Part shown: positions 1 to 33,707 of the stretch, piece after piece
How the letters are laid out: every line of letters starts with the position of its first letter
How positions within the stretch are numbered: the stretch's first letter is position 1
Origin: Candidatus Woesearchaeota archaeon
Lineage (GTDB): Archaea > Nanobdellota > Nanobdellia > Woesearchaeales > J072
Reading direction: 5' to 3'
Assembly: GCA_003695265.1 (NCBI GenBank)
Contig: RFII01000037.1
Coordinates: 1 to 33,707 of the forward strand
Length of the DNA: 33,707 bases
Translations under genes and position numbers: made by a program
Notes under the pieces: generated by a model
What the model was told of the DNA's origin: nothing
Database searches by the model: none
Seen by the model: only the letters and a program-made list of their open reading frames with translations

Positions 1-1
1 A

Positions 2-973
2 ACAGCACAAATCATCTACCTAAACCAAAACACAACCAACAACAAAACACCCCTAGAAATAACATACTCACAACCACAAAGCAAACAAGCAATATTCGTT
101 GCGCGGAAATCTGTAAGCTTTGAAGATGTTTGTGTGGAGACATGTGCTGTTAATTTCACTGACACAAATTATGAGGTGAGGTTTGAGGTTAGTAATGCCA
201 CTTTGCATATCATCAACATAAGCTACACAACAACACAGAATATTAGGGTTCCTGAAAACGTGACCTTAATAATCCAAGGCAACGAGACCATCTTCATAAA
301 CAACACTTTGCTAAACGCTTCCATAAGCGCGGGCTTAAAATCAATGCTGAATTACAGTGACATTGATGCCGGAAGCTTATGGGTCCTCTCAAAAATAAAT
401 GAGATTCAGCCTTCAAACGAGATAACCAGCAGAATAAATTATTATATGTATGATGAGTCGGATGAAGAGGCGCCGATTTTTAAGTTTATTAGGAAACAAG
501 AAATAACGAGTAGTGATGTTCCAGATAAGTTGTGGAGCATCCAATACACGTCCGACTTCCTAAAGGTGTGGATGTGCAGGTCTGAGCCGATTGATGAGAA
601 ATTCTTAGCAGGGCTTGAGCAGAGAACAGTAGAAAAGTTTGAGGAGTACAAGGACTTGCATGTCCTGCTCGCTTATGTTTGGGCAAAGGAGCTCGGATGC
701 TACGAACCAGAAGTGCTTGACCCGCTTATCAGTAAGAAAGTATCCGAGATACTGAGCAAGAGCACTGACGGCTTGTCGATTGACGTGGTTGCTGAGCGAG
801 CAGCTGTTGTTCAGTACGCAGGCTACCGGATACCACCAAGCCTTGTTGAATACCTGCTGGTAACGCAGAACATTGATGGCGGCTGGTCATCTGATATTGA
901 GAGCAGCTCAAATCCGCACACAACCAGCCTTGCTATTTGGGCTTTAGTACAATGGAGAGAGAATAATGAATAA
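2..973 (+). CDS. 5'-truncated surface/secreted protein with a C-terminal alpha-helical prenyltransferase/squalene-oxidase-repeat-like region
   Basis: The frame is open from base 2 (TAQIIYLNQNTT...FEDVCVETC), so the 134 start is internal. Many N-x-S/T sequons. The C-terminus has a QW-like motif LLVTQNIDGGW...HTTSLAIWAL. Overlaps the next gene by 8 nt. Confidence 0.65.
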   Translation, partial: TAQIIYLNQNTTNNKTPLEITYSQPQSKQAIFVARKSVSFEDVCVETCAVNFTDTNYEVRFEVSNATLHIINISYTTTQNIRVPENVTLIIQGNETIFINNTLLNASISAGLKSMLNYSDIDAGSLWVLSKINEIQPSNEITSRINYYMYDESDEEAPIFKFIRKQEITSSDVPDKLWSIQYTSDFLKVWMCRSEPIDEKFLAGLEQRTVEKFEEYKDLHVLLAYVWAKELGCYEPEVLDPLISKKVSEILSKSTDGLSIDVVAERAAVVQYAGYRIPPSLVEYLLVTQNIDGGWSSDIESSSNPHTTSLAIWALVQWRENNE

Positions 974-3900
974 GAGACTGGGAATATTTTGGATTATGGC
1001 ATTTTTTGTTCTGATTAGCTTGAAGAGTGTTATTCCCACGAACCCTACTTGTAATATTAATTCAGTTAGCATTTTATGCACGAACAGCTGCAAATGGAAC
1101 GTTGGTGAAGCAAAAAACGTAGGATGTTCTATAGATTGGGCCATGCCATTTCTTAGCATATGCACAGCTCCTGACGCAATTTGGACAGATAGAACTAGCG
1201 GGTCTTGGAGCATGATCCCATCTATTGACACGGACGTTGATTGCAACGGCGCATCATGCAAATATTCTCAAATACCGGACACAGCTTGGGAATACAAGTT
1301 GATTAAGTGCGAAAGCGCTGGCCAGTACCAAATAAGATGCAGTGATAAAGGAGGGGCTCATTACAGCAGCACTAAAACATTAACGTGCGTAGGAATCCCT
1401 AACGCAACGCAGGACAGTCCCCCAAATAGTTATATTGATACTGATGGCAATGTCACTTTTGTGTGTAATGCTTCAGCAACAAACAATCTGAAAAATATTT
1501 CATTAATCGGAAACTTTAGCGGCACTTTCGGCATTAACTCAACAAACATTGTGAGCGGAACTTTCAACACAACAAACTTCACCCTTGAAAACATTGCTGA
1601 CGGCGCGTATGTGTGGAACTGCAACGCTAGCGACAATGAGTCGAACTCAGACGTAGGGGACACGAATTACACCTTGTACGTTTACTGCAACCCACCTGCT
1701 GGAGGTGACTGGACGCCGCCTATTGGAGAAGGAAACGCCACTTGCCAAGATATTTCAGAAATGGTTAATTCCTTAACAATACCTTCAGGCCTCAAATTTG
1801 AGCTCATAAACGCTACAATAAACACGAAAAACCTTACAATCAAGCCAGGAGGCTCACTAATCATAAGAGATTCTCATAGCACTATTTGGCTTAACTCAAA
1901 CTTAACAGTGGAGGGAAACTTCACCCTTGACAATTCCACTATGCGCGTCAACAGCAGCTATAATGGTGAATACAACATAATTGTCCTGAGCGGCGGAAGA
2001 ATGATTGTTGCTAATAACAGCAACATAACAGAGGGCGAATTCACAAGCAATTACAGGTTCTGGGCTGAGTACGGCTCATACCTTGAAATAACAGATTCTG
2101 TTATTGAGGACGTGGGCTGGGATCAAAGCGGGTATCATAGGAATGAGAGCATATTCGTTAACTCGTCTGCTGTGATAAGAAACACGACTATCACAGATGG
2201 CTATGGCGGTGTGTATTTGGGACCCGGCTCAAATGGGAGCAACATAACAAACAACATTTTTGACCCGGGCTCAAGCGCTGGTATAACAGCAATTTTAGCT
2301 AACGGCTCCGGCTTCCACAACATTTCAAACAATTACATAACAGGATTTAATGCTGGAGGAAGCATCAGCATGCATTTCGTGAATTCTGACAACAACATTA
2401 TAAGTGAAAACACCCTCTATAATACAAGCAAGGCACCATCAGATGTTAAAGGGGTTGTATTCTTTAACTCAAACAACAACACATTTTTCAACAACAACTT
2501 AACTGATATTGGTGTCGGAGTATGTGCATCAGGGAACGGCTACGGCATAATAATAGACTCATCATACGGAAACCTAATAGACAACAACACGTTGTATGAC
2601 ATCAGCGAATGCAACGGAGTGTCATTCGGAATATTGGTTAATAACAGCGGCCAGAACAACACAATAAGCAACAACAACATAAACCAGACTGTTGATGATG
2701 GAATATACGTAACAAACTCAACATACACTTACATTTTGAACAACACTATTTTTAACACGAGCGATGACGGCATTGAGCTGATGCCGGGCTCTGACCACTC
2801 AAACATAAGCGGAAACACAATCATCTCGGCCAACATTTCAGGAATCGATATCTTGACTAATAATAGTGTAGTTTATAATAATTTCATTAATGGGGACAGT
2901 GACAGCACAAGCGGCTTAACCATCAGTAGCGGATCTAGTGTAGAGAATATTACCATAAGGGGCTTAACATTGGGCAATATAACAATTACGGCGATAAACT
3001 TGAGTGACAACAGCAATAACATAACAATAAGGGATGCGTATTATACAGATTCATCCGCAAATACTGGATTAAGTGTTAGAAGCAATGTATTAATGATTGA
3101 CTCAAACCCGACAGGATCGACAAACAACATAAGGTTTGTGTCTGGAACAGCAGCTAACCTCACCACAATTAATGTCACAGAAATCCCGGCTTCAGTTGAG
3201 GCAGGCCAGCACCACTGGAGGAAATGGTGGGTTTATATAACAGTGCAGGACGAGGCTGGAAGGCCGGTAGAGAACGCTAATGTGACTGTGTGGGACAAGG
3301 ACAATAACGAGGTTGAAAACTTCCTGACGCCGGCAGACGGCAGGAGAAATTTGAACCTTACAGAATACCATAGGTATTACAGCGGCGGAGAAGTTTACTT
3401 TTATTATTCTAATTACACAATCAATGCTACGAAGTACGGCTCGTTGGCATCTGAGAAAGTTAATCTTACTGGAAACATTAACTTAATATTGACTCTTCCA
3501 AATGATCCGCCATCAACGCCAACACCTTCATTAACAAGCGAGAACGGCACGAACACAACATTAGAATATCTCAACTGCTCAGCTTTGATAACAGATGCCA
3601 ATAATGATTCTATGAACGTAACAGTAAAATGGTATAATAATTCAGTTCTATGGATGACTGTTAACTACTTCAACAGCTACGCAAACGGCACACTATTCAA
3701 CGCAACACTCGCAAGCTCAAACACAACATTAGGAGACGTGTGGAGCTGCAGTATAATGCTTAATGACAGCATGAACGTATCAGCCTGGGGGAACTCAAAC
3801 AACGTGACAATAATAGACACAACACCACCAACAATAACATGGGAAAACCCAACACCAAACAACGCAACAATAACAAACAACAACTACGCATACCTAAACA

Positions 3901-6900
3901 CAACAATAACAGACACACACAACACCTCAGCATTCATCGACTGGAACAGGACATTGATCGGCTATTGGAGCATGGACGCATACAACTCAACAGGCATTTA
4001 CGACAACTCAACCTACACCCATTTCGCGGAATTCATAGGCATTAGCACAGCAAACATTACAGACGCGAAGTATGGGAAGGGGGTTGACCTAGACGGAACA
4101 TCTGATTACCTTAAAGTAAGTGAGGACAATTCCTTAGACCCTGGAACAGATAATTGGACCGTTGAAGTCTGGGCAAAACCCCCCAACTCAAACCAAAGAT
4201 CATTTATTATCTCAAAAAGAACACCTTCTGGCAGTTACGAGCAGTGGGGCATGGGAATATTTGACGCCACAACCAGCTTCCAAGCAGGGCAAAGGCTCAG
4301 ATGCTTGTGGTTAGGGCAGAGCGGTACAGGATACAGGTTTGCGCCTGCCTCAAACTCGGATGTTGCTGACGGCAACTGGCATCATTATGCCTGCGTCTTC
4401 GAGTATGGAAACACAATAAGAATGTACAAGGATGGTGTTGAATTAGCTTCAACGTTCCCTTATGGCGGAGGAACATGGGAATCTATGGACAATAGTGATC
4501 CGCTAGGAATTGGAAGTGATGGTTATGGCAATTATAAGTTTGCAGGCTCAATAGATGAGGTTAGAATTTACCGCAGAGCATTAAGCCCGGAAGAAATCAA
4601 CGCCTCCTACAACAACAACCTTCACAGGTTATACCACAACTTCACAGGACTAAGCAGTGGAACTTACAATTACACAGCATACGCGATAGACCAAGCAGGC
4701 AACCTCCAAATAACAGCAACGAGAAACATAACAATCGACACGACACCGCCAACAATAACCTGGGAAAACCCAACTCCAAGCAATGATGCCATAGTTACGG
4801 ATGAATATGTCTACCTAAACACGACAATAACAGACAGCACAAACACATCAGCATTCATCGACTGGAACAGGAGCCTTGTGGGGTACTGGAGCTTTGATGT
4901 GACCGATGCAACATATGTTTATGATAACTCATCATATGGGCACGACTTAACTTTTGAGGGAGGTCTTGGACAGGCAAATCTGACTCCGGGTGTGTATGGG
5001 AATGCGATAACGATGGATGGGGAAATCGGCATAAACGGCGACTACTTGAAAAGGCCGTTAAACCAAGACTTAAATCTTTCTAACACAAGTTTCACATTCA
5101 TGCTGTGGGTGAACCTGAGGGATACGGACGCTACAAGTTACGTCTTGACGTATGGAACTTCATCTCATACGTTTATGTACATTGGCGGCGGAGGAACGCC
5201 CGCCCTCAGAGTTGGGAACGGCACTGCCACGACAACGCTCGCGGCAGGAAGCGTGGCGAAGAACACGTGGACGCACCTTGCTTACCAGCTCGAGAAGGTA
5301 AGGGATAAGAATTTTACTATGAGAATATTCGTGAATGGAGTGCTTGCAGGCTCCAAAAGCACGACAATTGTGAACACCAACCCATATACTGAACCTTTAA
5401 GGCTCGGCTCTTATTATACTAATATTAATCATTTCAATGGATCTATGGATGAGGCCATGCTGTTCAGGCGCGCCCTCTCACCTGAAGAAATCAACGCCTC
5501 TTACAACAACAACCTTCACAGGCTCTACCACAACTTCACAAACCTTAGCAAAGGAACATATAACTACACCGCATACGCGATAGACCAAGTAGGCAACCTC
5601 CAAAAAACAGCAACGAGAAACGTGACAATTAACATTGTTCCTGCAACGCCAAGCCCAACATTAACAAGCGAGAACGGCACGAATTACACAACAGAGTATT
5701 TGAACTGCTCAGAAGTGCTAATTGATGGTGATGGGGATGCGATGAACGTTTCTGTCAAGTGGTACAACAACTCAGTTCTCTGGCTAACAGTTGATTACAA
5801 CAACAGCTACGCAAACGGCACACTATTCAACGCGACACTCGCAAGCTCAAACACTACAAAAGGCCAGAACTGGACTTGCGGAATGCAGACAAGCGACGGC
5901 TTAAACTCAAGCAGCTGGGCGAACTCAAGCGTTTTGATAATTGCGAATTCCCCACCAGTCATGCAGTCTCCAAGGATAGCGCCTGACCCTGCTTACACTA
6001 ATGACACCCTGCAAGGTTACTGTAATGCTACGGACGCTGACGGCGACACAGTCAATTATTATTATAAGTGGTTTAATGAAAGCGTGGAATTAAGCAGCGG
6101 CCGCGCAACGACAATGATAGAGGATGACACAGAAGACGCTGCTGCTTATGATGGTAATATCCAAAACCCAACTTATGCTTACGATGAAATATGGACTACT
6201 CGTGCAAAAGTATTAGGCCTTGGCGCTTCTGGAAACATTTACATCAATTACACAATCCCAAGCAATGTAATAAATGCGCAGCAAGAAGTCAAGTATACCA
6301 GCTCAGGCTGCAGCAACACTAATTATATATATTGTTATAATGGAAGCCAATGGATAATAATTGATTCGTGGTCAGGAATAATTAACACTATTAAGAATAT
6401 TTCATTAGACCAGAGCTGCATTGACAGCAATAACGGCGTTTTGGAGGAAAAGATTCATCTGGATTGTGATGTAAATCCAGGCCCAGAATCTTATTTCTTT
6501 GAGGAAAAGGTCTGGTGGAACAAATCAGTGTATTACACAGAGTCAGTAGAGAAGAACGTCAACAATTACACGCAAGCAGCGCAGCAGAAAGGCGAGAACT
6601 GGACTTATTCCTGCTTAGCATTTGATGGAACAGACAATGCGAGCAGCTGGGCAAATTATTCATTGATAATACAGAACCTGCCGCCAAACACAGTAACGCC
6701 TAGCATCACCAGCGAGAACGGAACTAATTACACGACAGAATACCTGAACTGCTCAGCCACTTTGCTGGATGGCGACGCTGATGCCATGAATGTCAGCGTG
6801 CTTTGGTACAACAACTCAGTTCTCTGGCTAACAGTTGATTACAACAACAGCTACGCGAACGGCACTCTTTTTAATGCAACGCTAGCAAGCTCAAACACCA

Positions 6901-7721
6901 CAAAAGGCCAGAACTGGAGCTGCGCTCTCAACGTAAGCGACGGCACGAACTACACATTGTCGCTTAACTCAAGCAACCTCACAATTGCTAATACGCCGCC
7001 CTCCAATGTCACTTTGATTTTCCCGAACAACGGCAATGACACACTGCTTGACAGGACTCCAACCTTTAACTGGAGCGCCGCAACTGACCCTGACAATGAC
7101 GTGATAAATTACACGCTAAATGTGACTTGCCCGACGTGCTCAGCAGAAATAAACGTAGTGGTATCAAACGACACTAATTACACACCTTCAATAGAACTTG
7201 ACCTTGACAAGGTGTATTATTGGAATGTAACCACTAATGACGGCACTGACTCGGGCGGAACTTCAGAGACATGGAATTTCACGATACTCTCAACGAGCAT
7301 AATAATGGTTAACGGATCGGTTAATTTCAGCAATATGCAGCTTTTGGAGTATGATAATACCTCAGATGACAATCCTCCTCCTTTTGTTGTTGAGAACAAT
7401 GGCAACGTATTAGTTAATGTTACTGTGTACGCTCAGAGCTCTCTTTGGGACACTGTTGGCTTGAACACCACTTATTTCATGGCAAAGGCTGACAACCACA
7501 CAGCAGAGCTCGGCTCGTTCAGGTACGACCTCTCGCAAACAACATACACTCCAATCCAGAACGTTACTTACAAGGAAAGGTACATCTCATACCTGAATTA
7601 TTCTGACTCGAACGACCTTGCCGAGCTAGACATTGCTGTCCAGGTTCCTGATGCGGAGCCTGCCGGCAACAAATCATCAGTACTAGTATTTGAGGCGACT
7701 GCCTCAGGCAATCCACCATGA
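966..7721 (+). CDS. Giant (2251 aa) secreted multidomain adhesin/surface glycoprotein: Cys-rich N-terminus, right-handed beta-helix repeats, Ig-like repeats, two LamG/ConA-like domains, C-terminal pilin-like domain
   Basis: Signal peptide; PbH1/NosD-like repeats (NNTISNNNI, GIYVTNS); LamG motifs (GYWSMD, WHHYACV, GSIDEVRIYRRALSPEEI) twice; DADGD-containing Ig-like repeats; dense sequons; no C-terminal TM anchor. Confidence 0.85.
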   Translation: MNKRLGIFWIMAFFVLISLKSVIPTNPTCNINSVSILCTNSCKWNVGEAKNVGCSIDWAMPFLSICTAPDAIWTDRTSGSWSMIPSIDTDVDCNGASCKYSQIPDTAWEYKLIKCESAGQYQIRCSDKGGAHYSSTKTLTCVGIPNATQDSPPNSYIDTDGNVTFVCNASATNNLKNISLIGNFSGTFGINSTNIVSGTFNTTNFTLENIADGAYVWNCNASDNESNSDVGDTNYTLYVYCNPPAGGDWTPPIGEGNATCQDISEMVNSLTIPSGLKFELINATINTKNLTIKPGGSLIIRDSHSTIWLNSNLTVEGNFTLDNSTMRVNSSYNGEYNIIVLSGGRMIVANNSNITEGEFTSNYRFWAEYGSYLEITDSVIEDVGWDQSGYHRNESIFVNSSAVIRNTTITDGYGGVYLGPGSNGSNITNNIFDPGSSAGITAILANGSGFHNISNNYITGFNAGGSISMHFVNSDNNIISENTLYNTSKAPSDVKGVVFFNSNNNTFFNNNLTDIGVGVCASGNGYGIIIDSSYGNLIDNNTLYDISECNGVSFGILVNNSGQNNTISNNNINQTVDDGIYVTNSTYTYILNNTIFNTSDDGIELMPGSDHSNISGNTIISANISGIDILTNNSVVYNNFINGDSDSTSGLTISSGSSVENITIRGLTLGNITITAINLSDNSNNITIRDAYYTDSSANTGLSVRSNVLMIDSNPTGSTNNIRFVSGTAANLTTINVTEIPASVEAGQHHWRKWWVYITVQDEAGRPVENANVTVWDKDNNEVENFLTPADGRRNLNLTEYHRYYSGGEVYFYYSNYTINATKYGSLASEKVNLTGNINLILTLPNDPPSTPTPSLTSENGTNTTLEYLNCSALITDANNDSMNVTVKWYNNSVLWMTVNYFNSYANGTLFNATLASSNTTLGDVWSCSIMLNDSMNVSAWGNSNNVTIIDTTPPTITWENPTPNNATITNNNYAYLNTTITDTHNTSAFIDWNRTLIGYWSMDAYNSTGIYDNSTYTHFAEFIGISTANITDAKYGKGVDLDGTSDYLKVSEDNSLDPGTDNWTVEVWAKPPNSNQRSFIISKRTPSGSYEQWGMGIFDATTSFQAGQRLRCLWLGQSGTGYRFAPASNSDVADGNWHHYACVFEYGNTIRMYKDGVELASTFPYGGGTWESMDNSDPLGIGSDGYGNYKFAGSIDEVRIYRRALSPEEINASYNNNLHRLYHNFTGLSSGTYNYTAYAIDQAGNLQITATRNITIDTTPPTITWENPTPSNDAIVTDEYVYLNTTITDSTNTSAFIDWNRSLVGYWSFDVTDATYVYDNSSYGHDLTFEGGLGQANLTPGVYGNAITMDGEIGINGDYLKRPLNQDLNLSNTSFTFMLWVNLRDTDATSYVLTYGTSSHTFMYIGGGGTPALRVGNGTATTTLAAGSVAKNTWTHLAYQLEKVRDKNFTMRIFVNGVLAGSKSTTIVNTNPYTEPLRLGSYYTNINHFNGSMDEAMLFRRALSPEEINASYNNNLHRLYHNFTNLSKGTYNYTAYAIDQVGNLQKTATRNVTINIVPATPSPTLTSENGTNYTTEYLNCSEVLIDGDGDAMNVSVKWYNNSVLWLTVDYNNSYANGTLFNATLASSNTTKGQNWTCGMQTSDGLNSSSWANSSVLIIANSPPVMQSPRIAPDPAYTNDTLQGYCNATDADGDTVNYYYKWFNESVELSSGRATTMIEDDTEDAAAYDGNIQNPTYAYDEIWTTRAKVLGLGASGNIYINYTIPSNVINAQQEVKYTSSGCSNTNYIYCYNGSQWIIIDSWSGIINTIKNISLDQSCIDSNNGVLEEKIHLDCDVNPGPESYFFEEKVWWNKSVYYTESVEKNVNNYTQAAQQKGENWTYSCLAFDGTDNASSWANYSLIIQNLPPNTVTPSITSENGTNYTTEYLNCSATLLDGDADAMNVSVLWYNNSVLWLTVDYNNSYANGTLFNATLASSNTTKGQNWSCALNVSDGTNYTLSLNSSNLTIANTPPSNVTLIFPNNGNDTLLDRTPTFNWSAATDPDNDVINYTLNVTCPTCSAEINVVVSNDTNYTPSIELDLDKVYYWNVTTNDGTDSGGTSETWNFTILSTSIIMVNGSVNFSNMQLLEYDNTSDDNPPPFVVENNGNVLVNVTVYAQSSLWDTVGLNTTYFMAKADNHTAELGSFRYDLSQTTYTPIQNVTYKERYISYLNYSDSNDLAELDIAVQVPDAEPAGNKSSVLVFEATASGNPP
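3510..6990 (+). repeat. Three dispersed ~300-bp intragenic repeats (about 3510-3810, 5640-5945, 6680-6990) encoding Ig-like modules
   Basis: TSENGTN..EYLNCS...WYNNSVLW.TV.Y.NSYANGTLFNATLASSNTT occurs three times. 5760-5812 is identical to 6804-6856 (53 nt). 3671-3724 and 5801-5854 differ at one base. Confidence 0.9.
3813..5630 (+). repeat. Tandem ~0.9-kb duplication (3813-4733, 4734-~5630): Ig-like frame with an inserted LamG domain
   Basis: Both units start IDTTPPTITWENPTP...TSAFIDWNR and end RRALSPEEINASYNNNLHRLYHNFT...YAIDQ.GNLQ.TATRN. The flanks are similar at DNA level and the cores are divergent. Confidence 0.9.
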
Positions 7722-8944
7722 GCAGAACAACATTAAACAGGAATTGCATGCTTGTCTTGGCAGCTTTTGTTATGCTGTTTGCTCTGGCAGGCCAAAGCCT
7801 CGCCCTTGGCGTTGCGCCAACGCAGAAAGTCATTGACTTTGAGCCCGGCCAGACAAAAGAAGTTAAAATCCAGATAATCAATGACCAGCAAAAAGACTTC
7901 AAAGCCATAGTTTATGCCAGGGGTGAGATGGCAAATTATACTAATATTAGGGACAGCTTAGTAACAGTAAAGGCAAATGAGAAAATGAAGGAATTCAGGT
8001 TTAATGTGAGTATGCCAAGCAGCATAGACAAGCCCGGAGACCACGAAGTAGAGATAGTTGTTTTGGAATTTGGCGATGACGTGGAAGAAAAGGCTATTGT
8101 GACGGCAAGGGTCGCGGTTGTGTCAAAGCTTATTGTTCGCGTGCCCTACCCTGGAAAGTACGCAGACGCAAAGCTTTTCATAAACTCTGCAAATGTGAAC
8201 GAAACTGTCACTTTCAAGGTGCCTATTTATAATTTTGGCGATGAGGCAATTGAAGAGGCTTGGGCTGAGATACAAATATTGGGAGCAACGTATGAAGTGA
8301 TAGGTAAAGTTGAGACAAACAGAATAAGGCTAGAGCCAAAATCAGAGAACAGCGTCAAGGCTGGCTGGCTTGCGGATGTGAACGCTGGGGTTTATCATGC
8401 AGTTGCCATAGTTCATTATGATGACAAAACAGTGAGGGTTGAGGAAAACTTTGAGGTTGGGAACCTTCTTGTTGAGGTTGAGAACGTGATAGTTGATGAG
8501 TTCAGATTAGGGGAGATTGCGAAGTTTGATATAATTGTGAAGAACACGTGGAATGAGCTGTTAAAAGATGTTTATGGCGATGTTAAGGTTGTTGATGAGA
8601 AGGGAAGCATTTACACGAATTACAAAACAGCTTCTATTGACATTCCCGCTTATTCGAAAGGTGTGCTTGAGGCTTACTGGGATACAAAGGAAGCGCAGAT
8701 AGGCAAGTATGACCTTGACATAACACTGCATTACAAGGGAAAGACAAGCAGGAAAGTGATTGAAACCCATGTGAATATTGACTCAATAACAACGAAGAGG
8801 ATGCCGACAGCCGAAGTTGTTGGAGCAAAGAGTGGTGCAGGGCCAGAATTCATAAAGCAGAATTCAGTGCTAATAATTTCAGTGATAATCCTTATTATTA
8901 TCAATATTGGCTGGTTCATTTATTTTAAGAAAAGCAAGAAATGA
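7718..8944 (+). CDS. Membrane-anchored multi-Ig-fold surface protein (PapD/DUF916-like N-terminus); paralogue of 9935..11110
   Basis: Signal peptide, then LGVAP..VIDFEPGQTKEV; three beta-rich domains; C-terminal TM helix with a Lys tail. ATGA overlap with the giant gene. Confidence 0.7.
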   Translation: MSRTTLNRNCMLVLAAFVMLFALAGQSLALGVAPTQKVIDFEPGQTKEVKIQIINDQQKDFKAIVYARGEMANYTNIRDSLVTVKANEKMKEFRFNVSMPSSIDKPGDHEVEIVVLEFGDDVEEKAIVTARVAVVSKLIVRVPYPGKYADAKLFINSANVNETVTFKVPIYNFGDEAIEEAWAEIQILGATYEVIGKVETNRIRLEPKSENSVKAGWLADVNAGVYHAVAIVHYDDKTVRVEENFEVGNLLVEVENVIVDEFRLGEIAKFDIIVKNTWNELLKDVYGDVKVVDEKGSIYTNYKTASIDIPAYSKGVLEAYWDTKEAQIGKYDLDITLHYKGKTSRKVIETHVNIDSITTKRMPTAEVVGAKSGAGPEFIKQNSVLIISVIILIIINIGWFIYFKKSKK

Positions 8945-9049
8945 GGTTGCATATAAGGTTGTATAATAAGGTTTTTATTTTTATATAGAAGATATATAGA
9001 AAAATTTATATATTAAGCATAACAAAATTTTTAATTAAGCAGTAAAAAA

Positions 9050-9274
9050 ATGGTGAGTGAAATAAAAGACAGGGAGAAAAAGATATTTATTACTTTAATA
9101 ATTCTTACAATAATAGTTTCTGTCCTAGGAACAGTGATGCTTCTCGAAGTTTCAATGCAGCCTAAACCTAAGACAAACCAGCAGGTCGGCTATGTCACAA
9201 TAGAAATACTGCCTAATCCGAACAAAGCTCCAGACCAGAGAGTGGTTGAGAAAGAAAACCATCAGCCTGGATAA
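9050..9274 (+). CDS. Small membrane protein: one TM helix plus a single beta-strand (VGYVTIEI)
   Basis: TATA-like TTTATATA at ~9005. The N-terminus resembles that of 9290..9910 (IFITLIILTIIVSVLGT vs MIITLLIVTIIVSLGGT). Confidence 0.7.
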   Translation: MVSEIKDREKKIFITLIILTIIVSVLGTVMLLEVSMQPKPKTNQQVGYVTIEILPNPNKAPDQRVVEKENHQPG

Positions 9275-9289
9275 AATGAGGTGTCATGA

Positions 9290-9910
9290 ATGAGAGAGTT
9301 TTCAAACAAGATGATTATTACCCTACTTATTGTCACAATAATTGTTTCTTTGGGCGGCACTCTTATCAGTATAAGTCGCTTGAGCCAGCTAGAGCTTATA
9401 ACTGGAAAGGTTACTGTTGGAAACGTAAGCGTTAATATTACAGAACAAGCAACTCTGAATCTTACCACACCAAACATTGATTTTGGCAATGGATATGTAA
9501 CAGGAGGGTCTAACTGCACTATTAACAGCCAAGATGGAACTGGCTCAAGCACGTGCTGGAGCAACACAGGTGTAGGTGCTAATAGTGGTATAGTAGTTGA
9601 GAACATAGGAAATGTTGGAATCAATGTTAGTGTAACATTTGCTAAGAACGGAACAGATTTTATAGGTGGAACAAACCCTGAGCTAAAATACAAATGCAGG
9701 ACTGATGGAAGCAGCAGTGGAACATCAAGGGCAAGCTCATTCACATTAGTTGACAATACATCCTTGACTTATGAGTGCTGGGCAAACCTCGCTCCAATGA
9801 GCAGTTCTGACTCTTTTTATTTTGATATTAGTTTAAACATACCAGACAATGCTCAGGGGTTAAAGAATAATACTATAACATTCACCGCTGCCAAGAATAT
9901 GACGGGTTAA
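9290..9910 (+). CDS. Secreted single-domain beta protein, candidate major fibre subunit
   Basis: Strong SD (GAGGTG); N-terminal TM, ITGKVTVGNVSVNI strand, IDFG, VVENIGNV, C-terminal DISLNIP...GLKNNTITFTA; four Cys. Confidence 0.75.
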   Translation: MREFSNKMIITLLIVTIIVSLGGTLISISRLSQLELITGKVTVGNVSVNITEQATLNLTTPNIDFGNGYVTGGSNCTINSQDGTGSSTCWSNTGVGANSGIVVENIGNVGINVSVTFAKNGTDFIGGTNPELKYKCRTDGSSSGTSRASSFTLVDNTSLTYECWANLAPMSSSDSFYFDISLNIPDNAQGLKNNTITFTAAKNMTG

Positions 9911-9934
9911 ACCCGTTAAATTCTGGGTGTTTGA

Positions 9935-11110
9935 ATGAAAAAGATTGTTTGTTTTATTGTATTTCTCATATTTGCTCAAACAGCTTTTGCAATAGGCATC
10001 GGTGGCTCAGAGCTTAATCCGAGTGTTGTTTTTGAGCCGAACCTGAATCTTAAGTATTCTTATCAAATCATAACAACTTTATCAGAGCCAAGCGATTATG
10101 AGGTTTATGTCAAGATGGGTAAAAATGATAATATTGACCTGACAAAATATGTTACTATAGAACCCACAACCCATTTTTCTAATGTTAAACCTGGAGATAA
10201 CCCTTATTTTACTGTTAAGGTAAATCTTCCCGAATCAATTGAGGAGCCAGGTTACCATTCCATTATTGTTGGCGTTGTGGAAGCGGAGACACAAGGAGGA
10301 GCACTTAATTCTAGGACAGCGGCAGAAACATACATAACAATACTGTCACTTTTCCCTGGCAAGCTTCTTAAGTCACAAGTTTCTGTTCGCAACACCAATG
10401 CTGATGAGGAAACAGAGGTAAAGGTTAATGTCCAAAACTTAGGAGAGGAAACAATCAATTCTGTAAAGGCAAAAATCCAGGTTTTTGACTCAGATAATAA
10501 TGTTGTGAGAGAATTAACAACGAAGTCAATATCATTGGGCCCTGGAAAGAAAGATGTCATAAAAGAGCCGCTTAGCGTTCAGGGCTTACAGCCTGGTGAG
10601 TACAGCGTAAAGGCTTTTATAACTTATGACGGGAGAGAGGATTCTGCAGAGAACACATTTAAGATAGGTGAGCTTTCTGTCAATATTGTTGATTATTCTA
10701 AGGTATTTTATTCAAACCAGATAAACGAGTTTAACATTCAGGTTGAAAGTGTTTGGAACCATCATATCAAGGATGTTTACGCAGAGGTTATTGTTGAGAA
10801 TAAAAGGGTAAAGACACCAACAACGAGCATTGATCCGTGGCAGAAAAAGATAATAACAGGGTACTTTGACACAAGAGGCATAAAGCCGGGCACTTACGCT
10901 GGACAAATTATAGTCCATTTTAATGGAAAGACAAGCTTAAAGGATATTCAAGTGCAGATAGTGCATCCAAGAGAGGTTGAAAGCCCAAGAGAATCTGCCT
11001 TAAAGAACATAAGCCTCACAGTGATTATGATTGCAGTTGTTGGAATACTCGCAATAATTGATTTGGTGTTTATTCTTGCAAGGAAGAAACAGGACAATAA
11101 GAAAAAATGA
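9935..11110 (+). CDS. Membrane-anchored multi-Ig-fold surface protein; paralogue of 7718..8944
   Basis: Shared motifs VFEP, P.SI..PG.H, V.N.G.E.I, F.IG.L.V, F.I.V...WN...KDVY; C-terminal TM helix and basic tail. Confidence 0.7.
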   Translation: MKKIVCFIVFLIFAQTAFAIGIGGSELNPSVVFEPNLNLKYSYQIITTLSEPSDYEVYVKMGKNDNIDLTKYVTIEPTTHFSNVKPGDNPYFTVKVNLPESIEEPGYHSIIVGVVEAETQGGALNSRTAAETYITILSLFPGKLLKSQVSVRNTNADEETEVKVNVQNLGEETINSVKAKIQVFDSDNNVVRELTTKSISLGPGKKDVIKEPLSVQGLQPGEYSVKAFITYDGREDSAENTFKIGELSVNIVDYSKVFYSNQINEFNIQVESVWNHHIKDVYAEVIVENKRVKTPTTSIDPWQKKIITGYFDTRGIKPGTYAGQIIVHFNGKTSLKDIQVQIVHPREVESPRESALKNISLTVIMIAVVGILAIIDLVFILARKKQDNKKK

Positions 11111-11517
11111 GAAGGCTTGTTCTGATTTTTATAGTGGGTGTGCTTTCTATAATATTAACTCTTTTTCTTTACAGCTTTTACAGTGTTGCTTTTGTGAAGT
11201 ATGTTCCGATGAGTGTTGAAGTTGGCAGGGGGGTTGGGTTCAGCCTTGACACAGACATCCTGGACTTTGGGAAAACATTTCCAGGAGGCGTTCTGTCAAG
11301 GGAGATAATTGTAAGCCACAACGTGGATGAAAGGCTGAAAGCACGTATAATTCCCACAGGGGAGATTAAAGACTGGGTTTATTTGTCAGATAATAATTTT
11401 CATTTAGCAAAGAATGAGGTAAGAAAACTGGCTGTTTTTGTTTATGTTCCTAAGAACACATCCTTTGGGAATCATACAGGCACGCTTAGAGTGTTTTTCC
11501 AGAGAACAATAACATGA
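11107..11517 (+). CDS. Small TM-anchored beta protein, candidate minor fibre subunit
   Basis: N-terminal TM, YVPMSVEV strand, LDFG motif, C-terminal VYVP.....G..TGTLRVF. ATGA overlap with the upstream gene. Confidence 0.7.
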   Translation: MRRLVLIFIVGVLSIILTLFLYSFYSVAFVKYVPMSVEVGRGVGFSLDTDILDFGKTFPGGVLSREIIVSHNVDERLKARIIPTGEIKDWVYLSDNNFHLAKNEVRKLAVFVYVPKNTSFGNHTGTLRVFFQRTIT

Positions 11518-11597
11518 TATATCTAAAACATATCATTATGATATATAGTTAATAGTTATTTAGTTCTATTTGGAAATATTTATATATCATTTTGATA
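11514..11597. promoter_or_regulatory. Putative operator array and promoter of the RHH gene
   Basis: Inverted repeat ATATCAT-T-ATGATAT (11530-11544), another ATGATAT at 11514, and TATCA-TTT-TGATA at 11585-11597 next to TTTATATA (~11579). Confidence 0.5.
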
Positions 11598-11609
11598 CTA
11601 ATAGGATAT

Positions 11610-11795
11610 ATGGATGAGCTTATTCACGTACGCGTTGGCAGAGAGTTAAAGAGGCAGATGCAAAAACTGATTGATTTGGGTCTTTTTTCCAATCAGGCAG
11701 AGATTGCACGCGAGGGCATAAGAAATCTTCTCTTAAAATATAACAAGGAAATAGTGGAAGCCTTAAAAAACAAAAATGGAAAGAATATCAAATAA
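11610..11795 (+). CDS. Ribbon-helix-helix (CopG/Arc/MetJ-like) transcription regulator
   Basis: LIHVRV strand, helix, then GLFSNQAEIAREGIRNLL, matching the archaeal RHH pattern G.f.s.SE.iR.aiR.ll. ATG at 11610 preferred. Confidence 0.8.
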   Translation: MDELIHVRVGRELKRQMQKLIDLGLFSNQAEIAREGIRNLLLKYNKEIVEALKNKNGKNIK

Positions 11796-13488
11796 CCGCA
11801 TAGCTTTGATAGCAATAATAATAATGTTTATATCACTTTTAACTAATTGGATGATCATTTACACGACAAAACAGCAGATTCCTGTAGGAGCTGTCACTAA
11901 AGGAAAAGTAAGCATATGCATAAATGAGCCTCCGGAGCTAAGTGTTCCCTGCAACAATAAAGGGTATGTTGGTTGCAGGTATTATTGTGATGCTGATGCA
12001 ACAGACCAGTTCAGCACAGAGTTTTATTTTAATGATGACACTGATTTATTTGACATAAATGAGACAACAGGAATTATTGACTTCACTCCTGTTGAGAATG
12101 AGAGTGGGAATTATTCAATCAACATCAGTGTTAGCGAGCCTGCCAACTGCTCTAATAATGAGAGCTCACAAATATTAAACCTTTCAATTTCAGCCAATGT
12201 TTGCGGAGACGGAATTTGCGTAGCGCAATGCGGGGAAAACAGAAGAACGTGCTCTGCTGACTGCGGCAGCAGCTCAAACCAAGCAGCCGGAAGTGGAGGA
12301 GGCGGTGGGGGCGGTGGAGGAGCAATTCCCTCTCCTGACCAGTTGGACGCGCTTCCGTCATTTGACTTTGACCCAGAGCTTTTGAAAGTGTTCTTAAACA
12401 TTGGGGAAGTCCAGGAAAGGCAGGTTGTTATTTCGAACACAGGCACAAAAGACATTAACATAAATATTGAGTTAGAGCAGCTGCAAAAATATGTTTCCTT
12501 ATCAGAGAATGAGTTCTTCCTGCCAGTGGCAGCATCAAAAACAATCAGCATAAAATTCGATGCAAAAAACACCCAGCCAGGAGTATACACGGGAAATTTG
12601 GTTTTCACATCAGGCATTGTGAAGAAAAAGCTTCCCATAATTATTGAGATAGAGTCAGTTGGGATTAAGCTTGATTTAAGAGTTTCAATTCCAGAAGAAT
12701 TCCAGATGATTGAAAAAGGAGAAGATATTGCAGCAAAGATTGCGCTCTTCAACATGGGTGACAAAAAAGAGATTACTGTCAGCCTGAAATACGGCGTAAA
12801 AGACATGAATGATATGGTAATAGTGTCAGAGCAGGAAGACGTGCAGCTCACAACCTCGCTTGAATTGCTGAAAAGGCTTGATTTGCCGTATGACATCAAC
12901 AAAGGAAACTACGTTTATTTTGCAGAGGCCATTTACAAAGACAAGAAATCAGTAAATGGTAAAATATTTGAAGTGGTTGAGGAAACAATAAGGGAAGAAG
13001 TCCCATCACCTGTAAGAGAGGACCTTAACTCAGATAAGCTGCTATCAGACATTGAGCAAAGGTTCAGCAAGCAGATGCTATTGTTCTTATTAATTTTAAT
13101 ATTGATAATAATAAACGTGTCGTACTTCACGTACAGGAAGCTAACAAGCATTGAAAAAGAGCACGCAAAGCACGCAGGAGAAAAAGAGAAGGAAAAAATA
13201 AAAGATGAAAGGAAAGAGGCAAAAAAGGACAAAATAATAAGAATATTATCAAAAGCATCAGAAACAAAAGGCAAAAGGAAAGAAAGACAGGCAATAAGCA
13301 AGATAAAAATAAAAAGGAAAGTGAAAGAAAAAGAAGAAGCATTATTAGAAAAGAAGAAGCTTGAGAGAAAAGCCGAGACACTGAAGAAAAGCTTCAAATT
13401 AAGGTATATAAGCAAACAGTCGTACGAGAAAGGAATAAAAGAAATAAACGAGGAGATAAGAAAGCTGAACAGGAAATTAAGGCAGTAA
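11776..13488 (+). CDS. Membrane-anchored surface protein: N-terminal TM and strand, cadherin/Ig-like domain, Cys motif, poly-Gly linker, Ig-like domains, TM, Lys/Glu-rich cytoplasmic tail
   Basis: GAVTKGKVSICI after the TM; LFDINETTGIIDFTP; CGDGIC...GE...TCSADC; Gly run; second TM; charged coiled-coil tail. Confidence 0.75.
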   Translation: MERISNNRIALIAIIIMFISLLTNWMIIYTTKQQIPVGAVTKGKVSICINEPPELSVPCNNKGYVGCRYYCDADATDQFSTEFYFNDDTDLFDINETTGIIDFTPVENESGNYSINISVSEPANCSNNESSQILNLSISANVCGDGICVAQCGENRRTCSADCGSSSNQAAGSGGGGGGGGGAIPSPDQLDALPSFDFDPELLKVFLNIGEVQERQVVISNTGTKDININIELEQLQKYVSLSENEFFLPVAASKTISIKFDAKNTQPGVYTGNLVFTSGIVKKKLPIIIEIESVGIKLDLRVSIPEEFQMIEKGEDIAAKIALFNMGDKKEITVSLKYGVKDMNDMVIVSEQEDVQLTTSLELLKRLDLPYDINKGNYVYFAEAIYKDKKSVNGKIFEVVEETIREEVPSPVREDLNSDKLLSDIEQRFSKQMLLFLLILILIIINVSYFTYRKLTSIEKEHAKHAGEKEKEKIKDERKEAKKDKIIRILSKASETKGKRKERQAISKIKIKRKVKEKEEALLEKKKLERKAETLKKSFKLRYISKQSYEKGIKEINEEIRKLNRKLRQ

Positions 13489-13553
13489 ATAGGTAAAATT
13501 TATAAAGGAAAAGACACAAATGTTTTTGTGAGGTCAGAAAAACAGGTGATTCA

Positions 13554-13874
13554 ATGGCAAAAAAAACAAGCATGTCAAAACCAGAGATGAGGAAAAAGGA
13601 AAAAATGCTTAATGAAGCGCTTCTTGACCTCGACAGAGAGATAGAGTCATTAAGAAGGAAAAAAGCAAATCTTGAAACAGAAGTAGAAAACATTGCTGAG
13701 GACATAAAGCAAACGCAAAGCGAAGAGCGGCGCTTAAGAAGGCAGATTTCTAGATTAGTCCAGAAAGAGGACGAGCTTAATACAAAGAAGGACAAGATAA
13801 AAGAAAAGTTAGAGCTGCTTAAAGAAAAAATGGCTCGCGTGGCAAAAATAAAAGATGAGCTGCGAGAAGTTTAA
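13554..13874 (+). CDS. Small coiled-coil hypothetical protein
   Basis: SD AGGTGA, TATA at ~13499, heptad-rich charged sequence. Confidence 0.7.
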   Translation: MAKKTSMSKPEMRKKEKMLNEALLDLDREIESLRRKKANLETEVENIAEDIKQTQSEERRLRRQISRLVQKEDELNTKKDKIKEKLELLKEKMARVAKIKDELREV

Positions 13875-13902
13875 TCCTAATAGTTCTTACGATATTTCTT
13901 GT

Positions 13903-14163
13903 TTATTGTTTGCCTGATTCTTTTTTTACGCGGTCTTCCAGCACAGTAATTTTGGAGTTAAGCTTCTTTTTTGTTTCAGACACCCATTCATCATGGCCTG
14001 AGCCAAAAATGTCTATCCTAATCCTGTGCCTTTTGCCGCAGGAGCACTGGACTGCTTTATAGTGGATTTCGCTCACAAACTCAGAAGTCCATGGACCTTC
14101 AAGAGGCCTGTTGCAGTAAATGCAGTTCTCAACTATTAATTCCTCACTAAGCAAATGGTGCAT
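13903..14163 (-). CDS. Small putative zinc-ribbon protein
   Basis: CIYC...CSCG; follows cutA on the same strand. Confidence 0.65.
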   Translation of the reverse strand: MHHLLSEELIVENCIYCNRPLEGPWTSEFVSEIHYKAVQCSCGKRHRIRIDIFGSGHDEWVSETKKKLNSKITVLEDRVKKESGKQ

Positions 14164-14169
14164 ATTGAT

Positions 14170-14475
14170 TCACTCGTTTACCTGTTCTTTAACCCAGTTT
14201 TTGTATTCGCTGTTGCAACCAACCTCAAAAGAAGCGATGCAAGGCAACTCGTATGAATGAAGCCTTTTTATCTCATCCATTACCTTTTTAGCTCTGCTCT
14301 TTGTGGTTTTTATTAGGAGCACGTGCTCCTTGTCTTCAGTAAGCTTTTCTTTCCACATGTAAACGGATGTTATTGGGAAAATGTTGGCGCAAGCCGCAAG
14401 CCTTTTTTTTACAAGGGCTCGGCCTATTTCCTTTGCCTCTGAAACATCCTTGCATGGAGTATACAAAAAAATCAT
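14170..14475 (-). CDS. cutA: Divalent-cation tolerance protein CutA
   Basis: LVKKRLAACANI.PITSVY.W...E..LLIKT...HSYELPCI signature. Confidence 0.95.
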   Translation of the reverse strand: MIFLYTPCKDVSEAKEIGRALVKKRLAACANIFPITSVYMWKEKLTEDKEHVLLIKTTKSRAKKVMDEIKRLHSYELPCIASFEVGCNSEYKNWVKEQVNE

Positions 14476-14593
14476 TTTTTGCTAAAAGGGTAACAATGAA
14501 AATAATTGAGGTTGCTTTTATATTTTTTGGTTATGAGCAGGTTTTAAGCCTCATAAAAATTAATTTATGAATAGATTATAAAAAATCATAGAT

Positions 14594-14666
14594 TATAAGG
14601 TAAAGTCAACTTATGTGGGGTAAGTTTTGGTGGTGAATGGGTGGTGTGGGTGGGACTAAAAAATTT
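14594..14666. repeat. Dispersed intergenic repeat copy 1 with a dif-like core
   Basis: AAAGTCAACTTATGTGGGGTAAGTTTTGGTGGTGAATGGGTGGTGTGGGTGGGACTAAAAAATTT (14602-14666) aligns with 28625-28687. Confidence 0.9.
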
Positions 14667-14735
14667 ACATATTTACATAAAAACTTTTACAAGCTCACAG
14701 CACAATAAAATCGGCTTAACCAGATTATAAAAAAA

Positions 14736-15191
14736 TTAATAAAACAAGAAGTCAGTAGGCGCTCTGCCATTTTCCACAGCCATATTGGGAGTAATATCCC
14801 ATATGTTTAAACCTTGGTAATGAGAGACTATGTCTTTGTCCCCATCTCCATCAAAATCCGTCAATTCTGGTTTAATCCTAAAAGGATCTCCACGCGGTCC
14901 ATAAATTGGCAATATGTAGTCTATGAATCTTTTCCCTGCTCCGCCGTCTATATAGATCGCTGTAAAGCCATAAAGGGTTTGTTGTGCAGTAACTCTTGGT
15001 TCCTCTGTAGGAGAAATGCTTACATGCTCATCTGCAGTTCTTATATGTAAATATGGTCTTCCTAATGCAGACTGATTTTTATCACTATGAGCATCACAAG
15101 CAAGTCCGCCTAAAGCTAGAGCTCCAACAAAAAAAGCTCGTGCTATATGATTTCGACTTATTTGTCTTATTTTATCTGTAAGTGAATTCAT
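14736..15191 (-). CDS. Putative lipoprotein with an FG-GAP/Ca-binding-like loop
   Basis: Hydrophobic stretch ending LGGLAC (lipobox-like); DFDGDGDKDIV motif. ATG 15191 preferred over GTG 15215. Confidence 0.6.
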   Translation of the reverse strand: MNSLTDKIRQISRNHIARAFFVGALALGGLACDAHSDKNQSALGRPYLHIRTADEHVSISPTEEPRVTAQQTLYGFTAIYIDGGAGKRFIDYILPIYGPRGDPFRIKPELTDFDGDGDKDIVSHYQGLNIWDITPNMAVENGRAPTDFLFY

Positions 15192-15337
15192 TTTGTCCAG
15201 CCTCTGATCAAACACAATTTTATTGTTTTTAATATATTTGTTATCACACAGTTATTACAAATAAGTATTTAAATATTTGCTGTAAATAATTTACGACAAA
15301 TAGGAAGTTTTATATACTTTGAAGTTTTAGAAACCAT

Positions 15338-16078
15338 ATGGAAATTATCCAATCCTTAAAGAAATTTGGGCTTTCAGAAAAAGAAGGAAGCGTATATCTA
15401 AGTTGCTTAGAATTAGGAGAGACCACAGCAACGAATATTTCGATTAAAAGCAATCTGCCAAGAACATTGGTTTATGATATTTTGGAGAGGCTGATAAATC
15501 TTGGTCTTGTTTCTTATAATATAAAAGCAAATAAAAAGCATTTCATAGCAGCAGAGCCAAAAGAGCTACTTAGAATTTTGAAAGAAAAGGAAGAAGCAAT
15601 AAAAGAGATATTGCCTAATCTTGAAGAATTACAAAAATTAAAAGGGGTGAAGAGGCCTAAAGTTGAAATCTACGAGGGAAAAGAGGGAATGAAAACTGCA
15701 ATGAACAATATTTTACGCTCAAAGATAAAGGAATTCAGGGTTTATGGTAGCTCAAGGTCGTCTTTAGAAATAATACCTGCATTCATGGATGAATGGCATA
15801 AACAAAGAATAAAACAAAAAATACAGATGAAGGTTTTATATAATAACACAAAATCGGCAAGAGAAAAAGTAAAGGAAAAGCCAGAATCATTAAAATATGC
15901 GAGATACAAATTCATGCCCATAAAATTAGAGTCGCCTACAGCAATTGTTGTTTATAGCAACAAAGTGGCTTTGCAATCATGGACAAAAAAGCCGTTTACA
16001 GTAATGATTGAAGATGAGGAGATGGCAAAAAACCAGATGAGGTATTTTGAAGAATTATGGAAAATTGCAGAATTGTAA
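15338..16078 (+). CDS. TrmB-family transcription regulator
   Basis: GLSEKE..VYL.CLELG...A..IS..SNLPR..VYDILE.L...GLV wHTH, VEIYEGKEG, PLD-like effector domain ending FEELWK. Confidence 0.92.
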   Translation: MEIIQSLKKFGLSEKEGSVYLSCLELGETTATNISIKSNLPRTLVYDILERLINLGLVSYNIKANKKHFIAAEPKELLRILKEKEEAIKEILPNLEELQKLKGVKRPKVEIYEGKEGMKTAMNNILRSKIKEFRVYGSSRSSLEIIPAFMDEWHKQRIKQKIQMKVLYNNTKSAREKVKEKPESLKYARYKFMPIKLESPTAIVVYSNKVALQSWTKKPFTVMIEDEEMAKNQMRYFEELWKIAEL

Positions 16079-16197
16079 TCAAAAAAAACAGCATTATTCT
16101 GAAAATAAGGTTTGTTTTTCCTGCAAAAATCCGATAAATTTAAATAGAATCCATTTTTCCGTAGTGGGTAGTTCAGACGAGCAAACTAAAAATCAAA

Positions 16198-16371
16198 GGG
16201 GCTGTGGGGTAGCTTGGTCTAGCCTTTCTGGTTTGGGTCAGCATGACTGAAAAAAGCCAGACGACCCCGGTTCAAATACAGGGTTCGGAGCGCGGCCATC
16301 GGTGTTCAGCGTTCAGAACTGAACACAGACCGCTGAGCACTGCTCGCTGATTGAAAGTCCGGGCAGCCCCA
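16198..16371 (+). tRNA. tRNA-Pro(UGG) with two introns (16238-16255 at 37/38; 16277-16357 at 59/60)
   Basis: Acceptor stem GGGGCTG/CAGCCCC-A; anticodon stem TCTGG/CCAGA with TGG at 16234-16236; T stem CCCGG/CCGGG with loop TTCAAA|T; BHB-like junctions. Confidence 0.9.
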
Positions 16372-16379
16372 TCAAAAAA

Positions 16380-16622
16380 ATGGTCAAGAAAAAAAAGTTT
16401 GGATCTGTCAAAAGGTTTGGTCCTCGATATGGAAGAAGAACAAAGGACAGAGTGTCAGAAGTCGAGGCGCTGAGGAAAAAAAAGCATTCCTGCCCTTTCT
16501 GCAAAAAAAACAAAGTAAAAAGATTGGCTGCAGGAATATGGTATTGCAGCAAGTGTAACTGCAAGTTCACAAGCAAGGCATATTCTGTAAGCTCAAAGAA
16601 GAAAGTCGTTTCGGAGGCATAA
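16380..16622 (+). CDS. rpl37ae: 50S ribosomal protein L37Ae (eL43)
   Basis: RFGPRYGR, CPFC...VKRLAAGIWYCSKC. Confidence 0.97.
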   Translation: MVKKKKFGSVKRFGPRYGRRTKDRVSEVEALRKKKHSCPFCKKNKVKRLAAGIWYCSKCNCKFTSKAYSVSSKKKVVSEA

Positions 16623-16623
16623 A

Positions 16624-16761
16624 ATGGTTAGCTACAAATGCTTTGAGTGCAACAGGGAAATCTCAGACACAATGCTAAGAAAAAAAGTGAGGTGCCCTTA
16701 TTGCGGAAGCAAAATGCTTTTCAAGCCGCGCCAAACCACGACAGTTGTAAAGGCAAGATGA
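16624..16761 (+). CDS. rpoP: DNA-directed RNA polymerase subunit P (Rpo12), absent from the ORF track
   Basis: Manual translation MVSYKCFECNREISDTMLRKKVRCPYCGSKMLFKPRQTTTVVKAR; canonical position after rpl37ae. Confidence 0.93.
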   Translation: MVSYKCFECNREISDTMLRKKVRCPYCGSKMLFKPRQTTTVVKAR

Positions 16762-16994
16762 GCTTCAGTGCTTTAATAAAATATCCGGAACCAGGATCAT
16801 ATGATTGCTTTTATCCCGAGTTTCAGGAGAAAAACAATGCTCGTGCAACAGTAGCGCTTTCAAAAGAAAAGAACAAGGTTGTATTCATGATAAATTCAAA
16901 AGACTTCACTGCTTTCAAAGCAAGAATAAATTCGGTAATAAAACTTATTGAGGTTTACGAAAAGGCAAAAAATGGCAATGAGCAAAGAAGTTGA
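16758..16994 (+). CDS. pcc1: KEOPS complex subunit Pcc1
   Basis: ATGA overlap with rpoP; C-terminal I.SKDFTAFKARINSVIKLI; conserved rpoP-pcc1-pfdB order. Confidence 0.75.
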   Translation: MSFSALIKYPEPGSYDCFYPEFQEKNNARATVALSKEKNKVVFMINSKDFTAFKARINSVIKLIEVYEKAKNGNEQRS

Positions 16995-17301
16995 GCAGAA
17001 AATAAGCCAACTGCAGTTGATTGAGCAGAACCTGCAAAATTACTTAATGCAAAAACAAAACCTCCAAAACCAGCTCATTGAGATTGAGAGCGCACAGAAA
17101 GAGCTGGAAACAGCAAAAAAGGCGTACAAGATTGTTGGCAACATAATGGTTTCTTCTGCAAAGGAAGATCTTGTGAAAGACCTCAACGAAAAAAAGAAAA
17201 TTGTAGAGCTCCGAATCAAAAACCTGGAGAAACAGGAGGACAAAATAAAGAAAAAAGCAGAAGAGCTCAAAAAGGACGTTTTATCAAACATGAAAGAGTG
17301 A
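16972..17301 (+). CDS. pfdB: Prefoldin beta subunit
   Basis: Coiled coils flanking AYKIVGNIMV; gene context. Confidence 0.93.
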   Translation: MAMSKEVEQKISQLQLIEQNLQNYLMQKQNLQNQLIEIESAQKELETAKKAYKIVGNIMVSSAKEDLVKDLNEKKKIVELRIKNLEKQEDKIKKKAEELKKDVLSNMKE

Positions 17302-17306
17302 TTGCA

Positions 17307-17546
17307 ATGGCAGAATTTGATGAAGTGATTAAAGCGTTAAAAGAACTTTGTGAAGACCCATTAGTGCCTAAAAACGTTAAGGTAAAGCTCCAGAATACAA
17401 TAAATTCCTTAAATGATGACTGTGAACTATCAATAAAGGTTGACCGCGCCTTGAACGAGCTTGATGAGATCTCGTCTGACGCTAACATTGAGCCGTTCAC
17501 GAGAACGCAGATATGGAATATTGTTTCTTTACTTGAAAGCCTTTGA
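17307..17546 (+). CDS. UPF0147 family protein
   Basis: D..VPKNV...LDEISSDANI..FTRTQIWNIVSLLES. Confidence 0.9.
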   Translation: MAEFDEVIKALKELCEDPLVPKNVKVKLQNTINSLNDDCELSIKVDRALNELDEISSDANIEPFTRTQIWNIVSLLESL

Positions 17547-17576
17547 TTGCTCAACTTTGGGCACCAACACCGCCCT

Positions 17577-18173
17577 TTAGTGTGATGTGGTTGATTTCTT
17601 GTTTCTCCTGTTAGGTATGATAACAACCTTCTCTTTTACCAAAAGGCTGTTAGGTATGAATATTTCATCCCCTTTTTTTGTTTCTACTTTTGTTTCAATA
17701 AGGTTGAGGTAGACTATTCTTCCTTCAGCATGCTTAACTTTTATTGTGTCTCCTATCTTCAAACGCCTTTTCTTATGCAGAATAAAGCCTGCTATTAAGT
17801 TAGGGATAAAATCTTTTATGCTTAGTAGTATGGACAAAATAATAACGAGCAAAAAAGCTCCGAAAAGAATATATAATATTATTGGGGCTAAGCTAAGGGT
17901 TTCTAAAGCCCAAACAACCGCAATAAAATAGATAAAATACGTTGATAAGTTACTTATTATTTCCTCTAGACTGATTGGTATTTTTGTCGCTTTTCTTAAA
18001 GACTTGTTTATTTCGAGTTCGTGCAGAACCCTAAGTATTAATTTTCCAACAAGCCTTCCTATTATTATGCCAACAAAGATTATGAGAACAGCCACTATCA
18101 GTTTGCTTAGGAACCCGCCTATTCTGATGTTGAGAAAATTGAACGCGTTAAGCATTACTGGATATTCCCCCAT
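17577..18173 (-). CDS. mscS: Small-conductance mechanosensitive channel family protein
   Basis: TM helices, KDFIPNLIAG, KIGDTI....EG......L..T......G..IFIPNS. Confidence 0.85.
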   Translation of the reverse strand: MGEYPVMLNAFNFLNIRIGGFLSKLIVAVLIIFVGIIIGRLVGKLILRVLHELEINKSLRKATKIPISLEEIISNLSTYFIYFIAVVWALETLSLAPIILYILFGAFLLVIILSILLSIKDFIPNLIAGFILHKKRRLKIGDTIKVKHAEGRIVYLNLIETKVETKKGDEIFIPNSLLVKEKVVIIPNRRNKKSTTSH

Positions 18174-18270
18174 AGTATAAATGAGGTAAAAAGATTAGTT
18201 TATAAAAGTGTCGGTAAAAAATAAATACTGATTCTTAATACATGTTTTTGCGCATTGGTAAGTACATAAA

Positions 18271-19386
18271 ATGGCAAAAGAAGCAACGTCAAAAAAAGAT
18301 GCTCAAAGCAGGATAAAGGAGCTTGAGGAAGAGCTCAGGAAAACGCCTTATAATAAGAGAACCCAGCATCACATAGGTCTTATAAAAGCGCAGATAGCAA
18401 AGCTTAGGGAGAAGCAGGAAAGGCAAGGAAAAGGTAAGGGAAAGCATGAAGGTTACTCAATAAGGAAAACAGGGGATGGCACAGTAGTTTTAGTCGGCTT
18501 TCCATCATCAGGAAAATCAACTTTATTAAACAAAATTACTAAAACAGAGTCTCGCACCGGCAATTACGATTTTACAACGTTGAATGTTGTGCCAGGACTT
18601 TTGGAGTATAGGCATGCGAAGATTCAGGTTTTAGACGTTCCAGGGATTGTTAGAGGTGCTGCCTCTGGCAAGGGAAGAGGAAAAGAGGTGATTTCTGTAA
18701 TCAGGAACGCTGACCTCATTGTTGTGCTTATAGATGCAACCCAGCCAAAGCAGCTTAAATTCCTGAAAAAAGAACTTTTTGACGCTGGGATTCGAATGAA
18801 TGAGAAGAAGCCTGATGTGAAAATTACGAGAACTTCTAAAAATGGAATTGTTATTGGCACAACAAAAAAGCTCACACGTCTAAGCAAGGAAACAATAAAA
18901 GGGATTATGAAAGAATTTAAGATAATAAACGCTGATGTTGTTATAAGGGATAACATAACTGACGACCAGCTGATTGACTGTATTGAGGGGAACAGAGCAT
19001 ACATTAAAGGGGTCATAGTTGTAAACAAGATTGATTTGCTGGACAAGGAGAGATTGGATGAGGTAAAAAAGATGTTAAAGCCAGACCTAGTGATATCTGC
19101 TGAGCACGAAATTGGTGTTGAAGAGCTGAAAGAACTAATTTTTGAGAGGCTGGATTTGATAAGGATATACCTCAAGCAGCCTGGCAAGCCAGCTGACCTA
19201 AAGGAACCTCTAATAATGTTCAAGTCATGCACTGTGGAAGATGTTTGCAACAAGCTGCACAAGGATTTTGTGAGAAAATTCAGGTTCTGCAGGGTGTGGG
19301 GGAAAAGCTCAAAGTTTGACGGGCAAAGGTTCAATTTGAAGCATATCTTGGCAGATGAGGACATTTTAGAAATTCATTTGAGTTGA
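18271..19386 (+). CDS. DRG/Rbg (OBG-family) GTP-binding protein with TGS domain
   Basis: GFPSSGKST, YDFTTL, DVPG, NKID; N-terminal YNKRTQHHIG; C-terminal VWGKS..H.L.DED. Confidence 0.95.
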   Translation: MAKEATSKKDAQSRIKELEEELRKTPYNKRTQHHIGLIKAQIAKLREKQERQGKGKGKHEGYSIRKTGDGTVVLVGFPSSGKSTLLNKITKTESRTGNYDFTTLNVVPGLLEYRHAKIQVLDVPGIVRGAASGKGRGKEVISVIRNADLIVVLIDATQPKQLKFLKKELFDAGIRMNEKKPDVKITRTSKNGIVIGTTKKLTRLSKETIKGIMKEFKIINADVVIRDNITDDQLIDCIEGNRAYIKGVIVVNKIDLLDKERLDEVKKMLKPDLVISAEHEIGVEELKELIFERLDLIRIYLKQPGKPADLKEPLIMFKSCTVEDVCNKLHKDFVRKFRFCRVWGKSSKFDGQRFNLKHILADEDILEIHLS

Positions 19387-19442
19387 AATTAATGAAATAA
19401 AACCCAAAAAGTTTTAAATAAAAAGAGTTTTCTTACCATAAA

Positions 19443-19838
19443 ATGATAACAGCCTCAAGGGATTCTGGGAGGCCGACTCTTTTGCTTGTGGATGATGATG
19501 ACAGCATTAGAAATGATTATATGCTTCAAATTGGTGAGAAGTTTCAGATTATACCTTTTGCTGATTACGCGTCTACAATGAGTTATTTGTCGGGCCACAA
19601 ACCAGATGTTGTTCTTTCAGACATAGATCTCACTGGAGATGGCAGTGGAAGGCAAGGTGTTAATATTTGTGATTTTGCGCGAAAAAATTATGGAATACCA
19701 GCATTTTTGATGTCATCAGATTATAGCATGAGAAGCATTGCTGAAAGGAATGGTCTTAAATTTCACCTTAAAGGTGTTGAATCAGTCGCTGATTTGGTGG
19801 AAAGAATAAGTAATGCGATTGGATACCACAGCAATTAA
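19443..19838 (+). CDS. Stand-alone response-regulator receiver (CheY-like) protein
   Basis: LLLVDDD, PDVVLSD (phospho-Asp), IPAFLMSS, FHLK. Confidence 0.85.
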   Translation: MITASRDSGRPTLLLVDDDDSIRNDYMLQIGEKFQIIPFADYASTMSYLSGHKPDVVLSDIDLTGDGSGRQGVNICDFARKNYGIPAFLMSSDYSMRSIAERNGLKFHLKGVESVADLVERISNAIGYHSN

Positions 19839-19893
19839 TTTTTTCAGAAATCCTTAAATACTTTGTGTTCAAACACAATATATGGTGAGTGTT

Positions 19894-20166
19894 ATGGCAA
19901 AGAAAGAAGAAGTGAAGATGAGCAAGGAGGAGCAGATAGGGTTCCATAAAGGCTCATTAGCAACACTGGCGAAGGAGAGGCAAGAGCTAAGCAGAATACT
20001 GCAGATTGTTGAGCAGTTGATGCAGATGCACGTAAAAGCACTGCAAGAGCTTGGCGTTGATTTGACAAAAGAGATGAGCCCGCAAGAAGGCGAAGTAGAT
20101 AAAGCAAAGCCAGCTGCCAAAAAAAGCGCAGCAAAGCCAAAAAAGCCTATTGAGGACCTAATTTAA
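19894..20166 (+). CDS. Small helical hypothetical protein
   Basis: SD GGTGA before ATG 19894; abuts the next gene. Confidence 0.7.
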   Translation: MAKKEEVKMSKEEQIGFHKGSLATLAKERQELSRILQIVEQLMQMHVKALQELGVDLTKEMSPQEGEVDKAKPAAKKSAAKPKKPIEDLI

Positions 20167-20556
20167 ATGGAATACTCATTTCATTTTTCTGGGCATAAAA
20201 ACATTTCTGCAACGCACAAAACAACATTTGAGCTCACAAAAGAACCAACCCTAACAGAAAAGGGTGACTGCATTATTGGCGTAAAAGCGGATTTTAAATT
20301 GTCAGAGTTAAAGAGATTCTTAAGAAAAGAAAAAGTTCTGATAATTATTATGTCAGGGGAGTTCTCTGAGGAAGTTGTGGCTGTGCCTAATAAAAGTTTT
20401 AGCTCAGAAAAAGAGCTTGTCGTCAGGACTTCTGGCTTCATCTCAAAGAGGACTTTTGCTGTTATGGCGGACAAGGCGTGCTCTGATTTCTCAAGGGAGA
20501 TTATCAAAAGCATAAAGGAAAACGGCGGAAAAGTTATTGTTAGAGAAAGCTCATAA
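20167..20556 (+). CDS. DUF371 family protein
   Basis: GH.NI.ATH.TTFE.TK...LT..GDCIIGV.AD and V.R.S.FI..RT....ADKA. Confidence 0.9.
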   Translation: MEYSFHFSGHKNISATHKTTFELTKEPTLTEKGDCIIGVKADFKLSELKRFLRKEKVLIIIMSGEFSEEVVAVPNKSFSSEKELVVRTSGFISKRTFAVMADKACSDFSREIIKSIKENGGKVIVRESS

Positions 20557-20809
20557 CTCCTTTATAAAGTAAGAATATTGCAATCGCTGCTGAAAAAGCT
20601 GGTGAGGCCAATCCAAAAGCGAGAAGAAGAAGGTATGCTCCTGCCAACACGTCGCCAATGCTCAAAAAATCAATGGTTGCTATCGAGAAAAAAACGCCTT
20701 TGAATATTAAGTACCATGCAGCAATAAACAAAAGTTTTTGCGGTAGGAAAATTGAGTACAAAACCAAAAGAGCTGCCAACAAATCCAATAATCCTAAGAG
20801 TTGAATCAT
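20540..20809 (-). CDS. Small integral membrane protein
   Basis: Four hydrophobic segments with an internal duplication (D.LA...L..KG twice). Confidence 0.7.
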   Translation of the reverse strand: MIQLLGLLDLLAALLVLYSIFLPQKLLFIAAWYLIFKGVFFSIATIDFLSIGDVLAGAYLLLLAFGLASPAFSAAIAIFLLYKGVMSFL

Positions 20810-21093
20810 TATAATGCACCTATTGCAAGAATGATTATTATAAGAATAAAGAGAAACTTCAAAATACGAAAAGGTCTTATTGTGTAATTATTTATTTCAT
20901 TTAGGGCCCAAGGAATTAGCGCTGCGAGAGCTAAAAATATTAGTCCTGCACCCAGAGTGAAGATTAATGCTGTTTCTTTCAAAACAAAGCTGATTATAAG
21001 CAAGAACAAAATAAATCCAAAAAGCTTAGTTATAAACTGCCTGGACGTTCCAAAAGTAAGAAAGTTTTTGTTGTTGGGCTCTGTCAAGCCCAT
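20809..21093 (-). CDS. Small 3-TM membrane protein
   Basis: Three hydrophobic helices; its stop overlaps the next start; start uncertain (21093 or 21153). Confidence 0.55.
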   Translation of the reverse strand: MGLTEPNNKNFLTFGTSRQFITKLFGFILFLLIISFVLKETALIFTLGAGLIFLALAALIPWALNEINNYTIRPFRILKFLFILIIIILAIGAL

Positions 21094-21180
21094 TAGTATG
21101 TGTTCCCAGCTTTTGATATAGTAATCCTTGCTTACTATTTTAATGATTACCACCTGTTATGTCAGAAAAAAGGGGTTTAT

Positions 21181-21573
21181 TTAAAGATTGTCTTTTTTTG
21201 TTTTTGCAAGGCTGCTAACCTTCAGCCCTATTTTTGAGAACCCAAAGCGTCTGCTTAATTCACGGGCGAAGAAAGCCAAGTAAGTCATAGACAAGAGAAA
21301 GCTTATTGCAAGAAGGTTTGTTAATGCAATGTCAATTGCAGGATTCCTAATGACAAGAAGTCCTAGTTTTGAGAATATGCTCCACATAAAAAACAGGAAT
21401 CCTATGCTGATAGTTATTAATAATGCGCTGAGAAAATCACGCATATGGCCTGAAGTAAGCTCAGACCTGCCATTATGAACAAGGATTAAGGATATTACAA
21501 TGTGGAATATTCCAAAAACAGCGTATAATATTACCAAAAGAGTGTCTATGAAATCAAGCCCTAAGTTTGACAT
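21181..21573 (-). CDS. Membrane protein (about 3-4 TM), possible sensor domain
   Basis: Hydrophobic helices; directly downstream of the KaiC-like gene. Confidence 0.65.
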   Translation of the reverse strand: MSNLGLDFIDTLLVILYAVFGIFHIVISLILVHNGRSELTSGHMRDFLSALLITISIGFLFFMWSIFSKLGLLVIRNPAIDIALTNLLAISFLLSMTYLAFFARELSRRFGFSKIGLKVSSLAKTKKDNL

Positions 21574-21612
21574 TTTGAACCTTTTATTTTGAACGTTGCT
21601 ATTTTAAACATT

Positions 21613-22164
21613 TTAAACTGTTATAGTGGCATCGCAAAATTGGCTTACCTCTGATATCAGCCCAGGATCAGTGTCTTTTCTTAAGCAGATGATTATCCCA
21701 TCAACTTGATAATTTCTCATCTTGCCAGCTAAAAAATGCATGAACCTTGCCACTGTTTCCTGCGAAGAGTAAACAAGCAGCGTGTTTAAAGAGTCAAAAA
21801 AAACAAATTTTTCATCCTGGGATATTGCTCTGACAGCCTCTGTCATTGCTATTGATATGTCGCTTAAGTCGCGTGGACTTCTTAAGTAAAAGCAGTTTTC
21901 AGCATCAGGAATGTGTGACTGGTGCATATGAGACACAGCATCAATAAATATTATCATGTTTGTGTCAACGCCATTCCTTTTAAACGTGTCAGCAAGTGTT
22001 GAGAAAGGCTTGTTTATTGTTATATAAACGCCTGGAAAGTGCTTTATATTTGTAAAATATTTTACCAAGTTGACATTTGTTTCCTGATAATTGTCAATGT
22101 CAACGAGGAAAAGCGCTATGAACTTATCAAGCTTTTTAATGCTGTCCAAATACCTCTTTTTCAT
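21613..22164 (-). CDS. Inactivated KaiC/RecA-like ATPase domain protein (DUF835-like)
   Basis: GVYIT.NKP, IIFIDAVS, SP.DLS.I, FFDSLNTLL.Y; no Walker A motif. ATG 22164 preferred, with TATA at ~22190. Confidence 0.75.
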   Translation of the reverse strand: MKKRYLDSIKKLDKFIALFLVDIDNYQETNVNLVKYFTNIKHFPGVYITINKPFSTLADTFKRNGVDTNMIIFIDAVSHMHQSHIPDAENCFYLRSPRDLSDISIAMTEAVRAISQDEKFVFFDSLNTLLVYSSQETVARFMHFLAGKMRNYQVDGIIICLRKDTDPGLISEVSQFCDATITV

Positions 22165-22249
22165 GAGATAGACTAACACAGAATGCTTTATAAAAGTTTC
22201 TTTTTTTGAAAGCAAAATTATTTATAGCAAAAGCTTGATTTGTATTGAT

Positions 22250-22471
22250 ATGGAAAAGAAGAGATTTTTTATAGGATTAGTGCTTGGCTGGATGCTGGTT
22301 TTATTTTTGTCAGTGTTGAGTGTTTTTTATGGAAATAATGTTTCAGGAGCTGTTGTGAAGCAGATAAAGCCGCTCTCGCAGAGTGTAAGCATTGTTCTTG
22401 TTACTACGCTCCTTGTTGTTGTATTGCTTAATGGAATACTTATAAGGAGTTATTTTAAAAAACAAGCTTGA
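22250..22471 (+). CDS. Small two-TM protein with a VSGAVV linker
   Basis: Two hydrophobic helices with basic termini. Confidence 0.6.
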   Translation: MEKKRFFIGLVLGWMLVLFLSVLSVFYGNNVSGAVVKQIKPLSQSVSIVLVTTLLVVVLLNGILIRSYFKKQA

Positions 22472-22544
22472 TTATTATTCTTAACTTTTTAGTAACAACA
22501 ATCAAAAAGATTTATATATAACAAATGAATTTGTTAGGGTAAAA

Positions 22545-23807
22545 ATGAAAGGACAAAGTCAGGAGATTCCTAGGTATGAAGTAAAAAGCCAAGATGAAAG
22601 AAAATACAAGAAAATTGAGAGGCTATTAACATATAATGGAAAAGTTTCTAGAGACACGCCACTGTCAAGAGACCTTTCAAGGCTGGTTAGCCTGAAAGGA
22701 AAAACACCTCTTGCAAAGCAGCTTGGCAATGGTGTGAGTAGGCTTGAGGATTCTCTTGTAAGAAGAATGCTCAGAGGAGAGCACTTATTTGAGGAAGGAA
22801 GCGCTGAATGGCTTTTAGCTAAAGCTGCCTTATCAATAGCTGCTGAGGAACAGCAAGGAAAAAGAGACCTCGGAACGCCCGAGCTGATACACCCATTTCT
22901 TATCGCAAGAGCAGCAGTCGCGTATGATCTTGGATTAGTTGGGTTGGTTTCTGGCCTAACACATGACATTGGAGAGGAGGTTATCAAGGCAGAGCACTCA
23001 GACATAAACCCAGAGCAAATAATGAATGGTGTCAACAAAAGAATTCTGGAAGAAATGGAAAAAAATTTGGATAGATATATTCCTAGGAAGAAATGGGCTG
23101 AGATTTCTAAAGTGTTAGATGATGCAGCAACGATTTCGGCAAGACTAACAAGAAGATTAAGTGAGCCTTATCACAGTTACATAGTTGGAGCGCTACATAA
23201 TTATTATGAAGGAAACACGTTTAATCCGCGATTGGCTTATGTAGCTGCAGTCTTAAAATATTTTGATAGGTTATTTAACACCCTAGATGTTGATTCTGTC
23301 GGTGAAGAAAGCCTGCTTGACCCTAAAAAAAGGTTCAAGCTTATTGCAAAAAATATTTTACTGGAAAACGAGACGAGAGTGCTTAGGAATAGGAGGGATT
23401 TCAAAATAGAGGACCGGCTAAATAAGAATTTAGCTTTTTTAGGGCATACAATCTTATATTTTACTGAGTTAGAGGCTGCAAAGTGGATGGGGCATATAAG
23501 AAAGTATTTGCCAAGAAGTTATAATGCTGCAGAAACAGACGAGTGGATTCAGGAATTTGAGCGCAGGGGTGGCTTTGATAAAAGGACAAGGAAGAGGCCT
23601 GCAAAACTTGTTGCTAAGTACCCTTGGCTCAGATTTCATGGAAAGATGAATTATGTGAGGGGTCATTTCAGAGGAGAGCATGACTTGGAATTATTGGAAG
23701 ATAGCATTGAATTGTATGAGTCAGTTTATGCTATGCGAAGAGCAGCCCAATTAATGTATGTTGAGCCACATAGGATTATTGATAACCTAACAGGAGACAG
23801 TGGCTGA
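22545..23807 (+). CDS. RelA/SpoT-type HD hydrolase (SAH/Mesh1-like) with N- and C-terminal extensions
   Basis: QGKRDLGTPELIHP, LTHDIGEE, LTRR and KYFDRLFNT occur in the order of the RSH hydrolase motifs R..G.PY..HP, LHD..ED, LT, K.aDR.hN. Confidence 0.75.
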   Translation: MKGQSQEIPRYEVKSQDERKYKKIERLLTYNGKVSRDTPLSRDLSRLVSLKGKTPLAKQLGNGVSRLEDSLVRRMLRGEHLFEEGSAEWLLAKAALSIAAEEQQGKRDLGTPELIHPFLIARAAVAYDLGLVGLVSGLTHDIGEEVIKAEHSDINPEQIMNGVNKRILEEMEKNLDRYIPRKKWAEISKVLDDAATISARLTRRLSEPYHSYIVGALHNYYEGNTFNPRLAYVAAVLKYFDRLFNTLDVDSVGEESLLDPKKRFKLIAKNILLENETRVLRNRRDFKIEDRLNKNLAFLGHTILYFTELEAAKWMGHIRKYLPRSYNAAETDEWIQEFERRGGFDKRTRKRPAKLVAKYPWLRFHGKMNYVRGHFRGEHDLELLEDSIELYESVYAMRRAAQLMYVEPHRIIDNLTGDSG

Positions 23808-23851
23808 AACCCCACAATATTATTGCATAATTGCTAAAAAATAATAATAAA

Positions 23852-26380
23852 ATGGCAAGTGCTTTTTCAACACAGGAAGTAAGGGAATTCCTTGAACTTA
23901 CAGACATAATATTGGGGTGTTATGAAGACGGCAGGCCAGTGTCTCCTGAGCTCTTAGAGAAGACTCTTACTAGAGCGCGCCTAAAGGAGCTGCAGAGGTA
24001 TCTGGAAAACGAAGCATACCATAGTATGAACAATTTAAGAAGCGTATGTGGCAATATAAAAACAAGGTACATGAAGAGAAAAAGGGCGCAGAAAAGCACT
24101 TACCAAAATGTCTTTGACGGCGGAACATATGAGGTTTGGGATTTTGATCATGTTTCCCATGGAATAATATCATCTATGATTTTTGGATTAAAGTCAAGGG
24201 GCGGCTTCTGGCAGAAGTATCCAAAACACATAAAAGAGGGTAGAAGAAGAAGTGATTTTGCAAGGGCCACTGTAATTGTGAAGCATCCTGATGCTCCACA
24301 TCTGCCACGCGGAGTTCCTGATGTGGAGATAACAGCATTAACAAGAGAAGAGAGGGAAGCCTACAGGAAAAACAATGGTGCTGCTTGGGAGGAATACGAA
24401 AAAAAATGGGGGGAAAAGAATAAGAGGACAGCAGAAGAGCTTGTTATGGTTATTGAGAAAGGCATTTTTCCTTTTAAGGTTATAAACAGAAAAGACTTGC
24501 CCGTATTGTATAATGGAAGAAGGGTTTTGATGCGCGGACAAAGGTTCTCAATGTTTGGAGGAGGGCCGAGGGATTTTATTGACGCTGATTACTTAAGGTT
24601 TCCAACAGTGGAAGAAGCAAAGGAGTTTGTTGATGATTTACGGAACAAGAATATTACTGAGACCTTGGAGAATATTGTTGGGGCAAGAGAAGCTTTCTCG
24701 TATGAGAAAAATGATGAAATGTATTATGTTGCGAGAGACAGGAGTTCTGTTGCAGTTATGATCACGCCGATTAAGCATAGCAAAAGACAAGGCAAGGTTG
24801 CAACACTGCTTTCGAAAGTAATGACAAAATACACGTGCACGACCCATAGATGGGAAAGTGTAAGGGGTGCGGAAGAATACATGGACTATATCAGGAAGAC
24901 AGTAGATGCTAGGCCAGTAAAAAAAACAAAATTTTCGCATGACGTTCTGCTTTTTAAGAGAGGAAACAATTATCATATACTAGCGAGAAGGAATAATGAA
25001 ATTGTGGAGTTTGTTGGTAGTGGGAGAGAGAGCATCTTTTTTGATGCTGCAAAAAGGGTTGTTGACGATGCTCTCAACCCAAAAAACAAGGTTAAGAAAG
25101 AATACTGCGGAGCTTTTAAAGGTCTTGTTAAGTTTGATTTAAGCTCAATGCCTGGGCTAATATTAGAGGAAGGCTGTGTTTTAGAGGACAGGCTGTCACG
25201 ATATGATAACCTCGAAATTGACACTAGCTCAGGGGAGTTCATGTCTGACAATTATTTTAGGGAGCCGAAAGGCGAGAGAAAGTATGCGGGCAGTATTAAC
25301 ATGACAATAATTTTTAATGGTCAAGAGATCGAGCTTAAAATAATGACTCCAGAGCTTTATTACAAGTCTTTCTGCGGAAACCCAAAATGGGTTCCAAGAG
25401 AGTCTGGAGGTTACAAAGCAGGAGAGGAAACATTCAAGGATTTTATAGACGTCCTTGAAGTGTTTAGAAGAAGCCCTGAGCAGTCGCTTCGTGACATCAG
25501 GGATGATATTGAGATAAACTTGTATTTGAGAGAGATGAGAGAATTCCGTGAATTATTAGAATATGTGACTAGTTTTGATGAAGCATTAGATGTGTTTAAC
25601 GAAGCAAGAAGGATATATTTAAGAGCATGCACTGATCATCCTCCCCAAAAGACAGAGAGGTTAGGCAGATTGCTCTCATCATTTTTGAACCCTTATTTTT
25701 CAGAGAGAGGCCTTGCCATAATTGACGTTGCAGACCAGCTGCAATCACTGGAAGGGGAAATAATGGGGAAACCTATAAGCGTTGTTGTTAATGAATCATT
25801 GCATTTGTCAAGGTTAAATGAGATATTAAGAATCTTGGATGAAAAAACCCCTTTGATAAGCCAAACTGGAATTTCACATAATCATCGCCTGCAGGCTTAT
25901 GCTTTGCTGGAAATGGCAAGGCATTACGAAGAATTTTATGGAATATCGTTTCCTACAAGCTACAAAGAGGAAACAATGATGCCGAAAATCAACGGGTTTT
26001 TAGAGCATTTTGTTAAGGTAGAGCCGTCTAAATTATTAAGGAATCTGATAACGCCTGAAAGCCTTGAAAGACTGATGTTTGGGAGTGAAGAGCATCAGAT
26101 GGGATTAAATGAGGAAGGCAGGGCTTTCTTTAATAGTGGGGGGTATCATAGAATAACAGAGGTTCCTAAAGGATTAACCTTAACTTCCCGTCTTGGTAAG
26201 TACAAGAAAAGCGTTATAGAAGATGATTTTAATAATGTATTTCGCCCTCTTGGATTTTCAGATGATGAGATTTCGTTTATGGTTAGTCGCGCCTGCGACT
26301 TAGTAAAAACATTGAAGATTAGGAGGTTTAACGAGCTTTATAATGGCATTCCATTACACAGAACAACATATATTACTTGA
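23852..26380 (+). CDS. Large protein with a divergent, interrupted RelA/SpoT-like synthetase (nucleotidyltransferase) domain
   Basis: GLKSRGGFWQK and SDFARATVIV, then about 300 aa later DNYFREPKGERKYAGSIN and GQEIELKIMT...G......YK. Confidence 0.6.
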   Translation: MASAFSTQEVREFLELTDIILGCYEDGRPVSPELLEKTLTRARLKELQRYLENEAYHSMNNLRSVCGNIKTRYMKRKRAQKSTYQNVFDGGTYEVWDFDHVSHGIISSMIFGLKSRGGFWQKYPKHIKEGRRRSDFARATVIVKHPDAPHLPRGVPDVEITALTREEREAYRKNNGAAWEEYEKKWGEKNKRTAEELVMVIEKGIFPFKVINRKDLPVLYNGRRVLMRGQRFSMFGGGPRDFIDADYLRFPTVEEAKEFVDDLRNKNITETLENIVGAREAFSYEKNDEMYYVARDRSSVAVMITPIKHSKRQGKVATLLSKVMTKYTCTTHRWESVRGAEEYMDYIRKTVDARPVKKTKFSHDVLLFKRGNNYHILARRNNEIVEFVGSGRESIFFDAAKRVVDDALNPKNKVKKEYCGAFKGLVKFDLSSMPGLILEEGCVLEDRLSRYDNLEIDTSSGEFMSDNYFREPKGERKYAGSINMTIIFNGQEIELKIMTPELYYKSFCGNPKWVPRESGGYKAGEETFKDFIDVLEVFRRSPEQSLRDIRDDIEINLYLREMREFRELLEYVTSFDEALDVFNEARRIYLRACTDHPPQKTERLGRLLSSFLNPYFSERGLAIIDVADQLQSLEGEIMGKPISVVVNESLHLSRLNEILRILDEKTPLISQTGISHNHRLQAYALLEMARHYEEFYGISFPTSYKEETMMPKINGFLEHFVKVEPSKLLRNLITPESLERLMFGSEEHQMGLNEEGRAFFNSGGYHRITEVPKGLTLTSRLGKYKKSVIEDDFNNVFRPLGFSDDEISFMVSRACDLVKTLKIRRFNELYNGIPLHRTTYIT

Positions 26381-26819
26381 TAATCCTGGTTTTCGGCACA
26401 AAATTGGTTAGATTGTTATTCCTGATTTTTCCGCACCCTAGAAAATCGTTTCCTGACTTAACAATTTGAAATGATTGAGTATCTTGCTCTAAAGGTATGC
26501 TGTATCCTTTCATCCATAATATTTTTTGCTTTTCATCAAGCTCAACAACATTCTTTGTTGCTTCTTTGCCAAAGATTTGAGAGCCTTCAATGCTTAGCCT
26601 AATCTCATTATTTGTCAATTCGCCGAGATAAAGTCCGAGAGCATCAACTCTTAGTTTTTCCATATCAAATTTAAGAACTTCTTTGTTCACAACATACAAC
26701 CTGTTTTTCCTGTTAATCAAAAAAGCCATGTTTGTTTCTTTCTTGATTCCCCACTGCTTGTTGAGAATTTCAAGAATTCTTCTCACTTCTTTTTTATTCA
26801 GTATTTTAAGCTTCATCAT
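26373..26819 (-). CDS. NIP7/RsmF-C-terminal-like PUA-related RNA-binding protein
   Basis: GLYLGE....IRLSIEG.Q......KNVVEL......W.KG...LGCGK...L.NFVPK; coupled to the aIF5B stop codon. Confidence 0.75.
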   Translation of the reverse strand: MMKLKILNKKEVRRILEILNKQWGIKKETNMAFLINRKNRLYVVNKEVLKFDMEKLRVDALGLYLGELTNNEIRLSIEGSQIFGKEATKNVVELDEKQKILWMKGYSIPLEQDTQSFQIVKSGNDFLGCGKIRNNNLTNFVPKTRIIK

Positions 26820-28567
26820 ATACCCCACAATGGGTTGTCCTTGCGCATTATAGCAGCTATTTCTTTTAGCACTTCGATTTCTCCCTCTGAGAAGCAGTGC
26901 TTAAGGCTTTTCTGCTGCCTGAACTCTTCTTCGGATATTGCAGAGTAAAGAATGTCTCCCTCATGAATCTGCCTTCCGACTGTTGCGCCCTCGAGAGCTA
27001 CTGCGACCTGCTTGTTTTTCCCTGCTTCTGCAATGCTTTCTTTTTCCTGCTGAATATTTTTTACTTTTGCAATTGTTTTGCCGTTTTTCATTAGGTCAAT
27101 CCCTGTTTTTAATGTTCCCTCAATGATGTCGACTCCCACAATAGCTGGGTTGCTCTGCCTGAAAACATAACCTTTCATTACCTCAATTTTGCACGGCTTT
27201 GTAAACGCGCAAAGCATCTTTTCCTGCTCTGCCTTTTGTGTTTCCTCACGCCACTTCTCAAAATCCTCAATTAATTTGTAAATTACATTATTAGTTAAAA
27301 TCTTGACTTTTGATGATTTGGCGTCTGATTCTGCTGTGACATTAAATCCTAGTATTACAGCATTTAACGGGTCTGTTCCCAAGTTGCTCTCAGCCTCGAC
27401 AATGTCTTTTTTTGTTATTTTTCCTATTTCTGCCTTTCTTATAGGAACTAGTTTCTCGGCAAGAAGCTTTGAAAGCGCCTCTAACGAGCCGAGAGTGTCA
27501 GCCTTTATTATCACACCTTCTTTCTCAGTTTTTATTAGTACTTCCTCAACCTCTTTTTGGACTTCCTCTTTTGCCTTTTCAACATCAAGCGCAACCATCA
27601 AAGGCATTCCCGCCACTGCATTCTCAAGGCCGGGAGCAGATATTTTTACTCCTGTCGCAGCTATAACTTCTTTGACGTGGTTGAACTTGCTTTTTTTGTC
27701 CCGCATCTCTGCTAATGGTGCTGGCTCAAGCAATGCCCTCACTTTAGTAACAATCGGCTCATCCACTGAACCTATCACAACCGTGTCATTAACTTTTAGA
27801 ACGCCGTCAAATATTATGACATCAATTGTTGAGCCAAGCCCTTTCTCCTCCTTAACTTCGATTATTGTGCCTTTTGCAGGGCCTTCAACGCTGCAGTCAA
27901 GGCATTGATTTAAAAATTTCTGGGCGAGCCCTGCTATCATCATGAGTAGTTCTGGAATTCCTTCTTTTGTTACTGCAGAGCACGGCACAATAGCAACCTG
28001 TTTTGTGTAATCATCAACCCTGTCAAACCTTTCTGACTGAAAACCCAATTCATGTATTCTGCCAACCAGCTCGTATAATTTTTTTTCGATTTCTGTTCTT
28101 ACTTTTTCATCCTGCTCTTGAATTGCAGTGAGGATTGGCTTTTCTGATTTTTTCCATCCGGGTATTAAGTCAATCTTGTTTGCAGCTATGATAAATGGTG
28201 TTTTGTACTGTTTAAGTATTTCAATTGATTCTAGAGTCTGTGGCTTAAAACCCTCGTTGATGTCAACCACAAGAATCGCGATATCTGCTATGTTTCCGCC
28301 GCGTTTCCTTAAGCTGGTAAAGGCTGCGTGTCCTGGAGTGTCAATAAAGAGAAGCCCTGGAATTGTGAAGTCCATTTTCAATTGGCACAACAATTCCTTG
28401 CATATTCTCTTGATAGTCTCAATAGGAATAATGCTTGCACCTATAGCCTGAGTTATCCGTCCTGCTTCTTTCTCGATAATGGCAGTTCCCCTAATGCTGT
28501 CCAGGATAGAACTCTTTCCGTGGTCTACATGACCAACTACTACGCAGATGGGTGATCTGACTGCCAT
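26816..28567 (-). CDS. infB: Translation initiation factor aIF5B (IF-2)
   Basis: RSPI..GHVDHGK, ITQAIGA, DTPGH, NKID, KADTLGSLEAL, FRQSNPAIVGV; no intein. Confidence 0.98.
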   Translation of the reverse strand: MAVRSPICVVVGHVDHGKSSILDSIRGTAIIEKEAGRITQAIGASIIPIETIKRICKELLCQLKMDFTIPGLLFIDTPGHAAFTSLRKRGGNIADIAILVVDINEGFKPQTLESIEILKQYKTPFIIAANKIDLIPGWKKSEKPILTAIQEQDEKVRTEIEKKLYELVGRIHELGFQSERFDRVDDYTKQVAIVPCSAVTKEGIPELLMMIAGLAQKFLNQCLDCSVEGPAKGTIIEVKEEKGLGSTIDVIIFDGVLKVNDTVVIGSVDEPIVTKVRALLEPAPLAEMRDKKSKFNHVKEVIAATGVKISAPGLENAVAGMPLMVALDVEKAKEEVQKEVEEVLIKTEKEGVIIKADTLGSLEALSKLLAEKLVPIRKAEIGKITKKDIVEAESNLGTDPLNAVILGFNVTAESDAKSSKVKILTNNVIYKLIEDFEKWREETQKAEQEKMLCAFTKPCKIEVMKGYVFRQSNPAIVGVDIIEGTLKTGIDLMKNGKTIAKVKNIQQEKESIAEAGKNKQVAVALEGATVGRQIHEGDILYSAISEEEFRQQKSLKHCFSEGEIEVLKEIAAIMRKDNPLWGI

Positions 28568-28616
28568 TTTCAATCATATTAGCAAGGAACAGCGTGTTGT
28601 TTTTATATTTTTTCTT

Positions 28617-28687
28617 TATGTAGCAAAGTCAACTTATGTGAGATAAGTTTTAGTGAAAGGGTGGTGTGTGTGGGACTAAAAAAATTT
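28617..28687. repeat. Dispersed intergenic repeat copy 2 with a dif-like core
   Basis: AAAGTCAACTTATGTGAGATAAGTTTTAGTGAAAGGGTGGTGTGTGTGGGACTAAAAAAATTT; same orientation as copy 1. Confidence 0.9.
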
Positions 28688-28734
28688 TATAATCTCTTAA
28701 CTCAACAAAATTAGCTTAATTTGTAATATGAGTT

Positions 28735-28798
28735 AAAAAAAAGAAATGCGAGAGAGACTTAGAACGTCTGGAAAGGGGGGTTAAGTCTTTCTCTCGCA
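28735..28798 (-). terminator. Long stem-loop plus T-tract downstream of the Lrp gene
   Basis: TGCGAGAGA-GACTTAG (28747-28762) pairs with TTAAGTC-TT-TCTCTCGCA (28781-28798); on the minus strand it is followed by TTTCTTTTTTTT. Confidence 0.55.
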
Positions 28799-28807
28799 AA
28801 AAAATGA

Positions 28808-29260
28808 TTATGCTTCGTGAATGACAGTAAAGCTTGTGGTGTTTTCTATGCCTTCAATCATTTGGATTTTTTGTAGGAGAACCTCATCATACTCCTTTAC
28901 ATCCTTGACGCGCACAATTGCTATTATGTCAGTTCCGCCTGTAACTATGTCTGTCCTTTCAACAAAGTCGAATTTCTTTATTTTTTTTGCAATATCATAT
29001 TGGGAAATTTTGTTTTGCTTGAGCAGCTTAAGGTCAACTTTTATCAGTACATACACTACAAAACCTTTCCCGATTTTTTCATAGTCGAGGTTTATGGTAA
29101 AATTTTTTATTACGCCGTTTTTCCTTAGCTTTTTGATTCTGTTGTGTATGGTTGTTGCCGGAAGCAAAGTTTTTTTTGCTATTTGCCTGGTTGTATAATC
29201 TCCGTTCTCTTTGAGCACTTCAAGTATTTTCAAGTCTTTGTCATCAATAATTCTTTCCAT
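28808..29260 (-). CDS. Lrp/AsnC-family transcription regulator
   Basis: IDDKD.KIL..L.EN......IAK......TIHNRIKKL...GVIK.F HTH plus RAM domain (VTG..D). Confidence 0.95.
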   Translation of the reverse strand: MERIIDDKDLKILEVLKENGDYTTRQIAKKTLLPATTIHNRIKKLRKNGVIKNFTINLDYEKIGKGFVVYVLIKVDLKLLKQNKISQYDIAKKIKKFDFVERTDIVTGGTDIIAIVRVKDVKEYDEVLLQKIQMIEGIENTTSFTVIHEA

Positions 29261-29262
29261 TA

Positions 29263-29278
29263 TGGAACAAATGTTCCA
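29263..29278. promoter_or_regulatory. Putative operator palindrome at the Lrp transcription start
   Basis: Perfect TGGAACA-AA-TGTTCCA between the minus-strand TATA (~29284-29291) and the ATG at 29260. Confidence 0.55.
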
Positions 29279-29367
29279 AATATTATATAAATTTTTCTAT
29301 TTTTTGCAATTTTTTTAATTATTTTTGGATTAAATTATTATATTTGTAATCATTTCTGATTAATAAA

Positions 29368-29889
29368 ATGGTATTCATAAGTGATATTATTGGAAGAGAA
29401 AAGCTGGACGAAGTCGTTGAAATGGTTTTAAGAAGCCCATGGCACATTATTGACGACTTGATGTCCAGTCTCTTAACAACAAAGCGGAACAGGACAAGAA
29501 TCCAGGCAATTGTCTTGCCGTATGACAGTGAAGTGCTTGTTTATTCATGCAGGATAAGGCATGATGACAGCTCATCTGCAATTGGCCGATTAAACAAAGT
29601 GGTTGAAGAAAGCAGAGATATTACAAAAATAAGAGTGGATGAATCAGTGTTTGAAGCATTGAGAGATGACTCGGCATACAACTTGTACCCCTTTGATGAG
29701 GAAGCAGGATTATACCTTAGAAGATGCGAACTGCCGGAAGGCGCTCAGAGAAGGGAAAGCAAACAGTTTTTTTGCATGGGAATAGCAGAGTTCGGAACGC
29801 TCAGAGGCTGCTGGGTTAACAAAATGGTTTACACTCCAGACCCGGAAAGATACAGAATAAAGTCAAAAAGCAAGCTCACTTGGGATTAG
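29368..29889 (+). CDS. Hypothetical protein
   Basis: 173-aa ORF divergent from Lrp with an AT-rich promoter; no motif recognised. Confidence 0.6.
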   Translation: MVFISDIIGREKLDEVVEMVLRSPWHIIDDLMSSLLTTKRNRTRIQAIVLPYDSEVLVYSCRIRHDDSSSAIGRLNKVVEESRDITKIRVDESVFEALRDDSAYNLYPFDEEAGLYLRRCELPEGAQRRESKQFFCMGIAEFGTLRGCWVNKMVYTPDPERYRIKSKSKLTWD

Positions 29890-29894
29890 ATTAG

Positions 29895-30653
29895 TTAATG
29901 ATAGAGAGTGTTGTCTTGATCTAAACCATATTTTCTTTTTAATTCTTCAATCCTGGCTGAGAGCCTACTTATGCCAGCTGTGATTCTGCGCTTTTCTTCC
30001 GTGCTCTCAGCAGCTGTGAGCGCTTCAAGATTAGCGTCAATTCTTTTTTTGAGATCATCAATTTCGCCGATTGCATCCATGCTTTCTTGAAGAGCTGCGA
30101 AATCATGCTCTGTCATTCTTTCCAGCAGGTTAAGGTAATCCCCTCTCATATCAAACAACAGGTCCCTGTACTCTTTGAAGTATGTTGATAATTTCTGCAT
30201 CACTTCCGGCACTGCAGGATTTACTGAAGTCCTTTCTCCAAAGTTCACAGCCATTTGGTAGTATGATTTTCCGCGCTGAACTTGGGCTTCAAAACTTTTA
30301 CTAAGAAAGTCACCACCACAAACGCCTTCAGGAAATAATCCAAGCATGAACAGCAGGAAATCAGCGTTTACCCTGCAGATATCAAACCTTGTCCTGTAAC
30401 TTTTAGAACGGGCAATTCTTTCAAACACGTCTGAGTCGTAAGGAGAGACATATTGCAAAAACCTTCCTGAATTCCTCGACCTCATCGGGTCGAGAAGAAC
30501 TCCTGTGATATAAACATTCACATCCTCATCAAAAATGACACTGTTTGACGGAAAAGAGCTCATTCTTTCTTTAAGCAGACTGCTGATCAAGAAATATGAT
30601 GCCGGATTTGACTCATGAGGATCATTTAAGTCAGTGTAAACTAAATTTTCCAT
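29895..30653 (-). CDS. Hypothetical helical protein with a C-terminal coiled coil
   Basis: 252-aa ORF with TATA about 25 nt upstream; ADFLLF..GLFPE...RGKSYY motif. Confidence 0.7.
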   Translation of the reverse strand: MENLVYTDLNDPHESNPASYFLISSLLKERMSSFPSNSVIFDEDVNVYITGVLLDPMRSRNSGRFLQYVSPYDSDVFERIARSKSYRTRFDICRVNADFLLFMLGLFPEGVCGGDFLSKSFEAQVQRGKSYYQMAVNFGERTSVNPAVPEVMQKLSTYFKEYRDLLFDMRGDYLNLLERMTEHDFAALQESMDAIGEIDDLKKRIDANLEALTAAESTEEKRRITAGISRLSARIEELKRKYGLDQDNTLYH

Positions 30654-30782
30654 TTGAATTTTTTCTCAGAAGAAATATTTAAGAATTTCTGTAAATTTGC
30701 TGTTAATAATCTTTTGCAGCACCAAAATGCTTAAATATTAGTTGTTATTGTAGAATGGTAATAACCAATGGGGTGGTTTTGT

Positions 30783-31163
30783 ATGAATCACAAAGCACTG
30801 TTTGTCACTTTAATTTTTGCGTTTTTGATGATGTCAGGGTTTAACCGCGGCGGATTAAACGTTGGAAGAGTTTATGGCAATTCTCTCAATGACGAATTCG
30901 AGATTTTAGTGAATTCTCACAGCGTGTCAAGAAACTTTGAGGATATGTCAATGCGAGTTTACATACCTGAGCTTGACCTTGTTTTTCCGAGGAGAATGTT
31001 CCGCTTCAGCTCGCACGACTGCTGTAATGGAGACAAAAGGCTTTCAACGCACTTCTTTTCTTATGATAAGAAGAAAACGCCTGACTGCTTTCATGTGAGA
31101 ATAAGCTTGAGGGACAGGAGAAGTTCAAAGCGCGACGTTGATTACGCGCTTGTCTGCCTGTAA
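30783..31163 (+). CDS. Small secreted or membrane-anchored beta-rich protein
   Basis: Signal/TM segment followed by beta strands; start 30768 or 30783. Confidence 0.6.
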   Translation: MNHKALFVTLIFAFLMMSGFNRGGLNVGRVYGNSLNDEFEILVNSHSVSRNFEDMSMRVYIPELDLVFPRRMFRFSSHDCCNGDKRLSTHFFSYDKKKTPDCFHVRISLRDRRSSKRDVDYALVCL

Positions 31164-31202
31164 GTTTAAAGTTTAAATAGTATTTCTTTTTCTTTTACTT
31201 TT

Positions 31203-32216
31203 ATGAGATTAATCCAGGAAGGAAAGGCTGTTGTGTTCGTCGAAAGCTCAGACAATATTAGTAAAAAGCTTGCAGTGTTTTACAACCCTGTCATGAAGCT
31301 TAACAGGGACTTAAGCATCATATTATTAGATTCTCTCACTAAGAACCATCTTAATGTAGGGCTGCCTTTAGCAGGGTCCGGTATAAGAGGCATTCGATTT
31401 CTGAAAGAACTGCCTAGAAGAAAGATTAAGAGCGTTTCTTTCAATGATTACAAGGAAGGCTTCATAGAAATGATGAAAAAAAACTTAGTTGAAAACAGGT
31501 TAATCAATGACAAAAGAGTCCTCTTGTTTAATCAGGATGCGAATGAATTCTTAATGCAAAGCAAGGGCTTTGACTACATTGACATTGACCCTTTCGGCAC
31601 GCCAAACCCTTTCCTCGACTCTGCGGTAAAAAGGCTTTCAAGGAACAGCATCTTAGCAGTAACAGCGACTGACACCTCAGCACTTTGCGGAACACACCAA
31701 AAAGCTTGCGTGAGGAAGTACTGGGCAAAGCCGCTGCACAACGAGCTAAAACATGAAATAGGACTTAGGATTCTAATAAGAAAAGCCCAGCTTGTTGGAG
31801 CGCAGTATGACAAAGCCTTGGTGCCCGTCCTTTCTTTTTCAGTCGATCATTATTTCAGGGTTTTTTTCTCATGCACAAAAGGAAAAGAAGCAGCTGATAA
31901 AATATTAGAGCAGCACGGCTTTTTCAAGGATTCAGGACCTATGTGGCTTGGAAACCTAGGCGACAAAAAGCTGGTCAGCAAAATGCTTAAGAAAGCAGAC
32001 GGCAAAGCCCTTAAACTGCTGGAAATAATAAATGAGGAATTAAGAATTGGCACTGTCGGGTTTTACGACACGCATAAGCTTGGCAAAAGAATCCCTGTGC
32101 GCGATGAGTTAATTGCCAGAATAAGAAGAAAGGGTTTTAAGGCTGGCAGAACCCATTTTAACCCTGTTGGGATTAAGTCAGACATTCCAAAAGAAGAATT
32201 ACTAAAGATTATTTAG
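31203..32216 (+). CDS. trm1: tRNA (guanine-26-N2)-dimethyltransferase Trm1
   Basis: VFYNPVM..NRD, GSGIRGIR, DYIDIDPFGTP, VTATD, HE.GLRIL, GP.WLG, RTHF.P.GIK. Confidence 0.95.
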   Translation: MRLIQEGKAVVFVESSDNISKKLAVFYNPVMKLNRDLSIILLDSLTKNHLNVGLPLAGSGIRGIRFLKELPRRKIKSVSFNDYKEGFIEMMKKNLVENRLINDKRVLLFNQDANEFLMQSKGFDYIDIDPFGTPNPFLDSAVKRLSRNSILAVTATDTSALCGTHQKACVRKYWAKPLHNELKHEIGLRILIRKAQLVGAQYDKALVPVLSFSVDHYFRVFFSCTKGKEAADKILEQHGFFKDSGPMWLGNLGDKKLVSKMLKKADGKALKLLEIINEELRIGTVGFYDTHKLGKRIPVRDELIARIRRKGFKAGRTHFNPVGIKSDIPKEELLKII

Positions 32217-32491
32217 CCAACCGCCCTTCTTACGTCTGTTACTTCAACAGATGCAACGCCCTCAATGCCGGAAATGTTTTTTTCCAGCTCGTCAGTCGAG
32301 CCTTTTGACTCATCCATGACAAATATGATTTGCAAAGCTTTAAGCCCAAAAGCAATTGGCTGCATTTCCTCCCTTGTCTCGGTTTCGCCGCAGAAATCCT
32401 TGATTTTCCCTTTAGCTTCTTCTTTCACTTTCTCAAGGTCTGTTTCCGGCGACTCAGGCATTATTTTCAGCGTGATTATAACATCAGCCAT
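32213..32491 (-). CDS. ef1b: Elongation factor 1-beta
   Basis: KIMPESPETDL...PIAFGLKAL...EGVASVEV. Confidence 0.96.
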   Translation of the reverse strand: MADVIITLKIMPESPETDLEKVKEEAKGKIKDFCGETETREEMQPIAFGLKALQIIFVMDESKGSTDELEKNISGIEGVASVEVTDVRRAVG

Positions 32492-32500
32492 TTGCATCAC

Positions 32501-32686
32501 TTAATTAGGGCCTTCAAATCCGCACTTAGGGCACTTGTACTTCGCAACTATTTTGCGACAGTCCAAGCAGCGCACAATCTCATATTTTAGGCAATTCGGG
32601 CATGGGAATACTGCGTTTCCTTTCTGGTTTGTTATTCTCTTCTTACATGATATGCAAACCAACTGTTTTTCCGGTTTCTCAGCCAT
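32501..32686 (-). CDS. Zn-ribbon protein (DUF1610/HVO_2753-like)
   Basis: CISC...FPCPNC...RCLDCR....YKCPKCGFEGP; canonical position upstream of EF-1beta. Confidence 0.92.
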   Translation of the reverse strand: MAEKPEKQLVCISCKKRITNQKGNAVFPCPNCLKYEIVRCLDCRKIVAKYKCPKCGFEGPN

Positions 32687-32745
32687 TATGCCAACCTCCG
32701 AGAACAGGTCTTTGGAAGAAATTTATAAATCTTTTGTTTTTAAAT

Positions 32746-33705
32746 TTAAAGCAGAATTCTTGACGGCTTTAAAAACACAGTATCTATTATTCTTTGCATT
32801 GTATAATCATAAACACTAATGCTACAAGAATCTTCAGTGATGCTCATAATCATAAAATGATGCTCCTGCGATTTTGCAACCCTTAACTGTTTTAAATAAT
32901 TTGTCTCAGCGTTTGCATCTAAACAGTGCGCACCGTTAGGCTTGGTAGAACTGCATCCAAATCCTCCTCCACCACCGGCAACAATGAAATTTCTTTCATT
33001 ATTATCTTGAGTTTGGATTACGAATCTTTCATATGCGTGGATGTGTCCGCTTAATACTGCTGTTATGTCATATGAATTTAATAAAGAATTAATTGATTCC
33101 TTAACATTTTGGTAAGGCCCTCTTCCGGCAGTTGTGTAAGGTGGGTAGTGTAAGACTAAAAAATTAAATCTTTTTGATTTAGTATCTAGGGTTTGTTTTA
33201 TCCAATTTTCTTGGTCCTGAGATAATCTTACATTACTATGAACATCCATACAAACAAATAAAGCAAGAGGATCTTCAATGTAATAATAATTTCCATTTCC
33301 ATTTTGAGGTATATATCCGTCAAAGAAATCAAGATATTTTTCTAGGCCAACAAAAGAATCATGATTGCCAATTAAAGGATAAAAAGGAATTTTTGATCTT
33401 AAATCAGAAGTTATTTCATCAAATTTAGACCATTGGTTAGTTCCTAGATTGTGTACTTGATCTCCCATGCATATAACCATATCAGGAGATTCTCGTAACA
33501 AGTTATCTATTACTCTCCTATGATATACTTCAGATGGCTGAAATTCTTGTGAACCATCGTAACCTGCATGAGGATCACTATAAATTCCCACTCTCAATTT
33601 GACGGGTTTTTTATGCTTATTTTCCCAGTTATCAATAATTATTTCATCGTCACTACAACCCAGATTTATTGATGTAAATGTAAGTGGAACGAGCAATCCT
33701 GTTAA
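32746..33705 (-). CDS. Calcineurin-like metallophosphoesterase, probable lipoprotein; start lies beyond the window edge
   Basis: D.H (SDPH), GD, GNHD, HYPPY and SGHIH motifs; LGC lipobox-like; frame open to the window end. Confidence 0.88.
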   Translation of the reverse strand, partial: LTGLLVPLTFTSINLGCSDDEIIIDNWENKHKKPVKLRVGIYSDPHAGYDGSQEFQPSEVYHRRVIDNLLRESPDMVICMGDQVHNLGTNQWSKFDEITSDLRSKIPFYPLIGNHDSFVGLEKYLDFFDGYIPQNGNGNYYYIEDPLALFVCMDVHSNVRLSQDQENWIKQTLDTKSKRFNFLVLHYPPYTTAGRGPYQNVKESINSLLNSYDITAVLSGHIHAYERFVIQTQDNNERNFIVAGGGGGFGCSSTKPNGAHCLDANAETNYLKQLRVAKSQEHHFMIMSITEDSCSISVYDYTMQRIIDTVFLKPSRILL

Positions 33706-33707
33706 AC

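Follow-up and report, generated by a model that had tools for sequence, protein, structure and literature searches.

The archaeal gene cluster discussed here invites comparison with several described fibre systems. The Elr/WxL pilus, which the available part of its description reports only from Bacillota among 4,698 RefSeq genera (10.64898/2026.10.17.759780), has a tip adhesin whose payload varies and whose pilin domain, at the C-terminus, is acceptor-only, a small pilin whose donor strand is N-terminal, a membrane-anchored WxLIP-like chaperone and a strand-only subunit with a C-terminal anchor, and it functions without an usher; these features recur in the archaeal cluster. Pam pili of CPR bacteria, as presented in the accessible portion of the report (PMC13278184), likewise belong to an ultra-small episymbiont context and combine two chaperones carrying C-terminal helices with an acceptor-only tip, again without an usher. 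Incomplete Ig-like subunits with an N-terminal strand are also described for threads (Saci_0406), AbpA, Tafi, CanA and TasA, and the structural matches of the pilin candidate to this group are weak; the available sections of the papers on threads and Tafi assign no chaperone (PMC9715654; PMC11821415), whereas the cluster described here encodes WxLIP-like proteins. According to the same partial account, the Tafi tip bears a LamG adhesin, as the archaeal adhesin does, but Tafi uses Tat export and an in-operon peptidase, while the N-termini found here are of the Sec type and the cluster usually carries no peptidase. Chaperone-usher pili (Fim, Pap, Csu, CFA/I) show a similar logic, with a G1-strand chaperone (predicted in the archaeal case), an A''–F groove and a tip adhesin without donor strand, but they use an usher and a PapD-family chaperone instead of membrane-anchored chaperone candidates. 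Unlike the Gram-negative hosts of these pili, this archaeon has no outer membrane.

The cluster lies on the forward strand of contig RFII01000037.1 of a Candidatus Woesearchaeota archaeon, a very small organism of the symbiont type, within a window of 33,707 nucleotides (the whole stretch of DNA that was analysed), and its genes are referred to by their first position; all ORFs and the motifs quoted for them lie at the positions given. Its most likely product is a thin, adhesive fibre on the cell surface in which subunits are joined by lent strands, with membrane-anchored chaperones assisting. A fibre design of this kind has so far been described in bacteria, and the cluster is a good candidate for a cell-gripping device of these archaea. 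Sequence homology and domain layout, together with the predicted folds, the co-occurrence and order of the genes and covariation, lead us to consider a chaperone-guided strand-exchange pilus with a tip adhesin the probable product. The donor-strand fibre proposed in the preliminary description is supported overall, by the predicted open fold of the pilin candidate, HMM–HMM comparison, synteny and the structural match to WxLIP. The proteins would fall into three kinds, with a groove only (966), with strand and groove (9290), or with a strand only (9050 and 11776). This part logic of 966, 9290 and 11776 plus 9050 is the layout of ElrA, ElrD and ElrB as given in the available text (10.64898/2026.10.17.759780), and it is also that of PamT, PamA and PamR, the PamR terminator being a strand plus a C-terminal helix like 11776 (PMC13278184, likewise seen in part). 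According to that text, Pam pilins have two domains and an internal linker strand where 9290 has a single domain, and PamT, compared by its description, is a single small domain in the place of a giant adhesin.

A type IV pilus and an usher pilus were rejected. No usher or PapD Pfam match occurs among the nine ORFs scanned, and the chaperone candidates are membrane-anchored; secretion ATPases of PF00437, as required for a type IV pilus, are found on five other contigs and not on this one, in agreement with the earlier statement that the window holds neither a type IV pilus ATPase nor an usher gene. Among the listed fold matches of 9290 there is no type IV pilin, and no class III signal peptide is seen by eye. 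NCBIfam gave no name for any of the eight proteins scanned. A scan for sigma-70 promoters and terminators stayed at chance level, with a bacterial model that does not reach archaeal promoters. No RNA record was listed for 7700–11600, which has no bearing on expression.

A pilin-type domain was found in 126 of 251 near-complete genomes of the phylum, 125 of which also have the chaperone, while neither was found in 107 of the 251. A point against the pilus is that, of the 143 genomes positive for the chaperone, 18 lack a pilin-type match, and in 8 of the 18 the chaperone matches are strong. Gene order is conserved across the clusters; the genes co-occur and are syntenic in other genomes, where a lack of co-occurrence had been named beforehand as grounds for refutation. 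This distribution bears on the possibility that we are dealing with an S-layer or general envelope cluster of glycosylated Ig-fold proteins, in which the strands common to these proteins serve secretion or folding and do not join a polymer. The heavy glycosylation (9 N-glycosylation sequons in 9290 and 145 in 966) would fit, and the DPANN S-layer candidates in the available part of the relevant study are glycosylated Ig-fold proteins (10.1101/2023.10.27.564410); nevertheless, the 107 genomes in which the cluster was not found, the presence of strand-only and groove-only members and the covariation of the donor strand with the groove edges make this explanation highly improbable.

The major pilin candidate (9290..9910, 206 aa), whose homologues form 1,018 clusters at E≤0.001, consists of an N-terminal helix within a long, strongly hydrophobic and well conserved segment, a conserved T-G-x-A motif (residues 38–41), a donor strand (residues 42–51; 9413..9442) and an Ig-like domain without strand G. 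In the AF2 model (pLDDT 89.6), residues 37–55 are unpaired and the last strand (196–202) is strand F, so that the protein is predicted not to be a complete, closed monomer but to have the fold of a donor-strand-exchange subunit, i.e. Ig-like, with the last strand missing and an N-terminal extension. In the structural comparison that had been suggested, the best Foldseek rows are donor-strand fibres (TLP-1, Saci_0406, TasA, FimG, Csu, CupE, AbpA and CanA), but all of these are weak: the best E is 1.2e-3, no row reaches 0.001, VIA Z does not exceed 7.2, and the matches are tied with non-pilin ASH/PapD-like domains. TasA scored Z 6.4 with an rmsd of 3.3 (126 aligned) and AbpA Z 6.2 with an rmsd of 4.4 (120 aligned), both likewise tied with unrelated rows. 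The region aligned to solved pilins covers approximately residues 50–204, and fold matches in the cluster include FimG and CsuA/B as well as the chaperones CfaA, YadV and SafB. Atlas matches of 9290 comprise WxL (TM 0.64) and the TasA family (TM 0.56–0.60); WxL is absent from the PDB fold matches, which is not evidence since ElrD may post-date the library. A PDB sequence search with the pilin profile gave no match at E≤5, and PF12389 was matched neither by 9290 in Pfam nor among the families listed for 129 homologues.

In the donor strand, G44, V46, V48 and I50 alternate with the sequons N45 and N49 on the opposite face, and columns 44, 46, 48 and 50 are conserved or hydrophobic among the homologues. 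The resulting consensus, T-x-G-x-V-x-V-x-I, resembles the [S/T]-x-[G/A]-x-[V/I]-x-F of Elr pilins given in the accessible part of that work. Covariation in 332 sequences (Neff 262) placed V48–F65, I50–K192 and T51–N67 at ranks 21, 25 and 27 among all residue pairs. For residues 42–51 the best diagonal runs parallel to 59–68 with a mean z of 1.31 (0.26–0.78 for 40 shuffles and 0.38–0.78 for 29 windows from residues 1–38), and the register antiparallel to strand F (191–200) ranks 5 of 208. These are the registers to be expected if the donor strand enters a neighbour's groove, although the signal is modest, several other pairs misfit and kinship among the sequences inflates it. The donor strand covaries with both strands that flank the missing G strand, a register that should be impossible within one chain, and the monomer would thus have an open groove.

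The giant secreted adhesin (966..7721, 2,251 aa), the predicted tip subunit, has an N-terminal hydrophobic segment, a beta-helix, Ig-like repeats, two LamG/ConA-like lectin domains, an FN3-like domain and a C-terminal pilin-type domain, with Pfam matches to PF13385 (E 1e-49, 2 stretches) and PF13229 (E 6e-15). One beta-helix repeat is just above the NCBIfam cut-off, whereas NF052521 (TafC) is matched by the LamG part only and far below its cut-off. Duplicated blocks are visible by motif; a BLAST self-comparison listed none, which is ascribed to search settings. Complete adhesin ORFs span 308 to 3,384 aa, and homologues of the C-terminal domain occur in 33 of 61 genomes. This acceptor-only domain (approximately residues 2108–2251; 7287..7721) is homologous to the mature domain of 9290, as the preliminary description had proposed: HHalign of the last 144 residues gave 99.5% (E 1e-22, 142 columns) and the 129-sequence 9290 profile matches the adhesin C-terminus in the same genome (E 1.5e-15), although pairwise BLASTP is marginal (26% over 116 aa, E 0.004–0.011 in an 8-sequence database). 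According to an alignment of 32 C-domains it has no free N-terminal strand and terminates on strand F; judging from the sequence, the final strand of the domain before it, probably FN3-like, sits where the donor strand would otherwise be. None of 27 adhesin-type proteins with the C-terminus present has a hydrophobic helix within the last 200 residues, so that the supposed lack of a membrane anchor holds for the C-terminus of the adhesin but may not hold for its N-terminus, where 966 has a hydrophobic segment that may or may not be cleaved.

Interleaved with these genes are two paralogous membrane-tethered Ig-fold proteins, as noted before (25%, E 7e-31), namely chaperone candidate A behind the adhesin (7718..8944) and candidate B behind the pilin (9935..11110). 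The former has a signal peptide, a C-terminal helix and, as its homology to 9935 indicates, three Ig-like domains, with two Pfam matches below cut-off (PF11797, E 4.9e-5; PF06030, E 0.027); the latter, modelled by AF2 with a pLDDT of 90.5, has three Ig-like domains and a C-terminal helix (361–390) and is above the PF11797 cut-off (29.4 against 28.9 bits). Among 48,161 chains the top VIA match of 9935 is the enterococcal WxL chaperone WxLIP, 9i1y (Z 13.5, rmsd 10.2, 219 aligned), alone among the first five rows in spanning domains 1 and 2, although single-domain Ig matches lie less than 1 Z away, as good as tied, and it ranks 26th in Foldseek. This top match to the predicted structure supports the proposed chaperone role. 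A PDB sequence search with the chaperone profile gave CARDB-type Ig matches only. The candidate G1 donor segment of 9935 covers residues 124–138 (10304–10348), with column 124, 100% hydrophobic, in a lower-confidence loop ahead of strand 129–138. In 40 of 44 cases a chaperone of the 7718 type has an adhesin no more than two genes away, and in 42 of 48 one of the 9935 type directly follows a pilin; on a quick tree the two contexts cluster apart. Thus, 7718 belongs with the adhesin and 9935 with the pilin, but a split into two strict types is not firm (basal branch support 52). It is quite unlikely that the fibre is chaperone-free, as TasA, AbpA, threads and Tafi are, with 7718 and 9935 acting as structural Ig anchors or platforms. 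The nearest solved folds of 9290 do include chaperone-free archaeal and Bacillus fibres, the archaeal ones have no assigned chaperone in the available parts of their descriptions (PMC9715654; PMC11821415), and tandem Ig domains find matches among numerous unrelated proteins; against this, WxLIP heads the VIA list over two domains, PF11797 is the commonest Pfam match of the 7718 type (11/29; 2/24 for the 9935 type), each paralogue follows its own groove-bearing gene with the contexts apart on the tree, and the covariation register would imply an open groove in the monomer.

The 74-aa peptide 9050 (9050..9274) has an N-terminal helix and a donor-like strand (9188–9208) but no folded domain; helix and strand correspond to those of 9290 (HHalign 97.8%), and peptides of this type directly precede the pilin in 29 of 30 cases. 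Two strands are present in 19 of 30 homologues and one in 9050 itself, which may be an anchor, terminator or cross-linker. In the 570-aa protein 11776 (11776..13488), an N-terminal helix and donor-like strand (11902–11922) are followed by an Ig and Cys-rich payload, an ASH/PapD-like domain (residues 208–284, weak Pfam ASH/Cep192/HYDIN matches), a second helix and a basic cytoplasmic tail. It has no pilin acceptor domain, the pilin profile matching its N-terminus only. The second helix is present in 31 of 32 positional equivalents and the donor-like pattern behind the N-terminal helix in 26 of 32, as compared to 6 of 84 controls with one N-terminal helix. The alternating strand that 9290, 9050 and 11776 had been said to share is therefore real, and 11776, with its strand, second helix and no groove, is the likeliest base anchor; for 9050, also put forward as a base anchor, the role is left ambiguous. 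The helix-anchored single Ig-like domain of 136 aa (11107..11517), ending on strand F, had been taken for a shorter relative and a minor subunit. By HHalign its match to 9290 is weak (53%), those to the adhesin C-domain (92%) and to domain 1 of 9935 (95%) being better, and a G-type donor pattern occurs in only 3 of 46 homologues. Atlas matches are mixed and the gene directly follows chaperone B in 40 of 49 cases; the product may be a minor pilin or adaptor, or an accessory chaperone-like protein. Two further genes were absent from the first sequence reading. A 61-aa ORF (11610..11795), to which a similar ORF in another locus corresponds in position, may encode a regulator of the ribbon-helix-helix kind. 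The conserved gene for a 106-aa cytoplasmic coiled-coil protein (13554..13874) is a probable accessory gene; among 60 regions, 9 of 9 homologues lie directly behind an 11776-type gene, one of which was first typed as a possible pilin but has the layout of 11776.

An important question is whether the helix of 9290 is removed. Three S26 peptidase genes are present in this genome, all on other contigs, and there is no dedicated S26 peptidase of the TasA/SipW kind in the cluster. An extra S26 family occurs in 45 of 61 genomes, and was rejected as a dedicated signal peptidase because it is enriched with the cluster without being confined to it (30/35 with the cluster, 15/26 without; Fisher p 0.02, kin not independent). 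Since the cleavage site would lie 10–13 residues past the helix and a gene for a signal peptidase is part of the cluster in just 1 of 60 regions, the helix may be retained. Strand complementation could then occur without a long fibre, 9290, 9050, 11107 and 11776 remaining in the membrane and making up short stalks, or a chain hugging the membrane, on which the adhesin docks at the cell surface. The hydrophobic and conserved N-terminus of 9290, the lack of a peptidase that tracks the cluster, the close fit of 9050 to an uncleaved anchor with the same N-terminus and the size of the largest adhesins, which could project unaided, agree with this arrangement. We nevertheless consider it unlikely: T-G-x-small behind the helix is found in 61 of 67 pilins, 2 of 46 proteins of the 11107 type and 17 of 84 control proteins, as for a processing motif, the second helix of 11776-type proteins would be superfluous unless the first is cut off, the genome does have three S26 peptidases, and the geometry of end-to-end strand exchange would point subunits off the membrane.

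For the chaperone-guided pilus that we favour, assembly may proceed as follows. Subunits would be exported by Sec and then N-glycosylated, and signal peptidase I would cut off the helix of 9290 near T-G-x-A. As fold and gene order suggest, the G1 segment of 9935 would fill the groove of 9290, and 7718 would do likewise for the adhesin C-domain. The adhesin, with a groove but no free strand, would start the fibre and become its tip, after which 9290 subunits would be added from below, each inserting residues 42–51 into the groove of the previous one. Growth would be stopped, and the fibre anchored, by 11776, which offers a strand and, at its C-terminus, a membrane helix but lacks a groove, with 9050 and 11107 in accessory roles, as strand donors or adaptors. 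The payload of lectin domains and beta-helix may bind glycans of another cell or surface.

Although, as in Elr/WxL clusters, a WxLIP-like chaperone with a C-terminal helix adjoins the pilin (within 10 kb) and an adhesin of >500 aa ends in the pilin domain of its own system and has no donor strand, formal membership in Elr/WxL was rejected. There is no PF13731 match in this genome or for 9290, WxL was not matched at E≤0.05 by the 129 homologues of 9290 among 25 families listed, and the pair of PF06030 and PF11797 is incomplete, 9935 having PF11797 only, 7718 being below both cut-offs and PF06030 being without match at E≤0.001 in the genome. As far as the available description allows comparison, the archaeal cluster also differs by a membrane helix (11776) instead of LPxTG and sortase (LPxTG being optional there, and a sorting signal being found here neither in the translations nor by Pfam), by chaperones with three Ig domains in two paralogues tied to adhesin and pilin (ElrE has no third Ig domain), and by the extra 9050, 11107 and coiled-coil genes. 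As a tentative and more far-reaching idea, the cluster could be a remote true homologue of WxL/Elr in about half of the phylum, with a division of labour that has no described parallel: separate chaperone lineages for a freely swapped tip adhesin and a shaft pilin, and two-strand membrane peptides by which two fibres are clamped together or bundled. On this idea, the swappable tip would be a main determinant of the host or prey to which each lineage attaches.

Most Woesearchaeota and Pacearchaeota have no known host, and their mode of attachment to hosts is an open question. The cluster provides a candidate attachment organelle, with a lectin-bearing, swappable tip, in half of the sampled genomes, host attachment by the fibre being what we infer. 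Literature searches yielded no description of such a chaperone-assisted system for archaea. If the interpretation is correct, archaea would possess a chaperone-assisted pilus pathway, unlike the archaeal fibres described in the accessible parts of the literature, and the Elr/WxL design, reported to be confined to Bacillota, would extend to another domain of life.

The gene cluster is real and conserved: translation of the window, a complete contig of 33.7 kb (C86) and one of 103 in an assembly of 1.06 Mb and 94.6% completeness, recovered all seven open reading frames (ORFs) and the motifs quoted for them in the preliminary description. Named relatives of the 206-aa candidate major pilin 9290 (9290..9910) carry the labels Woesearchaeota and Pacearchaeota, with a single 'Bacteroidetes bacterium' label among 120 rows, and the Atlas clusters containing 9290 are from Nanobdellota/Woesearchaeota, which points to a DPANN (Nanobdellota) source. 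The expectation that the genes occur together was borne out in 251 genomes of the phylum. The chaperone family is present in 143 and the pilin-type domain (E ≤ 1e-8, a count that includes adhesin C-domains) in 126, with both in 125, neither in 107, the chaperone alone in 18 (10 of these being weak matches) and the pilin alone in one. Two unpublished genomes, G276 and G277, are among the 143; both are chaperone-only, and no conclusion rests on either. Within the order (61 genomes), the family of chaperone candidate 7718 was found in 36, the pilin profile in 36 and the adhesin C-domain in 33; 35 hold both of the former and 24 hold none. Some genomes (G108, G236, G156, G111, G248) have 7 to 11 pilin-profile matches, suggesting expanded pilin repertoires.

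Gene order was compared in 60 regions picked around chaperone matches on longer contigs, and the counts are conditional on this choice and on the HMM labels. Typically an adhesin comes first, followed by chaperone A, a 9050-type peptide, between one and three pilins, chaperone B, and then the 11107-type and the 11776-type protein, in one block or two. An adhesin lies at most two genes upstream of chaperone A in 40 of 44 cases and a pilin directly upstream of chaperone B in 42 of 48, with crossed contexts in 2/44 and 1/48, respectively. These contexts cluster in a quick tree of 95 chaperones (4 and 8 changes versus about 31 in shuffles; 0/500 as low), a tree whose basal split has a support of 52 and which contains many long branches. 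Two adhesin-chaperone pairs stand in tandem in one instance (L031-L032).

The chaperone candidates 7718 (A, after the adhesin) and 9935 (B, after the pilin) are membrane-anchored paralogues. Protein 9935 exceeds the cut-off of PF11797, the WxLIP host-binding domain, by 0.5 bits, and 7718 matches PF11797 and PF06030, both under the cut-off; at E ≤ 0.01, PF11797 is found in 11/29 7718-type and 2/24 9935-type proteins. In the predicted model, 9935 consists of three Ig domains followed by a C-terminal helix, and the loop ahead of strand 129-138 is of lower confidence. Columns 124, 130, 134 and 136 are hydrophobic in 95-100% of 65 sequences, the pattern expected of a G1 donor strand, as in PapD and Caf1M. 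Compared with 48,161 chains in VIA, 9935 scored highest against the Enterococcus faecium WxLIP (Z 13.5 and rmsd 10.2, with 219 aligned over residues 18-246), less than 1 Z from single-domain Ig matches; Foldseek ranks WxLIP 26th, after ASH-repeat ciliary proteins. The pilus chaperones CfaA, YadV and SafB score about 10 with VIA. A donor-strand fibre formed without a chaperone, as might be considered in view of the archaeal threads (PMC9715654) and Tafi (PMC11821415), to which the available parts of those papers assign none, seems distinctly unlikely when set beside the pairing of these paralogues with adhesin and pilin.

The AlphaFold2 model of 9290 built with an alignment (pLDDT 89.6) has the N-terminal strand free, as had been proposed: residues 37-55 are unpaired yet confident (89 and 96 for blocks 41-50 and 51-60). 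In the alignment of homologues, G44 is conserved at 92% and columns 46, 48 and 50 are hydrophobic at 91-100%. Foldseek gave zero matches to this model at E ≤ 0.001, and its first ten rows were TLP-1a/b, the Sulfolobus thread, TasA, FimG (twice), Csu, CupE, AbpA and Hyper2. With VIA-align, Z reached at most 7.1-7.2 (Hyper2, CanA, CsuA/B, FimG), and ASH/PapD-like domains from ciliary proteins scored equally well, which speaks for a compatible fold and says nothing on function. The best annotated Atlas neighbours were WxL (TM 0.64) and TasA-family clusters, all below the Atlas bar for naming a family.

Inverse-covariance couplings were calculated from 332 pilin sequences (Neff 262) after removal of rows with ≥20% gaps. 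The method has signal, because C76-C89 and contacts between modelled strands are among the top pairs. The best diagonal of the putative donor strand, residues 42-51, is parallel with 59-68 (V48-F65, z 5.2; T51-N67, z 4.8; mean 1.31); an antiparallel register with strand F (I50-K192, z 4.9; mean 0.91) ranks fifth of 208 diagonals. In donor-strand pilins, these two strands are the neighbours of the missing strand G. The value of 1.31 was reached in 0/40 row shuffles of the strand block (maximum 0.78), and 29 windows in residues 1-38, in which kinship is kept, gave 0.38-0.78. Of 20 half-alignments, which are not independent of the whole, 16 placed the parallel register among the first three and 13 placed the antiparallel register among the first ten. 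Some couplings, e.g. E52-K202 and T38-I125, do not fit these registers, and the covariation signal for a donor strand in the groove is modest. L56 couples with A200 at one domain end and I50-T51 with K192 and N67 at the opposite end; since the four linking residues cannot span the domain, we infer that the contact would be between chains. An S-layer cluster, against which this coupling has to be weighed, is very improbable, and like the chaperone-free fibre it is less likely than chaperone-guided exchange.

The homology of the 2,251-aa adhesin (966..7721) to 9290 at its C-terminus, marginal in pairwise comparison, is firm with profile methods: a profile of 129 9290 homologues gave E 1.5e-15, and HHalign against an alignment of 32 C-domains 99.5%. 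This HHalign match begins at the donor-strand position of the pilin, which in the adhesin appears to be the final strand of the preceding FN3-like domain; with that position occupied, the adhesin would offer a groove and no free strand. ORFs labelled as adhesins are between 181 and 3,384 aa long; of the shortest, three are pilins with a wrong label. Duplicated blocks in the adhesin of the window (residues 849, 954/1261, 993/1300 and 1907), with two LamG modules in near-identical flanks and repeated Ig-like modules, point to recent internal duplication.

Similarity to the pilin N-terminus was also confirmed for the 74-aa peptide 9050 (HHalign 97.8%) and for 11776, the 570-aa candidate base anchor, which the pilin profile matches at the N-terminus only. 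Two donor-like strands occur in 19/30 9050-type peptides; their position directly before a pilin (29/30) is circular, as the labels were assigned by that region. Among positional equivalents of 11776, a set that includes a single truncated protein and one or more wrong picks, 26/32 have a donor-like strand (controls 6/84) and 31/32 a second helix. Kinship of the 136-aa protein 11107 with the pilin held only in part: HHalign gave 92% to the adhesin C-domain, 53% to 9290 and 95% to domain 1 of 9935, an intermediate position. It shares with 9290 and the adhesin a C-terminus about 14-15 residues past the G-x-[KRYH] motif opening strand F (located in 46 pilins, 23 adhesins and 34 11107-type proteins), and therefore has no strand G.

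Judged by these sequences, the cluster comprises groove-only, strand-plus-groove and strand-only proteins and two WxLIP-like membrane proteins. This layout was shown for the Elr pilus by cryo-EM and pull-down, with a donor consensus similar to that of 9290, in the available part of that report (10.64898/2026.10.17.759780), and was proposed for CPR Pam pili in the accessible part of another (PMC13278184). The archaeal cluster probably works by chaperone-guided donor-strand exchange, a predicted mechanism. By the criteria of the Elr paper it is rejected as a formal WxL operon, since it has neither PF13731 nor LPxTG and PF06030 stays under the cut-off; in its predicted mechanism it would work like one. 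The Elr/WxL system was found only in Bacillota among 4,698 RefSeq genera, as far as the available part of the report goes, in a survey using Pfam cut-offs which these archaeal proteins fail (10.64898/2026.10.17.759780). The cluster is undescribed in the full-text literature searched, where no paper on it in archaea was found, most subscription journals lying outside the coverage.

The weakest step of the proposal is that the N-terminal helix of 9290 would be removed. A T-G-x-small motif follows the helix in 61/67 pilins versus 17/84 controls. The genome has three S26 peptidases, none at the cluster locus, and no S26 peptidase that tracks the cluster tightly was found in the related genomes and regions examined. 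If the helix were kept, which is rather unlikely, the same strands would form short membrane-tethered stalks. Beside the usual archaeal signal peptidase, the source genome has two paralogues of an extra S26 family (L182 1285-1764 on C98; L183 1291-1770 on C92) that occurs in 45/61 genomes of the order. In a single region (L160, 12349-12816, + strand), an S26 gene sits inside the cluster, flanked by the 11107-type gene and the 11776-type gene.

Several further genes lie in or beside the cluster. A gene of about 155-170 aa, absent from the window, lies between adhesin and chaperone A in L143 (8759-9259), L150, L159, L160, L165, L167, L168 and L172; it has an N-terminal helix, an FN3-like domain and a much shortened pilin-like tail that contains an internal I-T-G-x-A motif. 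A 61-aa ORF (11610-11795, +), putatively ribbon-helix-helix-like, overlaps the start of 11776 and is possibly an autoregulator; a similar ORF has the same place in L048 (8370-8534). The coiled-coil protein at 13554-13874 (+), whose homologues in the 60 regions directly follow the 11776-type gene (9/9), is a possible partner of the cytoplasmic tail of 11776, which is long, basic and helical. A 279-aa ORF with eight sequons (134-973, +) overlaps the adhesin start; it has no Pfam match and no homologue in the 60 related regions, and its C-terminal motif presumably recalls prenyltransferase/squalene-cyclase repeats. Elsewhere in the window, two long ORFs of 420 and 849 aa (22545-26380, +) stand apart in style from the housekeeping genes around them, the 420-aa one carrying an HD-like motif, and a 252-aa ORF ending in a coiled coil (29895-30653, −) lies beside other ORFs (29368-31163).

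An abiotic or biofilm role of the fibre is possible. A symbiotic lifestyle is generally assumed for the group and, together with the lectin and beta-helix payload, it suggests that the fibre would serve host attachment.

Follow-up and report, generated by a model that had tools for sequence, protein, structure and literature searches.

A predicted two-gene RelA/SpoT-type hydrolase and synthetase pair with an apparently remodelled synthetase site at a translation-gene locus of Woesearchaeales archaea

Introduction

RelA/SpoT homologues (RSH) of bacteria synthesize and degrade ppGpp, a starvation signal, and the two genes described here are related to them very distantly. Long RSH unite HD, SYN, TGS and ACT domains in a single polypeptide. 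RelA/SpoT is reported for 41.7% of Woesearchaeota (PMC8407392), and PF04607 was found in 183 of 401 genomes of the order considered here; the statement in the original prediction that RSH enzymes are rare in archaea therefore fails for this order. In the tRNA pyrophosphokinase FaRel2, D90 and Y128 are reported to be essential and R64, G93 and R95 to hold the donor adenine, at positions matched to those of the arginine swap reported below. According to Kurata et al., tRNA-using toxSAS have no clear sequence signature, and for this reason the acceptor of the synthetase-like protein described here (P0002) is not readable from sequence. Among hydrolases, the Arg position of the Aph1 D24R variant is reported to be tied to guanine preference. 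No description of a split pair like the present one was met in the literature searched, the supplements of which (PMC8407392, toxSAS surveys) may list near-canonical members.

Results

Organization of the gene pair and its neighbourhood

The window analysed is a 33,707-nt stretch of a Candidatus Woesearchaeota archaeon (GCA_003695265.1, contig RFII01000037.1). The pair and its surroundings comprise:

18271..19386 (+), GTPase with TGS domain, DRG/OBG-type (Pfam MMR_HSR1 and TGS)
20167..20556 (+), DUF371 gene (Pfam PF04027)
22503..22518 (+), archaeal-type BRE and TATA box, TATA = TTTATATA at 22511-22518 (sequence)
22545..23807 (+), predicted RSH-type HD hydrolase P0001, 420 aa (AF2 model, VIA-align, alignment)
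23852..26380 (+), predicted RSH synthetase-fold protein P0002, 842 aa (AF2 model, VIA-align)
26373..26828 (-), NIP7-like pre-PUA/PUA gene (Pfam PF17833 and PF13636; anchor survey)
26816..28573 (-), aIF5B, IF-2-type translation initiation GTPase (Pfam; recurrent at the locus in relatives)

The ORF coordinates bear out the proposed layout of two adjacent, co-oriented genes, with 44 nt from the hydrolase stop to the synthetase ATG, and not the single polypeptide of a long RSH. P0002 is counted from this ATG; an in-frame TTG at 23831 would give an alternative product of 849 aa. The TATA box begins 34 nt ahead of the hydrolase ATG. Genome-wide, BRE/TATA-like motifs cluster 30-39 nt before the ATG (74 matches for 453 genes, vs. 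3-16 in each of the other 10-nt bins), and the transcript of the pair probably has a short leader or none. A sigma-70 promoter scan was discarded as inapplicable to an archaeon.

The NIP7-like gene, the most constant neighbour of the locus in the anchor survey, is convergent with the synthetase gene, overlaps its 3′ end by 8 nt and is therefore not co-transcribed with the pair here. In relatives, the DUF371 gene lies co-oriented upstream of the pair, often with a UPF0113-like PUA gene in between; in this genome small minus-strand genes occupy that interval. The conserved neighbourhood also holds MscS, prefoldin and a DRG/OBG-type GTPase, and we take the TGS-domain GTPase of the window to be DRG.

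The predicted hydrolase P0001

By its modelled fold and its residues P0001 is an RSH-type HD hydrolase, and hydrolysis is the predicted activity. The AF2 model (pLDDT 86.8, pTM 0.90) was aligned by VIA-align to SpoT 7qpr with Z 14.2 (rmsd 3.3, 188 aligned) and to four bacterial SAHs and Mesh1 with Z 12.9-13.3, in agreement with the original reading of the first gene, and the top 10 Foldseek matches were all SpoT/Rel, though with E values of just 0.016-0.14. The expected motifs were located at 116 (HPF), 140 (HDIGEE) and 238 (KYFDRLFN), and family-specific helical extensions were seen at both termini. P0001 gave no match to Pfam HD_4 above the cut-off; its locus relatives P0004 and P0010 pass that cut-off (27.7 and 27.9 vs. 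27.2). The sole relative returned by a word-indexed homologue search was P0003 (53%).

The key residues of P0001 are R107, H116, H140, D141, E144, K238, D241 and N245, presumably serving as the metal ligands of the H..HD..D motif, the catalytic Glu and the conserved Arg, Lys and Asn. H116, H140, D141, E144, K238 and D241 were invariant in 21/21 aligned hydrolases, an invariance partly selected for by the HD-based profile with which these rows were collected, and R107 was kept in at least 90% of them. The replacement of ED by EE, pointed out originally as a departure, is present but is the family norm: the residues are EE in 14 of the 21 sequences, ED in 5 and EQ and EN in 1 each, and EE keeps the first, catalytic Glu.

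Fold and active site of the predicted synthetase P0002

Whether the two motif blocks of P0002 form a synthetase fold had been set as a test of the original prediction. In the AF2 model (pLDDT 77.0, pTM 0.61) they assemble into a RelP-like fold, matched by VIA-align to RelP 6ewz with Z 11.2 (rmsd 3.3, 155 aligned, model range 40-520), and the top six VIA-align rows were all RSH synthetases. Model confidence is low in the Syn5 region (pLDDT <50 at 514-530). Foldseek with the whole model gave no RSH among the matches listed, with weak TBP and longin rows instead; a word-indexed search with P0002 found no relative, and viral and metagenome contigs scanned by pattern yielded none either. Searches of Pfam, NCBIfam and PADLOC gave no HD or RelA_SpoT match for either protein, and PDB sequences gave no match to RSH, so that the motifs taken by themselves might have been coincidental. 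RelA_SpoT from the ESM Atlas was a lead only (0.85; 154/256 features). TGS and ACT domains were likewise without a Pfam match in P0002, unlike in the long Rel proteins P0014 and P0015. As the predicted folds fit RSH structures and relatives at the locus pass HD_4 (P0004, P0010) or PF04607, the motif matches are not due to chance. A predicted complex of P0002 (6-628) with P0001 (37-412) scored 0.00, which is evidence neither way.

The active site of P0002 is divided into two parts:

24173..24289 (+), synthetase site, first half, residues 108-146 (alignment; motif spacing from FaRel2)
25244..25360 (+), synthetase site, second half, residues 465-503 (motif table; comparison with P0024)

The four synthetase-like motifs lie at the places proposed (GLKS 112, SDFARAT 134, NYFREPK 467 with SINM 481, and ELKIMT 494). 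Residues were assigned by alignment rather than by residue-level superposition, with roles carried over from FaRel2 by motif spacing on the basis of PMC11782079, and the halves were aligned separately, the whole-protein alignment having misplaced the Syn1-2 half. The SYN core (Mg-binding Asp, Syn4 Glu, phosphate-binding lysines and stacking Tyr) is present, with K114, K122, K125 and D135 in the first half and E494 and Y478, the acceptor-stacking Tyr, in the second. In contrast, the (p)ppGpp-synthetase motifs RxK, DxxxxR, YxSxH, ExQxRT and the final His are not intact: G112 stands for the Syn1 Arg and T140 for the Syn2 Arg, R138 is new, the Syn1 Ser is missing, N483, K496 and M498 replace His, Gln and Arg, there is no Syn5 His, and other residues have taken the place of the basic ones before DY. 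This is the combination of kept metal residues and altered motifs claimed at the outset. The closest synthetase, P0024, is 22/39 identical over residues 465-503 vs. 24% over the whole protein; the Syn3-4 block is the best 36-aa window of the entire comparison, and both proteins carry the same substitutions in it.

Conservation among insert-type synthetases and a recurrent arginine swap

Across 25 insert-type synthetases, the Syn1 Lys, the Syn2 Asp/Glu and the Syn4 Glu/Asp were each found in all 25, the second Lys and an acceptor Tyr/Phe/Trp in 23 each; less kept were the Syn3 His (6/25), the Syn4 Arg (11/25) and the Syn5 His (11/25). An Arg at Asp+3, in the next strand, was seen in 17 of 20 synthetases without the Syn1 Arg vs. 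0 of 30 with it, and has been gained about five times (5 Fitch steps; 7 for both traits jointly). P0002 lacks both adenine-sandwiching arginines of FaRel2 (G112, T140) and has one replacement only. It is among the most rebuilt members, yet its active site shows traces of selection, and the recurrent swap from Syn1 to Asp+3 can serve as a rule by which further hidden synthetases may be found and judged. Metal ligands, lysines and the swap could likewise be kept by a site that only binds.

The loss of 7 of the 13 scored canonical positions (Asp+3 left out) would suit a P0002 that in this lineage is a pseudo-enzyme serving as a sensor or scaffold that binds nucleotides or RNA, with the hydrolase acting on host alarmones or NADPH-like compounds; the existence of hydrolase-only loci, listed below, points the same way. 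Because the metal ligands and phosphate-binding lysines hardly vary, and because the Arg swap has evolved several times, we consider this decidedly improbable, and the conservation pattern with its compensating swap likewise disfavours the earlier suggestion that the synthetase could be dead. Instead the active site of P0002 looks remodelled and, as it seems rebuilt rather than decayed, probably still works. It may modify something other than GTP.

The same residues bear on whether the genes are an ordinary two-gene maker and breaker of (p)ppGpp or pGpp that replaces a long Rel seemingly absent from the genome. The best structural matches of P0002 are RelP, RelQ and Rel; P0001 keeps R107, which would correspond to the Aph1 D24R position; no long Rel was found in this genome (G000, 94.6% complete); many synthetases at this locus have near-canonical ppGpp motifs, and the insert-type proteins P0035, P0034, P0029 and that of G012 retain many canonical ones. 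P0002, however, replaces the Syn3 His, the Syn4 Gln and Arg, the Syn5 His and the basic pre-DY residues, which are invariant or usually basic in 12/12 long Rels, and we regard an ordinary (p)ppGpp role as rather unlikely. In a tree of 109 columns, without bacterial reference rows, long Rel formed its own clade (UFBoot 98), and the insert-type synthetases fell within a separate one (support 97), on a backbone too weak to place the origin of the pair in long Rel or in a SAS/SAH pair.

Insert and C-terminal region of P0002

Two further parts of P0002 lie outside the conserved motifs:

24575..25081 (+), two tandem alpha/beta repeats within the insert (residues ~242-327 and 328-410)
25487..26377 (+), C-terminal helical region, residues 546-842 (secondary structure; alignments)

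Syn2 and Syn4 are 360 aa apart in P0002 vs. 60 aa in two canonical Rels. Repeats A and B, which directly precede the acceptor loop, align to each other in hhalign with probability 96% (E 4.8e-9, 62 columns), and by sequence the insert is a tandem duplication. Its VIA-align scores were 7.4 for TiME, 7.4 for the PknH sensor, 7.3 for DcrB and 7.2 for Dip2269. Several top structural matches belong to what we take to be the Mog1p/PsbP/DcrB-like fold, at Z 5-7.4 and below the Z 8 caution line, and this fold is tentatively proposed for the modelled insert. A TBP-like insert was set aside as less likely, TBP not being among the 50 best VIA-align rows, and ESM Atlas features gave no usable match for the insert. 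The C-terminal region had generic helical-bundle matches only, not TGS or ACT, and is far shorter or missing in the relatives P0005, P0021 and P0023.

Distribution and native origin

Of 55 genomes, 24 have the HD gene, the synthetase gene or both next to the NIP7-like gene, although some of these assignments were made by eye. The HD-then-SYN order recurs in ten further genomes (G022, G062, G228, G186, G379, G248, G096, G145, G234 and G361), so that the linkage of the pair holds elsewhere, and hydrolase-only loci were found in 4/55 (G035, G009, G005, G046) and, outside the survey, in G136 and G203. Some genomes (G022, G228, G361) carry both the split pair and a long Rel. A weak tendency of long Rel to be absent (4/20 vs. 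17/35, P 0.046) disappeared with HMM-supported calls only (3/13 vs. 18/42, P 0.33). The GC content and codon use of the pair are native, as is its TATA-type promoter; these sequence features mark the pair as native, and its locus among translation genes is fixed. Throughout this order of small-genome archaea, an RSH pair invisible to annotation is met again and again at a single locus of translation genes.

A defence or toxin/antidote function, as first suggested, would make the pair a toxSAS-SAH toxin-antitoxin or antiviral module in which recognition of a viral or host protein by the insert would unleash a toxic pyrophosphokinase and the HD enzyme would detoxify as ATfaRel does. The hydrolase-first bicistron, the extreme divergence (~20-25% identity) with variable accessory domains, and the patchy presence (24/55) would fit. 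Positive evidence for such a function did not emerge: the same housekeeping locus is shared across many families, codon use is native, hydrolase-only loci exist, no defence or mobility gene was identified by Pfam among the 31 window proteins scanned, and neither P0001 nor P0002 has a PADLOC match, whereas separate SAS genes of G006, G026 and G261 match PDC-S33 (E <1e-110). We therefore hold a toxSAS-SAH module to be improbable. The argument that synthetase-only genomes speak against toxicity was dropped, because 3/5 of those tested (G010, G056, G031) carry an RSH-type hydrolase elsewhere.

Discussion

Our preferred reading, to which we give slightly less than an even chance, is that a native, vertically inherited and fast-evolving pair forms a reversible 3′-pyrophosphorylation switch whose acceptor is probably not GTP/GDP. 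Folds, kept residues, conservation, co-variation and synteny were computed. That the enzymes are active, which acceptor they use, and what the insert and the pair do in the cell are inferences. P0002 would bind Mg-ATP through a rebuilt donor pocket comprising D135, E494, K114, K122 and K125, with R138 substituting for the lost Syn1 Arg, and would move pyrophosphate onto a 3′-OH stacked on Y478. Because the acceptor-side residues typical of (p)ppGpp makers are changed, the acceptor in this lineage is probably the 3′ end of an RNA or a different nucleotide rather than ordinary GTP/GDP, which keeps the original suggestion of a product other than ppGpp among the supported readings. The duplicated insert ahead of the acceptor loop may gate or aim P0002, and P0001, as a metal-dependent HD enzyme, would take the pyrophosphate off again. 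The pair would likely serve to control translation or the assembly of ribosomes under stress or in dormancy. If active, it would allow alarmone-type or RNA-end control to be tested in DPANN archaea.

A more specific version, which we consider unlikely, is a ligand-gated housekeeping RSH switch that reversibly pyrophosphorylates RNA 3′ ends (of tRNA, or of rRNA while ribosomes assemble) or makes an undescribed nucleotide, with the duplicated PsbP/DcrB-like sensor within the catalytic domain coupling it to a signal derived from the host or from stress. If true, archaeal growth control would be built from stringent-response parts with different chemistry.

Among known systems, RelP and RelQ (6ewz, 6fgk, 5dec) and the SYN domains of Rel (8acu, 6yxa) resemble P0002 in predicted fold (Z 9.9-11.2, 140-160 aligned) and share its Mg-binding Asp, Syn4 Glu, ATP-binding lysines and acceptor Tyr. 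Unlike them, P0002 has ~300 extra residues with a tandem repeat between Syn2 and Syn4 and a 300-aa helical C-terminus, replaces both donor-site Arg, the Ser, His and Gln, the Syn4 Arg and the Syn5 His, is 12-14% identical over the structural alignment and has no PF04607 match. P0001 has the HD fold of SAHs and SpoT (7qpr, 7p1y, 7qoe, 7qoc, Mesh1 5vxa, 6z3n, Aph1 7smg; Z 11-14.2) and their metal ligands and catalytic Asp/Glu, and differs in its 420-aa length, terminal helical extensions, EE for ED and a score below the HD_4 threshold.

In the toxSAS-SAH system ATfaRel-FaRel-AT2faRel the hydrolase gene likewise precedes the synthetase gene, and the tRNA pyrophosphokinases FaRel2 and CapRel (7ztb, Z 8.6) possibly share a non-ppGpp chemistry with the pair. 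FaRel2 keeps R64, R95 and Q147, whereas P0002 is without all three, and the pair differs in its fixed chromosomal housekeeping locus. The long Rel of Woesearchaeota/DPANN (PMC8407392; P0014, P0015) occurs in this archaeal order too and shares both catalytic domains with the pair but, unlike the pair, joins them in one polypeptide with TGS and ACT, keeps the motifs invariant and forms a clade of its own.

Organization of the gene pair

The hydrolase and synthetase genes of the original prediction proved genuine: they share an orientation, lie 44 nt apart and carry every quoted motif at its expected position in the window sequence. The surrounding features are:

966-13488 (+), surface-protein gene cluster, a possible host-attachment apparatus: a 2251-aa protein (two laminin-G-like domains, beta-helix repeats), then several Ig-like or CARDB proteins
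19443-19838, lone response-regulator receiver
21613-22215, KaiC-like DUF7504 gene
about 22250-22470 (+), small hydrophobic ORF (~73 aa, read by eye) just 5′ of the hydrolase promoter
22545-23807 (+), P0001, predicted RSH-type HD hydrolase, 420 aa
23852-26380 (+), P0002, predicted RSH synthetase-fold protein, 842 aa, with a large insert between Syn2 and Syn3-4
26373-26828 (-), NIP7-like gene, convergent with P0002

Searches against Pfam, NCBIfam and PADLOC gave no HD or RelA_SpoT match for either protein, and PDB sequences gave no RSH match. Pfam showed archaeal gene content in the window (aIF5B, Trm1, prefoldin, TrmB). In the source genome (G000; 1.06 Mb, 103 contigs, 94.6% complete), the pair has the genomic GC of 0.40, codon adaptation indices at the 35th and 39th percentile among 661 long ORFs, and a promoter of the usual TATA type.

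Predicted structures

The P0001 model was confident (pLDDT 86.8, 21-row alignment), with SpoT and small alarmone hydrolases as best structural matches (Z 12.9-14.2). Residues H116, H140, D141, E144, K238 and D241 were unchanged in all 21 rows, which are the non-Rel HD proteins retrieved after exclusion of four long Rels (single-chain HD-SYN-TGS-ACT proteins) and two small SAH-like proteins; EE was the most frequent form (14/21). Judged by RSH chemistry, P0001 is most likely an active pyrophosphohydrolase.

In the P0002 model (pLDDT 77.0, 26 rows) the two motif blocks come together, and RelP, RelQ, Rel and RelA structures took the top six places among 48,161 chains (top match Z 11.2, rmsd 3.3, 155 residues, span 40-520). 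The blocks are therefore predicted to assemble into one synthetase fold, the point on which the original prediction could have fallen. Directly ahead of the acceptor loop, the insert comprises two homologous repeats (hhalign probability 96%). Its best structural matches, TiME, the PknH sensor domain, DcrB and Dip2269, which we take to be Mog1p/PsbP-like, agree with one another in fold type, though all score below the tool's caution line (Z 7.2-7.4).

The synthetase active site

In PMC11782079, FaRel2 contacts the donor adenine through R64, G93, R95, E145 and Q147 and phosphates through K66, S70, K74 and R77, with D90 as Mg ligand and the acceptor base on Y128. Transferring these roles by motif spacing, we found that P0002 retains K114, K122, K125, D135, E494 and Y478, and that R64, S70, G93, R95 and Q147 are replaced by G112, G118, R138, T140 and K496. 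Among 25 insert-type proteins (large domain between the motif blocks), the lysines, acidic pair and aromatic were kept in 23-25, and the later-motif His, Arg and His in only 6-11. When P0002 is compared with P0024, its closest relative, no stretch is better conserved than the altered Syn3-4 block (22/39 identical vs. 24% overall).

A new Arg three residues past the Syn2 Mg-binding Asp was present in 17 of 20 proteins without the Syn1 Arg vs. none of 30 with it (counted over 50 of the 56 rows, after removal of six with poor alignment). On visual inspection the alignment looks wrong for G010 and G141, which are two of the three exceptions. On the tree its gain takes five steps and both traits jointly seven; as kin are not independent, these repeated gains weigh more than the P value. 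Because the core residues are kept, the altered block is conserved and the arginine swap recurs, a functional P0002 is favoured, and the suggestion that the synthetase could be dead loses ground. Against a rebuilt working site stand the loss of the second Arg (FaRel2 R95 position) in most of P0002's subclade and the poorly modelled Syn5 region. We consider a pseudo-enzyme quite improbable.

As for the product, the His, Gln, Arg and final His invariant in 12/12 long Rels are substituted in P0002, and the usually basic residues ahead of DY are lost. An ordinary ppGpp system appears rather doubtful. PMC11782079 links tRNA use to an acceptor site whose positive patch is smaller, but Kurata et al. 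detected no clear sequence signature for it. With the acceptor motifs replaced, yet no such signature to go by, we infer from sequence, and favour, a non-GTP acceptor.

Relatives and the NIP7-like locus

A P0002 search of 60 other genomes gave one relative. Iterated profile searches across 401 genomes of the order, presumably Woesearchaeales by gene content and genome size (a tally taking in the unpublished G273), yielded ten further HD-then-synthetase pairs (G022, G062, G228, G186, G379, G248, G096, G145, G234, G361), all adjoining DUF371, the NIP7-like gene or both, in many cases with aIF5B close by. At the G022 locus, five receiver genes and one histidine-kinase-like gene adjoin DUF371. A profile search of 1.84 billion representative proteins returned 23, known without genomic context. 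No canonical RSH was among them, and five were the query rows themselves or pieces of these.

For a less biased count we used the NIP7-like gene as anchor in 61 genomes, one per family. It was present in 55, of which 24 had RSH hydrolase or synthetase-like genes beside it (both in 11, synthetase alone in 9, hydrolase alone in 4), a count including seven synthetase calls (G060, G047, G008, G031, G057, G039, G034) and two hydrolase calls (G046, G047) made on weak scores or motif reading, with reversed-sequence controls reaching E 0.0095 and several RSH-negative loci running into contig edges. The hydrolase and synthetase genes of G001 and G008 sit on either side of the anchor rather than next to each other. 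Other loci observed were:

L095:3267-5180 (G012), synthetase of the insert type whose Syn3-5 motifs are near-canonical, adjoining the NIP7-like gene and truncated where the contig ends; well suited as a positive-control homologue
L126:1087-2714 (G047), synthetase-like sequence apparently split into ORFs of 353 and 196 aa, with a short HD gene next to them; appears to be a decaying or mis-assembled copy
L017, labelled a bacterial candidate phylum yet encoding a synthetase family whose other carriers here are archaea; the bin may be mislabelled and was left uncounted
L057, L059, L064, L061, L062 (G333, G297, G184, G142, G271), family hydrolases standing alone at sites other than the NIP7 locus; 4/5 of these genomes also have a PF04607-positive long Rel

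Other RSH genes in the order

RSH enzymes, originally described as rare in archaea, are common here: PF04607 occurs in 183 of the 401 genomes (a tally taking in the unpublished G244 and G182), most of the frames being roughly 640-680 aa long, and both such proteins scanned were HD-SYN-TGS-ACT. PMC8407392 gives RelA/SpoT in 41.7% of Woesearchaeota. In G000 itself, PF04607 matched nothing and tblastn detected no long Rel; the genome encodes a second RSH-type hydrolase without synthetase (C52:4582-5475, -; 298 aa), which resembles the long-Rel N-terminal part (E 3e-12) and keeps the HD and first Glu.

Of the 27 weaker PF04607 matches listed for 20 genomes, 20 were retrieved. Nine of these adjoin the NIP7-like gene and have, for the most part, near-canonical motifs; several others, located away from it, are CapRel-like. 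Small synthetases distant from the NIP7 locus (L074:5630-6727, L075:5742-6806 and L089:5529-6569 in G026, G006 and G261; PADLOC PDC-S33, E <1e-110), presumably CapRel-like, are candidate antiviral toxSAS in these archaea. A 1656-aa G083 protein (L083:3455-8422), whose N-terminus resembles a signal peptide, contains a PF04607 domain, and its gene converges on an HD gene; it is a possible exported archaeal alarmone synthetase.

Long Rel was found in 4/20 synthetase-bearing genomes vs. 17/35 others (P 0.046), an anti-correlation that disappeared with HMM-supported synthetase calls only (P 0.33).

Role and comparison with known systems

The pair's neighbours are translation and ribosome genes, with no defence genes among them. 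Together with native GC, codon use and promoter, this disfavours the defence or toxin/antidote role first proposed, and we regard a toxin-antitoxin or defence module as unlikely. The same features and the long-Rel tendency lead us to prefer, tentatively and at somewhat under even chances, a housekeeping growth-control switch.

We found no paper describing the split pair in the literature searched. The pair is real, belongs by fold and core residues to the RSH superfamily, and looks like a new variant within it. P0002 fails the motif tests of a (p)ppGpp synthetase proper, as its pair does those of long Rel; the two proteins would work like a SAS and SAH combination.
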